Of a stretch of 64,000 nucleotides of DNA, positions 1 through 64,000 are shown in pieces (position 1 is the stretch's first letter; each line of letters begins with the position of its first letter). Under the pieces are notes generated by a model. That model was not told where the DNA came from, did no database searches, and was given only the letters and a program-made list of their open reading frames with translations. The position numbers and the translations under genes were made by a program. Where the stretch lies: the NCBI GenBank assembly GCA_026770705.1, contig JANJGN010000032.1, positions 16,554,001 to 16,618,000 on the forward strand, given 5' to 3'. This DNA comes from Isurus oxyrinchus (lineage: Eukaryota).

Positions 1-423
1 TGGGAGGTGCCAGTTAATCAAATATGCCCATTAACTGAGATGTAATTGAGACTTATGGCATTTTCATCCAATGAGAGAGCTCCAGGGTGATCACGTGGGT
101 GTTGAGCTCTCGAGGGGTGTGGGAATGCACAAATCAAGTGTGCAGCACCGAGGGAAGATGTTGCTGCAGAGCAGTGCGAGGCTGAGACCAGAGCGAGGAC
201 AGGCCGCCAATAACTATTACATCTCCAATCAAAAAACAGACCTGACCCCCAGAATTCCAGTTAATAGCGTGCAGGATAATAGAAATGTTATTGTATTCTA
301 TCTTTGTTCATAAGTTAGATGGTTCTGGCAGTTAACTAATGGCGCTTACGGTTTAATATGCTGATCATTTTCAGGAACTCTATCTCTTCTCTTTGCTGGA
401 AATACAGTTAGTTTGCTGGCATA

Positions 424-641
424 AATAAAAACAAAAAACTGCGGATGCTGGAAATCCAAAACAAAAACAGAATTACCTGGAAAAACTCAGCAGGTCTGGC
501 AGCATCGGCGGAGAAGAAAAGAGTTGATGTTTCGAGTCTTCATGACCCTTCAGCAGAACTGAAGGGTCATGAGGACTCGAAAAGTCAACTCTTCTCCGCC
601 GATGCTGCCAGACCTGCTGAGTTTTTCCAGGTAATTCTGTT
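424..641. mobile_element. Palindromic Penelope-terminus remnant
   Basis: Inverted arms of about 90 bp; flanking repeat ttagtt(t/c)gctggcata at 408-423 and 642-657. Confidence 0.85.
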
Positions 642-1959
642 TTAGTTCGCTGGCATACTGGCGTGAAAGTAGCTTTTCATAGCTCGCATTGATGTGAGGC
701 TCTTTGCTAAACGTTCTTGGAACTCATTTCTTACACCCTCAGCTTCTAGAAGTTTTGTGTTTAGCTTTCTCCCTGTCTTAGTGGTGTTTGAAAGGCTTGT
801 TTAAAAAAAAATATAGATATGTGCTCAAAAGCTTACGATCAGTCCAACAACCATCTTCACTACGTGTGACCCTACTGATAGAACATGGTGGTAATCTCTT
901 GAGCAGATGAGTCCATTGGGGTTCTCATGTTCAAGGTCACAACAGTCAAGAGCTTGTACTTATTTTTGATGCAACTGCTAGTATGGGTGATCTTGCTGAC
1001 TGTGGTTTACCAGCCAGGTTGACCAAGGCAAGCTATCTTTAGGGAACATTTCTGAACACACTCCCTGTAATAATGTGATGAGCAGTTCCTAAACTGGCCT
1101 GCTCAGTATATGAGCTGTTGCCAGGTTACGCTGCTGCCTTCAAATCCCAGTGCAAAGTGATCAGTGACTCGCACTGTCTGTGCTTTGGCTTGTGACTGAA
1201 GACTCCCAACAATCTTTTATGGTTGTCCCCATCACCACAGGACATTGGAAAGAAGTAAAAGTGGTGCAAAAAAAAGTGGTGCAAAATGGTGCAAAAAAAA
1301 TGAAAAGCTGAGAAACGACTGCATATTGTTTTTGCAGGGGAGAAGCAGGTGCACCAAGGATGAATCCAATCCTTGGAGTGCCTTGGTTCAAGAAAAGCTG
1401 CTTCTCCAATACTGAGCTGTTCCCTATCATGTCATGGAGCACAGAAAGAAGTGATTTGTCCCATCCAGTCTGTGCCGGCTCTTTGAGCTATCCAGTTAGA
1501 TCCACTCCCCTCTTCTTTCCCCATAGCTCTAATATTTCGTTTTCAAGTATATATCTAATTTCCTTTGAAAGTTGCGAATTTACTTGCATTAGCTTTTCAA
1601 CTTGAGCACTCCCGACCTTAAATTGCTGTGTGAAAGAATTTCTCTTTGTTACACCCTGAATTTTTTGTATCTCTCTTGACAGAAACTTAGCCAGATTGGC
1701 AGATGCTACTTAAAGTAAAAAAAATACAAAATAATGGATTGTAGAATTATGAATGAGGAACAGAAACCTTTAATGGATTTTAAATTTGTAAAGATGCAGA
1801 AGGATTTTAATATACAGATAAATAGCCCATCAAAGGTATAGATGAACATGGTGAGGCCATTTTATATAAAAAAACGTACTTGGGGTAGTGGTGTCATATC
1901 TCGAATATAGAATACAAAAGTGTGGAGGTACTGTTGAACACGTGCAAGACCTTAAGTTG

Positions 1960-4305
1960 TAAGTTGCACAAATGTAGCAGCTGAACACTGAGTGCAGCGA
2001 GACAGTTCTTAAATCTGGACATTTGGTAAGTGAGGGAATTTTAAAGGTTGATCTCTTTAAGAAGTCTTGTCAAGTTTGCATTTAGCATTTAACTTAACTG
2101 TAACAGTGATTTGTAGTTTCTTTCAAACTTAGTGATAATCAAGGTCCCTGCTTAGAGGCAGCTACAGTGTAGTTAAACGCTTGGTCTAAATAGCCAAGTG
2201 GTTATGGTACTGGGTTTGTAACCCCAAGATCAAGAGTTCAAATCTCACAATGGCAAGCTATGAAACAATGTAACTTCATCTGAAACAGATGGAAACGGGT
2301 TTGTACTTGAAAGAGTTACAGTGTAGTTAATTGGATAGCTAGTTTGAACTGGTTCCCTAGCCAGCAGTAGGTGCTATAAATACAGGAGGTATAGCAGTCG
2401 CATGGAGGTGGAGATAGAGTGCAACGAGACTGAGTGATTAAATCCGTGAATTTGTTAAGTGAGGAAATTTGGTGCAGTTTGGAGGGAGAAGGTGCTATTC
2501 TGGCCTTTTATGAAAAAAGAAGTGATTCAAGAGAGGGAGCCAGAAATGGCGAGACCTGAGAACTGAAGCCTTGGTTTCATTTCATTTTGTATGAAGCCAT
2601 TAATTAGGTCCCATTAATTAGGTAGGCAGTTGGTTTGGTGAGTTTTTTTTCTGCTTTAAATGGAGCAGTAGTTTAAACTGTTACTGGGGGTAAAAAAGTA
2701 TTTTTAAATTTGTTACCTAACTAGTTAAAACTCCATAATATAATTACGAATAATCAGTGAGTGATATTCAAATTTGAAACCTAAGTGGTTAAATAGAAAC
2801 AAAATAGAGACGACAGGGCAGGCAATGTGTTGCAGCTGTAATATGTGGGATCTGATCAATACCTGTGTGATCCACAGCAACCACATCTGCAGTAAGTGCC
2901 TGCAGCTCAAGGAGCATCAGCTCAGAGTTGATGAACTGGAGACCAAGCTTTGGACATTGCAATGCATCAGGGAGAGCATAAGTTACCAAGGCAGTCACGC
3001 TCTTTAGGCATCGTATGTCTGACTTGGTTTGTGGTCAAGGACTGGAGGCTATGACTACAAGGAAGTCAGCATGGGGATCCAGAAGGTAACAATGGGGAAG
3101 CTTCAGCTCTTACAATCGTCCAACAGGTTTGAGGTTCTTGCAGTTTGTGTGGATGAGTGCAGAGACCACAGGGAGGTTGAGCAAACTGATCACAGTACTG
3201 TGGTGCTGGAGGCCATTCAAGTGTGAGGAGCAAAAAGGAATATCGTTGTAATATAGGACAGTACTGTTTGGGGGGGGTGGGGGGTGTGGTAGTCACTGTT
3301 CTCTATAGCTGAGAGTGAGAGTTCCGAAGGCTGTGATGCCTGCCCAGCGCCAGGGTTGAGGCCATCTCCTCAGGGCTCGTGAGGAACTTGGAGGAATGAT
3401 CCAGTTGTCGTGATCCACATGGACATGGGTAGGACTAAGAAAGAGGTTCTGCTGAGGGAGCATGAACAGTTGGGGACAAAATTAAAAAGCTGAACCACAA
3501 AGGTGGTAATCTCTGGATTACCACCTGAGCCACGAGCAAATGATAATGTGGGAAAATGTGAGGTTGTCCACTTTGGCAGGAAGAATAGAGAAGCAGAATA
3601 TTATTAGAATGGAGAGAGGCTGCGGTACAGAGGGATCTGGGAGTCCTTGTTCATGAATCACAAAAAGTTAGCATGCAGGTACAGATTAGGAAGGCAAATG
3701 GAATGTTGGCCTTTATAACAAGTGGTGTGGTGTGGAATGTAAAAATAAGGAAGTCTGTACAGGGCATTGGTGAGATGGCACCTGGAGCACTGTGTATAGT
3801 TTTGTTCTCTTTACTTTAGGTGGGCTGCTTGTATTGGAAGCAGTTCAGAGAAGGTTCGCTAGGCTGATCCTGGAATGAAGGGATTGTCTTATTAGGAAAA
3901 GTTGAGCAGATTGGACCTATACTCATTGGAGTTTAGAAGAATGAGAGGTGATCTTACTGAATTGCATAAGATTCTGAGGGGACTTTACAGGGGGCTGAGA
4001 GGATATTTCCTCTCTTGTGAGAATCTAGAATGAGAGGGCACAGTTTAAAAATATGGGGTCGTCCATTTAAGACGGCGATGAGAAATTTGGGGTCTTTGGA
4101 ATACTCTTCCACACAGAACAGTGGAAGCTGGGTCATTGAACATATTTGAGGCTGAGTTAAACAGATGTTTGATTGACAAGGGAGTCGAGAGTTATGGGGA
4201 ACAAGCAGGAAACTGGAGTTAAGGCCACAGTCAGATCAGCCATGATTTTGTTGAAAGGCTGAGCAGGCTCGATGGACCAAATGGCCTATTCCTCCTCTTT
4301 CTTAC
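1960..4305 (+). mobile_element. CR1 LINE: 5' UTR and ORF1 remnant (zinc finger/leucine zipper, esterase) joined to an RT C-terminal/3' fragment
   Basis: CCSCNMW...HICSKCLQL...RVDELE; SNRFEVL; IGQY (decayed GDS); from 3541 typical CR1 RT sequence (KCEVVHFGRKN) and 3' UTR. Confidence 0.85.
2177..2316 (+). mobile_element. Short tRNA-derived SINE with 14-bp TSD, nested in the CR1 5' UTR
   Basis: A box TAGCCAAGTGG, B box GAGTTCAAATC; tacagtgtagttaa at 2163-2176 and 2317-2330. Confidence 0.75.
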
Positions 4306-4859
4306 AAATCACAAATTAAGCATTGTGTGCAGTTTTAGCCAACCCATTATCAAAAGGATATAGTAGCAATAGGAAAAATTGCTGTATAAATTTACTAGAA
4401 TGTTACCTGGACTGATGGATTATACTTATGAGGAAAGATTTGTTAGGCCTCCACTGTGACCTGGATTTAGCACTGTATCCACTATTTGCACTACTTTGAA
4501 TGTTTGAGTTTAAGTTTCTTGCATGAAAAGCAGCACTGTTGGTGATTGTTTCAATTTAGTTGGTGACTTGCAAAGCTATTTTGGATCAGCTGTATATGAT
4601 TTTAGATTCTGACAGAGAATGCCTTAAAACTCTGTAGCATTTTATCTATGATCACTTCCCACTCTTTCATTGTTTCGTCTGCTGCCACAGGATTCAGAAC
4701 AAGAATGTTGTCTCCAAACACACATCTGCTTACAAACCCCAGTTATATCTCGTGCAGCAATTTAGACAGTCTTGACAGTTACTTATGGATCAGGAATAAA
4801 AAGCAAAAGGATGGTTGAGTGCATCTGACACAGCTACTGTCCATGAAGGACCTGTCTGA

Positions 4860-5110
4860 TAGCTGAGGTGGGTGTTAAAAGATCCTGTGAAGAGCAAGGA
4901 ATCCTCTGATGCCTTGGCAACATTCCTCGCTTAACACCATCAAAAAAAGAATAACATGTCATTTATCTGTGCTGTTTGAGAGGTCTTGCTGGGTGCAAAA
5001 TTACTTCTGGGTTTTCATATATAGGTACTTCATAGTAATTCATTTTATGTGAAAATATTTAGGAGGTTTCTGAGTGCATAGCAAAGGACTATATAAATGC
5101 AAGTTATTTT
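4860..5110 (+). mobile_element. Degenerate Deu-domain SINE (SacSINE1/AmnSINE1-like) 3' part
   Basis: gtgttaaaagatcc..gaagagca..gctgtttg..cttgctg..gcaaa..ctatataaatgcaag resembles the recalled DeuSINE body and tail. Confidence 0.6.
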
Positions 5111-6432
5111 AATCTTGCAAGGAAGAGCAGCAGGTGCCAAGTTAAGTGTCATTTTACCTATTTCATAGCTGCTTCCTGGATATTTCTCAATCAGGTTCAA
5201 ATTATGACAAATACAAGATTACCGCTTGTAGCACTAAGAATGGCAACAACTTTGGCAGACTAATGCTAACAACTTGTGTTACGGTTCTTAAGCAGGAGCT
5301 TCCCTCATCCTAAATCACTTCCACTTGGGTGTGCTTCTGTGGTGTGTGGAGGAATGCAAGGAAGAAGATAGATTATTTACCGAGTAGGGCCACCTTCATT
5401 CTTTGTGTATCCTCCAGTCACTTGAAGGCACCCACCCATCTATCCAGGCAGGCAAGAGTATATTTGGTGGTGGAAGGGGAGGTAGCGTTGGGTTTAGTTA
5501 GTTTTATTTTGGCTTCAGGTTTAAATGAGTTGGTGCAATTGTGCAAGCCCTAGCATTTTATACAATGTGGAATTAAGAGGTAGCCTGCAGCACCATCTAT
5601 CTGCAACATTATGACAACATTTTCATGTGATTGTCCAGCATGTGGTTTCCTCGGAACCCATCAAGGTAGGCTATACTCCTGTTGTATGTGAAGGATGAAC
5701 GCCATTTGAACAACGAAGATGATCCTACCAGGTAGGTAATCTATCTTGATCTTGGCCATCACCTCCTTCCTCTCTTCTCCCTCTCCACTTGGACTGGTTT
5801 TCGTTTCATAGGATGTATTTTGAATGTAAGCCTGTCAGCAGTACTTTATCTCAATTGTAGGGCAATTACATGTATTTTCATTTAGACAAACTTCTTAATT
5901 AGGAAAGGAAATTAATGACGTCCTCTGCCATGTGATATGGATGTATTGAAGCATGTTTAAACTTGGTGTGTTGTACAGTTTGAAAATTACTATCTGGTAG
6001 TGAGTATTTAAATTTTACTGAATGCACCAGGATTAATACCTGAAGTGGGAAATCTGCTGATCTCTAGATTCATTCAATGGCTATATCATCTGAGCAGGTT
6101 TTTTGGTTTAAAAAATTTAACATACCAAATCTTAAATCTGCATTTCACCTGTATAAGTTCAAAGTTCAAAAGAATTATATTTTATAGTGTTTAATTCTCT
6201 CCTCTACCCCCAACCCTCCTGTGGTATAAAAGCATTCCCTTTTGAGATTTTACAAATTGTGCAAAACACCAAATTTCACAACATAACACCTAGCATTTAG
6301 TAATATGTATTTAAAGCCAAGTGACAGAATTAAACTTGTTAATTGCTTCTCATTTCAAGGGCTCAATTTTTCTAAGAAAAGTTCTAAGGTGCTGCATTTT
6401 GAACAGTTTTACCAGATTCTCTCTCTTTGTAG

Positions 6433-6556
6433 ATTTGGATAAATTTGCAGCCGATGATATCATGGATCCCATTGCCAAGGCAAAAATGGTGGCATTGAAG
6501 GGAATTAAAAAGGTCATGGCACAAGGAAACATCACTGTAGCACCAGGGATGAATAG
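6433..6556 (+). CDS. KMT2D: KMT2D exon (DLDKFAADD...APGMNR)
   Basis: tttgtag acceptor, gtaggt donor, phase 1 to 2; conserved peptide. Confidence 0.95.
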
Positions 6557-9500
6557 GTAGGTTTTACTGTCATTTTTTTGCAAAATCAATGAAAACAATA
6601 GAAAAACAGAGATTTAGATAAAGGTAATCCAGACAAATGAAAATGCTATATATAATCCAGAGTGGGAATTGTGAATTGGTGAAAATCAGATTTAAACTTA
6701 AAAGAATTCTTGAGTTTTTAATTTTAAAATTAATAAACTGTAGCAGATGAAAAGTCACTTGTCAGATGTTCATGATTAATCATTTTTTTTATGGATGTTT
6801 AGACAGCAGGTTTCATTGTTGGCACAAAGGTTGGCTGGTGCTCCAGGAACAAATGAGGCACAGACTAAATTGCCACCTGGAAACAGTCAGGTACTTAAGA
6901 CTCTTTAAAACTGGCTCAGGGTTATGTTTCTTCATTTCTGCTGCATTTTTCTAATTGTATGCCACATACAGTTGAAGAACCAAAACTAACAGCTCATGCT
7001 AAAAACATCACTGAGGAAGGACCTTTGACAGCTATAACTCCGGATAAAGGTTAAAATGTGGGGAGAAAGAGAAAAACACAAGGGGTGGGAGAGTAGGCAG
7101 TTGCACAGACAACATTAGCAGATGAGTAGAGAGATGGTTGCAGGGGCAGAAAGACAGCACACAGTGGCTTAGGAGTGGGAGAGAGGCAGGCTGTGGTGTG
7201 GGAAGAGTGAGAAACAGGAGTGTTGCATCAGACAGACAAATGGTGTGGGGAAGAGAGAAATAGACTTATTTTACAGACTACTGATTTATATCACTTCCGG
7301 TAATATTGGTATGGACATTTTGCTTGAAAAATGCCAGTGAATGCAGGCTTAAAAAATTGCAATGCAATGTTTTTGTTCCAGAGCTTTTAGGGGTGTCATT
7401 CATCTACATGGGATGTTTTCAGCAGCAGCCCCTTGTAGGAGATGCAAGAGCTTTTAACGGTTCTTGCTCCCCTCCAGAACTTATGAAATACTACCCATTT
7501 AAAACATTTTTACAGCCTTTTCAACTGGGCCTTCTCTGCTGCCTGCTTGTTCACCACTTTGCACTGTGTAACTTCTGGCTGGTGCCACTGCTGAGTTTCA
7601 GTATCTTGCCACTCCCAGATCTGGGCCTATGCATGAATTCCATCAGTGGCCCTGGATTATTTCCAACCTCCATCAGTGTTCCAGCCTCCGTCTCCCCAAT
7701 AAGTGCTCCCACCACCCAGTTCTCCTCCAGACTTCCACACCTCAGCCCACTGCACTGGTTCCATATCCCAACTGTGCATTCAGTTCTTTGATATTTTGTG
7801 CTGCCGGCCCTCTCCGAGACTACCCACAGATTCCATTGTTGCCTATTTCCCTTACTCGAGTCACCAGCTTCATAAAGTGGTTACAGCACAAAGGCCATTT
7901 GGCCTCTTGTGTCAGTGCCAGCTCTCTTCCTGAATCCTCCTGTTCTTCAGACTCTCTCCTTTAGAGTGCTCTTGCCTTTGCCACTCCTTGAGTTTGCACA
8001 CGCCCCAGGACTATGTCTTCTCCATGTATCAACCCCAAACTTCTTCGAGACTTCCATTCAGAATCTCGTTTAAGGATTGCCAGACTCCAGTGCTCTTAAC
8101 CCTTTAATATTTGTTTTTCTTGGGCCTAGCCATTGTCCCACTTGCTTTTCAGCCACAGCCTACCTGCTCCCTTTCACAATCCAACTTCACCTTTCTTCCG
8201 GCCACAATGCATGCCCCACCCAATCCAAATTTCTCCTAGCCTGCCCCTCTGCCCCACTTTCTCTCTCAACCCACCATGCAGCACCTTTCCAACGGCCTCA
8301 TCCCATCCCCACCCTCAAATGTTGCTTCCTGTATTCCTGCATCCCTGCATCCCCTGGATCTTTTATTTATAAAAAAAAATGTAAATGGTGTTACAAAATG
8401 GATATTCAATACATCAGTCAAAAGTTATTTGGGACATACAGAGGAGAGATCTACAGATAGAATAAGACGGCACTGGTCGGTAAATAGTTGTACAGTAATT
8501 TTAAAAAAGTATATTGCAGCTACAGAGAGAAAAGGAAGATGAAGATAGTGCTAAACAGAATTAGAGAACTGTACAAAAAGAGTTTGCTCCCCTCGACATT
8601 CTCTTAACATGCTACAGTGAAATATTACAGATACTTATTCTGAATATGTTTGTGTATAAACTGATTTTGCATCAGTCTGAATCCTTTAATGATTGTAACG
8701 TTTTCTATTTTCCAGCAGGAGGCTAATAGTGACCAAATGCAGACTCGGCCAAATCCGCCAACCTTTGTACAAGGGTTTATCAGTAAGTCTTCAGCTTACT
8801 TGATTAGCGAACTGACGGTATGGTTTTGCTGTTCAGACCTTTTTTAAAATCTAGATGTAATGTTAATGCATACTGTATGACTAAGCATGTTGATTTGGAA
8901 AATGAGAGCTTTTTTACTAATATAATTTCTTTCAGGCCCTCAGTCTCACTGGTCCTTTGGCTCCCCAATATTTCAGGGAGGTTTTTTTGTATCTTCCTCT
9001 ATGAAGACAGACACAGTAATTATTTAGTTTCTCAGCCATTTTCTTATTACTCATAAGTTTTCCATTCTCTGCCTGTAATTAACCCACATTTTCCTTTCCT
9101 TACCTTTTCCTTTTTACATACCTATAGAAGCTTTTACAGTTCATTTCTATATTCCTCACCAGTTTACTTTCATATTTTATTTTCTCTCTCTTTATCAATT
9201 TATTGGATCTCCTTTGCTGAATTTTAATGTTCCTAATCCTCAGGTTTACTACTTTTGTTAGAAACTTTATAAGCCTCTTCCCTTGATCTAATACAATCTT
9301 TAACATCTCTTGTTAGCCATGGTTGGATCACTTTTCCTGCTTTTTTATGCCTTAAAGAAATGTAAATTTGTTGCAAACCATGTAATAAGTCTTTAAATGC
9401 TAGCCATTGTCTGTCTACCATCATACCTTTTAATGCAGTTCCCCAATCTACCTCAGCCAACTTGCCCCTTGTTCCATCGTTGTTTCCTTTGTTTAAATTA

Positions 9501-12500
9501 AAGGCCCTAAAACTTCGTGTAAGATTCTGTAATATTATGGTCACTCTTCCCTGAAGGCTCCTTTGCAACAAGATTATTGATTAGCCTTTTCTCACTGCAC
9601 AATATTAGATCTAAAATAGCCCATTTTCTAGTTCGTTCCTCAACATTCTGTTCTAGAAAACCATTGTGTATACATTTCAGGAATTTGTCGTCCTCTGCAT
9701 TAGTGCTAATTAAGTTTACCCAATCTATATGTAGATTGAAGTCCCCATGATCATGCTATTACATATGTTACATGCGTCTAATTTCCTGATTTATACCATG
9801 CCTTTCATTACCATTGCTATTTGGTGGCCTATAAACAACTTTTACCAATGTTTGCTGCCCCTTGCTGTTTCTTAGCTCCACCCAAACTGATTCTACATCT
9901 TGATCTTCTGATCTAAGATCCTCTCACACTGATGTACTGACTCCATCCTTTATTAACAATGCGACACCACCTCCTTTTCCTATTTGCCTATCCTTCCTGA
10001 ATGCTGAATACCCTTGAACTTTCAGTTTCCAGCCTTGGTTACCCCGCAGCCACATCTCTGTAACTAACTGACTTTTATATACAAAGTAGCAAAGTTAAAT
10101 TTGTTTAAAGTTTTCATTTATAGGCATGTTCAGTAATAGCCTTAAGCTGAAAAGTTCAGCAGACTGCCAATCAACCAATTGAGGTAATCAACAATTCACT
10201 GATAAATGTTTGCTGTTGATGTCATGGTATGGTTCTCTGTCCTTGCCCAAAGCTTGCTAATTATTTCAGCTTAGGGCTTTAAGATAGATTTACAGTATAC
10301 TTAATGGGCAAATCCTGCAAACTTACTGGCAAAGCTGTAATTTCTGCTTGCCAAAATTGACCATGACTTGTCACTATAGCTGTCATTTGTTCAGTAAATC
10401 ATTCTGTTCTGGAATAAATGTAATCTTAGTTCAATTTGTTGGGCTGTCGTATTAGTGATATGGTCCTGTTTTCTTTTATGGTAATAACACTTAACCTGCA
10501 GAAGTTCAACCAGTGGAAACGGCTGGGAAATTTCCCCATACAATCAGTGTTCAATTTTATCTGGAGCAAAATTCCAATTGTAAAGTTTCGTGAATCTTCA
10601 GTCACCTAGGTTCCAGGTGTTGCAGTGGGTTCACACAGCCCTGCCCTTTTTGGGTTCACATCTAGTCCCAAATGATGGGATAACAATGTCTCTCCTATCT
10701 TCCATCTTTGAGTCTGTTGTGAGCAGTTTCAACCCAGCTCAAAGCCAACACAGAAATGCCCCTGAATCGGGACGGGGAACTGGTATGGAAAATGATAAAT
10801 TGGCGCAGGTAGCGCTGCTCTTTTAAGATTGATGCTGGAGAGACGTGAACTTGACTGAGTCCATGGGAAAAAGTTTGACTTCCAAGCAGTGGGATGTATC
10901 CACAAAATGACAAATGAAACCTTGTTAAAAGATAAAATCCTAAAATATTATGCACCTATACAATGCTAGGAGGAAAAAGAATTGCAAATGTGTCTGATAC
11001 ATTCTTTGTGTCAATCCCATTCATACATTGAAATCTTACACATTTAAAAATATTTGCATTTTTGACCAGCTCTCAAATTAAACAACCATGGAGATGATTG
11101 CATTGATGTGGGTGTTTCTGCCTCCACAGTGACTTTTCATGATGTATATTTTACAAATGGGAGAACTATTAACAATGCTTAACCATATCTTTTTTTTAAA
11201 GCTATTCACAAAATGTTTAATTGAACAAATTTTCATCCTTTGTTAATTTGAAGGAGCTAAATCTATGTCTTGTATAACTACTTTCAAATGACTGTTTGAA
11301 AATTGCACACTAGAAGATCTTAACATTTTGAATATGTCAGTTGTATTATTTGCCTACTTGTGTTTGGTTCTTGTGTTCTAGATGAGGCAGAGCACCGTCA
11401 ATATGAAGAATGGCTCCTCCATACACAGCAGCTGCTTCAAATGCAGCTGAAATTTTTAGAAGAGCAGATTGGTGTCCATAGGAAGTCCAGGAAAGCACTA
11501 TGTGCCAAGCAACGGACAGCCAAGAAGGCCGGACGCGAGTTCCCTGAGGCAGACGCAGAAAAACTTAAGCGAGTTACAGAGCAGCAAAGTAAAATCCAGA
11601 AACAACTTGACCAGGTAGGGTTTAGAACATAAATCTTGAGACTTTCAAGACTCAAGCTTGGTTTTTCCTAATAAAACTGCTTGCAGTACCTCAATTTTTT
11701 ATCTTTAGTAGTAGTGCCACTATAACAGGTAGTATAACAGGTCTACTTGGATTTCAGCAAGGCTTTTGATAAGGTTCCGCATGGGAGACTGATAACGAAG
11801 GTAAGAGCCCATGGGATCCAAGGCAATTTGGCAAATTGGATCCAGAATTGGCTGAGTGGCAGGAAGCAGAGGGTGATGGTCGAGGAGTGTTTTTGTGTCT
11901 GGATGCCTGTGTCCAGTGGGGTTCCACAGGGATCGGTGTTGTGTCCCTTGCTGTTTGTGGTATATATAAACGATTTAGACTTGAATGTAGGAGGGTTGAT
12001 CAGTAAGTTCGCGGATGACAGGAAAATTGGTGGGGTGGTAAATAGTGAGGAGGATAGCCTGAGATTACAGGAGGATATAGATGGGCTGATCAGTGGCAAA
12101 TAGAATTTAATCTGGATAACTGTGAGGTGATGCACTTGGGCAGGACAAACGAGGCACAGGAATACATGATGAATGGTAGGACCCCGGGAACTACCAAGGA
12201 TCAGAGGGACCTTGGTGTGCATGTCCACCGGCCCCTTAAGGTAGCAGAACAGGTATATAAGGTGGTTAATAAGGCATATGGGACACTTGCCTTTATTAGC
12301 TGAGGCATAGAATATAAGAGCAGGGAGGTTATGCTGGAACTGCATAAAATGCTGGTTAGGCCACAGCAAGAGTATTGTGTGCAGTTCTAGAATCCGCATT
12401 ATAGAAAGGATGTGATTGCACTGGAGAGAGTGCAGAGGAGATTTACCAGGATGTTGCCTGGGCTGGAGAGTTTTAGTTATGAGGAGAGATTAGATTGACT

Positions 12501-15500
12501 GGGGTTATTTTCCTTGGGGTAGAGCAGATTGAGGGGAGACATGATTGAGGTGTATAAAATTGAGGGGCATAGATAGGGCAGACAGGAAAGAACTTCTCCC
12601 CTTGGTGGAGGGATCAATAACCAGGGGCATAGATTTAAGGTAAGGGGCAGGAGGTTTAGAGGGGATGTGAGGAAAATATTTTTCACCCAGAGGGTGGTGG
12701 GAATCTGGAACTCACTGCCTGAAAGGATGGTAGAGGCAGAAACCCTCAAAACATTTAAGAAGTATTTGGATGTGCACTTGCGATGCCATGGCGTATAAGG
12801 CTATGGGCCTCGTGCTGGAAAATGGGATTAGAATAGTTAGGTACTTGTTTGACTGGCACAGACTCGATAGGCTGAAGGGCCTTTTTCTGTGCTGTAGACC
12901 TCTATGACTCTATGAGAAAACCACCCATCCATCTAGTTGGTTCATCTAGCTTGCCCATCCAATTAATCCCATTCTTCCTGATCAGACAGCTGTAGACACA
13001 TGTCCATATATCTGTGTTTGGAAGTCAAGAGCTTGTCTAGTTTTTTTCGAAACCCCTCTAAGTTTTCTTTCAAATAGATGGAACAAGCTTCAGTCTAGGT
13101 GATGGATTACTATTTTGTGAAAGAAATTTTGTCTTGAGTTTCCTTTTACTGTGTTGTTTTTTCCTTCCTCATGAATTCTACATACTCCTGGCTGCAGTTC
13201 TATATATATCAAAAACTTATTTTTCCAACTGGGTGCTGAAACTGTTGTGTTCAGAAAAGAGAAATCTCTCTTGATAAAACTGCCTCCCGAATGAGAACTT
13301 TAGACCAAACCTTATGTAGAATGAGTCATGTCAGTGTTGAAATTAATCTTAAATTTATCCTTGCATATTCTAGAAGCTTACATAGGATTGCATTGGAAAT
13401 ACGTCACAGAAACAGGCCACTTGGTCCAACCAGTCCATGCCGGCATTTATGCTCCACTCGAGCCTCCTCCCATCTTTTCTCAAAAAAAATCTATCATCAT
13501 AACCCTCTGTTGCCTTTTCCCTCTTATGCTGATAGCTCACCTCTATATTCTTTGCTTGATCGTGAATTCCACTTTCTCATCACTCTCTGGGTAAAGAAGT
13601 TTCTTCTGAATTCCCTATTGAATTTCTTGGTGACTGTCTCATATTGATGGCCTTTAGTTATCTTCCCCAAGAGGAAACATTCTGTCTGTATCTGTCAAAA
13701 ATACCTATCTATCAAATCCTTTCATAATTTTAAATGCCTCTGAGCTCACCCCTCCAGCCACCTTTTTTCAGGAGAAAAGAGATCCAGACTATCAATCCTT
13801 TCCTGATACGTATACCCACACATTTCTGGTATCATCCTTGTAAACCTTCTCTGTACCCTCTCCATATCCTTTTTCCAATATGACGACCAGAATTGAACAC
13901 AGTTAATATTGTAAAATTGGTTGCAAAACTAACTAACTAGGTTTAACTAGTCCTACTGAAGTTAGTGTTAATTTAGTGTGTGCCAGTTAGGTAGTTTATT
14001 ATAAAATTGTACTGACTTTCTAACCATTACATTTCAGTTCTCTCAAACTTTTTTTTAACAAATATTTTAGGTCCGTAAACAGCAAAAGGAGCATACAAAC
14101 CTTATGACAGAATATCGGAATAAACAGCAACAAAAATGTTCTTTATCTCCCTCAGGGATGATGGCGACAACCTCATCCCAGAATCCAAGAGTAATGCCCA
14201 AACTTTCAACCCCCATGTTATCAGCAGCATTAGCCCAGCAAGGAGGGGCAATCCTTGGATCTCAAGCAATAGCTCAGCAACCAAATACACTAATAGGACA
14301 TACAGGAAATATAAGAATGCCACAGATCGGGGCTACAGTACCACTGCAACAGGGACCAACATTCTTGACCTCAGCTGTGTCCCAGCAACAGGAATATCCC
14401 TCTGCCTCAGGAACTGTATCTTCTGCTCCCTCAACCAGTTTTTTTTCTGGAAATTCTGCTGCTCAAACACTTACAAATGAAAGCAGACTCCTACAGGAGA
14501 GACAACTTCAACTGCAGCAAAGAATGCAACTTATTCAACAGCAAGGACTTGTAGGGCCATCTCAGCAGCAAAGTATCATGGGAAAGTTACAGCAACAAGG
14601 TATCATTGGACAGCTTCAGCCAACGACTCAGCAAAATATTGTTGGTAACAAACCAACACAGCAGGGTGTCATGGGTCAACAGCAGCAAGGCTTCATTGGA
14701 CAACAGCAAGGGATTGTTGTCCAGTCACAACACCAACCTGCTCAGCAGCAGCAGCAAGTTCTTGCAGGGCAGCAGCTACCCCAGCAGCATAGCAACATGG
14801 GTCAGACACAGCAGCAGCCAGCAACACAACACCAGCAAAGTCTGGCACCTCAACAGCAACACTTAAGGCTGATGAGTCAACAGCAAGGCCTCCTTGGGCA
14901 TCAGCAGCCCCACCAACAGGGTCTTACAAGTCATCCAAAGCCTCCACGGCCCCAGCAAGGTCTTATGGCGCAGCAGTTGGCGCATCAGCAAAGTCTTGCA
15001 GTTCAACAGCAAGTCCTCACTTCTCAACAGCAGCAACAAAGTCTGGTTTTACAGCAACAGGCATCCAGTGTTCCTTTGCAGCAGCAAGGGCTCATAGGGC
15101 ATCAACAAGGGGTTGTTTCACAGAGTCAGCAGTTGGGAACAATGACACCCCTGCAACAGCATCATCTTCAAGCTGTGCCAGGACAACTCCACCCACAAAG
15201 TGTTATCAGACAGAACAACATCCTGAGACTTTCCACACCCTTCCAAGGCCAGCAGCAAAGCACAATGGGACATCAAACTAGAATGCAAAGTATAATGAGG
15301 CAGCAATCTCAGGATGTTTTGGGCCAGCACCTAGCGACGCAAAGCATTATGGGGCAGCAGACTCCACTGCAAGTCATCAGGCACCAACTGCCAGGCATAA
15401 TAGGACAGGGACAGCAACAGCATCAGCCTCAGAGCATGATGGGGCAGGGCATGAGGCAGCAGCATCCACCCCAGGTCTCAGTGGAGCAAGGGCAGCAATC

Positions 15501-18500
15501 CCAGCCTCAGGGAACAATGGACCAGGGACAGCAGCATCAGCCCCAGAGCACAATTGGACAAGGACAAGAACATCAGCCCCATGCTACGATGGGAATCGGA
15601 CAGCAGCCCCAGGGAACAATGGGGCAGCAGCAGCAGCAACAACCCTCTCAAGCCCAGGGCATGATGGGACAGCAGTCACAGCCACCAAGCCAGCCCCAGA
15701 GCACGGTGGGACAGCAAATACCACCCCAGCCCCAGAGCACAGTGGAGCAAGCAATTGGACAGCAGATAACCCAAGGCCCAATGGGACAGCAGCCCCCTCA
15801 GGGTCCATTGGGGCAGGGAATGGGACAGCAGCAGTCATCTCAAGGCACAGTGGGGATGGGACAGCAATCCCAGCCTCAAGGCACAGTGGGGATGGGACAG
15901 CAATCCCAGCCTCAAGGCACAGTGGGGATGGGACAGCAACCTCAGCCTCAGGGCACAGTGGGGATGGGACAGCAACCTCAGCCTCAAGGCACAGTGGGGA
16001 TAGGACAGCAACAGCAGTCATCCCAGGGCCCAGTGGGGATGGGACAGCAACAGCAGTCGTCCCAAGGCCCAGTGGGGATGGGACAGCAACAGCAATCGTC
16101 CCAAGGCCCAGTGGGGATGGGACAGCAACAGCAGTCATCCCAAGGCCCAGTGGGGATGGGACAGCAACAGCAGACATCCCAGGGCCCAGTGGGGATGGGA
16201 CAGCAACAGCAGTCACCCCAGAGTACAGTGGGAATGGGACAGCAACAGCAGTCACCCCAGGGCCCAGTGGGAATGGGACAGCAACAGCAGTCACCCCAGA
16301 GTACAGTGGGAATGGGACAACAGCAGCCATCCCAGGGCGCAGTGGGAATGGGACAGCAACAGCAGTCACCCCAGAGTACAGTGGGAATGGGACAACAGCA
16401 GCCGCAGCCTCAGGGCACAGTGGGGATTGGGCAGCAACCCCAGTCTCAGAACTTGGTAGGTGTAGGACAGCAGCAACCCCAGCCTCGGGGCACAGTGGGG
16501 ATAGGACAACCACAGCCTCAGGGCACAGTGGGGATAGGACAACCTCAGCCACAGGGTGCAGTGGGGATAGGACAACCCCAGTCTCGGGGCTTGATAGGAG
16601 TGGGACAGCCCCAGCCTCAGGGCACAGTGGGAATGGGACAGCAATCCCAGCCTCAGGGCCTGATGGGGCAGGTAAAGCAACAGCAGCAGCCTCCAGGTTT
16701 GATTGGGATGAGGCAAGGACAGCAGCAGCTGTTACAGGGTTTGATGGGGCAGTGGCAGCTGCAGCCTCCGGGTATGGTTAGGCAGGGACAACCGCAAAGC
16801 CTAATGGGGCAGGGGCAGCTTGCACAGAACTTAATGGGCCAAGAGCAGGGACAGCAGCAGCCACGTCCACAGGGCATGTTGGGGCAAGGTCAGGGACAGC
16901 AACAATTGCAGAGCTTAATGGGACAGAGACAGTCTCCAGGTACAATGGGACAAGGGCAGCGGATGCAGAGCTTAGGTACAGTTGGTGGCCAGCAATCTCT
17001 GCAGGCTTCAGGTATGGTGGGGCAGGAGAAGGAGCAGGAGCAGCAACAGGAACAACCACCTACAGGCACAGTGAGGCAGGAGCAGCAGCAAAGCCAAATT
17101 GTAATGGAACAGGAGTCTTTGCTGCCTCCCCAGTGCATAATGGGGCAGGACCGTAACCAATTACCAACTCAGAATATGATGAGACAGCAGCAGCTGTCCA
17201 AAAGTGCAGCAGGACTGGGACAACCTCAGGGTATGATGTATCAGAATTTACAAACACGAGCAGTGACATCAGTACAACAACCAATGCAGCAAGGCGTTGC
17301 AGGACAGCAGCGACTTATGAATCAGCAGGGTCAGTTAATGAGACGTGTACAACAACAAGCTGTAACTGGTCTACAACAGAATAATGGTCTCAGTTTACAA
17401 GGGATGGTGCGAGTAGCAACGTCTCAGCAGCATGGAACTGTGGGAGATCCAAGACAGGGAGTGCAAAACATTATGACTTCACAGTCATTTCAGCAGCAGC
17501 ATGCGGGGCTGCGTTCAGTTCATATAACTGGTCAACAGATTGGGTTAGGCCATCTTCGTCCAGGCATGGTATATGTTCAGCAGGTTAAAGCCGAACATAG
17601 CGGGAAGCCACAAGAGATGGCCCATCTGATTCAAAACAAACGAGCAAGGCAGAATGTGGGGTCAGGAAGTGAATTGGTGTCTGGCCAAGCTCATTGTAAT
17701 CGTTCACAAATGCCACATCCAGAATTAAGTAAAACAAATTTGGGAGATGTGTCACTACAAGGTGAAACTTTGGAAACAATAATGCAGTCACAACCAGAAT
17801 TGCTTAAAGATCATGAACCCAAAGAAATTAGTGCTTGCGTGACAGACTCTATAGCAATTATACCTCAAAAGATACCTGATTCAAAGTCTGATACATTGGT
17901 AATGAAACCACATGGGACTGTTGGAAAAGCAAGCTCGGTTACTGAGTTGCAAGCCAGAATTAATGTTGAGATCCGTGAACAAAGTGACTTGAAGAAACCT
18001 TGTACATTTGACTTCCCAATATCTCCGCCAAGTCATGCAACAAAGGAGGAATGCACTGGTTTGAGATCAGAATCATCACTGTTGAATCAGACCAATGGAC
18101 AAGAGGAATGTGCACAGAAAGTCACAGGAAGGCAGGATAGCTGTTCTAAATTACAGGAAGGTGCTGCTAAAGACACCAACACAGCAGGTGCAGGTCACTT
18201 AGTGAAACAGGAAAGTATTGATGCAGTTCGCTGTGGATTTCCAGAAGGAACTGTAAAGCATGAGTCAAATACTGACTCTGTCAATGCCTTGAATGCAGGG
18301 GGTCATTCTTTTCTTGCTCCAAGATCTGAAGCTGGACAGCTGCTTCTCCAGAAACTTTTACGCACTAAGAACTTGCAGCTTGTGGCACAACGCTCTGGAG
18401 ATGGAACGCACTTAACTGTAAAAGGCCACATTGAAAGCAAAGCTGTGATGATAGATCGAAAACTACAAGGTGCAACCGGAAATTCAGAGGTTAGTTAAAA

Positions 18501-21500
18501 AATTTGGTTTACAGTGATGTCACAATCTTTGTATAGTGTCCTTACCATGTCAACATTTTACATTTGAAGATCAGACTTCACATGAACTATGTAAGTATGT
18601 TTACAGGTAAACACTTGCAGCAAGTTTAATTTCCAATAGAGTTATGCTCATCCAAAGCTGCATCTCCACTTCTAATTTAAATCGAGCTTCAAACCCTGAG
18701 TTTTTGATTACTTTAAAAGCAATTCATTTAGGACATTAGAAAAAATATTTATTGCAAATTAATTTGATCTTTTCATATTACACATTCTCAAGTATTCCCT
18801 ACAGTTATTTGCAAAATATTGTGCTTGTAGAAAGGTTTTTCTGCAAGTATAAAGAGAAAATGGTGAGAACAGAAAAGCAGGACAGCCAGCATAGTGGGTA
18901 ACATAGGCAGTTAACATTTTAAGCCAGACATTCTAAGAAGCCCACGTGGTGGAGGAGGATTCTCGTAATGATGGGAATCCATCTTACTCTGAGCAAAATT
19001 GTGCAAGCCTATACATAGCAATCAATAGAGTGGGTCTGAAGTGATCAGAAGGCCATTCATGGCCTTTTTAGTATGCTGACCTGCTATTCTGATGGTTGGG
19101 ATGTGGGGGAGCCAGGCAAGAAGATTTTTTTTTAAAATGCCTATCTTGTTGAAGCTTCTTCAGCGCTCATTAGCCTGGGAGGAGTGGAATCTATGGGGCT
19201 ATGTAGCAAGCAGTAAGTTTGGTGTTTTTAATTGACCCATCCACATTTTACAGATGATGTTTTATCTCCAAACTTCCCTTCAGTTTAACTCTATCTGGTA
19301 TATGAGATTGCTGCCAGGGTTCCTAAGGAATGTTGGACCAATAGAATGCATCTCAATATTTTTTGGCTCTTTGTGATCCACAAGAATAATGAACGCTTCT
19401 ATTGTGACTGCATCATGTGGCAATCACTGTTCCTTTTAGGCTGCACAACAACCCAAAAGCCCCCATGCACAAGTTGGCCCTTGTAAAGTTGCAAAAAAAA
19501 ACTTTAAAACGGTCACGCACTTAACATAACATAACTTGACTTAACATTAAGGTTCCTCTATTAAATTTAATCCATTGTTTTTTACAAGATAAAGGAATTT
19601 CAGGAAATTAGCAAGAAAAACTTGGGCCCAAAAACGAAAAGAACGCAAAAGGCAACTGACAGAGGCACCAACTCTCGAAAGAAGAGTAAAAAGGATGAAG
19701 GAATAAAAAGTACAGATGCTCTTATGAAGCAGTTGCAACAGGTACCAGTGTGAGATTTTAAATAAACCTTGATATAATTTAGGAACTCAGGACTGAGATT
19801 GTACTGTACAATTGCATTCTGGAAATTTTCTAATATTTGTATTAAGTGCAAGAATCCCAATATGCATGTTTATTTTTTAAAACCACACCTTCCACTTCCC
19901 CTTACTTTAAGCAGGATAGATTCTGAGAGATTGTTTCCTTTAGTGGGGGAATCTAGAACTAGGAGGCAAAATGAAAATAAGGGGTCTGCCATATAGGACA
20001 CTCATCAAAATAAGATCAGAAGTGGGGGATGTTCACAATGTTCACCATTTGTGACTCCTCAGATACTGAAGCAGTCTGTGTCCATATGCAGCAAGACTTG
20101 AACAATATCCAGGCTTGGGCTGATAGGTGGCAAATAACATTTGTGCCCACACAAGTGCCAAGCAATGACCGTCTCCAACAAGAGAGAATCCAACCATCTC
20201 CCCATGACATTCAATGGCATTACCATCGCTGAATCCCCCACTATCAAAATCCTGGAAGTTACCATGGACCAGAAACTGAACTGGACTAGCCATATAAATA
20301 ATATGGCACCAAGGGCAGGTCAGAGGCTGGGAATTCTGTGGTGTATAACTCTCCTCCTGACTCCCCAAAGCCTGTCCACCATCTATAAGGCACAAGCCAG
20401 GAGTGTGATGGAATGCTCTGAATGAGTGCAGCTCTAACATTACTCAAGAAGCTGGACACCTTCCAGGACAAAGTAGCCCACTTGATTGGCACTCCATCCA
20501 CCACCATCAACATCCATTCCCTCCACCAGCAATGCACAGTGGCAGCAGTGTGTACCATCTACAAGATGTACTGCAACAACTCACCAAGGCTCCTTAGACC
20601 ACACCTTCCAAACCCGCGACCTCTACCATCGAGAAGGACAAGGGCAACAGATGCATGGGAACACCACCACCTTCAAGTTCTCTTCCAAGCCACACACCAG
20701 ACTGACTTGTAACTATATCACCATTCCTTCACTATCGCTGGGTCAAAATCCTGGAACAACTTCCGAACAGCACTTAGGGTGATCCTACAACACATTGACT
20801 GCAATGTTGAAGAAGGCAGCTCACCATGACCGTCTTGAGGGCACTTAGGTATGAGCAATAAATGCTGGCGTGGCCAGCAACACACACACATCCCATGAAC
20901 GAAATTTTTTAAAATGAGGAATTTCTTCTGAGGGTCTGTTAGTCTTTGCTCTCTGTGGAAGAGAATTCCGATGGAGGCTGGGTCATTAAATATATTCAAG
21001 GTTGAGTTGGACAGATTTTTGATCTAAAAGGGAGTCAAGGATTATGGGGGGTGGGCAGTAAAGTGGCATTAAGGCCAAAATCAGATCAACCATGATCTTA
21101 TTGAATGGCAGAGCAGGCTCGATCAGCTGAATAGACTACCCATGCTCCTATTTCTTATGATCTTGCTGAGTTGAACCTTGCACTCTCGTATTCCTTCTGG
21201 TGGATGGATGTAAAATGATATGACAGAGGCTTGAGTTCAGATCACATTTTCTTTTTATCAGGAAATGTTGAATGTTCTCTCTGTCTTTCTGATTGGGAAT
21301 GGTAATTTGTGCTGATTATATGTGGCTGAGTTGTGTGTCAATTATTAACAGCGTTGAGACTGTCCTTAGTCATTTCATGTAGGATCATTAACGCTGGCAG
21401 ATAATAGAAACTTTCATCCCATAATTCTATAAATTTTCTTTGATAACACTCATAATGCATCTTGGGACCTTTAAACCACTTTAAAGGCACCATAGATGCT

Positions 21501-24500
21501 TGTTGTTGTTGTACATGGGTATGACTTGGATTTAAACAATGTCCCTTAGTGCTCAAATGAAGAAAGGTCACCTACCCTGGAACTTTAGTCTGGAAAGTCA
21601 CCTGTGCATTTCTCTGTATTAAGTGGCCTTTATTTTCTTGTCTTTTTCCCCCTAGCAACTCTCCCTCCTTCCTTTGGTGGAACCGACCATTGAGGTGAAC
21701 TTTGGTCTCTTTCCTCCATTTGGGAGCGGTCCGTTCAACAGCAAAAACCAGCTGAAAGGGTCATTTGGGAATGCAGTGCTAGATAGTGCTCCAGATTACT
21801 ACTCGCAGCTTCTCTACAAGGTAAATGTGACTAAAATGAAGCACTTATGACTAGGTTCAGCATAGTTTTGCCTTTGTGAGCTATGTCATGTTACATAAGG
21901 GTTTAAAGATCAAGTTTGTACACAAAATCATGTTCTTGTTTATTCTGATTAAAACGTTTACAGGTTTTAACTGTATTGTCTCAACCAAGTATCCAAAGGA
22001 GAGGGCAAGCCAATCAATTCAAATGCAAACATCTTGCAGGATTTGTTCAAATATTTGTTTGGCAGTTTTTTTTTGAAAAAAGAAATCCAATTGACATATT
22101 ATTTAAATTTGTTTGATCCTGGTGATCTTCTGAAAAGCATTTTTAACCCCTTACTGGTTAAATTTGGGTGTCTGTCTGAAGCTTCAAAGAGTGATAGCCA
22201 GGCTAGATAGCTTCCTTGGATGGTAAGAAAGGGAAAGAATCAGCACATAAGAATACAAAGTTACACAGGGTCACGTAGGATATAGGGCACAGAAACAGTC
22301 CATGCTGTTCTTTATGCTCCATTCGAGCCTCCTCCCATCTTTCCTCATCTAAATCTACCATTGTAACCCTCTATTCCCTTCTCCCTCATATGCTTGCATT
22401 TCCCCTTAAATGCATCTAATACTATTCACTTCAACCACTTCCTGTAGTAGCAAGTTCCACATTCTCACCACTCTCTGGATAAAGAACTTACTTTGAAATT
22501 TCCTGTTGGATTTCTTGGTGACTATCTTATATTGATGGCCTCTAGTTATGCTCTTCCCCACAAGAGGAAACACTCAAAACCTTTCATAATTTTAAAAAAC
22601 CTCTTAGGTCACCCCTTAGCCTTTTTTCAAGAAAAAAAGAGATCCAGTCTATCAATCTGCTCCTAATATGTATACTCAGGCATTTCTGGTATATCCTTGT
22701 AAATCTTCTCTACACTGTCTCCAGTGCCTCTGTGTACTTTTTATAACATGACAACCAGAGCTGCACACAGTAATCTGTGGCCTGTCTAACTGTTAGTTGA
22801 ACAATTCCAGCCAAGTGTTGTTTTCTACTTGCATAACAAGATAATTATACTAATTCATGTAAAATCTGTTATGTGTCATAGCTCTGTTCACTTATTCTTT
22901 TACTACTTCATGAATTTGGAAGTTGCAGCCCAAGTTACTGTATTGTATGGTATATTCTGCGCTCTTCCAAAATCAAGAGAAGAATCATGTGTATGGGTAT
23001 GTGAATAAACCAGAAAGCCAAAAATATGAATACGATTCTCTGTTTAATCCCTATGCATGCTACTAATTTTTAAGTATCTGGACAAGTGAAAATACTGTCC
23101 GGAACATACTGAGGTGAGGCCAACACGCAGGAGTCAGCCAAGATACTGAGCCCAAAAATAAACCTAAAAGGGTAACAGTAAAGCCTTTGTTGATAAAATA
23201 TTGAGTAAATATTACATTTTACTGGTATTTGCTGCTTCATATCTCACAAAAAAGTTACACTTGCAAAGGAATGACCTTTAATATAAGGTTACCTCTTCTA
23301 ATATTCAAGAATTCAATGGATTAATTTCCTATCATTCTTTAGCAGAACAATCTGAGCAATCCACCGACCCCACCTTCCTCGTTGCCTCCCACCCCTCCTC
23401 CCTCTGTCCAGCAGAAACTGGTGAATGGATTGGCCACTTCTGAGGAGCTGACGGAAGGGCAGAAAGAACTCGAAGGGCAAAAGGGTATGAGAATTTGATA
23501 GAGTTTAATTATTTGGCACAATATATATGATATGATCTAACCTGGAGTTCTTAGGTTTAGGCTGAAGCCTACCCCGAATGAGACTCATAACTGTGTATCC
23601 TGACTGCAGAGAATTATTAGGGAAAAAAAACACACTTCCTTTCATTGAAAGGAAATCTCAGCTGCATACAGTTATCCTCCTCCTCTTCCAGGTACCATGT
23701 AATTCCTTTATTCAAAAAGGGAGGGAGACAGCAAGCAGGAAACTACAAGCCAGTTAGCTTAACATCTGTCATAGCAAAATTGTTAGAAGCTATTATTAAA
23801 GACATCATAGCAGGGCACTGGAAAAAATTAAGAGTAATCAGGCAGAGTCAACATGATTTTGTGGGTGGGAAATCACGCTTAACCAATTTATTAGAGTTCT
23901 TTGAAGAAGTAACATATGCTGTGGATTAAGAGGAACCGGTACTGTGCTTAGATTTCCAGAAGGCATTTGATAAGGTGCCACAACGAAGGCTGTTCTGAAA
24001 AATAAAAGCTCATGGTATAGGGGGTAACAAACTAGTATGCATAGAAGATTGACTAGCTAACAGGATACAGAGTAGGCATAAATGGGTCATTATAGATAGG
24101 AAAGTAAGATGTGAAGAGGACATGAGGGTACAAATGGATATAGGCAGGTTAAGTGAGTGGGCAAAAATCTGGCAAATGGATTGTAATGTGGGAAAATGTG
24201 AAATTGTCCATTTTGGCAGGAAGAATAAAAAAGCATATTATCTAAATGGTGAGAGATTGCAGAACTCTGAGATGCAGAGAACTCTAGGTGTCCTAGTGCA
24301 TGAATTGCAAAAGGTTAGTATGCAGGTACAGCAAGTAATTAGGAAAGCTAATGGAATGTTATCATTTATTGCGAGGGGAATTGAATACAAAAGTGGGGAG
24401 GTTATGCTTCAGTTATACAGGGCATTGGTGAGATCACACCTGGAGTACTGTGCACAACATTGGTCTCCTTAGTCAAGGAAGGATGTAAATGCATTGGAAG

Positions 24501-27500
24501 CAGGTCAGCAAAGGTTTACCAGACTAATACCTGGAATGGGCAGGTTACCTTATGCAATATGGGCCAGGATTTTCCCCTCGGCGATTTGGGGGCAGCCCCT
24601 GCTTGCTGAGGGGAAAATGACGCGGGATGACATCGGGAGGAACCTCTGATGTCATCCCGGTCCCTTTAAACATTCACGAAGGTGGGCAGACAGCGAAATC
24701 AGCTGTCCGCCCGCCGACTTGTCAATGGCCAATTAAGGCCATTGACAGGCTAACTAACCTTATTAAACACCCTGTCCGGCCAACCTTAAGGCTGGCGGGC
24801 AGGCCAGGAGCCCCAGCGAGCTGCAGATTATAAATGAAACTTCGTCCACTGGTGGGATGAAGTTTCATGTACATTTTTTAAAGTTGTAATAAATTTTGTG
24901 TGTTTATTATTAACATGTCCCATCTCGTGTGACACTGTCACATGAGGGGGGACATGCTAATAATTTTAATATTTATCTATTTTTGGAGTTTACTTACCTC
25001 TCACGAATCTCCCTGTGACAGCACTTGGTCTCGGGGAGCAGTGCGCACTTTGACAGTTGGGGATTCCCTCCCCCACCAGAACAGGAAGCGCATAGCACTT
25101 CCTGTCGGGCAGGCTGCTGGGCGGGCCTTAATTGGCCTGCCCACTCAAAATGGCGGCGGGCCCAGTTTCAGCGGCGGGGTTCAGCTGCCCATCGAGGTAA
25201 GAATTCTGCCCAAAGTCAGACAGGCTAGACTTGTATCTGCTGGAGTTTAGAAGAGTAAGAGACAACTTGATTGAAACATACAAGATCCTGAGGGTCTTGC
25301 CAAGGTGGATGTGGAGAGGATGTTTCCTCTTGTGGGAGAATCAAGAGCTAGAGGTTACTGTTTAAAAATAAGGGGTCGCCCATTTAAGACCGAGACACAC
25401 ACAAATTTTTTCTGAGGCTCGTGAGGAGCACTCTTCCTCGAAAGGAAGCAGAGTCTTTGAATATTTTTAAGGCAGAGGTAGATAGATTCTTGATAAGCAA
25501 GGGAGTGAAAGGTTATCTGGGGTAGGTTATAGAGGGTAGGTGGGAATGTGGAGTTGAGGTTACAATCAGATCAGCCATGACTTTATTAAATAGCGGAGCA
25601 GGCTTGAGGGGCCGAGTGGCCTACCATATGCTTGTATGCCCTAAGAGAACGTTGGCGACCCTGGGCTCCCATTGGATTGGTCCATGATTATGCTTGGCAA
25701 AGTACTGCAGTGGTTTGCTGTTGCCTTCTGCAGTATGGCTGACCAGGAAGCACTCCTGCTCTTACCTTGCCATCAGGTGCATTGGAAGGATTTACAGGCT
25801 GATAATCAGCATGTTTGGCCATGTTATGGACACATCTTCCATGGCCATCAAGTCCTGAAGAGGGACTTGAACCCAGAGCTTCTGGCCCAGAGGTAGGGAC
25901 ACTACCACTGCGCCAAAAGACCTGTTATCACCTGTTTATATAGAAAAAATCCTTCAAATTATTATTATAAATCCCATGTGAATATTTTCTCAATTACTTG
26001 GCCTTTTACAAAGGAAAGTTTTGCTGTAGTTCAGTAGAACTCTGTTTAGACTGTGTCTGGAGTATTGTGTTCAATTCCGGGCACTGCATCTCAGCCAGGA
26101 TATATTGGGCTTGGAGAAGGTGCAGCGCAGATTCACCTAAATGATACTGGAGCCAAAAGAGTTAAATTATGAGGAAAGGTTGCATAGATTCAACTTGTGT
26201 TACCTTTAGTACAGAAGATTAAGGAGTTATCTCATTGAGGTACTTAAAATAATCAAAGGAGTTGATAGGGTAGATAGAGAGAAACTATTTCATCTGATGG
26301 AGCTGTTCAGGGCAAAAGGAATAACTTTACCTCTGAACAGCCTAGCTCTAGTTTAATGTCAGGAAGCAGTTCTGCACACAAAGGGTAGTGAAAATCTGGA
26401 GCTCTGCGGAAAAATTGTTGAGGCTAGGTAAATTGACAATTTCAAGGCTGAGATAAATTTTTGTTAGTTAAGGATATGAATGAATATGGAACCAAGTGGG
26501 TAACTTAAGTTAAGATACAAGTCAGCCATTATCAAATCAAAAAGCTCAAGGGGCTGAATGGCCTATTCCTGTTCTGTTATACCCACCATCATGATGTGCT
26601 TTGAGGCATAAATCGCTGCTTTAAAAAATTTTTCAAAGTCTTTGTCAATGTGCAACATCAAGTTGGGGAAATAAGATAGAGCAAAATTCTGGGGGGGAAA
26701 TGCTGCCGAAAAACTGATTTTATTAATTTTTTAAAAAAGATAAAACTTGCAGGTAATTTTGTTTAAAATATTGCAGATATAATTTTGTATAAGAACTTAA
26801 AGCTCTTCTCCATCTTACTACGCACAAGCATAAGATTTGAATTTTGCATGAAAGCACTAAGACTTTAATGAAGAAATGGTAGTTTGAATGTTCCACCACA
26901 AGATGTCACAGGTGCACATTCTAACATTTGCATTGCTATGCAAAGCACAAAATAAGCCCTAATAAAAGTGACAAGTTGCCACTTTACCATTATTGACTGA
27001 AATCTGAAACATTTGACGTCTCCTGCGACTGTCTAATAAGTTTGTCAATTTGAATCTAGTGTTCTTATTTGCTTTTAATTGGTGCAGCAGCAAGTGATCA
27101 GATCACAAAGCCAAATAACCAAGCAAGTATGACAGTTACTGCTGTGCACACTTTGACGCAATGCCTCTGAAAGTCTGACGATAGCAACTCTGACATCCTC
27201 ATGCCATTCCTGCAGGAATCGCAAACAACAATCATGAAAAACTAATCACCTGTTTGTTGTGAACAACAGAGTTGCCCTTGAGACAGGTAACTACTATCAA
27301 GCACCCTGCTTCCATGTTCTGTCTGACCCAAAAGCAAAGCCCCAGGTGTTTAATTACTTATTGGAAGAGCCTTGGCTCCTAAAAAGCCTATAGATGTACA
27401 AACAACAGCAAGTCGCTTCTTCTGACTGCCTTTCTCTTTACCAGCCAGTGGATTGTGTCATCTTTCTTGAAATGGCTTTGCTTGGTTAATGGATCCTGCC

Positions 27501-30500
27501 TGTTTTGAGAGCTTAATGGTGTACAAAATATTTGAACAAGATTTCCCTCAATATTATTTTAAAAGCTCTGAAACTTGAGTGCAAAGCTGTTAACAAACCA
27601 AACTGGTGTTGAAAGAAAGACAATCTATCAATTGACAAGTGCCCCTGGACTGAAATTCTACTTCAAAAAGGTTGATCTTAAAATGGGAACATAATATGTA
27701 TGTACTATTATAGTTTAAAAAATAAGTCACAGTGAAACTAAAATCTCTTGGAACATGAAGATTAAAGCAAAATACTGTGGATGCTGGAAATCTGAAATAA
27801 AAACAGAAAATGCTGGAAATACTCAGGTCTGGCAGCATCTGTGGAGAGAGAAATAGAATTAACCTTTCGAGTCCATATGACTCTTCTTCAGAGTTAAAGA
27901 GAAGTAGAAATATGATGGATTTTATACTGTTTCATAGGGGGTGGAGCAAGTGAAACAAGATAGAAGGTCAGGGGTAGGTGAGAACTAAGGAGAGATTGAC
28001 AGAGAGAGTTCATAGTCTGAAGTTGTTAAACTCGATGTTAAGTCCAGAAAGCTGTCAGGTGCCTAATCGGAAGATGAGGTGCTATTCTTCCAGTTTGCAT
28101 TGGGCCTCACTGGAAAGTTGCTGCAGGCCAAGGACAGACATGGGCATGAAAGCAGAATGCTGAGTTGAAATGTCAAACGACAGGAAGGTCTGGGTCATGC
28201 TTGCAGACTGAGTGAAGGTGTTTCGCAAAGCAGTCACCCAGTCTGCGTTTAGTCTCCCCAATGTAGAGGAGGCCGCATTGGGAGCAGGGAATGCAGTAGA
28301 CCAAACTGAAGAAGGTGCAGGTGAAGTGCTATTTCACCAAAAGGAGTGTTTGGGGCCTAGGACGGTGAGGACGTAAAGGGACAGGTGTTGCACCTTCTGC
28401 AATTGCATGGAAAGATGCTGTAGGAAGGGGATGAGGAGTTGGAGATGATGGAGGAGTGGACCAGGGTATCACGGAGGGAATGGTCCCTACGGAATGCTGA
28501 CGGTGGGTGGGGTGGGTGAGGGGAAGATGTGTTTGGTGGTGGCATCATCTGGAGTTGGCAGAAATGGCAGAGGATGATCCCTTGAATGCGGAGGCTAGTG
28601 GAGTGAAAAGTGAGGACAAGGGAGACCCTCTCATGGTTCTGGGAGGGAGGGGAAGGGAAGAGGGCAGAGGTGTGGGAGGTGGGTCAGACACAGTTGTGGG
28701 CCCTGTCAACCACAGTGTAGTGGGGGGGACTTCGGTTAAGGAAAAAGGAAGACATGTCAGAAGTGCCGTTTTGGAAGGTGGCATCATTGGAACAGATGCA
28801 AAGGAGGTGGAGGTACTGAGAGAATGGGATGGAGCCCTTTACAGCAGGCGGTGTGAGGAGCTGTAGTCAAGGTAGCTGTGGGAATCAGTGGGCTTGTAAT
28901 GAATATTGGTGGACAATCTATCACCAGAAAGGTCAAGGAAGGGAAGTGTCGGAGATGGACCATGTGAAGGCGAAAGAGGAGTGGAAATTGGAAGCAAAAT
29001 TGATAAAAATTTTCCAGATTCAGGTGAGAGCATGAAGCAGCACTGATACAGTCATCGATGTACCCAAAAAAGAGATGTGGGAAGGGGGCCTGAGTAGGAC
29101 TGGAACAAGGCATGTTACACATACCCCACAAAAAGACAGGCATAACTGCAGCCCATGCAGGTACCCATAGCCACAGCTTTTATTTGGAGGAAGTGAGACA
29201 AGTTAAGGTGAAATTGTGCAGTGAGAGAACGAGTTTAACCAGGCAGAGGAGAGTGTTGGTGGTTGGGGATTGTTTCGGCCTCTGTTCAAAGAAGTAGCAG
29301 AGAGCCCTTAGACCATTCTGGTGGGCGACAAAGGTGCTGAGTGATTGGATGTCCATGGTGAAGAGGAGGCGGTTAGGGCCAGGAAACTGGAAATTGTTGA
29401 TATGACGTAGGGCATCAGAGGAATCACGAATGTAGGTGGGAAGAGACTGGACAAGGGGAGAGAGAATGGAGTCAAGATGGGAAGAAATTAGTTCCGTGGG
29501 GCAAGAACACACTGACACGATGGGTCTACCGGGGCAGCCCTCTTTGTAGATTTTGGGAAGGAGGTAGAAGCAGGCTGTGCAGGATTGGGAGACTGCAGTT
29601 GGAAACTGTGGAGGGAAGTTCTCCAGAGGAGATGAGGTCAGTGACACTCCTGGAAACCCTGCACAGCCCGCTTCACTTGCACCTTCTTCAATTTTACTGC
29701 ATTCGTCACTCCCAGTGCAGCCTCCTCTACACTGGAGAAACTAAACGCAGACTGGGTGACTGCTTTGTGAAACACCTTCAGTCCACAAACATGACCCAGA
29801 CCTTTCTGTCGCTTGCCATTTCAACACACCACCCTGCTCTCATGCCCACATGTCTGTCCTTTGCCTGCTGCAATGTTCCAGTGAAGCTCAATGCAAACTG
29901 GAGGAACAGCACCTCATCTTCCAACTAGGCACTTTACTTCCTTCCGCGCTTAACATTAAGTTCAAAAACTTCAGACCATGTAGACCATGTACTGTCTCCT
30001 CCCTCTTGACTCCTTTTTTAATCCAATTTTTATTTTTTTTATATTTAATGATTTGTTCATTTTTAATCCTTTTCCCCAAACCCCCTCTCCCCACAGGGCC
30101 ATCTTTCACTTGTTTTTGTTTTGCTTTCACGAGTGCCGACCCTTGTTCTGCTATTAACACCTTCTGCTATCTTACCTTTATGCCACTCTTAGCACTTTCT
30201 TTACTCTTTACCACTACCATCAACACTCCTTTTGTCTTGTGTCCATGACATCTTTGTCAATCTCTCTGTAGCTGTCACCTCTCCCTGACCTCCTGTCTCG
30301 TTCCAACTGCTCCATCCCCTCTGAAACAATATAAAATCCATCATATTTCTACTTTTTAGCTCTGAAGAAGAGCCATACAGACGTGAAACATTAACTCTGT
30401 TTCTCTCTCCACAGATCTGCTGAGCTTTTCCAGCATTTTCTGTTTTTATTTCTTGGAACACAATTGTGCTCGATCACAGTTGAACTTCGGTGGCATCCAC

Positions 30501-33500
30501 CATATTGTCATGTTAGATTTAATTTCTAACATGTAACTGGAATGGTATATGGATCGATCATTGATTTAGTTTGGAAAACAATTGAATGCCTTATAATTTT
30601 TTCACTTGGTTTCTATATAGCACATTGTGGTGTAATGCTGTCTTTGTTGTACTTCATCACAGATCTGCTAACAACAGAATTGAAGAATATGGACATGTTG
30701 GCTTCCTTGCCCACACCACCACACAATCAAAATGAGGAGCTAAGGTTTTTATTAACAACTACCACTCATTCCTCCTCCTACTCACTTTCTTGAAAACTCT
30801 TTGCCCTTTAAGCCTTCTGCTTCATGAATGTAAAGCTTTACTGCCTGGTGCACTAAAATCACTCTGCTATTTAAACACAAAGATAGAAGACATAACTAAT
30901 TAGCAGTGTGATTCTGGCACTTCGTGAAAAATATTTCACTTTCTTCCCTCTAATAGACCCCCAAATTAATTTTTACTTGGTAAATAAAATTTTACTAAAA
31001 CATAGAAAGCAACAGTAAGGGGGCAGTTATGTCAGGAAGTGCTGCTTTCCTATGCTTTCAGTCCCCATTATTTTACCTGAGCAGAGATTACATGTTTAAA
31101 AATGGAAACAGCCTTTGGAGCTTGTATATTTTTTTAAAAATCTGAATTAATAAAAGATGTTGGCTTTTTAAACTTGAAACTTAACTGTGAAACAACAAAA
31201 GCACATTGTTCTTTAAGAATGTGAAGATGGTGACGTAGTGGTAATATCACTGGATAGTAACACCATGGTGGCTGGTGGAACTTAACTTCAATTAATAAAA
31301 TCTGGAACAAAAAGCTAGTCTCAGTAATGGTGACCACGACAACTATCATTGATATAAAAACCCAACTGGTTCACTGTGCCCTTTAGAGAAGGAAACCTGC
31401 CATCCTCACCTGGTCTGGCCTACATGTGTCTCTTAACTGCCCTCTCCAATGGCCTAGCAAGCCACTCAGTTCAAGGGCAATTAGGGACGGGCAATAAATG
31501 CTGGCCTTGCCAGCGATGTCCACATCCCATGGAAGAAGTTTTAAAAAGATGGAGTGTGATTGAAGAATAAGTTCCGAGGTAAGGTCTAATGAAAAACCGT
31601 AGTGAATGTTTCTGCTTGCAGCCCAGAATGTTGCAGTATTTTTAAATCCTCTTAAAAGAAGTTGAGTTGTAATTTCTTCCTCAACAGTAGAGCAGAGATG
31701 GAAGAGGACAGACACACCCCAGACAGCATTGTGCCAGCATCCTCACCAGAAAGTGTGTTCGGGCAGGAAACTTCCAGGTTTCCCTTGCTGACTGAAATTA
31801 AGGAAGAGTCAATGGACCGTGCCCTTTCTCCTGTGATCCCCATAATTCCAGGAGCTTGCATCCCAGGTTGGTGTGAGAAATTAATAATTGTCATTCGAGC
31901 AATGCTCATTCTTTTAAAGCAGCCTGGATCAGCCTGAGCCATTGGTTGGCAAAAGGGGTGGATTGTGGTCGAAGGGAGGCAAAGAGGGGAGGGGGTCTCA
32001 TACTCTGGTTTTGGTCTCCCCAGTGTTGAATTGAAGAAAATTGCATGTCATCCAGGACTGGATATTTGGACAAGCAAAGCAAGGCTGATGATATAGAGGC
32101 AGTGGAAGGGTCAGTGGGTAAGAATGGAACCAAGAAGGACAGTCCACTTGACTGGATAATGAAGCAGAAGCATTGGTGGTGCGTGGGTGGTGTGGTTGCC
32201 TGTATCAGAGGCTGCAGACAAGTTACAAGGGATGAGGGATAGAGCACCGTGTTCTGAGGGTGTTACTTATGATTTTGACCCAGGCCATTTCAGTGTTGTG
32301 GCAAAGGTGAAAACCTGTCAAATATGAAGTTGTGGGAAAGATGGGGCATGGATTTGCAAGTTGACAACACATTTAAGGATAATGGGAATAGAAAGAACAG
32401 GTGAGATAGCAAGATCAAGGGATGGCCATGTAAATAGGTCGGACATTATATGGAGGGAGAGGTTAAAGGAGGCAAGTGCACCCAGAAAAGAAGGGGCAAA
32501 ATGAGTCGAGATGAAGAGCCAAGAATGAAGAATAGCTGAGGAAGGAAGAGAGTGAGAATAGCAAAGTGAGAAGCTTGGATAGGTAGTAAAGAATGCATAT
32601 TCAGTGGAGTAGTGAGTGAGTTGGGAAAGATGGGCACAGATTTGTGAGGTGACAACACATCTATTCTAGCCTGCAGTGCTCATCTCCTACTTGTTGACTG
32701 TACATCAGAAAACTGCTAGTTTCTCAGTTTTACCTCAGTACTATCTCGCTCCTGATGTGTTGGTTGAAGGAGCCAAAGGAATAAGGAGAAGGGACCAAGG
32801 TGTGATTTGGTGATAATGGTTGCAAGTAGGAACGGGAGTAGACCATATGGCCCATCGAACCTGCTCCGTCATTCAGTACGATCATGACTGATCTTGGGCT
32901 TCAACTCCACTTTCCTGCCCATTCCCCATATCCCTTGATTCCCTGAGACATCAAAAATCTTTCTATCCCAACCTTAAATGTATTCAACAATGGAACAACC
33001 ACAACCCTCTGGGGCAAAGAATTCCATTCCAAAGATTCTCATCCCTTTGAGTAAAATAATTTCTCCTCATCTCAATCAGTCCTAAATGATCGGCCCCTTG
33101 CCCTGAGACTGTGCGTCCATGTTTTAGATTCCCCAACCATGTCTACTCTATCAAATCCCTTCAGAATCTTGTACATTTCAATGAGATCACCTCTTGTTCT
33201 TCTAAAGGCAAGAGGGAAAGCTAATGGGAATTGATAAATAGGCTTTGACAGGAAGGGACAGAGAATACAAATCTAAGAGTAAATTGGCAGATAAGGCTAG
33301 AAGTTACAAAAATAACAAAAGGACAAAACTAAAGCCTCTGTATCTGAATGCATGTAGCATTCGAAACAAAGCAGATGAACTGATAGCGCAAATAGAAATA
33401 AATAAGCATGACCCGATAGCCATTACAGGGACATGGCTATAGGATGACATAGATTGGGACCTGAATATTGAAGGGCACATGACATTTAGGAAGGACAGGA

Positions 33501-36500
33501 AGCTAGAAAAAGGTGGAGAGGTGGTTCTGTTAATTAATGGTGGTATCAGCACAATATAGAGGGATGACCTAAGTTCAGGAACCAGGATGTAGAAGCAGTT
33601 TGGGTAGAAATGGGAAATGATAAAGGCAAGAAGTCACTTGTGGGAGTGCTGTATAGACCCCCTAGCAGTAACCACACGGTAGGGTGGGGTATAAAGGAAG
33701 AAATAATGGGAGCTTGTCAGAAAAGTACAGTGATAATCATGGGGGTTTTTAATCTATATGTAGACTGGAAAAATTAGATGGGCCATGGTAGCCTAGTTGA
33801 GGAATTCATAATTTCTTAGAACAGCACGTTCTGGTGCCAACCAGAGAGCAGGCTGTACTAGACCTGGTATTGTGCGACACAATAGGATTAATTCATGACC
33901 CTAGCTAGCAGTGATCATAATATAATTGAATTTTACATTCAGTTTGAGGGAGAGAAGAGCGGATCTAAAAAAACAGCAAAGAATAACTATAAGATTAATA
34001 AGGAGGGAAAAATTTGAGTACAAGAGAAAGCTAGCTAGAAATATAAAGACATAGTAATAGCTTCTATAGTTATTTAAATAAGAAAAGAATTAACAAAGTA
34101 AACATTGGTCATATAGAAACTGAGCCTGGGGAATTAATAATGGAAAATAAAGAGATGGCAGATGAATTGAACAAGTATTTTGCATAGGCCTTCACTATAG
34201 AGGATACAAGTAATGTCCCAGAAATAGCTGTAAATCAGGAAATGGAAGAAAGGGAGGAACTCAAAATTACAATCACCAGGGCTGTGGTACTGAGCAAATT
34301 GTTGGAGCTGCGAGCTGACAAGTCCCCAGGTCCTGATAGGCTTAATCTGAGGGTGTTGAAAGAAGTGGCTAGTGAGATAGTTGATGCGTTGGTTTTCAAA
34401 ATTCCCTAGATTAGATTCTATTAGATTGGAAAATAGCAAATATAACTCCTTTATTCAAAAAGGGAGGGAGTCAGAAAACAGGAAAATACAGGCCAGTTAG
34501 CTTAACATGGGAACAATATTAGAAGCTATTATTAAAGATGTTATAGCAGGGCACTTAGATGAATTCAAGGTAATCAGTTAGAGTCCAACATAATTTTGTG
34601 AGAGGGTAATCATGTTTAACCAATTTATTGGAATTCTTTGAAGCAGTATGGTGCTGTGGATAAAGGGGAGCCAGTGGATATACTGTAGTTAGATTTATGG
34701 AAGTCATTTGATAAGGTGCCACATAAAGGTTATTGTGGAAAATAAAAGCTCGTGGTGTAGCGGGTAATGTATTGGCATGGATAAAAGATTGGCTAACTAA
34801 CAGGAAACAGAAGGCATAAATGGGTCATTTTCTGGTTGGCAGGATATAACAAGTAATGTGCCACAGGGATCAGCACTGGGGCCTTAACTTTTTGCAATTT
34901 ATATAAATGATATGGATGAAGGGACCAATGGCATGGTTACTAAATTTGCTGTTGACACAAAGATAGTTAGGAAAGTAAGTTGTGAAGAGGACATAAGGAT
35001 TGGATAACAAATGGATATCGATAGGTTAAGTGAGTAGACAAAGATCTGGCAAACGGAGTACAATGTGAGAAAATGCGAAATTGTCCATTTAGGCAATGCA
35101 TACTATCTAAATAGTGAGAGATTGCAGAACTCAGAGATGCAGAGGGACCTGGGTGTTCTAGTGCATGAATCACAAAAGGTTAGAATGCAGGTACAGCAAG
35201 TAATTAGGAAAGCTGATAAAATGTTATTGTTTATTGCGAGGGGAATTGAATACAAAAGTAGGGAGGTTATGCTTCAGCTGTGCAGGGCATTGGTGAGACC
35301 ACATCTGGAGTACTGTGTACAGTGTTGGTCTCCTTATTTAAGAAGGGTGTAAATGTGTTGAAAGCAGTTCAGAGGAGGTTTACTAGACTAATACTTGTAG
35401 TGGATGGATTGTCTTATGAGGAAAGGTTGGCAAACTAGGCTTGTTGCTGGAGCTTAGAAGAGCAAGAGGTGATTTGATTGAAACAAAATCCTGAGAGGTC
35501 TTGACAGGGTGGATCTTCCTCTTGTGGGAGAATCTAGAACTGGGGGTTACTGTTTAAAAATGAGGGGTTGCCCATTTAAGATGGAGATGATGAGAATTTC
35601 TTTCTCTGAGGGTCATGAGTCTTTGGAACACCCTTTCTCAAAAGGTGGTGGAAGCAGAGTCTTTGAATATTTTCAAGGCAGAGGTAGATAGATTCTTGAT
35701 AAGGGGACGAAAGGTTATTGCGGGTAGGTGGGAATGTGGAGTTGAGATTACAGTCAGATCAGCCATGATCTTATTGAATGGCAGAGCAGGCTCGAGGGGC
35801 CAAGTGGCCTACTCCTGCTCCTAATTTGTATGTTTGCATATAAATTCTGGAGAAAATAGACCTAATTTGCTCAGCCTCTCATCATAGGACAACCCCCCTC
35901 ATTCCAGGGACCAATTTAGTGAACCTTTGCTGTACCATCTCTAATGCAAGCATATCTTTTAAATGTGGAGACCAAAACTGCATATGGTACTCCAAATGTG
36001 GTCTCACCAAAACCCTGTACAATTCTAGCAAGTCTTCTTTATTCCTGTACTCCAATCCCCTTGCAATGAAAATCGTTATTCCTGTACTCCAATCCCCTTG
36101 CAATGAAAATCGTTATTCCTGTACTCCAATCCCCTTGCAGTGAAGACCTTTATTCTTGTACTCCAATCCCCTTGCAGTGAAAATCGTTATTCCTGTACTC
36201 CAATCCCCTTGCAATGAAAATCGTTATTCCTGTACTCCAGTCTCCTTGCAGCGAAGACCTTTATTCTTGTACTCCAATCCCCTTGCAATGAAAATCGTTA
36301 TTCCTGTACTCCAATCCCCTTTCAGTGAAGACCTTTATTCCTGTACTCCTATCGCCTTGCAATGAATATCGTTATTCCTGTACTCTAATCCCCTTGCAGT
36401 GAAGACCAACATGCCATTTGCCTTCCTAATTGGCCACACCATCATCACAATTCTCTAGTTGGAATAGTTGGTGGACATCTAGCCATGCAGGAAGCTTCAG

Positions 36501-39500
36501 GAAGATCATGAATGTTAAGGGCCTTAAAAGATTAGAGATGCTGATGTTGATCCACAGGGATCCAAAGGAATTGAGGAGTGGTATCGGTGATTGGCAATGG
36601 ACACTAGCAGATCCAGTGTATCAGCAGAGGGATGAATGGAGTTGGTAGCATTGGGAAGCTAGTGAAAATTGATAAAATAAAGAATAGTAGGCAACAATGA
36701 GCAGGATAGGAACAGATCAACGCTAGCTAGCATAGTGATAAATTCCTGGTAGAGGAGTAGGAAACTGAGAACATAGGAACAGACCAGGTACTAGAAGCAA
36801 GGTAGTCCAGGAGGGTGCATGGCTATATGCTAAATACAATCTACTTAATTTCAGCCTGTGATTCTGGATGTAATTCTTGTGAACTTTATTAGGATATTTC
36901 ACAGTGGCTTCTAAGTCAATGTTTTAACATTGATTTTCAGCCTACAGTGGGAGGACCCTGGTGCAAAATCAATTTCTGCAGCATTTTGTTTCTACTGAAA
37001 GCTTTTTCTTGGTGATCATTCCTGTACATGCAAAGTATTTGAAAACCTAATCCTACTTGTTTAACAGCCAGCTCACTTCTTTGGGATCTACATTTGGTAT
37101 TAAAATTATTTGCCTTCTATGCCCTTCAATTGGGAATTATTGCATGAACTGCTGTTCTTATAGCCCTAGTTACAGCCAGAAGTGTTGTTGAATAACCATA
37201 GCTGAATTAATAACTGGGCTGTATTCTAAACACCAACTGAAGGTGACATCGGAAAGACTGAGCCTCTTCCTATTCTCACAAATTAGTTGGTATTTAAATT
37301 CTACTGTAGTGAAGATATAATGAAGATTGCCTGGGTTACTTGTGTGTTTTTCTTTGCGTTCAGGCTTCCTTCACGTAAGGAGTCACCAAGGTAGACCCTC
37401 TCTTTGGAATATACCATAATTGGTATTGTGCTTTATTTTTGTTCCTCATCTGGGATAAGAACTTTGGTGTCTGCCCAGGGAAAGTACCTCTACTGTGTAG
37501 GAAAGGACATCATATAGGTCACATCTGAATAACATTATATTACCATCAACATGTCTTTAAATTTGGTTTTACTGCTGCAATTTGTGGAGGATACTTTGTT
37601 CAAATAATTAAATAAAACCCTGAAAATTAGGTAATCTTTTATAATTAAAAAAAGAAACAAGCATATGCAATGTTATTTGATGTTTGTTGATTGGTAAGTA
37701 CACTCAAGTTCATTTGAATTACTAATTTGCCCTTTTTAATACTTCCTCCCTCCTTAGTATTTCCTGATACAAAGCCATTTGTAAATACAGAGCCATTTGT
37801 GGAAAATGCTGAGAAGGGTGCATCTTACCCTGGCCCTTGGAAGAGTGGGAAAGGAAACCAGGTTGCTGTCACATTAGACGTCTCGGGAGCAGCTGCCAAG
37901 GTAAATATATCAAAGTAATTTCTCGTGTCTGTTTTGAGTTTGGTTCATGGAAGTCAGTGTCCATCTTAACTTAAAGCAAAATGCTGCAGATGCTGGAAAT
38001 CTAAAGTCAAAACAAAGTACTGGAAGCACTCGGGTCTGGCAGCATCTGTTAAGAGCGAAACAGTTAACGTTTTGAGTCAAATATGAAGAAGAGTCATATT
38101 TGACTCAAAACATTAACTCTGTTTCTCCCTCCACAGATGCTGCCAGACCTCCTGAGCTTTTCCAGCACTTTTCTGTTTCTCTTCCATCTTAACTCTACTT
38201 CTTTTGAAATTGTTTGACATAAAATAAATACATTTTCCCCTATTTCTCATTGTGTGTTCTGGTACCAAATGTAATGAGAATTTTGCACATATTTGACATT
38301 TCAAAGATGCAGCTTTGGGACTGAAAAAATAGTGGTACATAAAAGTAGATGGGCAAGTAGTAGAAACTTTTTGTAAGCTTGTTTTCAATGACTTCTACAT
38401 TTCTACTGTATTTTTTATAGGATATAAACAGAATGATGACAACTTTCGCTCAGCTGCTTCAGATGAAGATCCCAGGTTCTTATGAGGTTACGTCTGTTCC
38501 AGATAGTCCACGTTCTTTTCTACCCGATGGGAAAAAAACCACATTAGAAGTTCCTGATCAAGGTATGTGTAATGTACTTTTCCAGAAGAAAGCCATTTAA
38601 CCTGTCACTGGGAATCCGTTTACAATATGTTGATGTGCCCTTTTCAGAATGGTGTTCCTTGCAGCCTAACAAATAGAAGTTTTGAAAGCGACACTCAGCC
38701 TTTCAGGACAAGATAAAAACTGAAAATGCTGGAAATACTCAGTGGGTGAGACAGCATCTGTTGAGAGATAAACAGAGTTAACGTTTCAGGTCGATGACAT
38801 TTTGTCAGCATTTTCTGTTTTTATTTTGGATTTCGAGCATCGCTAGTATTTTGCTTTTGCTTCAGAATGAAATATTGCCTCTGGACAATGTGAGATCTAA
38901 TCTGTCCATAAGTGAAAAGTAATGGCCCAAAGACATTTTCAGCGCTATAAGAATTTATTTTCAAATAATCTGTGTTTTTAATTGATTTTAAAATAATGGG
39001 AAATGGCCTTTTGATTCACCAAGTCTGCTCCTTCCATAGGCAGCATATAAATCCTCCCAAACATGTTTGACCCCACTTAATTAATCCCTCAAAGTAAAGT
39101 CCTGCAAAAAATCTCCTCAAATTTCCCCCATCCCAAAAGATAAGCAAATATCTATTTTGGCATACATCATGCAAAGAAATTGTAACACTGAAACAGACCA
39201 TTCAGCTTGACCAGTCTTTATCCCCCACATGAGCAGTAGCCTGAAACCCATGTGCTTGCGCAGTCCCTGTATCACTTTATTTCCTCTTCATTCAAACACC
39301 TATTGAACATGTTCTCTGTCAGGGAGTTATGTCCTAGTGAAAGTTAAGATTGTTCTACTTGTGCAGGGCCATTGTGCAGCAGATTGCTCTCACTGATAAT
39401 TTGCACAGACAAGTCTATGAACTAATGCATGTTTTTACAAAATATTATTGTCTGATCTGCTGACCCAAGAAAGTAAGTGCCCTAAATTATTATGGAGGAG

Positions 39501-42500
39501 CACACCTCTGTTTTGCAGCATATTTTTTTCGATGTGGACATAAGATGAATGAGAAAGAACGTGTTTGCCCAAAAGTATGATTGTAATTTTAATCTTGAAC
39601 TGAAGTTCAACATTTCACATATGAGTTCCCTTCCTGCAGGTCCCTCTTGATATAGATATGGACTTTCCTTTCCGTTGCATGTGTAACAGTACTTTACATC
39701 AGGCTGGTCTTTGTGCCCCTACCTACTTATCAAAGGAACTGAAGTGCACTTTCAAAATAGAGCTTATATATAAATGGAATATGGGGCAAGATCACATGAC
39801 TTGTCAGCAACTTTCCCTCTAAGCTGCGAAACGTGCAGTGCAGCAAATAGTCCATGGACAATCAACATTCCCCTTAAGGTGCATGCATGCCAGGCCACAC
39901 AGCAATCTTTAAGGCGTGCACACTAAAGAAAACTTCGAAGGAACATTGGCTGTTAGCTCTGTTACGTCACTTTAATATATAGTGCAATGTCCCAGAGACT
40001 TTTTGCTAAATTGCTGTTTGTTTATTAGTATTTATGGGGTCAAACTTAACATTTAAAAAAAGAACGACTATAGCTACAGTTAAATTGCCAACATTTTTAT
40101 CACTTTTTTTAAAAACCAGTTCAGGATGTTAGTTGGTTATTATTAATGGCTGTAACGTCTTTCTGGGTTTCTTAGTGGGCTCCAAGGAAGAACCAATGGA
40201 CCTGGAGAAACTGGTGCTGGAAAAACATAATTGGTTCAAACAATATGATGTTGCATTACCAGGCTCTACTCTTAAGGCACCAGGAAAGGAGCTGGCAACT
40301 GCCACACCGGTATGTGCATCCTTTGAATCAAAGAACTTCCTGTGGCTATTGGGGTACTTATGGGAAAGGGAAATTAAGTGTCTAATGATGCGCCATGGGT
40401 ATCCATGGTCTCCTGGAGCTTGCTTCATTCCCTTGGGGAATTGATGAAGAATTTCCCCATTTTCCCAGGGTCTTAAAGGAAGTGGCAGCGGAGATAGTGG
40501 ATGCATTGGCTATAATATTCCAAAATTCCCTGGATTCTGGAAAGGTTCCAGTGGATTGGAAAAATGCTAATATTCAAAAAGGGGGGGAGGCAGAAAGTAA
40601 GAAACTATAGACCAGTTAGTTTAACGTCTGTCATTGGGAAATTGTTGGAATCCATTACTAAGGAAGTAGTAATGGGGCATTTGGAAAGTCAGAACGCAAT
40701 CCCATCAGAGTCAGCACGGTTTTATGAAGAGTAAATCGTGTTTGACTAATTTGCCAGAGTGCTTTGAAGATGTGACAAGCAAAGTGGATAATGGGGATCC
40801 TGTAGGTGTAGTATATCTGGACTTCCAGAAGGCCTTTGATAAGGTGCCGCACAAAAGTTTAATACACAAGATAAGATCACACGGAGTTAGGGGTAATATG
40901 TTAGCTTGGATAGAGGATTGGCTAACCAACAGAAAGCAGAGAGTCGGGATAAATGGGTCTTTTTCTGGATGGCAAGCTGTAACTAGTGGGGTGCCACAGG
41001 GTTTGGTCCTTGGCCCCAACTATTTACAGTCTATATTAATGACTTGGATTCAGGGATAGAAGGTACTGAAGCTAAATTTGCAGATGACACCAAAATAGGT
41101 GGGAAAGTAAGTTGCAATGAAGAAACAAGAAATTTACAAATGGATGTGGGCAGGTTAGGTGAATGGTCCAAAATTTGGCAGTTGGAGTTTAACGCGGATA
41201 AGTGTGAGATTATCCATTTTGGTCAGAAGAATAAAAAGGCGACTTATTATTTAAATGGAGAGAAACTTCAGAATGCTTCAGTGCAGAGGGATCTGGGTGT
41301 CCTTGTGCATGAATCGCTGAAAGCTAGTACGCAGGTACAGCAGGTAATAAGGAAGGCAAATGGAATTTTGGCATTTATTGATAAAGGAACAGAGTATAAA
41401 AATAGGGGAGTGTTGTTGCAACTGTACAAGGCATTGGTGAGACCGCACCTGGAGTACTATGCACAGTTTTGGTCCCCTTACTTGAGGAAGGATGTCGTTG
41501 CACTGGAGGCGGTTCAGAGGAGGTTCACTAGATTGATTCCTGAGATGCGGGGCTTGTCTTATGAGGAGAGATTGAGCAGTTTAGGCCTACACTCGCTAGA
41601 GTTTAGAAGGATGAGAGGAGATCTAATTGAGGTATATAAGATGCTAAAGGGGAGAGACAAAGTAGACGTGGACCGGATGTTTCCCCTTGTGGGGCATTCT
41701 AGAACGAGAGGCCATAGTTTTAGGCTAAGGGGTGGTAGACTTAAATCAGAAATGAGGAGGAATTACTTTTCTCAAAGGGTCGTGAATCTGTGGAATTCAC
41801 TACTTCAGAATGCAGTGGATGCCGGGACGCTGAATAAATTTAAGGAGGAGATAGACAGATTTTTAATTAGTAATGGGTTAAAAGGTTATGGGGAGAGGGC
41901 GTGAAATTAGAGTTGAGGCCGAAATGAGATCAGCCATGATCGGCAGGCTTGAGGGGCTGAATTTGCCTACTCCTGCTCCTAGTTCTTATGTTATGTTCTT
42001 ATGCTTTCTTGAAATTAGCCACAGTTTCAATATTTTTTTTTTTAAGTTTGCTTCCCCCAAGAGTTGACATTACTATTGATTAGGCAGGCTGGTACACAAA
42101 TTGCCCCATCTGATAGAATGACCATTAATGGTCTTACTCGTCCTTAATTCTTTGTTTGTATGTGTGATAGGTTTTCAACAGCTTGACTTGTGAATTTAAA
42201 GTAACAAATTGCCCCAAAGTTGTTCATTGAGGTGGAAAAAGACAACACCAAATCATGGGAGAAGGGATGGGAGTCATGAACAAACAATGGGTTTTAAAGA
42301 CACTTCTGTGGGAGGGAGAACAGCAGCAAGTTAAAAAGGTTTAACGAGAGCGTTCAAGTGTGGGCTGAGATGGCTCGGGGCTGTGTGGCCAAAGAAGAAG
42401 CAGAGGGAATCAGGCATGCAAGGGTGGACAGATTTGAAAGAATAGAGGATGCATGCTGAAACATAAGGGTGAAGGAGATTGTAGAGATGAGAAAAGCAGT

Positions 42501-45500
42501 GCAATGGAGGCTCTTGTGGACGAGGTCAAGAATTTTGAAAGCGTTGCATTGGGAAGTGGAGGTTGGCATGAATAGGGATGATTGGCAGTGGGACTTGATG
42601 TGCAGCAGGATGTGAGTGATGGAGTTTTGGATGATGCAATTTGTAAAGTATTTTTGATAGAGGAATTGATTGTATTTTGACTGTCATTTTAAAGAATATA
42701 TTGATAACTAATGTTTTTGTTTCAAAACCTTATAATGGTTGTTTTTGCTTTTTCTTTTCAGGAAACTGCCTCAGAGTGTCCAGTGAAGGAAAGAATTGTA
42801 GTGCATCATTATAGTAATAATATGTCGATCCTTGATGTTCACCAGCTTCCCATAATACAACCAGAGAACTCTCCACCCTCATCCCCAAGTGTATCATCAC
42901 CTGGGACTCCAGCAGAGTCAAGTAAGCCTGACCTACCAGTTGAGTCACCAAAGATTAAGCATTCTCTCGCACTGGACGAAAAGCAGTTTGAGGAACCACA
43001 GCCACAAATGAAGAGGTGGAGGGGAATACGTTGGAAACGTTTGGAATTTAAAGTCATATTTCACAAGGGGAAGTTTAAGCATGTATCTCAGCATGAAATT
43101 GAAGAACTCATTCAGAAACTGGGGACATCATTAAAACCAGACCCCATGCCCAAGGACACTAGGAGATGCTGTTTCTGTCATGAAGAAGGTGATGGAATAA
43201 CAGATGGACCTGCAAGACTCTTGAACCTTGACTTGGATTTGTGGGTCCACTTAAACTGTGCATTGTGGTCTTCTGAAGTGTACGAGACTCAGGCAGGAGC
43301 ACTAATAAATGTGGAAGTGGCTTTCCACCGAGGACTTACCACAAAGTGTGCTTTTTGTCAGAAGACTGGAGCAACTACTGGTTGCCATCGGGTCCGATGC
43401 CCAAACACCTATCATTTTGCTTGTGCTATCCGTGCCCGTTGTATGTTTTTTAAGGACAAGACTATGCTTTGCAGTCAACACAAACTGAAAGGAGCTAACG
43501 AACAGGAAATTAGGTGTTTTGCTGTTTACCGCCGTGTCTACATTCAGAGAGACGAGGTGAAGCAGATTGCTAGCATTGTACAGCGTGGCAAGCGCAGTCA
43601 CATGTTCAGGGTTGGTGGACTGATTTTCCACACCATTGGTCAGTTACTCCCCCATCAGATGCAGGAATTCCACAGTGTGACAGCTCTTTATCCAATTGGA
43701 TATGAAGCAACACGTATTTATTGGAGCATGCGATACACTAACAAACGTTGCTGCTACCACTGCACCATCAATGATACTAATGGGAAACCAGAGTTTGGCA
43801 TCCAGGTTATTGAGCAAGGACATGAGGATCTGATTGTTACTGATTGGACCCCACAAGGTAAGAGCAGTCTACAGTGGTCAGGATAAAGAATTTTTTTAAC
43901 TGAACAATACAATGATAGATTTTCCAACAACTTATAAGTTAGCGACATAAATCTTTGATTTCCTCACCTATCCTTCCCTCACGGCTAAAATTACCTGTAT
44001 AAAGTTACATCTCATTGTGGTTTTCTTGTGTATCTTGCCATGGCACTTCGAATGCATTATTTTGACTGCCACTTATTAGTTTTATTGTGTCATCCTGTGT
44101 AACCTTAGAATCGGGAGGCAGTGGTGTAGTGATATTATCACTGGACTGGTAATCCAGAGACCCAGGATAATGCTCTTGGGATTCAAGTTCAAATCCCACC
44201 ACAGCAGATGGTGGGATTTGAATTCAATAAAAAAGAAATCTGGAATTAAAAATCTAATGATGACCATGAAACCATTGCCGACTGTTTTAGGGAAGGAAAT
44301 CTGCTGCCCTTGCCTCGTCTGGCCTACATGTGACTCCAGATCTGCAATAATGTGGTTGACAAGGGCAATTAGGGATGGGCAATAAATTCTGGTCTTGCCA
44401 ACGACACATCTCGTGAACAAATTTAAAAAAAGTTCATGCTGTTGCTTTATTATTTATAATTGGATGGTTTTGTAATTCTCTATAATATCCCTAAATTTTT
44501 TATATGTTCTTAATTATATAATATAAATGGATTGCTTTTCAAAATGGTTAGTGCAGAATGAATGGTCCAAATGGTCATCTCCTGTGTTATGAGCTAATGT
44601 GCTGAGCTAATTATTGTTGTGTTAGTAACTTTAGTTCAATCGCCTCTGCATAGGAAACTAATAATTTCCATCATCACCATGCACAATCAGGTAATCTCTT
44701 CATGCATTTCCCTATGCTGTACCAGTTTTATTTTAGACTGCACTGTTAGTCAGTTCCTCATGCCATTGTCAGTATATTAGCAGAGCAAGTTGACATCATA
44801 ATTTATCAACTTTACTTTTGTTTGTCTTAAACTCAGACCTTGCTTGTTGACTAATTACTATTTCAGCAAAACTTTTTTCTATTATTTGCTCCTGTCAAAT
44901 TACCTAAGCCATCTTCCGATTAGCCTTATTAGTCAAATGTACCTTGGAGTACTCATCCTATTATTCAAAAGATCTTGGGCAAAATCATCCCAAGGCTTAA
45001 AGCAGCAGATGCACTTTCACCACCCTGAACAGGTTCGGGGAAATATTAGGCTTTTTGTCTTCATTGTATTTTGCTGGAACCTCCTTTTAAATGCAATTCC
45101 AAGGCAAAATGTTTAAACTATGGGAGAGGATATATGGTCCCTTATGGTACCAAGCTCTTAATGGCAGCGTGTTTCAGAGGCCCTCCACCGCCCCCCTCCC
45201 CCCCAACCCCGGATGTAGACAGCCTAAATGTGTGTAGTTAAGCAATATTAAAAACATGAAGATCATCATATCAAGGGCTTAAACAGTCTCCCCAATCCTT
45301 CATTGTGAATCTTTAGTAGCCTGGCGGAAAATCAGAAGAAACCTGCTCCAGTCAAAACAAATAGATTTGAGTGATTTGTGACCCTGGAATTCATACTTGT
45401 GACTTTGTGGACAACTTTGTGATGCATTTTGTGGATGATCCGTTCTCTGACACTCTGTTAGTACAACAGAACTTCATGCCCATCATTTCTCAGTACATTT

Positions 45501-48500
45501 ATGTTACTGATCTCTCAAGTTATCTGGACAATACTAAATATAGGCAATGTGCTTCTCTGCAAGTTGCTATGCTCTGCTTATACACCCCCAAGTGACTAGC
45601 TTAATAGCACCCCTTAGCAGAGGCTTAGGAGGTAGTTGGTTGCTTGTTCTCCAGATCAAGAGTTGGTGTATTCATCAGGCAGCGGGAGAAAATAACTTGA
45701 TTTTGTTTTGGCAGGAAACGGGTGGGGAGATGCATAAACTTTTGTGTTTGGTATTTAGTAATTCTAACACGTCACCTGTGGAGGCCCAGCTTAAAAGCAT
45801 TCAACTTATGTTTTTCATTTATTCTCCTCTTTTCTCAGGTGTTTGGAATAGGATTCTTGAACCAATTGTGCGACTGCGCAAAGAAGCAGACATGTTACGA
45901 CTTTTTCCTGATTATATTAAAGGAGAGGACATGTTTGGACTGACTATCCATGCTGTACTAAGGATCGCAGAGTCGGTAAGAAAAACAGAATAACAGCTCC
46001 AAATACAGAAATGCCTGCAAAATGAAATTGACAGATTCCAAGTTTTTAAAATATAACTTATAACATGTCTAACCAGTAACCATATGTAAGACTATTTAAA
46101 TTCAGTTGTATTTTGATGACTAGCTGTACAGTTAACCACCCTCCACTGGAAAGGCTATTAAACATCACAGGAAATGATCAGGTGAATGAGTGGGGAGAAC
46201 AGACTATATAAAACTGCAAGTGAAGGTGGTCGTAAACTGCAGGATATATCAATTATATGCCAAAAACAATGATTAATTTCAACATACTAACAGCAATAAC
46301 TTATACAGTAATTATGTAGCACCTTTAATAAAACATTCCAAGTCATTTCATGGGAGCATTGTAAAACAAGATATGGCACTGAGCCACATAAGGAAATATT
46401 AGGTCAGATGACCAAAAGCTTGGGCAAAGAGGTAGGTTTTAAGGGGTATCTTAAAGGAGGAAAGTGAGGCAGGGACATGGAAGAAATTTCAGAGCTTAGG
46501 GCCAAGGCAGCTGAAGGCACCGCTGCCAGAAGTAGAGTGATTTAAAACCAGGGATGCTCAAGAGTTCAGAATTGGATGAGTGCAGATATCTCAGCAGGTT
46601 GTGGGACTGGAGGAGATTACAGAGATAGGGAGATGAGAATTTTAAAATCAAGGTGTTGCTCGACTGGGAGCCACGAGCACAGAGGTGATTGGTTCAAGTT
46701 GAAATAAGAGTAACAAAGACCAAGTTTACAGGGGGAAGAATGTAGGAGAACAGTCAGGAGTGGGTTGGAATAGTCAAGTCTAGAGGTAACAACGGCATGG
46801 ATGAGGGTTTGAACAACAGATGAGCTGAGGCAAGGTGAAGTTGGGCAATGTTATGGAGGTGGAAATAGGCAGTCTTGGTGATGGTGCGAATATGTAGCCA
46901 GAAGCACATCTCTGGGTCACATATGAGACCAAGATTGTGAGCAGTCAGGTTTAGTCTCAAGACAGTTAGAGAGGGATGGACTTGGTCGCATGGGAACAGA
47001 GTTTGTAGTGGTGACGAGGAAAGCTAAGTAAAAGTATGACTTGCCGAAATGGGTGTTAAAAGTAGAAAGGACCAGAAGTTAGCCCATAGGGTTAGGAAAT
47101 TGAGGTTTGGTGCAGCAGCCAAAATACACACATGAATAGAGGCACTAAAAATGGTTTAAGTTACATAAGTAGATAGAGAGGTGCCTAAAACCTAGCAATG
47201 CAAATTTTGCATACAGGCATGGAATTGTAGTCAAGAACTCAGTGATCCAGGGCTGGCCACTGAGGTAAGTAAAAAGGCTTTGCAGAACTGTTGGGGTTTG
47301 ATTGATGAAAGGCAGTAGGTGATGCAAAGTTGTGCAGTGCTTGGTGAAAACAATGTAATCTGGGGATTCAAAGGTGGACATTGAACCCTGGGGTGTTTAC
47401 AAAGCAGTGGAGTGGAGATTCAGATTTTGTTTGCCGTCACCAGCTGTTGAGCCTGTAGTGCCCCACTTTAGGAGTGGCTTTCTCTGAGTTGTATTGTGGT
47501 CTTCCTAACAGCTGATTTATTCCTATTCACCCCAGGGCGAACCGGGCGCCAACATTGTGATCTACCGAGTTGAGTTTGAGCAGGCATTCTGAGAGAGGTG
47601 TCGGATTGAGGGCTATGGCATGAAGTCTTTGGTGGAGGGATGAACAGAAAGTTTTCGGTTTGCCTGCATGAGTTGCAAGAAATTTTAGCTCATCCATGAT
47701 TGATCAGATAGGCAAACAGGTAGCATCGTGACAGTTGTGGTATCAGGGATTATCGTGGATCAGTAAAGCTGGATTTTGAAATGTGCTATCTGCAAAATAC
47801 TAAGTCATTTAATTATGGAGAAAACGTGGGCATTCTCCCATTTTTTTTCTTTTGAGGGAGATTTTACCCCTTTTTTTGTTGAAATATTTTTTTTTTTAAA
47901 TTATTTTGTGAATTAATCTTGTTTTATCTCCAGTTGCCAGGTGTGGAGAGTTGTCAGAACTACATATTTAGGTATGGTCGTCACCCGCTTATGGAGCTCC
48001 CTCTAGCTGTTAATCCAACAGGTTGTGCCCGTTCTGAACCGAAAATTATGACCCACTACAAACGGTAGGTACATGAAAAATACAATTGACTTGCTTATGA
48101 TGAGGATAATTTCATAAAATACCTTAAGAAAAAAATCACAGTAATAATGAAGTGAGCCCTTTTACAAGATTTAAACTATGAATTTATATTCAAATATGAA
48201 GACAATTTCTGTAATATGTGCATGTGATATTTTGATACCCACTGAAGAGCACTGACTTACAGTTAGAAAATAGTGCAGTTTAAAATAGTTTTTTCCATAA
48301 ATGCTAATTCTGCCCATCCTGTTGCATCACCCAGTGTTTTTGGCTGCTGGACTACTTCCTTGACCTGGGAGGATAGAACGGTTTGGGCCATGGTGTGTGT
48401 GGGGCTGCCATTTACGTTTGCCTAACAGTGTGAAATGTGGTTCAATACCAGCCTTGACATTTATTTGTGCCTCGTTGTACACTTCAGTGTCCCGTAGTGT

Positions 48501-51500
48501 GGCATAATACTGTATCTCATTCAGTTTTGCACACCTGGAGAAATGTTCAGTGGTAGCTGACAAGTTCAGAAAGCCAAGGCTAAATTTTAAACTTCCAACT
48601 TTCTAGTAGCGAATCCAGTGTTCTGCTGCTACAACGAGCTACTGGGTCTCAAAAGCCTATTATAAAAACAATGAGTAATGTGATATAACTTTATTTTTCA
48701 CTTTATTATCTTACTGGCCTGTGTAAAAGTATTGTATGTAGAGAGCACTAGTACCTCAAACACATTTTTAGTCTTTAGATAGGATTACGACAATCCCTTT
48801 GAGAATCTAAAGACTTTGGTTCAGGGGAGCCTTACCTTATTGGAAAAATGATTAGCAAATATAATGTTAAGTATTATAGAATTTAAATTGTCCAAGTATA
48901 AATGTTAATTTTTTCCCTACATAACTTAACAGGCCGCACACCTTGAACAGTACCAGCACATCAAAAGCATTTCAGAGTACAGTAACTGGAGAAATTAACA
49001 CTCCCTACAGCAAGCAATTTGTCCACTCCAAATCCTCTCAGTACCGCCGGCTGAAAACTGAGTGGAAAAATAATGTTTACCTGGCTCGATCACGAATACA
49101 GGTGAGTCAGCACCAGCATGATGTGAAATACCAATTAAAAAGATTGTGTGCTCTGAAATCAAATTATTTTCTCATTTGTTTAGTATTTGCCATCCTCCAT
49201 GGTGGATGGAGGGAAGAATTTGACTGAAAATCCAATTTCCTAGGAATAACATCTCAAGATACTCAGGCCTTTGCATAACCACCATTTAGTAATATAGTAA
49301 CATAGTAATCACTTACTATATTTATATATAGGTTTCATTCATGATCACATTCTTGGGTGGTTCTTCTGCTATCATTGATACCAGTCTTCATTGTATATTT
49401 ATATGCAAAGGGGAAACCTTCCTTTGGGATTTTTCTGTATTGTCCGTAAGATACTGGTGTTTCATAGTAGTAGTTCCGAGATAGATTTCAACAAAGTTTT
49501 AGCTTCACACATTACCATTGTTGCTGTCTCAACCTGTAATGCACCTCATTATTTTTGGCGCCTTGGTCTTGGCTCACCTAGGCCCATCTTGGGTGTATTA
49601 CTTCCAATTGAAGTATGCTCCTGGCTTCAAGGGGATATTAATAGTTATCAATTCTTCTCCACAGCCAATAACCATGACACCTGTTTGCATTTTCTTTTGA
49701 TACCCTTTTACCTTCAGAGGCTTAAAACCTGCTCCAAATTCAGCAGAAGAGCCCTTTGTCTGCTTTACTGAAAGACTGATAAGTATATCTAATCTCAGTT
49801 CTTTCAAACGATTTTTCCATGAAGCCCACCTTTTAAAGCTCAAACATCTGATGCAGTCGGGGTAAATAGAGAACATTTTCAAGAGTGATCCCAACATAGA
49901 GAAACTCCTGGAGCCAGCATCTCTTGCTGGTTGATTTGGCTATACAGAAGGTGAATTGCTGTCCTGTGACCTGCCTAGTAACTCCCTCCACCAATTTTAT
50001 AATTCTTCAAACTTTTGGAATCTGCAGTCTCCATGGTGCCTCTGGACACTGGAGTATCAATTTAAAATTGAACGTAGTTGTCTTGAGCAAGCTGCAAGGA
50101 TAGCAATCCTCAGCCTTTGGAGTAGTTCTGTTACATAAAAGTAGATTTAAAAACAAGATCAATACAACTGCCTTAAATTGACTAGAACCAGTTTAATGTG
50201 GAACATTTGAGCTCAAGTTGTTTTCAAAGAGGAATCTTGATAATTACAATAGATGGAGGTATCTGTAACTGTCGTCTACATTGTTAGCTGCTTCTGTCAA
50301 CAAAAAATGTGTAGAGCTCTTATGCAGTAAAAGAAATGTATGACTTGATATCTAGCATGAAACTTGAGTATGGCCCCATCTATTTTGCTTGTTCAGATGA
50401 TGAACCAATGCAAAAGTACATGCAGCTTAATTTACACTTGAATGGGTGATGGACTGCACTGGATGTATTAATATTTTTGAAATGTGCCAGCATAATATTC
50501 TTCTGCTTGTGTAAACTGGGAATCGCGAGCTCCTACTGGAAACGTATGGTATATCCACAGGTTAAACCTTGTGACACTTGGTCACAAATAATGGAACCTG
50601 GACAGGAGTCAATTAACTTCTCTCAGTGAAGGTTATGATAGAAAACAAAAACAGAATTACCTGGAAAAACTCAGCAGGTCTGGCAGCATCGGCGGAGAAG
50701 AAAAGAGTTGACGTTTCGAGTCTTCATGACCCTTCGACAGAACTTGATTTCGAGTCCAGGAAAGAGTTGAAATAAGAATCTGATAGAATTATGATAGAAT
50801 TCATTTCAATATTTATTTTACCTTTGTTTTTTTTTTCTGCTCCATAGGGTCTGGGTCTCTATGCAGCCAAAGACCTTGAGAAGCACACAATGGTGATTGA
50901 ATATATAGGGACAATCATTCGCAATGAGGTTGCAAACCGCAGGGAGAAGTTGTATGAGACTCAGGTATGGATTAACCATCACTGTGCATGGTATTGCATA
51001 CAGCTTCAAGCACAATTACTACAAATGGGCTGTTGAACACTTTTTATTTTCAGGTCATTGAAATCTACAGGTGCCAAAATTGCTTTTCAATTATTCAAGG
51101 TTAAAATAGAAAAAAGCATCAGTGGTGGACATATCATGTTGCCAGCAGTTCACATTATCCCACCAAATTTAAGTGGCTACCCAATTTGCACCTTTCATTG
51201 GTAAATCATGGGCTTATGACTGCAATCCTCTTGCATACATAATTCTCAGTCTCAGCCATTCTGCTATGGTGAATTGCCACGTAGAATTCAGCTACCTCCC
51301 TTCAGGAAAGGGTAGTCATCTCCTTTGGGCTCCTTTTCCCACACCATTCAGCAACCAGTTTCAGAGCAACATTGGAGGCACTGGAAACAGGTTGGCCATT
51401 CTTAGTTGGGGGGTTGTATTTGCCACAGGAAAATCCAAGCAAAATGTTTATGTATGGTAACATTATGTTCTGTGTTTGACCATTATTTTCAAAAGGGGTA

Positions 51501-54500
51501 ATGCATAAATATTTGAAAATGAAACATTTAAAAAGCTATAGGCAGGAAAATTGGACTAAGTGAAATCACCCCTTCAGAGAGATGACACAGGCAGATGGGT
51601 TCAGTGGTTGGATTCTATGATTGTACTGAGAGATACATTCGCTAACTCGAATTAATCCTAATAAATGTCACAATCTGGCTTGTGTCAGAGTGATACTATA
51701 TAATTCTTTAGGTGCAATGGTGAATGCTGTATTAGTGTATAAACTGTACATTGATGTATATGAGGATATGTTATAAGCATCATGTTAAGTACATACTAAA
51801 TATATTTGCTGTCATATATAAATAATTGTCAAATAACCTGTACTAGAGAATGCATGGTAGATTGCATGCTATCTGCTCGAACCATTCAACTTTCTGCAGC
51901 TCTCATCACCCTGTATCCCATCGAATGGCTGCATGATTGCCAGGGTCTTTCTTTGGGGTCATTTTGGTCCGCTTTTGGTTGTCCTACTGCTAATCTTCTG
52001 TGCCCCACTACTGTGTTTCCTGGTGTTGATGCTGGTTTCGATTTTAACTGATGTAAAGCTCTGAGAACCAAGGAAATAAAGTGAATATACTATTGTGAAT
52101 CAGAAATGCTGAAAATGAACAAGTCAGTCAGCTTCTCTAAAGAAGAAAGACAGGTTGATGTTTCTGTTGCAGGGGATTTCTTCAGGACTCCGGTCTTGCA
52201 TTGGAACATTGGCCTTCTTTATACAAAGGTGCTGACTGACTTGCGTATTTCTGACATTTTCTCTTTTTGTTCACAATATTTTAAAGCTACTACTGTTGTG
52301 CATACAGAGAATAGAGAAAACCAAAAAGGAGGAAGAATGTTGTTTAAAAAAAAAACTGGGACATGAAACATGACACATACAGAAGAAAAATAAAAATAGG
52401 AAAGATAGGAGAAAAACATAACATTAAACCACTCTTTGATTCCTAACTTAATAGGTATTTTGCAGCATCTCAATTTCCTTGGGTGTGAAGACCAGAATAT
52501 ACCATTACCTCAATCAAGATTTGCTGATGTTCCATAATCTCATGCTCTAGAAATATTTGAAAGAAAATTGGTTGTTAGTTGAGTTTAGGAGCAAGTGATA
52601 TATCATGATATTGGATTCTGTCTTCCTGCCACGGTACCTATAGAGCTGAAAGCAAAACTGTCAAAAGAAAGTTCTAGCTTGTTGCTTTTTGTATGGTTTG
52701 GTACCTGAAGGAAGAGCAATGACTTTTAATTCTAAACACAAGCATTTGTGTATTTTGTTTGTACATAGATTTGATTGGCAGTTCTCTGAGCATAAGGCAT
52801 GTATCAAAATCTCTGTTGCCTCGGTTGCTTTTGTCTTTCGAAAGTATGTTACCTTTTGCATAAAAAAGATGATTGTTGAAAGCCATGGGATATATAGACT
52901 GGAGAGATTCTGGTGGGATTTTCTGGCCCCTCACGGGCAGGACCTGCCGCAGGCGAAACGGTACCCCAGCCAGAAGTCCATTGACTTGCGGCGGGACCAG
53001 AAGATCCCGGCGGCAGGCAGGTGTGGAAAATCCCGCCCTCTGTCAGAAGCAAACCAACGCAGAGTGGTTAATGTTCATCAGGGACTTTTGCGTTCAATCC
53101 AGTTTAAATTATAATTAAGCAAAACAGATGTGAATGTTATTTTTTCTATTGTATCTGAGGAGTGTGTTCTGTAAAGCTATAGTATGTCATTTGTTATGAT
53201 CCTGGATCAGACCCCCAAATGTTTGGTACGATCCAGTTAGGGGCCATTAACTACTTGTTTTAAAATAGATAGTGTTTGAGATTCGAGACACTTTCTAAAA
53301 GAATAAAGCCACAAGATTCCACTGGTTCTGAGCAAACAAATATAAACTTTACTATCCAAGGTCAGAAAGATAAAACTATTTACAATATCTACACTAACAT
53401 TCAGGGTTAATATGAGGTTCATGTGAATTAATGGCCAAACTGGTCAAACACCACACTGCACTATAAATGGCAAGTGCGACCAAGACAGATTCCATGGATT
53501 TCTCAACAACTCACCCAGGCATCACTAAACAGTGTGAGTTAACCAATCTTGTTGAAACTCTGCCTCTCTCACGAGGGATTCCAGTCTTCACCTTCTAAGA
53601 TCTCACCTTGGAACTCTGTCCAAAAGTCGCTCCAATTCAGACGGCATAAATGACGGCCCATCTCACAAGGTTTCAATCTTATCTCCCAAGACTCTGTTTC
53701 CCTGGATTCTCAAGTCTGCATTCCAGCACCAACTCACAAGCACAACTTCAGCTATTCAGCCATGCTGAGCAGAACACCACTGCTCCAAAGGGTTACCTTT
53801 GATCCAGCGGCCCACAGCACAGAGTCTCCAACCTTCTGCTGCTTCCTTAGATCTTCAGGATTTCTCCCAAGTCCTTTTCAATTGCCAGGTCTTCTCCTGA
53901 GCCCTCTTCAACTTTTCTGCTTGGAACCTCTTTCTCTGCTCTTCTTAACTGGGACCTCTCCGTCCCCTCTCTCTTTGGGAAATCTCCCTGTCCCCTGCCT
54001 GGATCTCTTGTCCGATTATAGTGCCCCGCTCCTGATCACACGATCCAGTTTTTGCACCTTTTTTCCTTCACACAGGCGCACTGGGTGAGGACCGCCCTGA
54101 AGAGCTACAAATGCCGGATTGCACATGCGCCACCTGCTCCAGGAACGCACATGCGTGAAAGTCCCAAGTCATGCTGTGAATTGTCATTCCCGGCCCCCTG
54201 ATATGCTAAGTTTGGATCTCCTAACCCCTCCCCTTGGGCGAAAAGTCCTCACCATTGTGAAGCCTTTACAATGGCTATAAGTACTTAAGGCATTTGTTGG
54301 AAAGTTTATGATGTAATTGCATACTGTACAGATAAACTCTTCATTTTGTTCCACAATTACACATGTCATATTATAAAGGTACAAAGACTTGACCAAAACG
54401 AAAGCCAGTACATGTGACAAATAGGATTAGTAGGATTCAAACATCATGGAATTATCATAACTTGGAACCTGGGCCAGGATTTTCCCGTTGGCAAGTGGGG

Positions 54501-57500
54501 GTGGGGCCCGCTCGCCGACACACAAAATGCCGTGTGGTGACATCAGGCAGAACTCCTGACGTCACCGCGCCCCATTTAAATTTTCAGGTAGGCAGACGTT
54601 CAGCAAAATCAGCTGTGCGGCTGCCGACCTGTCAATGGCTAATTGAGGCCATTGACAGAGTCATTAAAGTAATTAATGGACCTGCCTGTCCAACCTTAAG
54701 GTTGGTGGGCAGGCCAGGAGCCCTGGCGGGCATTAAAAAAAGCATGAAACCTCAACCATGGGTGGGATGAGGTTTCACGTAGGTTTTTAAAAATTTAATT
54801 AAAGTGTTTTTAAAAGTTATGGACATGTCCCAACTCATGTGACAGTGTCACATGAGGGGACATGTCAGGGAATATTTTTTTCTCTATTTTTAATGTTTTC
54901 AATGTGCAACAGATCTCCCTGAGGCAGCACTTTGCCTCGGAGATGAGTGCGTTCATTCGTGTGCGTGCGCGAAAGAGCACACTCTTAGGCTTAGGGATTC
55001 CCTCCCACCCGCCCAGGGAGCACGCAGCACTTTTGTGCAGACATCACATTGGGTGGGCCTTATCTGGCCTGCCCACGTTAAATGGCGGCGCTCCCCCAAT
55101 CGGGGTACCGATCGGCATGCCTCCGCACGCCTGATCTTCAACTCTCCCCCCCCCAGCCCCCCAACAGGGGGAGAATTCTGCCCCTGGAGTTTTCTGACGC
55201 CCTTTCTTTAAACTCTGGACAGAACACCAACAACTAAATTGTTTTTTTTCCCATAATCTTTTCACAGTCAACCAAAGGTTGAAGATACATTTAAGTGTTC
55301 TTTAGAAACATCTTGACCAGCTTCTGTTTCTCTTTTGCGCCATGGGCTTTCAACCTTTCTGGTGTAACTGCAAACCAATAGTCTGGCAGTCTTCCCCGCT
55401 TCACATGATGCATATTAGTCAAGCTATGATACAAATGACTTTTGCGTAGGATTCTCAACTTTAATACAGAAGAACATAGGGTTTTTCTCACTCTTTCCCC
55501 TCTGTTGATGGAAACTTGCCTTCAGTGGATCCTTTAAGTTTGCTACAGAAAGCGTGTATGTCTGGTTGACAAAATTATCTTTTTCACTCACTTCCTCCAT
55601 GACAGATTTTGTCGTTTCATTGTTTTGATCCACACAAGATGAATACACCTGCACTGAGGGAGTTTTCCTCTCTTTGCTTAAATCATTTTCCATCTTATCC
55701 AAGAGATATGCTACAGCCTTCTGCACATGTTCATATCCTTCTTGCTGACGCTTGGAAAATGGAATCTTCATCTCCATTTCTTCCACAATTTCATCCAAAT
55801 ATTTGTTTAATCTCTTATTTTCCAACTCTTTTCCAAGTGTGTTAATCTTTCCATTCAGCTCAGCAACAGCTCTGGTGAATTCAGCTGTCTTTGTCTCAGA
55901 GTCATCTGCGGAACCCTTAAACAAGCTTAACAACTTCACATGGACATTCAGTTCATTTCGGAATCTTACCTCCATGAGCACTGACTGGTCCTTAGACTTT
56001 TTCAATTCTCCCATTAGATCCTCGATCTGCTTCTTCAAATTTTCGTTAGCTGCTTTTAAAGTCTGGATCTGCTCTCCCATACCGTACATCTCATCCTTTT
56101 TATTTTCCAGCTTGCATTGGGGTTCAAGCATTTCATTGCTCTTTTCATGACAAAGTTCCAACAGTTCATCAGTCTTGGGTTTTAATTTGGCACTCAATCA
56201 TTGATTCTTCAGCAATCCCTTTTTCTGTTCAAGGCATTTTTCACAATATTTAAGTTTTAATTGAAGACCTATCTTCTTTGAATTTGCTCCAAATATTTAT
56301 CATTTAGACATTTCAAGTCCTCATTCAAGTGTACTACTTCCTTTGACCAACACTCAAGTGTTCTCACCAGTTCTCGTTTGCATTAGCAAACCCCTCTTTT
56401 GTTGGAGCAAGTTGGTTCTCCATACTGATTAGCCTTTCCTGCATTTGCTCGTTATCAGCAATAAGTTTGTGTTTGGCCGCAGTAATTTTGGGAGGGTTTG
56501 GCAAGGTCAGCATGATCAAGCACTGCTGCAACACAGTTGTCACCATGTTACCATCTATGCTGGCCAAATCGTTACCCAATCTAAAATCTACCCCTTCAGT
56601 AGACAGATGGAGCATGTCCATGCGTTGTGCCTTTTTCAATGAAACAAAAGCTTGGGGGAGGGTGCAGCCATTCCCTGGTTCATCCCCCATGGTAATGCTG
56701 TGACCAATCAGAGTTGACCTGCCTGGTTTGAATTTGAACAAAAGCTTGGCAGTTAACTGTTCCCTGGTACATTCTCCATGGCAATGCCTCTACCAATCAG
56801 AGAGCACTTGCCAACCAATCAGCACCCTCTTCTCATGCAGTATAAATTGTTGTTCCCTTTACTATTGATATTCTTGCGAACTGTCCTGATGACTGCAAGA
56901 CAAAATACTTTGACAGCATGTCTGTCTTTTTCAGCATTACAGATTTAAACTGTTAATGCTTACGAGCTTGTCCCTGAAGCATAAGTACTGCAGTGTTAAC
57001 CACCTCATCATCTGAGGATCATTCTTCCGAAAAGCTAGAATAGACATTCATGACCTTCCAGATCAAAGCACTTTGCAAAATTAGAGTCCACGTGTCCTTT
57101 GGCCATTTTAACTTTGTAGCTGCCTTTAAAAACAGGATAAAATACCTCTCAACTCCACCTTCAGTGATTTTAGGCACTATGCGAAGACTCTTTGTAATAT
57201 CAAAGCTGAGTCAGACTCAATTCCTCATTTGAACTACTAGACTCTCTTTTCACTTTGCAACCTAAGCTTTTCTATCTCAAGCTGCTTCATTTGCAGTTGA
57301 ATTCTAGCTAACTCAAGCTGTGTTATACCTGTCAGGCTTTTCTTCTAGTTCCAAATGCCACGCTATTACCGCAATTATTTCTGCTTTCTTAGCCCTGCTT
57401 TTAACTTTAACTTCAACTTTTTTGATAATGTGATTAGCCTAGCCCTGGTTAATTGTTACAAATCACTCTTGGATAAATCTTCCCTCTCCAGAAAAGTCAT

Positions 57501-60136
57501 AGCAATTGACAAAGCCATTCTGCTTTTCAATCAGTATAGTAAAATTCACCATGGAAATCCTATCAACCTTAACCTCAGCCAGTACCAGCACTTGTATTTG
57601 CCTGTGGATTCGAATTCCCACAATAGCCCATAATTTGTGTTCCTGGACCATACCCCCAAATGTTTGGTACAATCCAGTTAGGGACCAGTAACTTTTTTAT
57701 TTAAGAGTTTGAGATTCAAGACACTTGCTAAGAGAATAAAGTCACAAGATTCCATGGGTTCTGAGCAAACAAAAATTAACTTTACTCTGCAGGGTTGGAA
57801 TGATGAAACAATTTATAATATCTATCTCCTACTCTAACATTCAGGGTTAATATGTGGTACATGTGTATTAACAGGCAAATTGTGGTCAAACACAACACAC
57901 TGAACAATAAATGGCAGATGTGACCAAGATAGATTCCACGGATTTCTCAACAACCCACCCAGACATCAGTAAACAGAGTCAACCAATCTTGTTGAAACTC
58001 TGTCTCTCTCGTGAAGGAATCCAGTCTTCAGCTTTGAAGATCTTGCCTTGGGATTCTCGCAAAAGTCGCTCCAACTCGGACAGCCTACCTTGCAGGGTTT
58101 CAACCTTGTCTCCTGAAACTCTGTTCCCCTGGATTCCCGAGTTTGCATTCAGGCATCAAATCACAAGCACTACTTCAGCTCTTCAGTCTGAGCAGAATAC
58201 CACTACTTCAAAAGGTTACCTTTGCCCCAATGACCTACAGCATGGAGTAACCAACGTCTCCCATTGGGACCTCTCCCTGCCCCCTGCTTAGGGCTCTCCT
58301 CCCATTACGGCACTGTGCTCCCGATCACGTAAAATTTTTTTCGCGCCTTTTTTGCTTCACGTAGGTGCACTGGGCCCGTTCTCACCCTGGACAACTACAA
58401 AGCGCTGGGGTTGCGTATGTGCTACCCACTCAGGGTCCGCGCATGCGCAGAACTCCCGGAGTATGCTGGGAGTTGTAGTTTCCGACCCCCTGGTGACGAT
58501 ATGGTAAGTTTGGATCTGTAACACATTGCATCTATTCAATTCATTTACTGTTTGGTGGTTTATGGCCTCAGCCTTAGGTTGAGATCTTAGGAAGGGATTA
58601 GTGCAATAGCTTTGTTTTGTTAATTTAGCAGGTGGTTACTTAGATCTCAAAGCAAGGATATGGGACTTGCCCATGAGAGTGATCCAAGATGTACATGATA
58701 GCTAAAATAAAAAGTAAGATGGTTAGAAAAGATGCAAAAATATAACTGGGAGTGAGGATCACCTATGGAGTGGTCTGAGGCATCGAACCCAAGAAAAATA
58801 TTTAGAGTAACAATCCTTAAAATGTAATATTCCTTTTGTCCAAAAGTGTACAAATGTCACAGTAAATAATACTTGCCACTGCAAAAGATGTATCGGTGAC
58901 ATAGTGAAAAGGGTGCAATTCTGGCTCAATCCTGACCGACCCTCCTTGGCTGTACTCTTGTTGAGTTTTGTCTTTGACAGTATAGCTCCCTCAGCTCTCA
59001 GAAATGCACAGCTTTTAATTGAAGCATGGAGTTTCATCAATACTGAAAATTTTGGGAACTCTATAGTTTTATGAAAGGGGGATGTACAAGGAGTGGCAAG
59101 AGAAGTACAAGATCAGAAGCTAAGTTTGTTTTTGTTTTTTCTAGAATCGAGGTGTTTATATGTTTCGGATTAATAATGAACATGTGATTGATGCTACTTT
59201 AACCGGAGGCCCAGCCAGGTAAGTGACCATTTCTGTTGTGATGGCATCAACAAGAATGATTTGAGAATTGGATTGAAATAATTTTATATGGTAATAATTA
59301 ATGTTTATGGTAATTGACAAGCAAGGGTTTTGAATCTTTTGTAACACCTTGTAAGGATGTGAAACTTTTATCCCCTTGGTAGTCGCTGTTCCCTTTCCTT
59401 GCTGCCCCAATCTATACAGCCTTTGTGTCCAAGAGAACAGTGAGAAATCTACTTTCAGGCCATCAACAGTCTCGCCATAGGGGTGACCTTGAATGGAAAT
59501 GACATTATTTGAATAGTAGTGACATTGTGATTTATTTCATGTTCTTCATTTTACAGTTTGTTGTATTCTGAAAGTCCATACTTGACTACATTTTTTTCCT
59601 CCTCTTGTATTTTTGTACTGTTAAGTTGTTCTTTTTCTCTTTTTTTAAAAAAATACACTTAGAATCTTTCTCTCCTGTGCAGATATATCAATCATTCCTG
59701 TGCCCCCAACTGTGTGGCAGAGGTTGTGACCTTTGACAAGGAGGACAAAATAATCATTATCTCAAGCAGACGAATTCCAAAAGGAGAGGAGGTGAGTGGA
59801 AAACAGAGAAAACTAAAAGTTATTACATACTTGGCTGAGGAAATAATGTGGATAACTTAAATGAAAAGGTTTACAGCTGAACATTGCACAGTCTAAAATC
59901 GTCTATGTAAAGTTACGGAAAATTTATTTTACTCAGCTGGGAAGGCTTAACTACTACAGAATCAAAAATATATCAGTTGATGTCTGAATGTTGACTGTTC
60001 ATTGAACATTTTCTGTCTTAATAATGTTTTTTTCTTTCTTTAGCTGACTTATGACTATAAGTTTGATTTTGAAGACGATCAGCACAAGATTCCATGTCAT
60101 TGTGGAGCTCTCAACTGCAGAAAGTGGATGAACTAA
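6433..60136 (+). CDS. KMT2D: Histone-lysine N-methyltransferase 2D, 3' part (21 coding exons; the 5' exons lie upstream of the window)
   Basis: All exons have AG/GT boundaries with matching phases, 7997 coding nt in total. KMT2D-diagnostic peptides: [95 protein letters not shown]. The protein ends [13 protein letters not shown]. Confidence 0.96.
6803..6890 (+). CDS. KMT2D: KMT2D exon ([12 protein letters not shown]...GNSQ)
   Basis: tttag acceptor, gtactt donor, phase 2 to 0; [11 protein letters not shown] matches KMT2D. Confidence 0.92.
8716..8782 (+). CDS. KMT2D: KMT2D exon ([22 protein letters not shown])
   Basis: ttccag(cag) acceptor, gtaagt donor; RPNPPTF motif; alternative start at 8719. 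Confidence 0.9.
8920..10065 (-). mobile_element. CR1 ORF2 fragment (endonuclease and linker)
   Basis: Minus-strand ORFs with LAEVDW...[19 protein letters not shown]. Confidence 0.8.
11382..11614 (+). CDS. KMT2D: KMT2D exon, coiled coil ([11 protein letters not shown]...QKQLDQ)
   Basis: ttctag acceptor, gtaggg donor; nearly identical to the KMT2D coiled-coil segment. Confidence 0.97.
11740..12915 (+). mobile_element. 5'-truncated CR1 LINE (RT to 3' tail)
   Basis: [25 protein letters not shown]; tail ctctatgactctatga. Confidence 0.93.
13400..13905 (-). mobile_element. CR1 3' fragment
   Basis: Reverse-strand CR1 3' end; same subfamily as 22285-22772. Confidence 0.75.
14071..18489 (+). CDS. 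KMT2D: KMT2D giant Gln/Gly-rich exon (4419 nt; [12 protein letters not shown]...GNSE)
   Basis: ttttag acceptor, gttagt donor; open over 1473 codons; conserved ends [11 protein letters not shown] and LLLQKLLR (LxxLL). Confidence 0.95.
15841..16653 (+). repeat. Coding tandem repeat, about 22 units of 33-39 bp (QG[T/P]VG[M/I]GQQ..)
   Basis: Repeated caaggc(a/c)cagtggggatgggacagcaa units read directly from the sequence. Confidence 0.95.
19589..19741 (+). CDS. KMT2D: KMT2D exon ([10 protein letters not shown]...LMKQLQQ)
   Basis: tttacaag acceptor (alternative tttcag giving a start at 19604), gtacca donor; basic NLS-like stretch; phase 0 to 0. Confidence 0.85.
19905..21165 (+). mobile_element. 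CR1 3' fragment interrupted by a second LINE
   Basis: [12 protein letters not shown] before about 20000; the CR1 3' sequence resumes at about 20915. Confidence 0.75.
20016..20910 (+). mobile_element. 5'-truncated non-LTR retrotransposon (CR1/L2 group), RT C-terminus and tail
   Basis: [34 protein letters not shown]; tail gcaataaatgctggc..cacatcccatgaacgaa. Confidence 0.85.
21656..21820 (+). CDS. KMT2D: KMT2D exon ([10 protein letters not shown]...DYYSQLLYK)
   Basis: ccctag acceptor, gtaaat donor; LSLLPL.EP and DYYSQLL conserved. Confidence 0.95.
22285..22772 (-). mobile_element. CR1 3' fragment
   Basis: Colinear with 13400-13905. Confidence 0.75.
23343..23484 (+). CDS. KMT2D: KMT2D exon ([24 protein letters not shown]...)
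   Basis: tttag(cag) acceptor, gtatga donor; invariant Pro-rich motif. Confidence 0.95.
23695..25625 (+). mobile_element. CR1 RT fragment with deletions and a MITE insertion
   Basis: [45 protein letters not shown]. Confidence 0.9.
24561..25211. mobile_element. MITE of the same family, inserted in a CR1 RT region
   Basis: Same TIRs and internal sequence as 54471-55183; CR1 sequence resumes on both sides. Confidence 0.8.
25640..25922 (-). mobile_element. tRNA-derived SINE
   Basis: Minus strand TGGCGCAGTGG (A box) and GGTTCAAGTCC (B box). Confidence 0.65.
26040..26575 (+). mobile_element. Old CR1 3' fragment
   Basis: ctggagtattgtgttcaattc..., ttatgaggaaaggttg, ggggctgaatggcctattcctg. Confidence 0.7.
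27756..30450 (-). mobile_element. Penelope-like element: RT and GIY-YIG remnant with an inverted duplicate of the 3' end
   Basis: Minus strand: [29 protein letters not shown] and GYIDD. Plus strand from about 29657: [19 protein letters not shown]. Termini are inverted; flanking direct repeat tcttggaaca at 27746-27755 and 30451-30460. Confidence 0.9.
30663..30744 (+). CDS. KMT2D: KMT2D exon (DLLTTELK...[12 protein letters not shown])
   Basis: cacag acceptor, weak gttttt donor; LPTPPHNQ conserved; phases fit both neighbours. Confidence 0.85.
31226..31545 (+). mobile_element. tRNA-derived SINE with LINE-derived tail
   Basis: Head tgacgtagtggtaatatcactgga; tail gggcaattaggg..caataaatgctggccttgccagc..cacatcccatg. 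Confidence 0.8.
31688..31866 (+). CDS. KMT2D: KMT2D exon (…[11 protein letters not shown]…[11 protein letters not shown])
   Basis: aacag(tag) acceptor, gttggt donor; conserved peptide. Confidence 0.93.
32826..33205 (-). mobile_element. CR1 3' fragment
   Basis: Reverse CR1 3' UTR (ggagtagaccat..atcatgactgatct..caactccactttcctgcc). Confidence 0.75.
33206..35835 (+). mobile_element. CR1 ORF2, long degenerate copy (endonuclease to RT to 3' UTR)
   Basis: [26 protein letters not shown] motifs, [14 protein letters not shown]. Confidence 0.92.
35846..36432 (-). mobile_element. CR1 RT fragment containing a minisatellite
   Basis: [18 protein letters not shown] on the minus strand. Confidence 0.85.
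36039..36407. repeat. Minisatellite, 10 x 37 bp
   Basis: ttattcctgtactccaatccccttgcaatgaaaatcg units start at 36039, 36076, 36113 and so on to 36372. Confidence 0.95.
37758..37900 (+). CDS. KMT2D: KMT2D exon (VFPDTKP...SGAAAK)
   Basis: ccttag acceptor, gtaaat donor; VFPDTKP and GKG..V.V.L.VS.AAAK conserved. Confidence 0.92.
37972..38182. mobile_element. Palindromic Penelope-terminus remnant
   Basis: Inverted arms; flanking repeat tccatcttaact at 37960-37971 and 38183-38194. Confidence 0.85.
38421..38562 (+). CDS. KMT2D: KMT2D exon (DINRMM...MKIPGSYEV...)
   Basis: ttatag acceptor, gtatgt donor; LL.MKIP.SYEV conserved. Confidence 0.9.
38711..38858. mobile_element. Penelope-terminus remnant
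   Basis: aaatgctggaaatactcag...cagcatctg...gttaacgtttcagg followed by a partial inverted copy. Confidence 0.7.
39808..39948. mobile_element. Possible degenerate MITE
   Basis: Imperfect inverted ends caactttccctctaag ... cttcgaaggaacattg. Confidence 0.35.
40176..40309 (+). CDS. KMT2D: KMT2D exon (…[15 protein letters not shown]…)
   Basis: cttag acceptor, gtatgt donor; W.KQ.D..LPG.TLK conserved. Confidence 0.9.
40455..42005 (+). mobile_element. Relatively young 5'-truncated CR1 LINE
   Basis: Open 286-aa RT C-terminal frame (KFADDTK...[13 protein letters not shown]); [13 protein letters not shown]; ttatg-type tail. Confidence 0.95.
42190..42640 (-). mobile_element. Old L2-like LINE 3' fragment
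   Basis: Minus frame [12 protein letters not shown]...; purine-rich plus strand like 46290-47000. Confidence 0.5.
42762..43857 (+). CDS. KMT2D: KMT2D exon encoding extended PHD (ePHD) and FYRN
   Basis: ttttcag acceptor, gtaaga donor; [36 protein letters not shown]; FRVGGL; [13 protein letters not shown]. Confidence 0.98.
44112..44431 (+). mobile_element. tRNA-derived SINE, same family as 31226
   Basis: A box tggtgtagtg, B box agttcaaatcc; same body and tail. Confidence 0.85.
45839..45975 (+). CDS. KMT2D: KMT2D exon, FYRC
   Basis: ctcag acceptor, gtaaga donor; VWNRILEP...[17 protein letters not shown]. Confidence 0.97.
46290..47000 (-). mobile_element. L2-like LINE 3' fragment
   Basis: Minus [31 protein letters not shown]. 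Confidence 0.75.
47934..48064 (+). CDS. KMT2D: KMT2D exon, end of FYRC and WIN (WDR5-binding) motif GCARSE
   Basis: ctccag acceptor, gtaggt donor; [10 protein letters not shown]...[11 protein letters not shown]. Confidence 0.97.
48933..49101 (+). CDS. KMT2D: KMT2D exon, pre-SET to start of SET
   Basis: taacag acceptor, gtgagt donor; [33 protein letters not shown]. Confidence 0.97.
50644..50788 (-). mobile_element. Penelope-terminus remnant, same subfamily as 424-641
   Basis: Nearly identical to 460-560; flanking repeat ttatgatagaa at 50633-50643 and 50789-50799. Confidence 0.8.
50848..50964 (+). CDS. KMT2D: KMT2D exon, SET-N
   Basis: ccatag acceptor, gtatgg donor; [21 protein letters not shown]. 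Confidence 0.97.
52100..52272. mobile_element. Old, degenerate palindromic Penelope-terminus remnant
   Basis: aaatgctgaaaatg...agtcagtcagc mirrored by gctgactgact...catttt. Confidence 0.5.
52911..53038. mobile_element. Short GC-rich MITE
   Basis: TIR-like ends tggtgggattttc ... gaaaatcccgccc. Confidence 0.6.
53192..54226 (-). repeat. 3' LTR
   Basis: Colinear with 57633-58523 (e.g. cccccaaatgtttggtac, ctaacattcagggttaatatg, aaccaatcttgttgaaactctg, taagtttggatct); adjacent minus-strand PPT AAGGGGAGGGG at about 54225-54235. Confidence 0.9.
54471..55183. mobile_element. MITE with GGGC-starting TIRs (possibly PIF/Harbinger-derived), nested in the LTR element
   Basis: GGGCCAGGATTTTCCC ... GGGAGAATTCTGCCC; colinear with 24561-25211. 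Confidence 0.8.
55688..56546 (-). pseudogene. TPR: Processed, internally deleted fragment of nucleoprotein TPR (N-terminal coiled coil)
   Basis: Peptides [66 protein letters not shown] and [15 protein letters not shown] follow the vertebrate TPR N-terminus in order; no introns; frameshifts and a stop upstream of the 55424-56197 ORF. Confidence 0.9.
56590..56940 (+). mobile_element. Penelope-like element 3' fragment nested between gag and the TPR cargo
   Basis: Repeated CCAATCAG boxes, TATAAA and a decayed hammerhead CTGATGA..CAAAA..GTC at 56886-56922. Confidence 0.6.
56941..57518 (-). pseudogene. Degenerate, 3'-truncated gag (Gmr1-like, SCAN-related capsid N-terminal part)
   Basis: Manual translation with stops and frameshifts: [10 protein letters not shown]...[18 protein letters not shown]...[41 protein letters not shown]...SSDDEVV..AVL, then AYELVPEA in an inverted segment. 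Confidence 0.85.
57604..57630 (-). promoter_or_regulatory. Primer-binding site (tRNA-Leu/Ser-like)
   Basis: Minus strand TGGGCTATTGTGGGAATTCGAATCCAC starts TGG about 2 nt from the LTR; the plus strand resembles a tRNA T-arm plus CCA. Confidence 0.7.
57633..58523 (-). repeat. 5' LTR
   Basis: Second copy, about 130 bp shorter through an internal gap; ends TAACA; the PBS follows directly on the minus strand. Confidence 0.9.
59145..59218 (+). CDS. KMT2D: KMT2D exon, SET-I
   Basis: ttctag acceptor, gtaagt donor; [24 protein letters not shown]. Confidence 0.97.
59683..59791 (+). CDS. KMT2D: KMT2D exon, SET-C (RYINHSC)
   Basis: gtgcag acceptor, gtgagt donor; [10 protein letters not shown]...KGEE. 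Confidence 0.97.
60044..60136 (+). CDS. KMT2D: KMT2D last coding exon, post-SET and stop
   Basis: ctttag acceptor; [30 protein letters not shown] then TAA. Confidence 0.97.
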
Positions 60137-62995
60137 AACATTTAGAGCAATTTTAGCTGGTTCAGAATTCACAATTTCAGATAGTTCAGAATTCTGGACT
60201 TGATATCTGGTATACTCAGAGAAATCACACTAACAGATATTGCTACATGGAGTCTCTCAGCAGCAAAACTATGGAGATGGGAAAATTCTCACTAGTTTAC
60301 GAAGAAGTATTTACCAAATTTCATGTTAAACAATATCTGTAGTTGGGAGGTAGTGTAGTGATCTTGTTAATCTCAAATGTGCAGAACCTTTTAACAACAT
60401 TTAGTGAACAATGAGATACTAAAACAAATGGACTGAGCAGGTGTACAGAGATATTAAGATGCACAGCCAATGACTGCGTTTCCTGCCAGGCCTGTGGGTT
60501 GCTTCTGAATGTAATCTATGGATTTATTTGTCTGTAGTGCCCGAAAGAGAGACAGAGACAATGAATCTCTCATTGTGCAGACCTTTTCTGATTGGATTCA
60601 ACCTTAAGGACAGATTGTATTTCTATTCTAATGAAGTCCAGTCAAAGGAGGGAAGATTGAGATCAGAAAAACATCAGCTTTCCTAACTCTGTTGGGAGGG
60701 GTCTCTGATTATAGACAAGTGTGGTACATCTCAAGGTGAAAGGAAATGAGGTTTTCATCTGACCAGATTTTTTTAAAATACAAGAATGTTTGAACATTGC
60801 GGGTATAAGTAAAATCAACGCAAGTTGTGTTTTTTATATGGGAGGCGAGTGATTTGAAACCAAGGCAGCGATTTAAGCAGCACTCCTAAAAACACTAGAG
60901 TTTTAAAGAGATGGTGTCCATTGGGTGTGATAAATTTGAATGCATTAATAGATTTGGATTTCCCATACTATTTGCCCTAATTGTATGCTGGGTAATCAGT
61001 GTGGGATTTCTTGTTTGCAGGGTTTTTGGTTACTTTGCCAGAATCAGTAATGTTGACTTTTCAAGCAACAGCCCCATTTTGTGTGCTTATTACTATCACC
61101 AGATTAGTTTATTTCAAGGGAAGTTAACTCCATAATTGACCAAAATCTAGAAAATGGAAAGACATAATGAAGTAGCTTGGTAGAAACTGAGATAAGTTAA
61201 GCATCCATCCATGTTGGTCACCAAGTGTGAAATCTGAGTGACTATCTTGGAAATGTTGATCTTTTACATATTGTTACTCAAAAGTAAATGTGCAAAAGAC
61301 ACTCTTTGAAAGACAATCCACATTAGTAAGAACTCAGTAGGACCAGTTGAATGGTTCTCTGTTGGGGATTTACTGGAGACAACGTAGTATATTGAGATTC
61401 TGGGGCTGGCACAGACCATTCTAATACTGTTAGTGATGAGATCTGGTTGTAACTGTCCAGTTGAAAACCAAGGTTCAAATTGATAAATTCACCGGCTCCC
61501 AGCTCTGAATCTGGACGATCCATTTTAAGGATCCTGACAAAATATGTTTCCACGATTGGTGACATTTTTTTACAACACAATTTATATTGTTTCAGAAACA
61601 GAAGCAACAAAGCACCAGTCATACAGAGTGATCTAATTTGGACGATTAGGACCTATAATCTCGATTATAAGTCCTCGGTTGCTGATCAGTAATGTAAAAC
61701 ATAGTGAAAAGGAGGATGGCACTTGAAGACTAGATCTGGGGCCACCTTGATCCTGATCAGTATCAGTCAGTATCAACAGGCGAGTGGCTAGGGCATTTGG
61801 TTCAACGCACAAATGGACTCTCTCTGAAATCTCTTGCAGAGGAGACTTGCACTGAAGGATTTCTCACCTACTTGATTCCACAAGTCATTTTACTGTAGTT
61901 TTGTTCCTGTAATATATATATAAAAGTGTGAATTTTATTCGGAACAGTAGGATAGGTCTGGATGGGGGAGATTTTTTTTTTTATAGGCGCGATTCATGAA
62001 AGCTGCTGCCCCCACTGCATCTTCTCCACGCTGCAACTGTAAAAATGTAAATATAAAACTTGTAGAAATCTCCAAAGCAGAAACCACTGGATCAGATTCT
62101 CATTCGTACAAATGAACGGTTGGTATTGGTGATATAAAATAGCTGCTGGTTGGATTGAAGCAGGGAAGATATTAGCATGCAATGAGAAGATTCTAGGTAA
62201 TGTAGATCATGTTAGATAAATTTAAGCTTACAGTGTTTTACTGTTTTTATAATAAACGCTGATTTCACCCCTCTTCAACTGACAGGAGCCGGGGGTGTCT
62301 TTTAATGGAAGATTCTAATTTAAAAATGGGGCTTTTTTTTCATTTTAACTGAAGATGTCCGCAGAGCCCTCATGCATTGTGGGATCTCACTTCCCTGACC
62401 ACCACAGTTGGGGAGGTTACAGTCACGTAATGTATTGTTGGAACGTGCTCAGTTAATAAATGAAGATGTCCTATTTGCAGTAAAGCCTTGTTCATACTGT
62501 TTACACTCTGAGCTAGGTATTTTGTGGTGCATTTTATCCTTGCAATTGGGGCAAAAACAAAAGCAGAGATTTCTGAGTATTTTTTAATGAAAAAGTAAAG
62601 TTCCAGAATATGAAAGTTTTTTTTTTTGTTTGTGTTGTGTGCATTCTGTACAGCAAATGTTGTCACTGGTAATGAATTAAAATTATCCTTTTTTTTATTG
62701 TATGTGGCATGTTTTTTTTGTACTGAACATAAGTTGAATTGTATATAATTTATGTCAAAGAGCCAAGATGTTTCTTGCTCTATGTATTAAATCTCCTGCA
62801 GGAATAAGCTTATTCTGTACATCCCTGGTACATGTAGAGACAGTTTATGATCATGTTGGCTAGATTGTACAAACCTTTTTTAAATACAAATGTAGCATCT
62901 TTGCATTACTGTATGATAAATAGGGACATCCGTCCCTACAGAGGTGAATTTACTGCATTAAAACTGTTTGAAATAAAATCACCCTTGGGACTATT
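60137..62995 (+). other. KMT2D: Probable KMT2D 3' UTR (end inferred)
   Basis: Repeat-free AU-rich stretch after the stop, with many TGTA motifs and AATAAA at 62251, 62455 and 62972; interspersed repeats resume after about 63200. Confidence 0.6.
62972..62977 (+). terminator. Candidate polyadenylation signal AATAAA
   Basis: Upstream TGTA cluster and downstream T/GT-rich tract (ttatttatttgtcttgggttgg). Confidence 0.55.
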
Positions 62996-63577
62996 ATTTA
63001 TTTGTCTTGGGTTGGAGTGGGAGAAGAAAACTTAGTCTGCCATGGTAAAGGATCCATATTGAAGAGCATCTCTTTGCATGGTGAATTGATTCTGATCAGT
63101 TATAATTTAGACAATTTTCTTGACACGAATATAATTAATGTAGGTTGATGGTGCATACACATTTTTGCATCTGAAATTTGGTATGGAAAAATACCAAGGG
63201 GTTACTCTTTAGGAGGATGAATATAACAAGGAAGTATACACTATGATAAAACTTTAAAAGCAGTAGAGAGACTTGGGGCTTTGGATGCATCTTCAAAAGT
63301 GAGGTAAGTTAAATAATTATAAGAATCATGCCGGATTCATGGCTTCATAAATGAGAGCTTTGAGTGCAAAAGCAAAAAGGTAGTGCTAAATCTATTTATT
63401 CAAAAAAATCATTGATTAGGCTGCAGGTATTATGTCTAGTTTTTGGATGCCTTCAATATACAATAAGGGTGGAGCATCTCCTCAGGACGCAGTTCCTTTA
63501 AGATATTATTGAAGTGCAATCTCTTCAAAAAGATTTGTATGGTAGAATTGTAGACCATGAACATACTTTTGCTAATA

Positions 63578-63672
63578 TAAAATAAAAACAAAATGCTGGA
63601 AATACTCAGCGGGTCAGGCAGCATCTGTGGAGAGAAAAAGAGTTAACATTTCAGGTCAGTGACCCTTCAGAA
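63578..63672 (-). mobile_element. Penelope-terminus remnant
   Basis: aaaatgctggaaatactcagcgggtcaggcagcatctgtggagag...gacccttcag. Confidence 0.7.
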
Positions 63673-63742
63673 TGGTAGATCTTAGGTTGTGGTTGTGTGG
63701 ACACATTTGGCTGGCAGTTAATAAATTGACACAAGCAATGCT

Positions 63743-64000
63743 TTTTTTATTCTTTCATGGGATGTGGACATCGCTGGCTAGGCCAACATTTATTGCCATC
63801 CCCAATTGCCCTTGAGAAAGTGGTGGTCAGCTGCTGCCGTCAACTGCTGCAGTCAGTGAGGTGTAGGTACACCCACAGTGCTGTGTGGAAGGGAGTCCCA
63901 GGATTTTGACCCAGTGACAGTGAAGGAAACTGCATTATAGTTCCAAGTCAGGATGGTATGTGGCTTGGAGGGGAACTTGCAAGTGATGGTATTCCCATGT
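63743..64000 (-). mobile_element. LINE 3' end, same family as 20016-20910 (runs off the window)
   Basis: Reverse complement matches 20660-20900. Confidence 0.85.

Follow-up and report, generated by a model that had tools for sequence, protein, structure and literature searches.

In-frame carriage of host TPR exons by a dead, putatively Gmr1-like Gypsy family in a shark genome

Known cases of host-gene capture and the element in the window

Acutely transforming retroviruses are helper-dependent and carry gag-fused, captured host cDNA with internal deletions, and the N-terminus of TPR is known as a fusion partner from TPR-MET. The shark family described here differs from both in that no env was seen, the elements are germline only, and the captured protein sequence has no sign of selection. 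LTR-mediated retroposition in animals (Tan et al. 2016, PMC5131818) resembles the present case in placing a spliced host mRNA between discontinuous ends of an LTR element, in sense orientation and often in frame, with microsimilarity at the switch points and sometimes with two or more parental genes; the cases described there are young and single- or few-copy (e.g., 5 in zebrafish), whereas the shark chimera has hundreds of copies, has formed source lineages, and has had its cargo passed on to a second backbone. Maize Bs1, as summarized in PMC5131818, is likewise a non-autonomous LTR element with three host-gene pieces that was re-mobilized after capture, but it has 1–5 copies and one of the three pieces is out of frame, in contrast to at least 152 loci in a vertebrate, every piece being in frame. 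Elements of the Gmr1-like Gypsy type (10.1101/2025.03.03.638093) share a SCAN-type capsid and the PR-IN-RT-RH order with the pol-bearing siblings of the present element and are abundant in fish; in the shark family, integrase, RT, and nearly all of RNase H are replaced by host exons. In Drosophila TART-type elements, too, pieces of host genes became fixed in a retroelement family of high copy number, but, according to PMC13534243, these are non-LTR elements with piRNA-pathway genes acting at the RNA level, whereas the shark elements are LTR elements with a conserved open frame. The kind of event, LTR-mediated gene capture, is known; its scale, the chaining of three genes, the transfer between backbones, and the selection for frame rather than protein appear to be new. 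LTR-driven capture of host mRNA in animals has been known from single young retrocopies, and here it has given two large vertebrate families. In listings of openly accessible literature, no prior report was found; an entry in a subscription journal, a supplement, Repbase, or Dfam may exist.

The element lies on the minus strand of the window, i.e., the whole 64,000-nt stretch of Isurus oxyrinchus DNA that was analyzed, and is composed of the following parts.

57633..58523, minus strand: 5′ LTR of 891 nt, beginning TGTTA after a 4-nt target duplication (AATG)
57606..57630, minus strand: decayed primer-binding site (PBS)
56982..57518, minus strand: gag N-terminal remnant with stops and frameshifts throughout; SCAN, CCHC knuckle, and protease lie at the same place in sister copies
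56660..56981, plus strand: later insert of a very abundant repeat and a 29-nt inverted gag piece; ends approximate
56561..56602, minus strand: last codons of the aspartic protease, sharing the reading frame of the TPR start
56547..56560, minus strand: remnant of the host TPR 5′ UTR (host gcagacggtaac), with the capture junction at a short stretch in common with the protease end
55688..56546, minus strand: captured spliced TPR exons 1–12 (aa 1–462) with family deletions of 54, 13, 32, and 62 codons
55253..55687, minus strand: spliced exons captured from a GRAM/TLDc gene (OXR1/NCOA7 family), fused in frame to TPR; host exon end at ~55519
~55208..55252, minus strand: RNase H C-terminal codons and stop
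54472..55190, strand not given: later insertion of a 720-nt repeat, with a second copy at 24560–25158 of the window
54227..54471, minus strand: 3′ untranslated region, common to sister copies, with the polypurine tract (~54235–54227) at its end
53192..54226, minus strand: 3′ LTR of ~1035 nt with a decayed start, ending TAACA and followed by AATG

A reading made from the sequence alone (hereafter, the sequence-only reading) had bounded the LTR pair by TGTTA/TAACA and a CATT duplication, and the alignment agrees: the two LTRs are 78% identical over 650 nt and 69% over 262 nt (K2P 0.232 over 861 nt), and AATG (CATT on the plus strand) is found on both flanks. Contigs from separate sequencing runs match the locus closely, one of them spanning the edge of the 5′ LTR (58370–58629, 5 differences), and the element is therefore not an assembly artefact. 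RNA contigs matching the locus are short and of low depth only, and their source runs may contain DNA. The PBS is of a type that we take to be tRNA-Pro in better-kept copies, e.g., L022. The gag remnant noted 3′ of the PBS was also recovered, although broken by stops and frameshifts; ~900 nt of gag-protease is gone at the site of the later insert, which is presumably Penelope-like, and Pfam found no SCAN domain in the three frames of this copy, which has lost that part. An Rfam search gave no match of substance for the element or its later insert. The reported lack of RT, RNase H, and integrase holds for integrase and RT, neither of which appears in a three-frame reading of the window copy, but not for RNase H, the last codons of which are present. 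Likewise, the tail described as unknown is resolved into three parts: a piece of another host gene (55687 to ~55253), the end of RNase H (~55252–55208), and the later 720-nt repeat (55190–54472), which appears MITE-like from its GGGC...GCCC ends. The TPR piece of this copy has frameshifts, one stop, and a 10-codon deletion of its own, and all other copies read are dead as well.

Captured host exons and the retroelement backbone

The assignment of the cargo to TPR was confirmed by several lines of evidence. The 257-codon frame at 56197–55424 passed the Pfam cut-off for PF25481, and in a search of longer proteins its sole match among 2587 candidates was whale-shark TPR (E 9.5e-45, 57% identity); a search of solved structures with the same 257-aa frame gave nothing under E 0.2. 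The host TPR gene was located at C16:74.25–74.27 Mb, where 13 exons were mapped with AG/GT ends, and its product shares 93.6% identity with whale-shark TPR across 501 aa. The cargo corresponds to exons 1–12 without the 11 introns, up to aa 462, plus a few bases of 5′ UTR. A conserved TPR motif deleted from the cargo has a single genomic occurrence, and host TPR mRNA contigs (6.9–7.1 kb) contain the bases missing from the element. The aacATGg at 56546, which had been regarded as the cargo's own start, is indeed the host TPR start preceded by ~14 nt of host 5′ UTR, but it does not open a free-standing gene: because it lies in frame downstream of the GNDLA motif that ends the protease, this ATG is in the middle of a gag-protease-cargo frame.

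Two types of 5′ junction were found, one from the protease end to the 5′ UTR (type A, in the window copy and in L031, which retains TPR 1–80) and the other from a pol linker to codon 56 (type B). Short shared stretches are present at the protease-UTR and TPR-TLDc junctions, and one of ~10 nt, identified by eye, at the linker-TPR junction. Of the 37 copies examined first, 35 have the 32-codon deletion and 33 the 62-codon deletion, and other TPR deletions (54+13, 17, 49, and 11 codons) mark subfamilies. Three of the deletions are located at repeats of 7, 9, and 13 nt. Exon skipping was rejected as their origin; most breakpoints are off exon ends, and none was seen at a GT donor.

The second host gene forms the tail. 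In a TPR-less sibling (L094+L110), the RNase H terminal motif is interrupted by 770 nt of inserted sequence that includes the same tail. A host exon at C6:76.786 Mb aligns with this insert at 79% over 440 nt, and the insert extends beyond the GT end of the exon. In the C6 gene (76.79 Mb), a GRAM-like exon upstream is a lead only (Atlas 0.80 for the neighboring host exon), and TLDc exons lie 22 kb downstream on the same strand, which is the reason for the family name OXR1/NCOA7. We take the captured gene to be NCOA7 rather than OXR1. Both GRAM and TLDc domains are drawn for the OXR1/NCOA7 family in PMC4742741. The tail itself was not named by Pfam, PDB, or Atlas, the last giving a chordate cluster without a name at 0.96. 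We also considered the tail as a pol remnant and rejected this: it gave no match above shuffles against four unrelated pol-bearing elements, and RNase H is represented by its last codons only. TPR and the TLDc-gene piece are joined in frame at a shared GAA. In L112, the pol linker is fused directly to the TLDc-gene piece with no TPR, which is the layout expected for a precursor of the TPR-bearing form.

The window element is a dead copy, and the non-autonomous family to which it belongs is, judged by capsid type and domain order, most probably of the Gmr1-like Gypsy type, with the layout of LTR, SCAN-gag, protease, in-frame TPR exons, GRAM/TLDc exons, last RNase H codons, and LTR. Sister copies contain SCAN (above the Pfam cut-off with 28.2 bits in L036; E 2.5e-4 in L002), a CCHC knuckle, and a DTG protease ending in GNDLA. 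The PR-IN-RT-RH order, absent from the element, is found in its siblings: integrase follows the same protease-linker in 5/20 loci, one sibling (L102+L109) continues through RT-like and RNase H-like motifs identified by eye, and the nearest protein (P0008) has a SCAN-protease-integrase arrangement. These pol-bearing siblings, 75–77% alike, are likely helpers that would mobilize the element in trans. Four top integrase matches (L064–L067) were rejected as helpers, being members of other Gmr1-like families. In the copies read, no env-sized gap separates the RNase H end from the 3′ LTR.

Copy number, age, and a second backbone

The sequence-only reading had proposed a transducing, helper-dependent LTR family built like an acutely transforming retrovirus; the carriage of TPR at many loci with distinct target site duplications (TSDs) supports this, and mobilization by helpers is probable. 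Counting of the family gave at least 152 distinct genomic loci that match the TPR piece (113 + 12 + 13 + 14, obtained with several search handles), including complete copies with differing TSDs; 79 TPR-positive loci of the 152 were read as DNA. Searching the 4.98-Gb genome at the DNA level with the TPR stretch returned 1751 first-look candidates, 40 of which were scored; all 40 were strong and spread over many contigs (73–82% excluding the window itself, 73–100% including it). In a protein search, 83 loci were scored, and 10 of these also appear in the DNA list; the overlap of the two lists gives an estimate of ~330 copies, which is a low one because both searches favor well-kept copies. When loci were chosen by the tail alone, TPR was present in 13/16 (1 weak, 2 with none within 1 kb), and when they were chosen by the protease-linker alone, TPR was present in 14/20. 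A same-length protein search with the cargo matched none of 539 candidates, i.e., it found no annotated stand-alone product, which has no bearing on other species.

Paired LTRs, PBS, polypurine tract, and short TSDs are all present in the family. Among the 7 copies extended, TSDs (AATG, ACCC, and CTCAT) were found in all three that have both ends. The LTRs of 8 pairs across the family differ by 0.18–0.28, indicating that the family is old and dead, and all copies read are now dead. The capture is old as well, since the copies retain the whale-shark residue at 6 of the 15 sites that differ between host and whale shark. RNA contigs of a second organism span the TPR-TLDc junction at ~83%, and the family is therefore common to more than one species.

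In five of seven loci fetched from the protein search, a UACA coiled coil was found upstream of TPR aa ~98. The assignment is based on 6 matches, all to UACA (best E 1e-41), and the UACA piece is cut by shared deletions of 34 and 151 codons. The UACA stretch gave 2847 first-look candidates, of which 40 were scored, at 75–85%, and 15 of the 16 UACA loci fetched continue into TPR, three of these partly. L048 is complete, with 270-nt LTRs that are 82% alike, a different PBS, and a 5-nt TSD with one mismatch; its LTR and 5′ interior have no match to the first (Gmr1-like) family, and the gag of this second backbone received no name from Pfam or PDB. The UACA-carrying backbone has the same 32- and 62-codon TPR deletions, and the TPR cargo thus has a single origin; the presence of the TPR piece on an unrelated LTR backbone therefore means that the cargo passed from one element family to another. 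When the tree is rooted on the host CDS, the 18 UACA-family copies group as a clade (100/96) whose tips are shorter and which falls within the first family. This nesting cannot be taken as proven, as an AU test does not reject monophyly of the first family (p 0.31); the probable direction of transfer, out of the Gmr1-like family, is judged from structure and not from the tree, because both capture junctions and the TPR-less precursors sit there.

Reading frame, amino acid sequence, and explanations for the cargo

All seven shared TPR deletions (54, 13, 17, 49, 11, 32, and 62 codons) remove whole codons, as do 2/2 shared UACA deletions. Exact repeats in the host TPR CDS are themselves in frame in 45% (≥3 nt), 66% (≥7 nt), and 88% (≥9 nt) of cases, and, after allowing for such microhomology bias, the chance of 7/7 in-frame deletions is ~0.024. 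The protease-TPR junction is in frame in 12/18 copies, 9 of them of modal length, and the linker-TPR junction has one in-frame length in 8/14. In 26 copies, 139 codons of the TPR frame past codon 446, into the tail, pass without a stop in common, compared with 11 and 18 codons in the other frames. None of 79 inherited amino acid changes, counted after dropping 14 at CpG codons, is a stop, versus 4.7 expected from private decay (P 0.0095). A shared stop usually closes the frame ~95 nt before the RNase H stop, and the RNase H terminal motif is in the TPR frame in 10/31 copies and in one other frame in 17/31. The K lineage (5 copies) has two CpG codons that are stops in 2/3 and 4/5 copies; these were attributed to CpG decay and left out of account. 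For the main group, the stops often seen at aa 224 and 277 were similarly rejected as inherited, with TGA and CAA co-occurring in a CpG-decay pattern. Frameshift bins common to all rows occur at deletion edges with 3–4 rows only and were taken as alignment noise. From these counts, rather than from any source sequence read, we infer that the source elements had an open frame.

The amino acid sequence behaves differently from the frame. Among the 58 copies kept (4 loci were dropped without a TPR match, and others for fewer than 100 clean codons), net omega between source lineages is 0.90 [0.53–1.60], 1.04 [0.56–2.25], and 0.88 [0.56–1.41]; the dN/dS below 1 anticipated for the cargo is not evident in these inherited values of 0.88–1.04. 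The intervals are wide, and weak constraint on the cargo may exist. Decay omega is 0.97–1.18, with stops at 1.3–2.0% of codons. A raw Nei-Gojobori omega of 0.5–0.6 was rejected as purifying selection, a neutral simulation giving 0.61, and the host-to-family omega of 0.24 includes the conserved host branch and is not creditable to the element. By BLOSUM score, inherited substitutions are not more conservative than private substitutions (−0.04 versus −0.10, p 0.47). In the single lineage that allowed the comparison, the knuckle-protease region (omega 0.87 [0.45–2.09]) and the TLDc piece (0.99) are likewise neutral. An intact frame under purifying selection, as expected of a functional TPR paralogue or domesticated gene, was not found. 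The copies constitute a fossil mutation-accumulation experiment that separates selection on frame from selection on amino acids, and they caution that a gene captured and in frame is not a captured function.

We consider that the cargo is translated filler that kept the frame of the RNA open, rather than a TPR decoy, with a probability of roughly 0.58. The host pieces were apparently retained as one frame since openness outweighed the encoded content. Template switching of a Gmr1-like Gypsy element (SCAN-gag, protease, integrase, RT, and RNase H) to host mRNAs produced non-autonomous derivatives, in which TLDc exons lie within the RNase H end and TPR exons 1–12 replace all between the protease and the TLDc piece; short-repeat deletions trimmed the cargo, and hundreds of copies spread. 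Capture of the TLDc gene would have come first, then that of TPR, and then the hand-over to the second backbone, with pol presumably supplied in trans by the pol-bearing siblings as helpers. In the proposed mechanism, translation of the source RNAs had to run to a stop close to the 3′ LTR, either to escape nonsense-mediated decay or for translation-coupled packaging, and such a need for read-through in the source elements would explain the loss of stops and frameshifts alongside drift of the amino acids. Coiled-coil mRNAs that are long, A-rich, and repeat-rich would be well suited as filler, because template switches, whether into them or inside them, have a tendency toward in-frame landing. 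The proposed link of nonsense-mediated decay and packaging to a stop near the 3′ LTR draws on general knowledge, and a literature search of titles and abstract starts found no paper testing it for LTR elements. The separation of the two kinds of selection makes it testable which features the RNA of a non-autonomous LTR element has to retain in cis. Filler alone gives no reason for the uptake of TPR by a backbone that already had UACA filler.

In a possible, though doubtful, alternative, the fused coiled coil was functional, either as a loose oligomerizing rod or spacer on Gag or as a TPR decoy aiding export of unspliced RNA or pore tethering. TPR holds back unspliced RNA, and the cargo is the dimerizing N-terminal rod of TPR, kept in sense and in frame across all lineages and, after the move to the second backbone, fused to a second coiled coil, UACA. 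Inherited prolines number 0 versus 2.7 expected (P 0.07; 0 in each of three groups), which hints at helix upkeep. Against these points, net omega is ~1 with BLOSUM scores no better than those of decay, the deletions of 54, 13, 17, 49, 11, 32, and 62 codons mostly break the heptad phase, and the TLDc-gene piece has the same frame-only pattern. The cargo also ends at aa 462, before most of the pore-binding segment, which presumably lies mostly beyond that residue. The specific decoy or pore tether suggested by the sequence-only reading is accordingly disfavored by neutral inherited amino acid changes, seven deletions without heptad-phase upkeep, and two further host genes taken in the same way. 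In a broader and equally tentative version, a guild of non-autonomous shark LTR elements assembled in-frame modules from host coiled-coil exons and passed them across unrelated backbones, and the TPR rod was kept and passed on since a Gag-TPR fusion aided spread as an oligomerizing spacer or nuclear-pore decoy; if true, a host nucleoporin domain was turned by a retrotransposon against the RNA-export gate of its host.

It is unlikely that no selection acted and that one lucky source element, with in-frame junctions as a by-product of switching at codon-biased microhomologies, accounts for the pattern. The in-frame bias of repeats in the host TPR CDS (45%/66%/88%), the location of three deletions on 7-, 9-, and 13-nt repeats, and an omega of ~1 everywhere are all consistent with it; even given that bias, however, 7/7 still has a chance of ~0.024, the 5′ UTR junction is free of the bias and yet in frame, and inherited stops are absent (P 0.0095).

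A role of the cargo as RNA, providing small RNAs against host TPR or host-like sequence that blunts silencing, is very improbable. Neutral amino acids are compatible with such a role, which needs no open frame, yet the frame is what is conserved. UACA and the TLDc gene are, to our knowledge, not silencing genes. A precedent exists in Drosophila TART elements, which captured nxf2, piwi, or aub; there, the captures are linked to host-targeting piRNAs and to higher copy number of the capturing families, and almost no host targeting is described at ~80% identity (PMC13534243). The source lineages of the shark family have drifted from the host by a net dS of 0.23–0.35.

No supporting point was found for an ordinary TPR retrocopy made by a LINE and inserted into one dead LTR element, and this explanation can be dismissed because the capture junctions are common to dispersed copies: at least 152 loci have the same junctions and deletions with differing TSDs, and both cargo ends are in-frame junctions at short shared stretches, with neither the poly(A) nor the TSD of its own that such a retrocopy would carry. 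The hundreds of TPR-, UACA-, and NCOA7/OXR1-like fragments will disturb shark gene annotation and read mapping.

TPR-less and least-deleted relatives of the first family

The 5' part of the OXR1/NCOA7-family piece, which is joined in frame to TPR in this non-autonomous Gmr1-like family, had only four matches in the whole genome, one of which is the host exon. Forms carrying this piece without TPR were rare, as against hundreds of TPR-bearing copies; they are listed here together with L031, a TPR-bearing copy:

C195:555050-560100, loci L094 and L110, TPR-less
C19:6299900-6300800, locus L112, TPR-less
C19:6317853-6318036, TPR-less
C8:54053600-54056300, locus L031, least-deleted TPR start

L031 retains TPR aa 1-80 whole, the least-deleted TPR start among the copies, and its TPR is broken after aa ~207 by a transposase-like insert, presumably Harbinger-like. 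A TLDc gene was found with identical scores in two places of the genome (G000), C5:154.07 Mb and C426:0.42-0.44 Mb, probably reflecting an unplaced duplicate haplotype.

The UACA–TPR family and other Gmr1-like families

Members of the second family, in which an unrelated LTR backbone carries UACA fused to TPR, include L048 (C22:20145400-20149400), L032-L035, L037, and L049-L063; this family may be larger than the first. Between LTRs of 270 nt, a short gag N-terminus is followed by UACA, TPR, and a tail ending in an RYGR.IRPP-like motif; the tail beyond TPR aa ~440 could be a fourth cargo. Loci L064-L067 represent further pol-bearing Gmr1-like families, three of them 82-83% alike and some with internal RT deletions. 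The genome search with the integrase query gave 39306 first-look candidates.

The window element and its surroundings

57660-57635 and 53219-53194, minus strand, final 30 nt of each LTR
14071-18498, plus strand, glutamine-rich exon (1475 codons, with 33-39-nt tandem repeats)
42708-43886, plus strand, PHD/FYRN-like exon
35962-36477, tandem array (37-nt unit, ~14 copies) within a LINE-like stretch
458-657 and 50634-50744, near-identical (97%) young repeat copies, one of which forms a short inverted pair

The final 30 nt of both LTRs (TTTGGGGGT.TG.TCCAGGA) are similar to the primer-binding site just after the 5' LTR. It looks as though an earlier such site had become part of the LTR. The element is antisense to, and downstream of, the glutamine-rich and PHD/FYRN-like exons, which we take to be KMT2D-like, and perhaps sits in a late intron.

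Follow-up and report, generated by a model that had tools for sequence, protein, structure and literature searches.

Transducing retroviruses of the gag-onc type are helper-dependent and carry host coding sequence as an in-frame fusion with gag. In LTR-mediated retrocopies (Tan et al. 2016, PMC5131818, where maize Bs1 and human FAM8A1 are cited), spliced host mRNA replaces part of an element ORF with short shared repeats at the junctions, and the available portions of that paper also describe multi-gene chimeras and further rounds as a non-autonomous element. The circRNA-derived pseudogenes, such as that of mouse circRFWD2 (Dong et al. 2016, PMC4897178), are present in many copies, have a non-colinear exon junction, adjoin LTR sequence and lack poly(A); the excerpts of that paper at hand call the mechanism mysterious and place LTR enrichment in the flanks only. 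Gmr1-like Ty3/Gypsy elements combine a SCAN-type capsid with a PR-IN-RT-RH order, according to the accessible text of bioRxiv 10.1101/2025.03.03.638093, and the arrangement is also referenced to PMC3424704. The N-terminus of TPR appears, in the consulted part of PMC3258255, as a partner in TPR-kinase fusion oncogenes.

The window analyzed here, by which we mean the whole stretch of 64,000 nucleotides (G000:C32:16554001-16618000), holds a decayed, non-autonomous Gmr1-like Gypsy LTR element in which pol is replaced by spliced TPR. As in the retrocopies, intronless host sequence stands in for part of the element ORF, the element-host junctions show 5-10 nt of shared sequence, sequences of more than one host gene are joined, and the family has spread non-autonomously, with a target-site duplication at the window copy. 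Unlike the retrocopies in the available portions of PMC5131818, the shark family is old, vertebrate, present at 95 or more TPR-bearing loci and accompanied by surviving intermediates; its gag-protease fusion stays in frame through eight junctions, and one of its cargos apparently derives from a circular RNA. It shares with the pseudogenes of PMC4897178 the four properties listed above, the non-colinear junction lying at exact splice sites. Unlike what the excerpts of that paper describe, the shark circle is placed within pol of a defined element; the bases at which it was entered and left coincide after one turn and are marked by repeats. Whereas Gmr1-like elements carry pol, the window copy and its siblings are without it and hold two host cargos. 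Like gag-onc retroviruses, the element is helper-dependent, with host coding sequence in frame with protease; unlike these and the TPR-kinase fusions, it shows no env and no kinase, and TPR is the C-terminal partner. Our literature searches, which covered few subscription journals, found no paper on a shark TPR/NCOA7 element family. The route from circRNA to genomic pseudogene, left open in the excerpts of PMC4897178, receives a sequence-level answer from this family, namely template switching within an LTR element.

The window element and its parent

The plus strand of the window carries a KMT2-type gene, probably KMT2D, with a PHD and FYRN exon at 42708-43886 and an open SET-like exon at 59145-59216. 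The element (53192-58523) sits antisense within an intron of this gene (Table 1). Its LTRs end in TG..CA (TGTTA..TAACA), with the 4-bp target duplication CATT on both sides, and are 79.7% identical to one another across 868 aligned bases. Of pol, only the protease end and the RNase H end remain, the motif of the former being one that we take to be protease; about 850 bp of gag/protease present in siblings are gone from this copy. The element was once mobile and is now dead and old.

Table 1. Features of the element and its target site in the window, listed along the minus strand
Feature	Position	Strand	Basis or remark
Target-site duplication CATT, outer side of 5' LTR	58524..58527		Sequence
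5' LTR, 889 bp, starts TGTTA	57635..58523	-	Comparison with 3' LTR
Broken gag remnant, SCAN-like capsid region	56960..57630	-	Siblings
Younger short repeat, private insertion	56650..56945 (approximate boundaries)		Absent from siblings there, recurs in flanks elsewhere
Protease region end (presumed)	56565..56640	-	Position between zinc knuckle and integrase
Spliced TPR cargo	55694..56564	-	5' UTR end, ATG at 56546, host codons 1 to about 459
NCOA7-like cargo, exon D 3' part	55520..55693	-	G000:C6:76785651-76786408; in frame with TPR
NCOA7-like cargo, exon E	55355..55519	-	C6:76788557-76788725; 77.6% identity
NCOA7-like cargo, exon A 5' part (upstream exon, back-splice order)	55251..55354	-	C6:76753792-76754060
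Parent RNase H last codons and stop (pol end)	55208..55250	-	Pol-bearing relatives
Second younger repeat inserted in element	54470..55185 (approximate boundaries)		Recurs at other loci
Purine-rich tract adjoining 3' LTR	54225..54237	-	Direct reading
3' LTR, 1033 bp, last bases TAACA	53192..54224	-	Sequence
Target-site duplication CATT, outer side of 3' LTR	53188..53191		Sequence

The two inserted repeats are younger and dispersed, and both were found in the flanks of many other loci. Elsewhere in the window, a 1475-aa open exon of the KMT2-type gene (14071-18498) contains a glutamine-rich tandem array (15816-16659) of 39-bp and 33-bp units in about 18 and 5 copies, and a 37-bp tandem repeat of about 10 copies lies at 36039-36403.

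Pol-bearing relatives reveal the parent. A search with the protease-integrase spacer of one sub-group (group B, below) returned 30 loci; 24 carry TPR, and five of the remaining six continue into integrase. Pfam matches place Integrase_H2C2 and rve in L147 and RVT_1 and RT_RNaseH further 3' in L148, so that the relatives show the order protease, integrase, RT, RNase H. A sibling frame (L086) matches P0005, which carries PF02023, with 43% identity over 83%, pointing to a SCAN-type capsid; a direct SCAN search with L086 or the window gag remnant alone gave no match. Behind the RNase H stop, L150 has a non-coding stretch and then the LTR, with no env seen. Judged from these sequences, the parent appears to have had the Gmr1-like arrangement, with integrase ahead of RT and RNase H. 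We note that the RQD(E) point of the protease-integrase spacer was used for two independent in-frame joins, to NCOA7 exon D in L158 (G000:C19:6298537-6301781) and to TPR in group B; this point may be a hot spot of recombination or reflect a constraint from a cleavage site.

The TPR cargo and its shortening

Host TPR exons 1-14 lie on G000:C16:74249790-74275492, with every intron GT-AG and CDS junctions at 154, 259, 333, 430, 534, 699, 792, 873, 961, 1102, 1197 and 1395. The window cargo is intronless across these junctions, about 82% identical to host TPR, and extends from the 5' UTR to near CDS base 1378-1387. It lacks 201 nt (162+39) near its 5' end, 30 nt at host CDS 500, 96 nt at 913, 186 nt at 1066 and 6 nt before a TGA. 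The first-pass annotation of this DNA had named three of these gaps, about 10 aa after LQLKL, about 30 aa after RAVAEL and about 60 aa between ELEN and KRLNK, as frame-preserving deletions of an ancestral element. All three (30, 96 and 186 nt) are indeed multiples of three, and the second (32 aa, at TRAV) and third (62 aa, SPTAAA included) stand as described. The 30-nt gap is real but private, occurring in one of 44 spanning copies, and therefore reflects decay and not ancestral design; the 6-nt gap is likewise out as an ancestral change (one of 49 copies), the single copy being that of the window in both cases. Three family-wide in-frame gaps, of 162, 39 and 51 nt, had been overlooked. The LEN microhomology proposed for the 186-nt gap is really EN/EN (3 nt exact, 7/8), and the strongest microhomology, 13 nt at the 96-nt gap, had gone unremarked.

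Neither the host gene nor its splicing accounts for the gaps. Host and whale shark TPR both contain the missing segments, and no gap has both ends on exon junctions, which excludes exon skipping or a host isoform as the source. The annotated decay of the window copy is borne out: the TGA before 56197 and the 5' frameshifts are present, and 17 of 24 host CpGs read TG/CA (690/1026 across all copies). A stop-to-stop frame of 257 aa does exist, but it is a chimera with about 168 aa of TPR, and its last ~88 aa belong to an NCOA7-like second cargo that had been overlooked. Its first 170 aa had been read as continuous coiled coil; a crude heptad scan instead finds changes of register in the ORF and likewise in host TPR. 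The family-wide gaps of 54, 13, 17, 32 and 62 aa equal 5, 6, 3, 4 and 6 mod 7, so that, with gap lengths out of register and register changes in the scan, heptad-preserving deletions are unsupported. A PDB search with the TPR start and a search with the protease/TPR frame found nothing.

A genome search with cargo DNA gave 1719 first-look candidates, and the best 40, which were scored, are all distinct loci. All searches together yield at least 95 distinct TPR-bearing loci and at least 136 with TPR or tail; overlaps between searches put family size at 129-272, a lower bound because each search favors well-kept copies. Gap counts rest on 54 copies aligned to the host CDS, leaving out L102 as a duplicate of L101 on another contig; seven of the 54, with <70% cover, were dropped from substitution and tree work, and CpG-prone sites (50/735) from the substitution tallies. 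L101 and L102 (C90:2.02 Mb, C21:1.97 Mb) are near-identical, one on a chromosome and one on a small contig, and are probably assembly haplotype duplicates, as probably are the near-identical pair at C5:154.07 Mb and C426.

Sibling copies share the 186-nt gap in 53 of 53 spanning cases and the 96-nt gap in 45 of 51 (each exact in 37), so the claim of shared deletions holds for these two and not for the 30-nt gap. The 201-nt loss is modal in 15/27 copies and the 51-nt gap in 11/16. In group A, 162+39 nt are gone and the protease end is joined to the TPR UTR. The parent sequence extends about 50 codons further in group B, where TPR is joined near codon 56 and the 51 nt are absent. Searching with host sequence absent from most copies brought up group C, in which six spanning copies retain the 96-nt segment and L100 and L101 keep nearly the whole TPR piece, their only family-wide gaps being 39 and 186 nt and 51 and 186 nt, respectively. 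Since these less-deleted copies survive, shortening was stepwise, and recombination or recurrence at the 96-nt repeat accompanied it. Host codons ~104-304 have no family-wide gap. The tree of copies is star-shaped, its terminal branches measuring about 0.14. When copies were picked by gag, 5 of 20 carried TPR, and none had more than 174 bases of pol in 8 kb. The earlier idea of an ancestral element with a shortened TPR is thus confirmed as progressive in-frame shortening, but the product would have been a Gag-protease-TPR-NCOA7 fusion and not a free mini-TPR.

The NCOA7-like cargo and its back-splice junction

The tail was identified only by genome searches, through its longer form in the pol-bearing relative L147. 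The 500 nt behind TPR gave no protein match, no Pfam match and Atlas scores under 0.8, and two repeat proteins matched by the tail were spurious. Its host gene on C6 has a LysM exon and TLD exons about 20 kb downstream; the TLD exons score 69.9 bits against NCOA7 versus 54.4 against an OXR-type entry, with the reverse for the paralogue on C5. TPR joins exon D at its LEND motif, the modal junction being in frame (23/41 copies).

The element carries exon D, exon E and then exon A, which in the host lies 35 kb upstream. This order of E followed by A recurs in 39 copies, and the join connects the exon E donor to the exon A acceptor, at the exact bases and in frame, in L147 and L159. In normal transcripts E joins a different exon, with only the linear join in 4/4 contig sets, which drop rare forms and come from runs only guessed to be RNA. 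A family-wide 58-nt loss lies directly past the back-splice junction in the exon A piece.

From integrase to the RNase H end, the TPR-less relative L159 carries A[153-269], B, C, part of C2, D[399-758] and E, followed by A up to base 162. Its cargo enters and exits at the same ATGGA of exon A (A153 start, A162 end), which leaves start and end no more than 10 nt apart on a loop measuring at least 1427 nt; an internal deletion is present. L167 has the same 5' junction, and L147 and L158 are 5'-shortened forms; the full-turn reading thus draws on one complete copy (L159) and one 5' junction (L167). As far as sequence can speak to a copying event, we regard this as direct evidence that the reverse transcriptase of an LTR element copied a circRNA, apparently through one full turn in L159. 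The family would then be a rare record of circular RNAs written back into a genome, and it predicts the same NCOA7-like circle in shark RNA.

Several minor observations concern these loci. L158 and L159 (G000:C19:6.300 and 6.318 Mb) are two NCOA7-only forms 18 kb apart on the same strand. L147:4422-5260 (G000:C195) reads RT, RNase H end, NCOA7 piece and RNase H end again, and is a recombinant of a deleted parent and a cargo-bearing form. An 18-nt stretch of exon D and a 6-nt stretch of exon A, both multiples of three, occur in L147, L159 and siblings, and the host is without both; they are either post-capture host-lineage deletions or element insertions. L160:237-274 is a short partial duplicate of the exon E start, about 580 bp upstream in the intron.

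Proposed history, frame keeping and rival readings

We propose, with a probability of about 0.7, that a Gmr1-like element captured an NCOA7-like circRNA and then a TPR mRNA by repeat-guided template switching, trimmed the TPR piece, multiplied in a burst and decayed. In a putative initial step, reverse transcriptase would leave element RNA at the RNase H end and enter the NCOA7-like circular RNA within exon A, cross the back-splice junction, complete one round and return to the element in the integrase region; the exit within a few bases of the entry would follow if RNase H had destroyed the template there. The 5' part of a TPR mRNA then took the place of what was left of pol and of the first part of the NCOA7 piece, keeping the gag-protease frame (as measured at the protease-TPR joint). 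Slips of reverse transcriptase between short direct repeats next shortened TPR, by 186 nt in all copies, then by 96 nt, with 39/162 or 51 nt lost in particular sub-groups, which recombination reshuffled. The resulting helper-dependent family multiplied briefly and rapidly, reached well over 100 sites and then decayed neutrally. Surviving copies attest these three steps at the sequence level, and a dated vertebrate series of capture, second capture and stepwise trimming is preserved. Set against the first-pass annotation, the deletion story is weaker than was held, and the double capture with its single-turn circle is stronger.

Whether selection held the frame open is a separate question. The protease-ATG spacing is exactly 18 nt in 16 of 22 copies, the group-B junction is in frame in 6 of 10, and the reading frame is kept at each of the eight family-wide junctions that precede the last ~55 codons; private indels have lengths of 3n in 39 of 188 cases. 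The 58-nt loss, the ninth junction, shifts the frame near the C-terminus, within those last ~55 codons, and is present in 37/37 TPR-type copies in which both of its sides can be read, with a net loss of 52-53 nt in 28. A rough chance null, with per-junction odds set by hand from repeat data, gives 0.09 for at least eight of nine junctions in frame and 0.018 for the first eight all in frame. Rare substitutions look neutral (N:S 1363:400, 94 stops), whereas element-derived shared substitutions stand at 20:14 with no stop, against a reference ratio of 3.6:1 (p=0.011, 34 shared sites). When all copies are compared with the host, N:S is 4:28, and 38 shared synonymous differences compare with 28 expected per lineage (p about 0.04); this signal is mostly host-lineage change, and a long stem under strong purifying selection is rejected. 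Shared changes in the NCOA7 piece (27:13) carry no synonymous bias. Because the tree is star-like, there was little time for selection and there are few shared sites to test. We put at about even odds that, during the family's active period, mild selection kept the Gag-protease-TPR frame open, the plainest role being a coiled coil tolerated as harmless bulk or perhaps aiding fusion-protein oligomerization and particle entry.

The same captures could also have run without selection, with TPR and NCOA7 as passive stuffer, the shorter RNA copied faster and the frames kept open by in-frame repeats, which we think quite possible, if somewhat short of an even chance. Exact direct repeats of 13, 9, 7, 3 and 3 nt flank the gaps; the group-B junction has one of 10 nt, the UTR junction one of 5 nt and the 58-nt loss one of 8 nt, and the direct repeats of host TPR are themselves in frame in 8/9 cases at >=9 nt and 28/42 at >=7 nt (45-89% by length). 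Since the gaps thus sit on mostly in-frame repeats, selection for a mini-TPR, which the first-pass annotation had favored, is only suggestive: the shared changes do lean synonymous, but much of the frame keeping is expected from repeat-guided template switching, and in-frame deletions in a coiled-coil cargo are weak evidence of selection unless set against such a null. The family-wide 58-nt frameshift, the heptad register that was not kept, the chance value of 0.09 and the many gag-bearing copies that lost the cargo or never had any also fit passive carriage. It fits less well with a UTR junction that is in frame yet has no coding bias, with the confinement of the sole out-of-frame family-wide loss to the C-terminal end, with the shared N:S ratio, and with 289 codons in which family-wide stops occur only at CpG hot spots and one CAA site. 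In an unlikely and more elaborate alternative, the TPR piece would be a selected decoy coiled coil that pairs with host TPR, is unable to anchor and loosens the nuclear-basket hold on unspliced element RNA, by analogy with the restriction of export of unspliced CTE-bearing retroviral RNA by TPR reported in the consulted part of PMC3258255. That part also assigns pore anchoring to L458 and M489 (human L458 would lie close to where the cargo ends, at about codon 459), and the family-wide integrity of host codons ~104-304 is consistent with a decoy; yet it describes N-terminal fragments as mostly cytosolic and a phenotype that is rescued, not blocked, and selection is itself only suggestive. It is correspondingly improbable that an exact circRNA turn into pol, followed by TPR capture and a selected Gag-protease-TPR decoy, would have made an anti-restriction gene in a non-viral vertebrate retroelement. 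Had the fusion been under selection, the capture of TPR would suggest that the nuclear basket hinders vertebrate LTR elements.

The two-capture history by template switching also has to be weighed against other templates and other hosts. A linear template could have given the E-A junction through trans-splicing, a jump of reverse transcriptase at splice-site-like ends or an ancestral exon-block duplication; the exon ends share AG/G, where a jump could land, and other routes to non-colinear junctions are mentioned in the excerpts of PMC4897178. We assign this a low probability, as both ends are exact splice sites, in frame, and as a start and end within 10 nt on so long a loop are not predicted by a linear template. 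Of the 78 candidates from a search for a second exon A, moreover, 40 were scored, and among these the host locus gave one match only, and no exon A copy was found within 10 kb behind exon D. Horizontal transfer of the family, after TPR capture in another shark lineage, could explain the excess of shared synonymous differences from host TPR and the misfit at codon 292, where most copies agree with whale shark and the host with chimaera. It nonetheless seems very unlikely. Compared with whale shark and chimaera, the copies share the host-derived residues 13, 63 and 159 and are without 238, 249 and 255, which places the capture midway on the host line, after the whale shark split, and each of the two independent cargos matches a gene of this genome.
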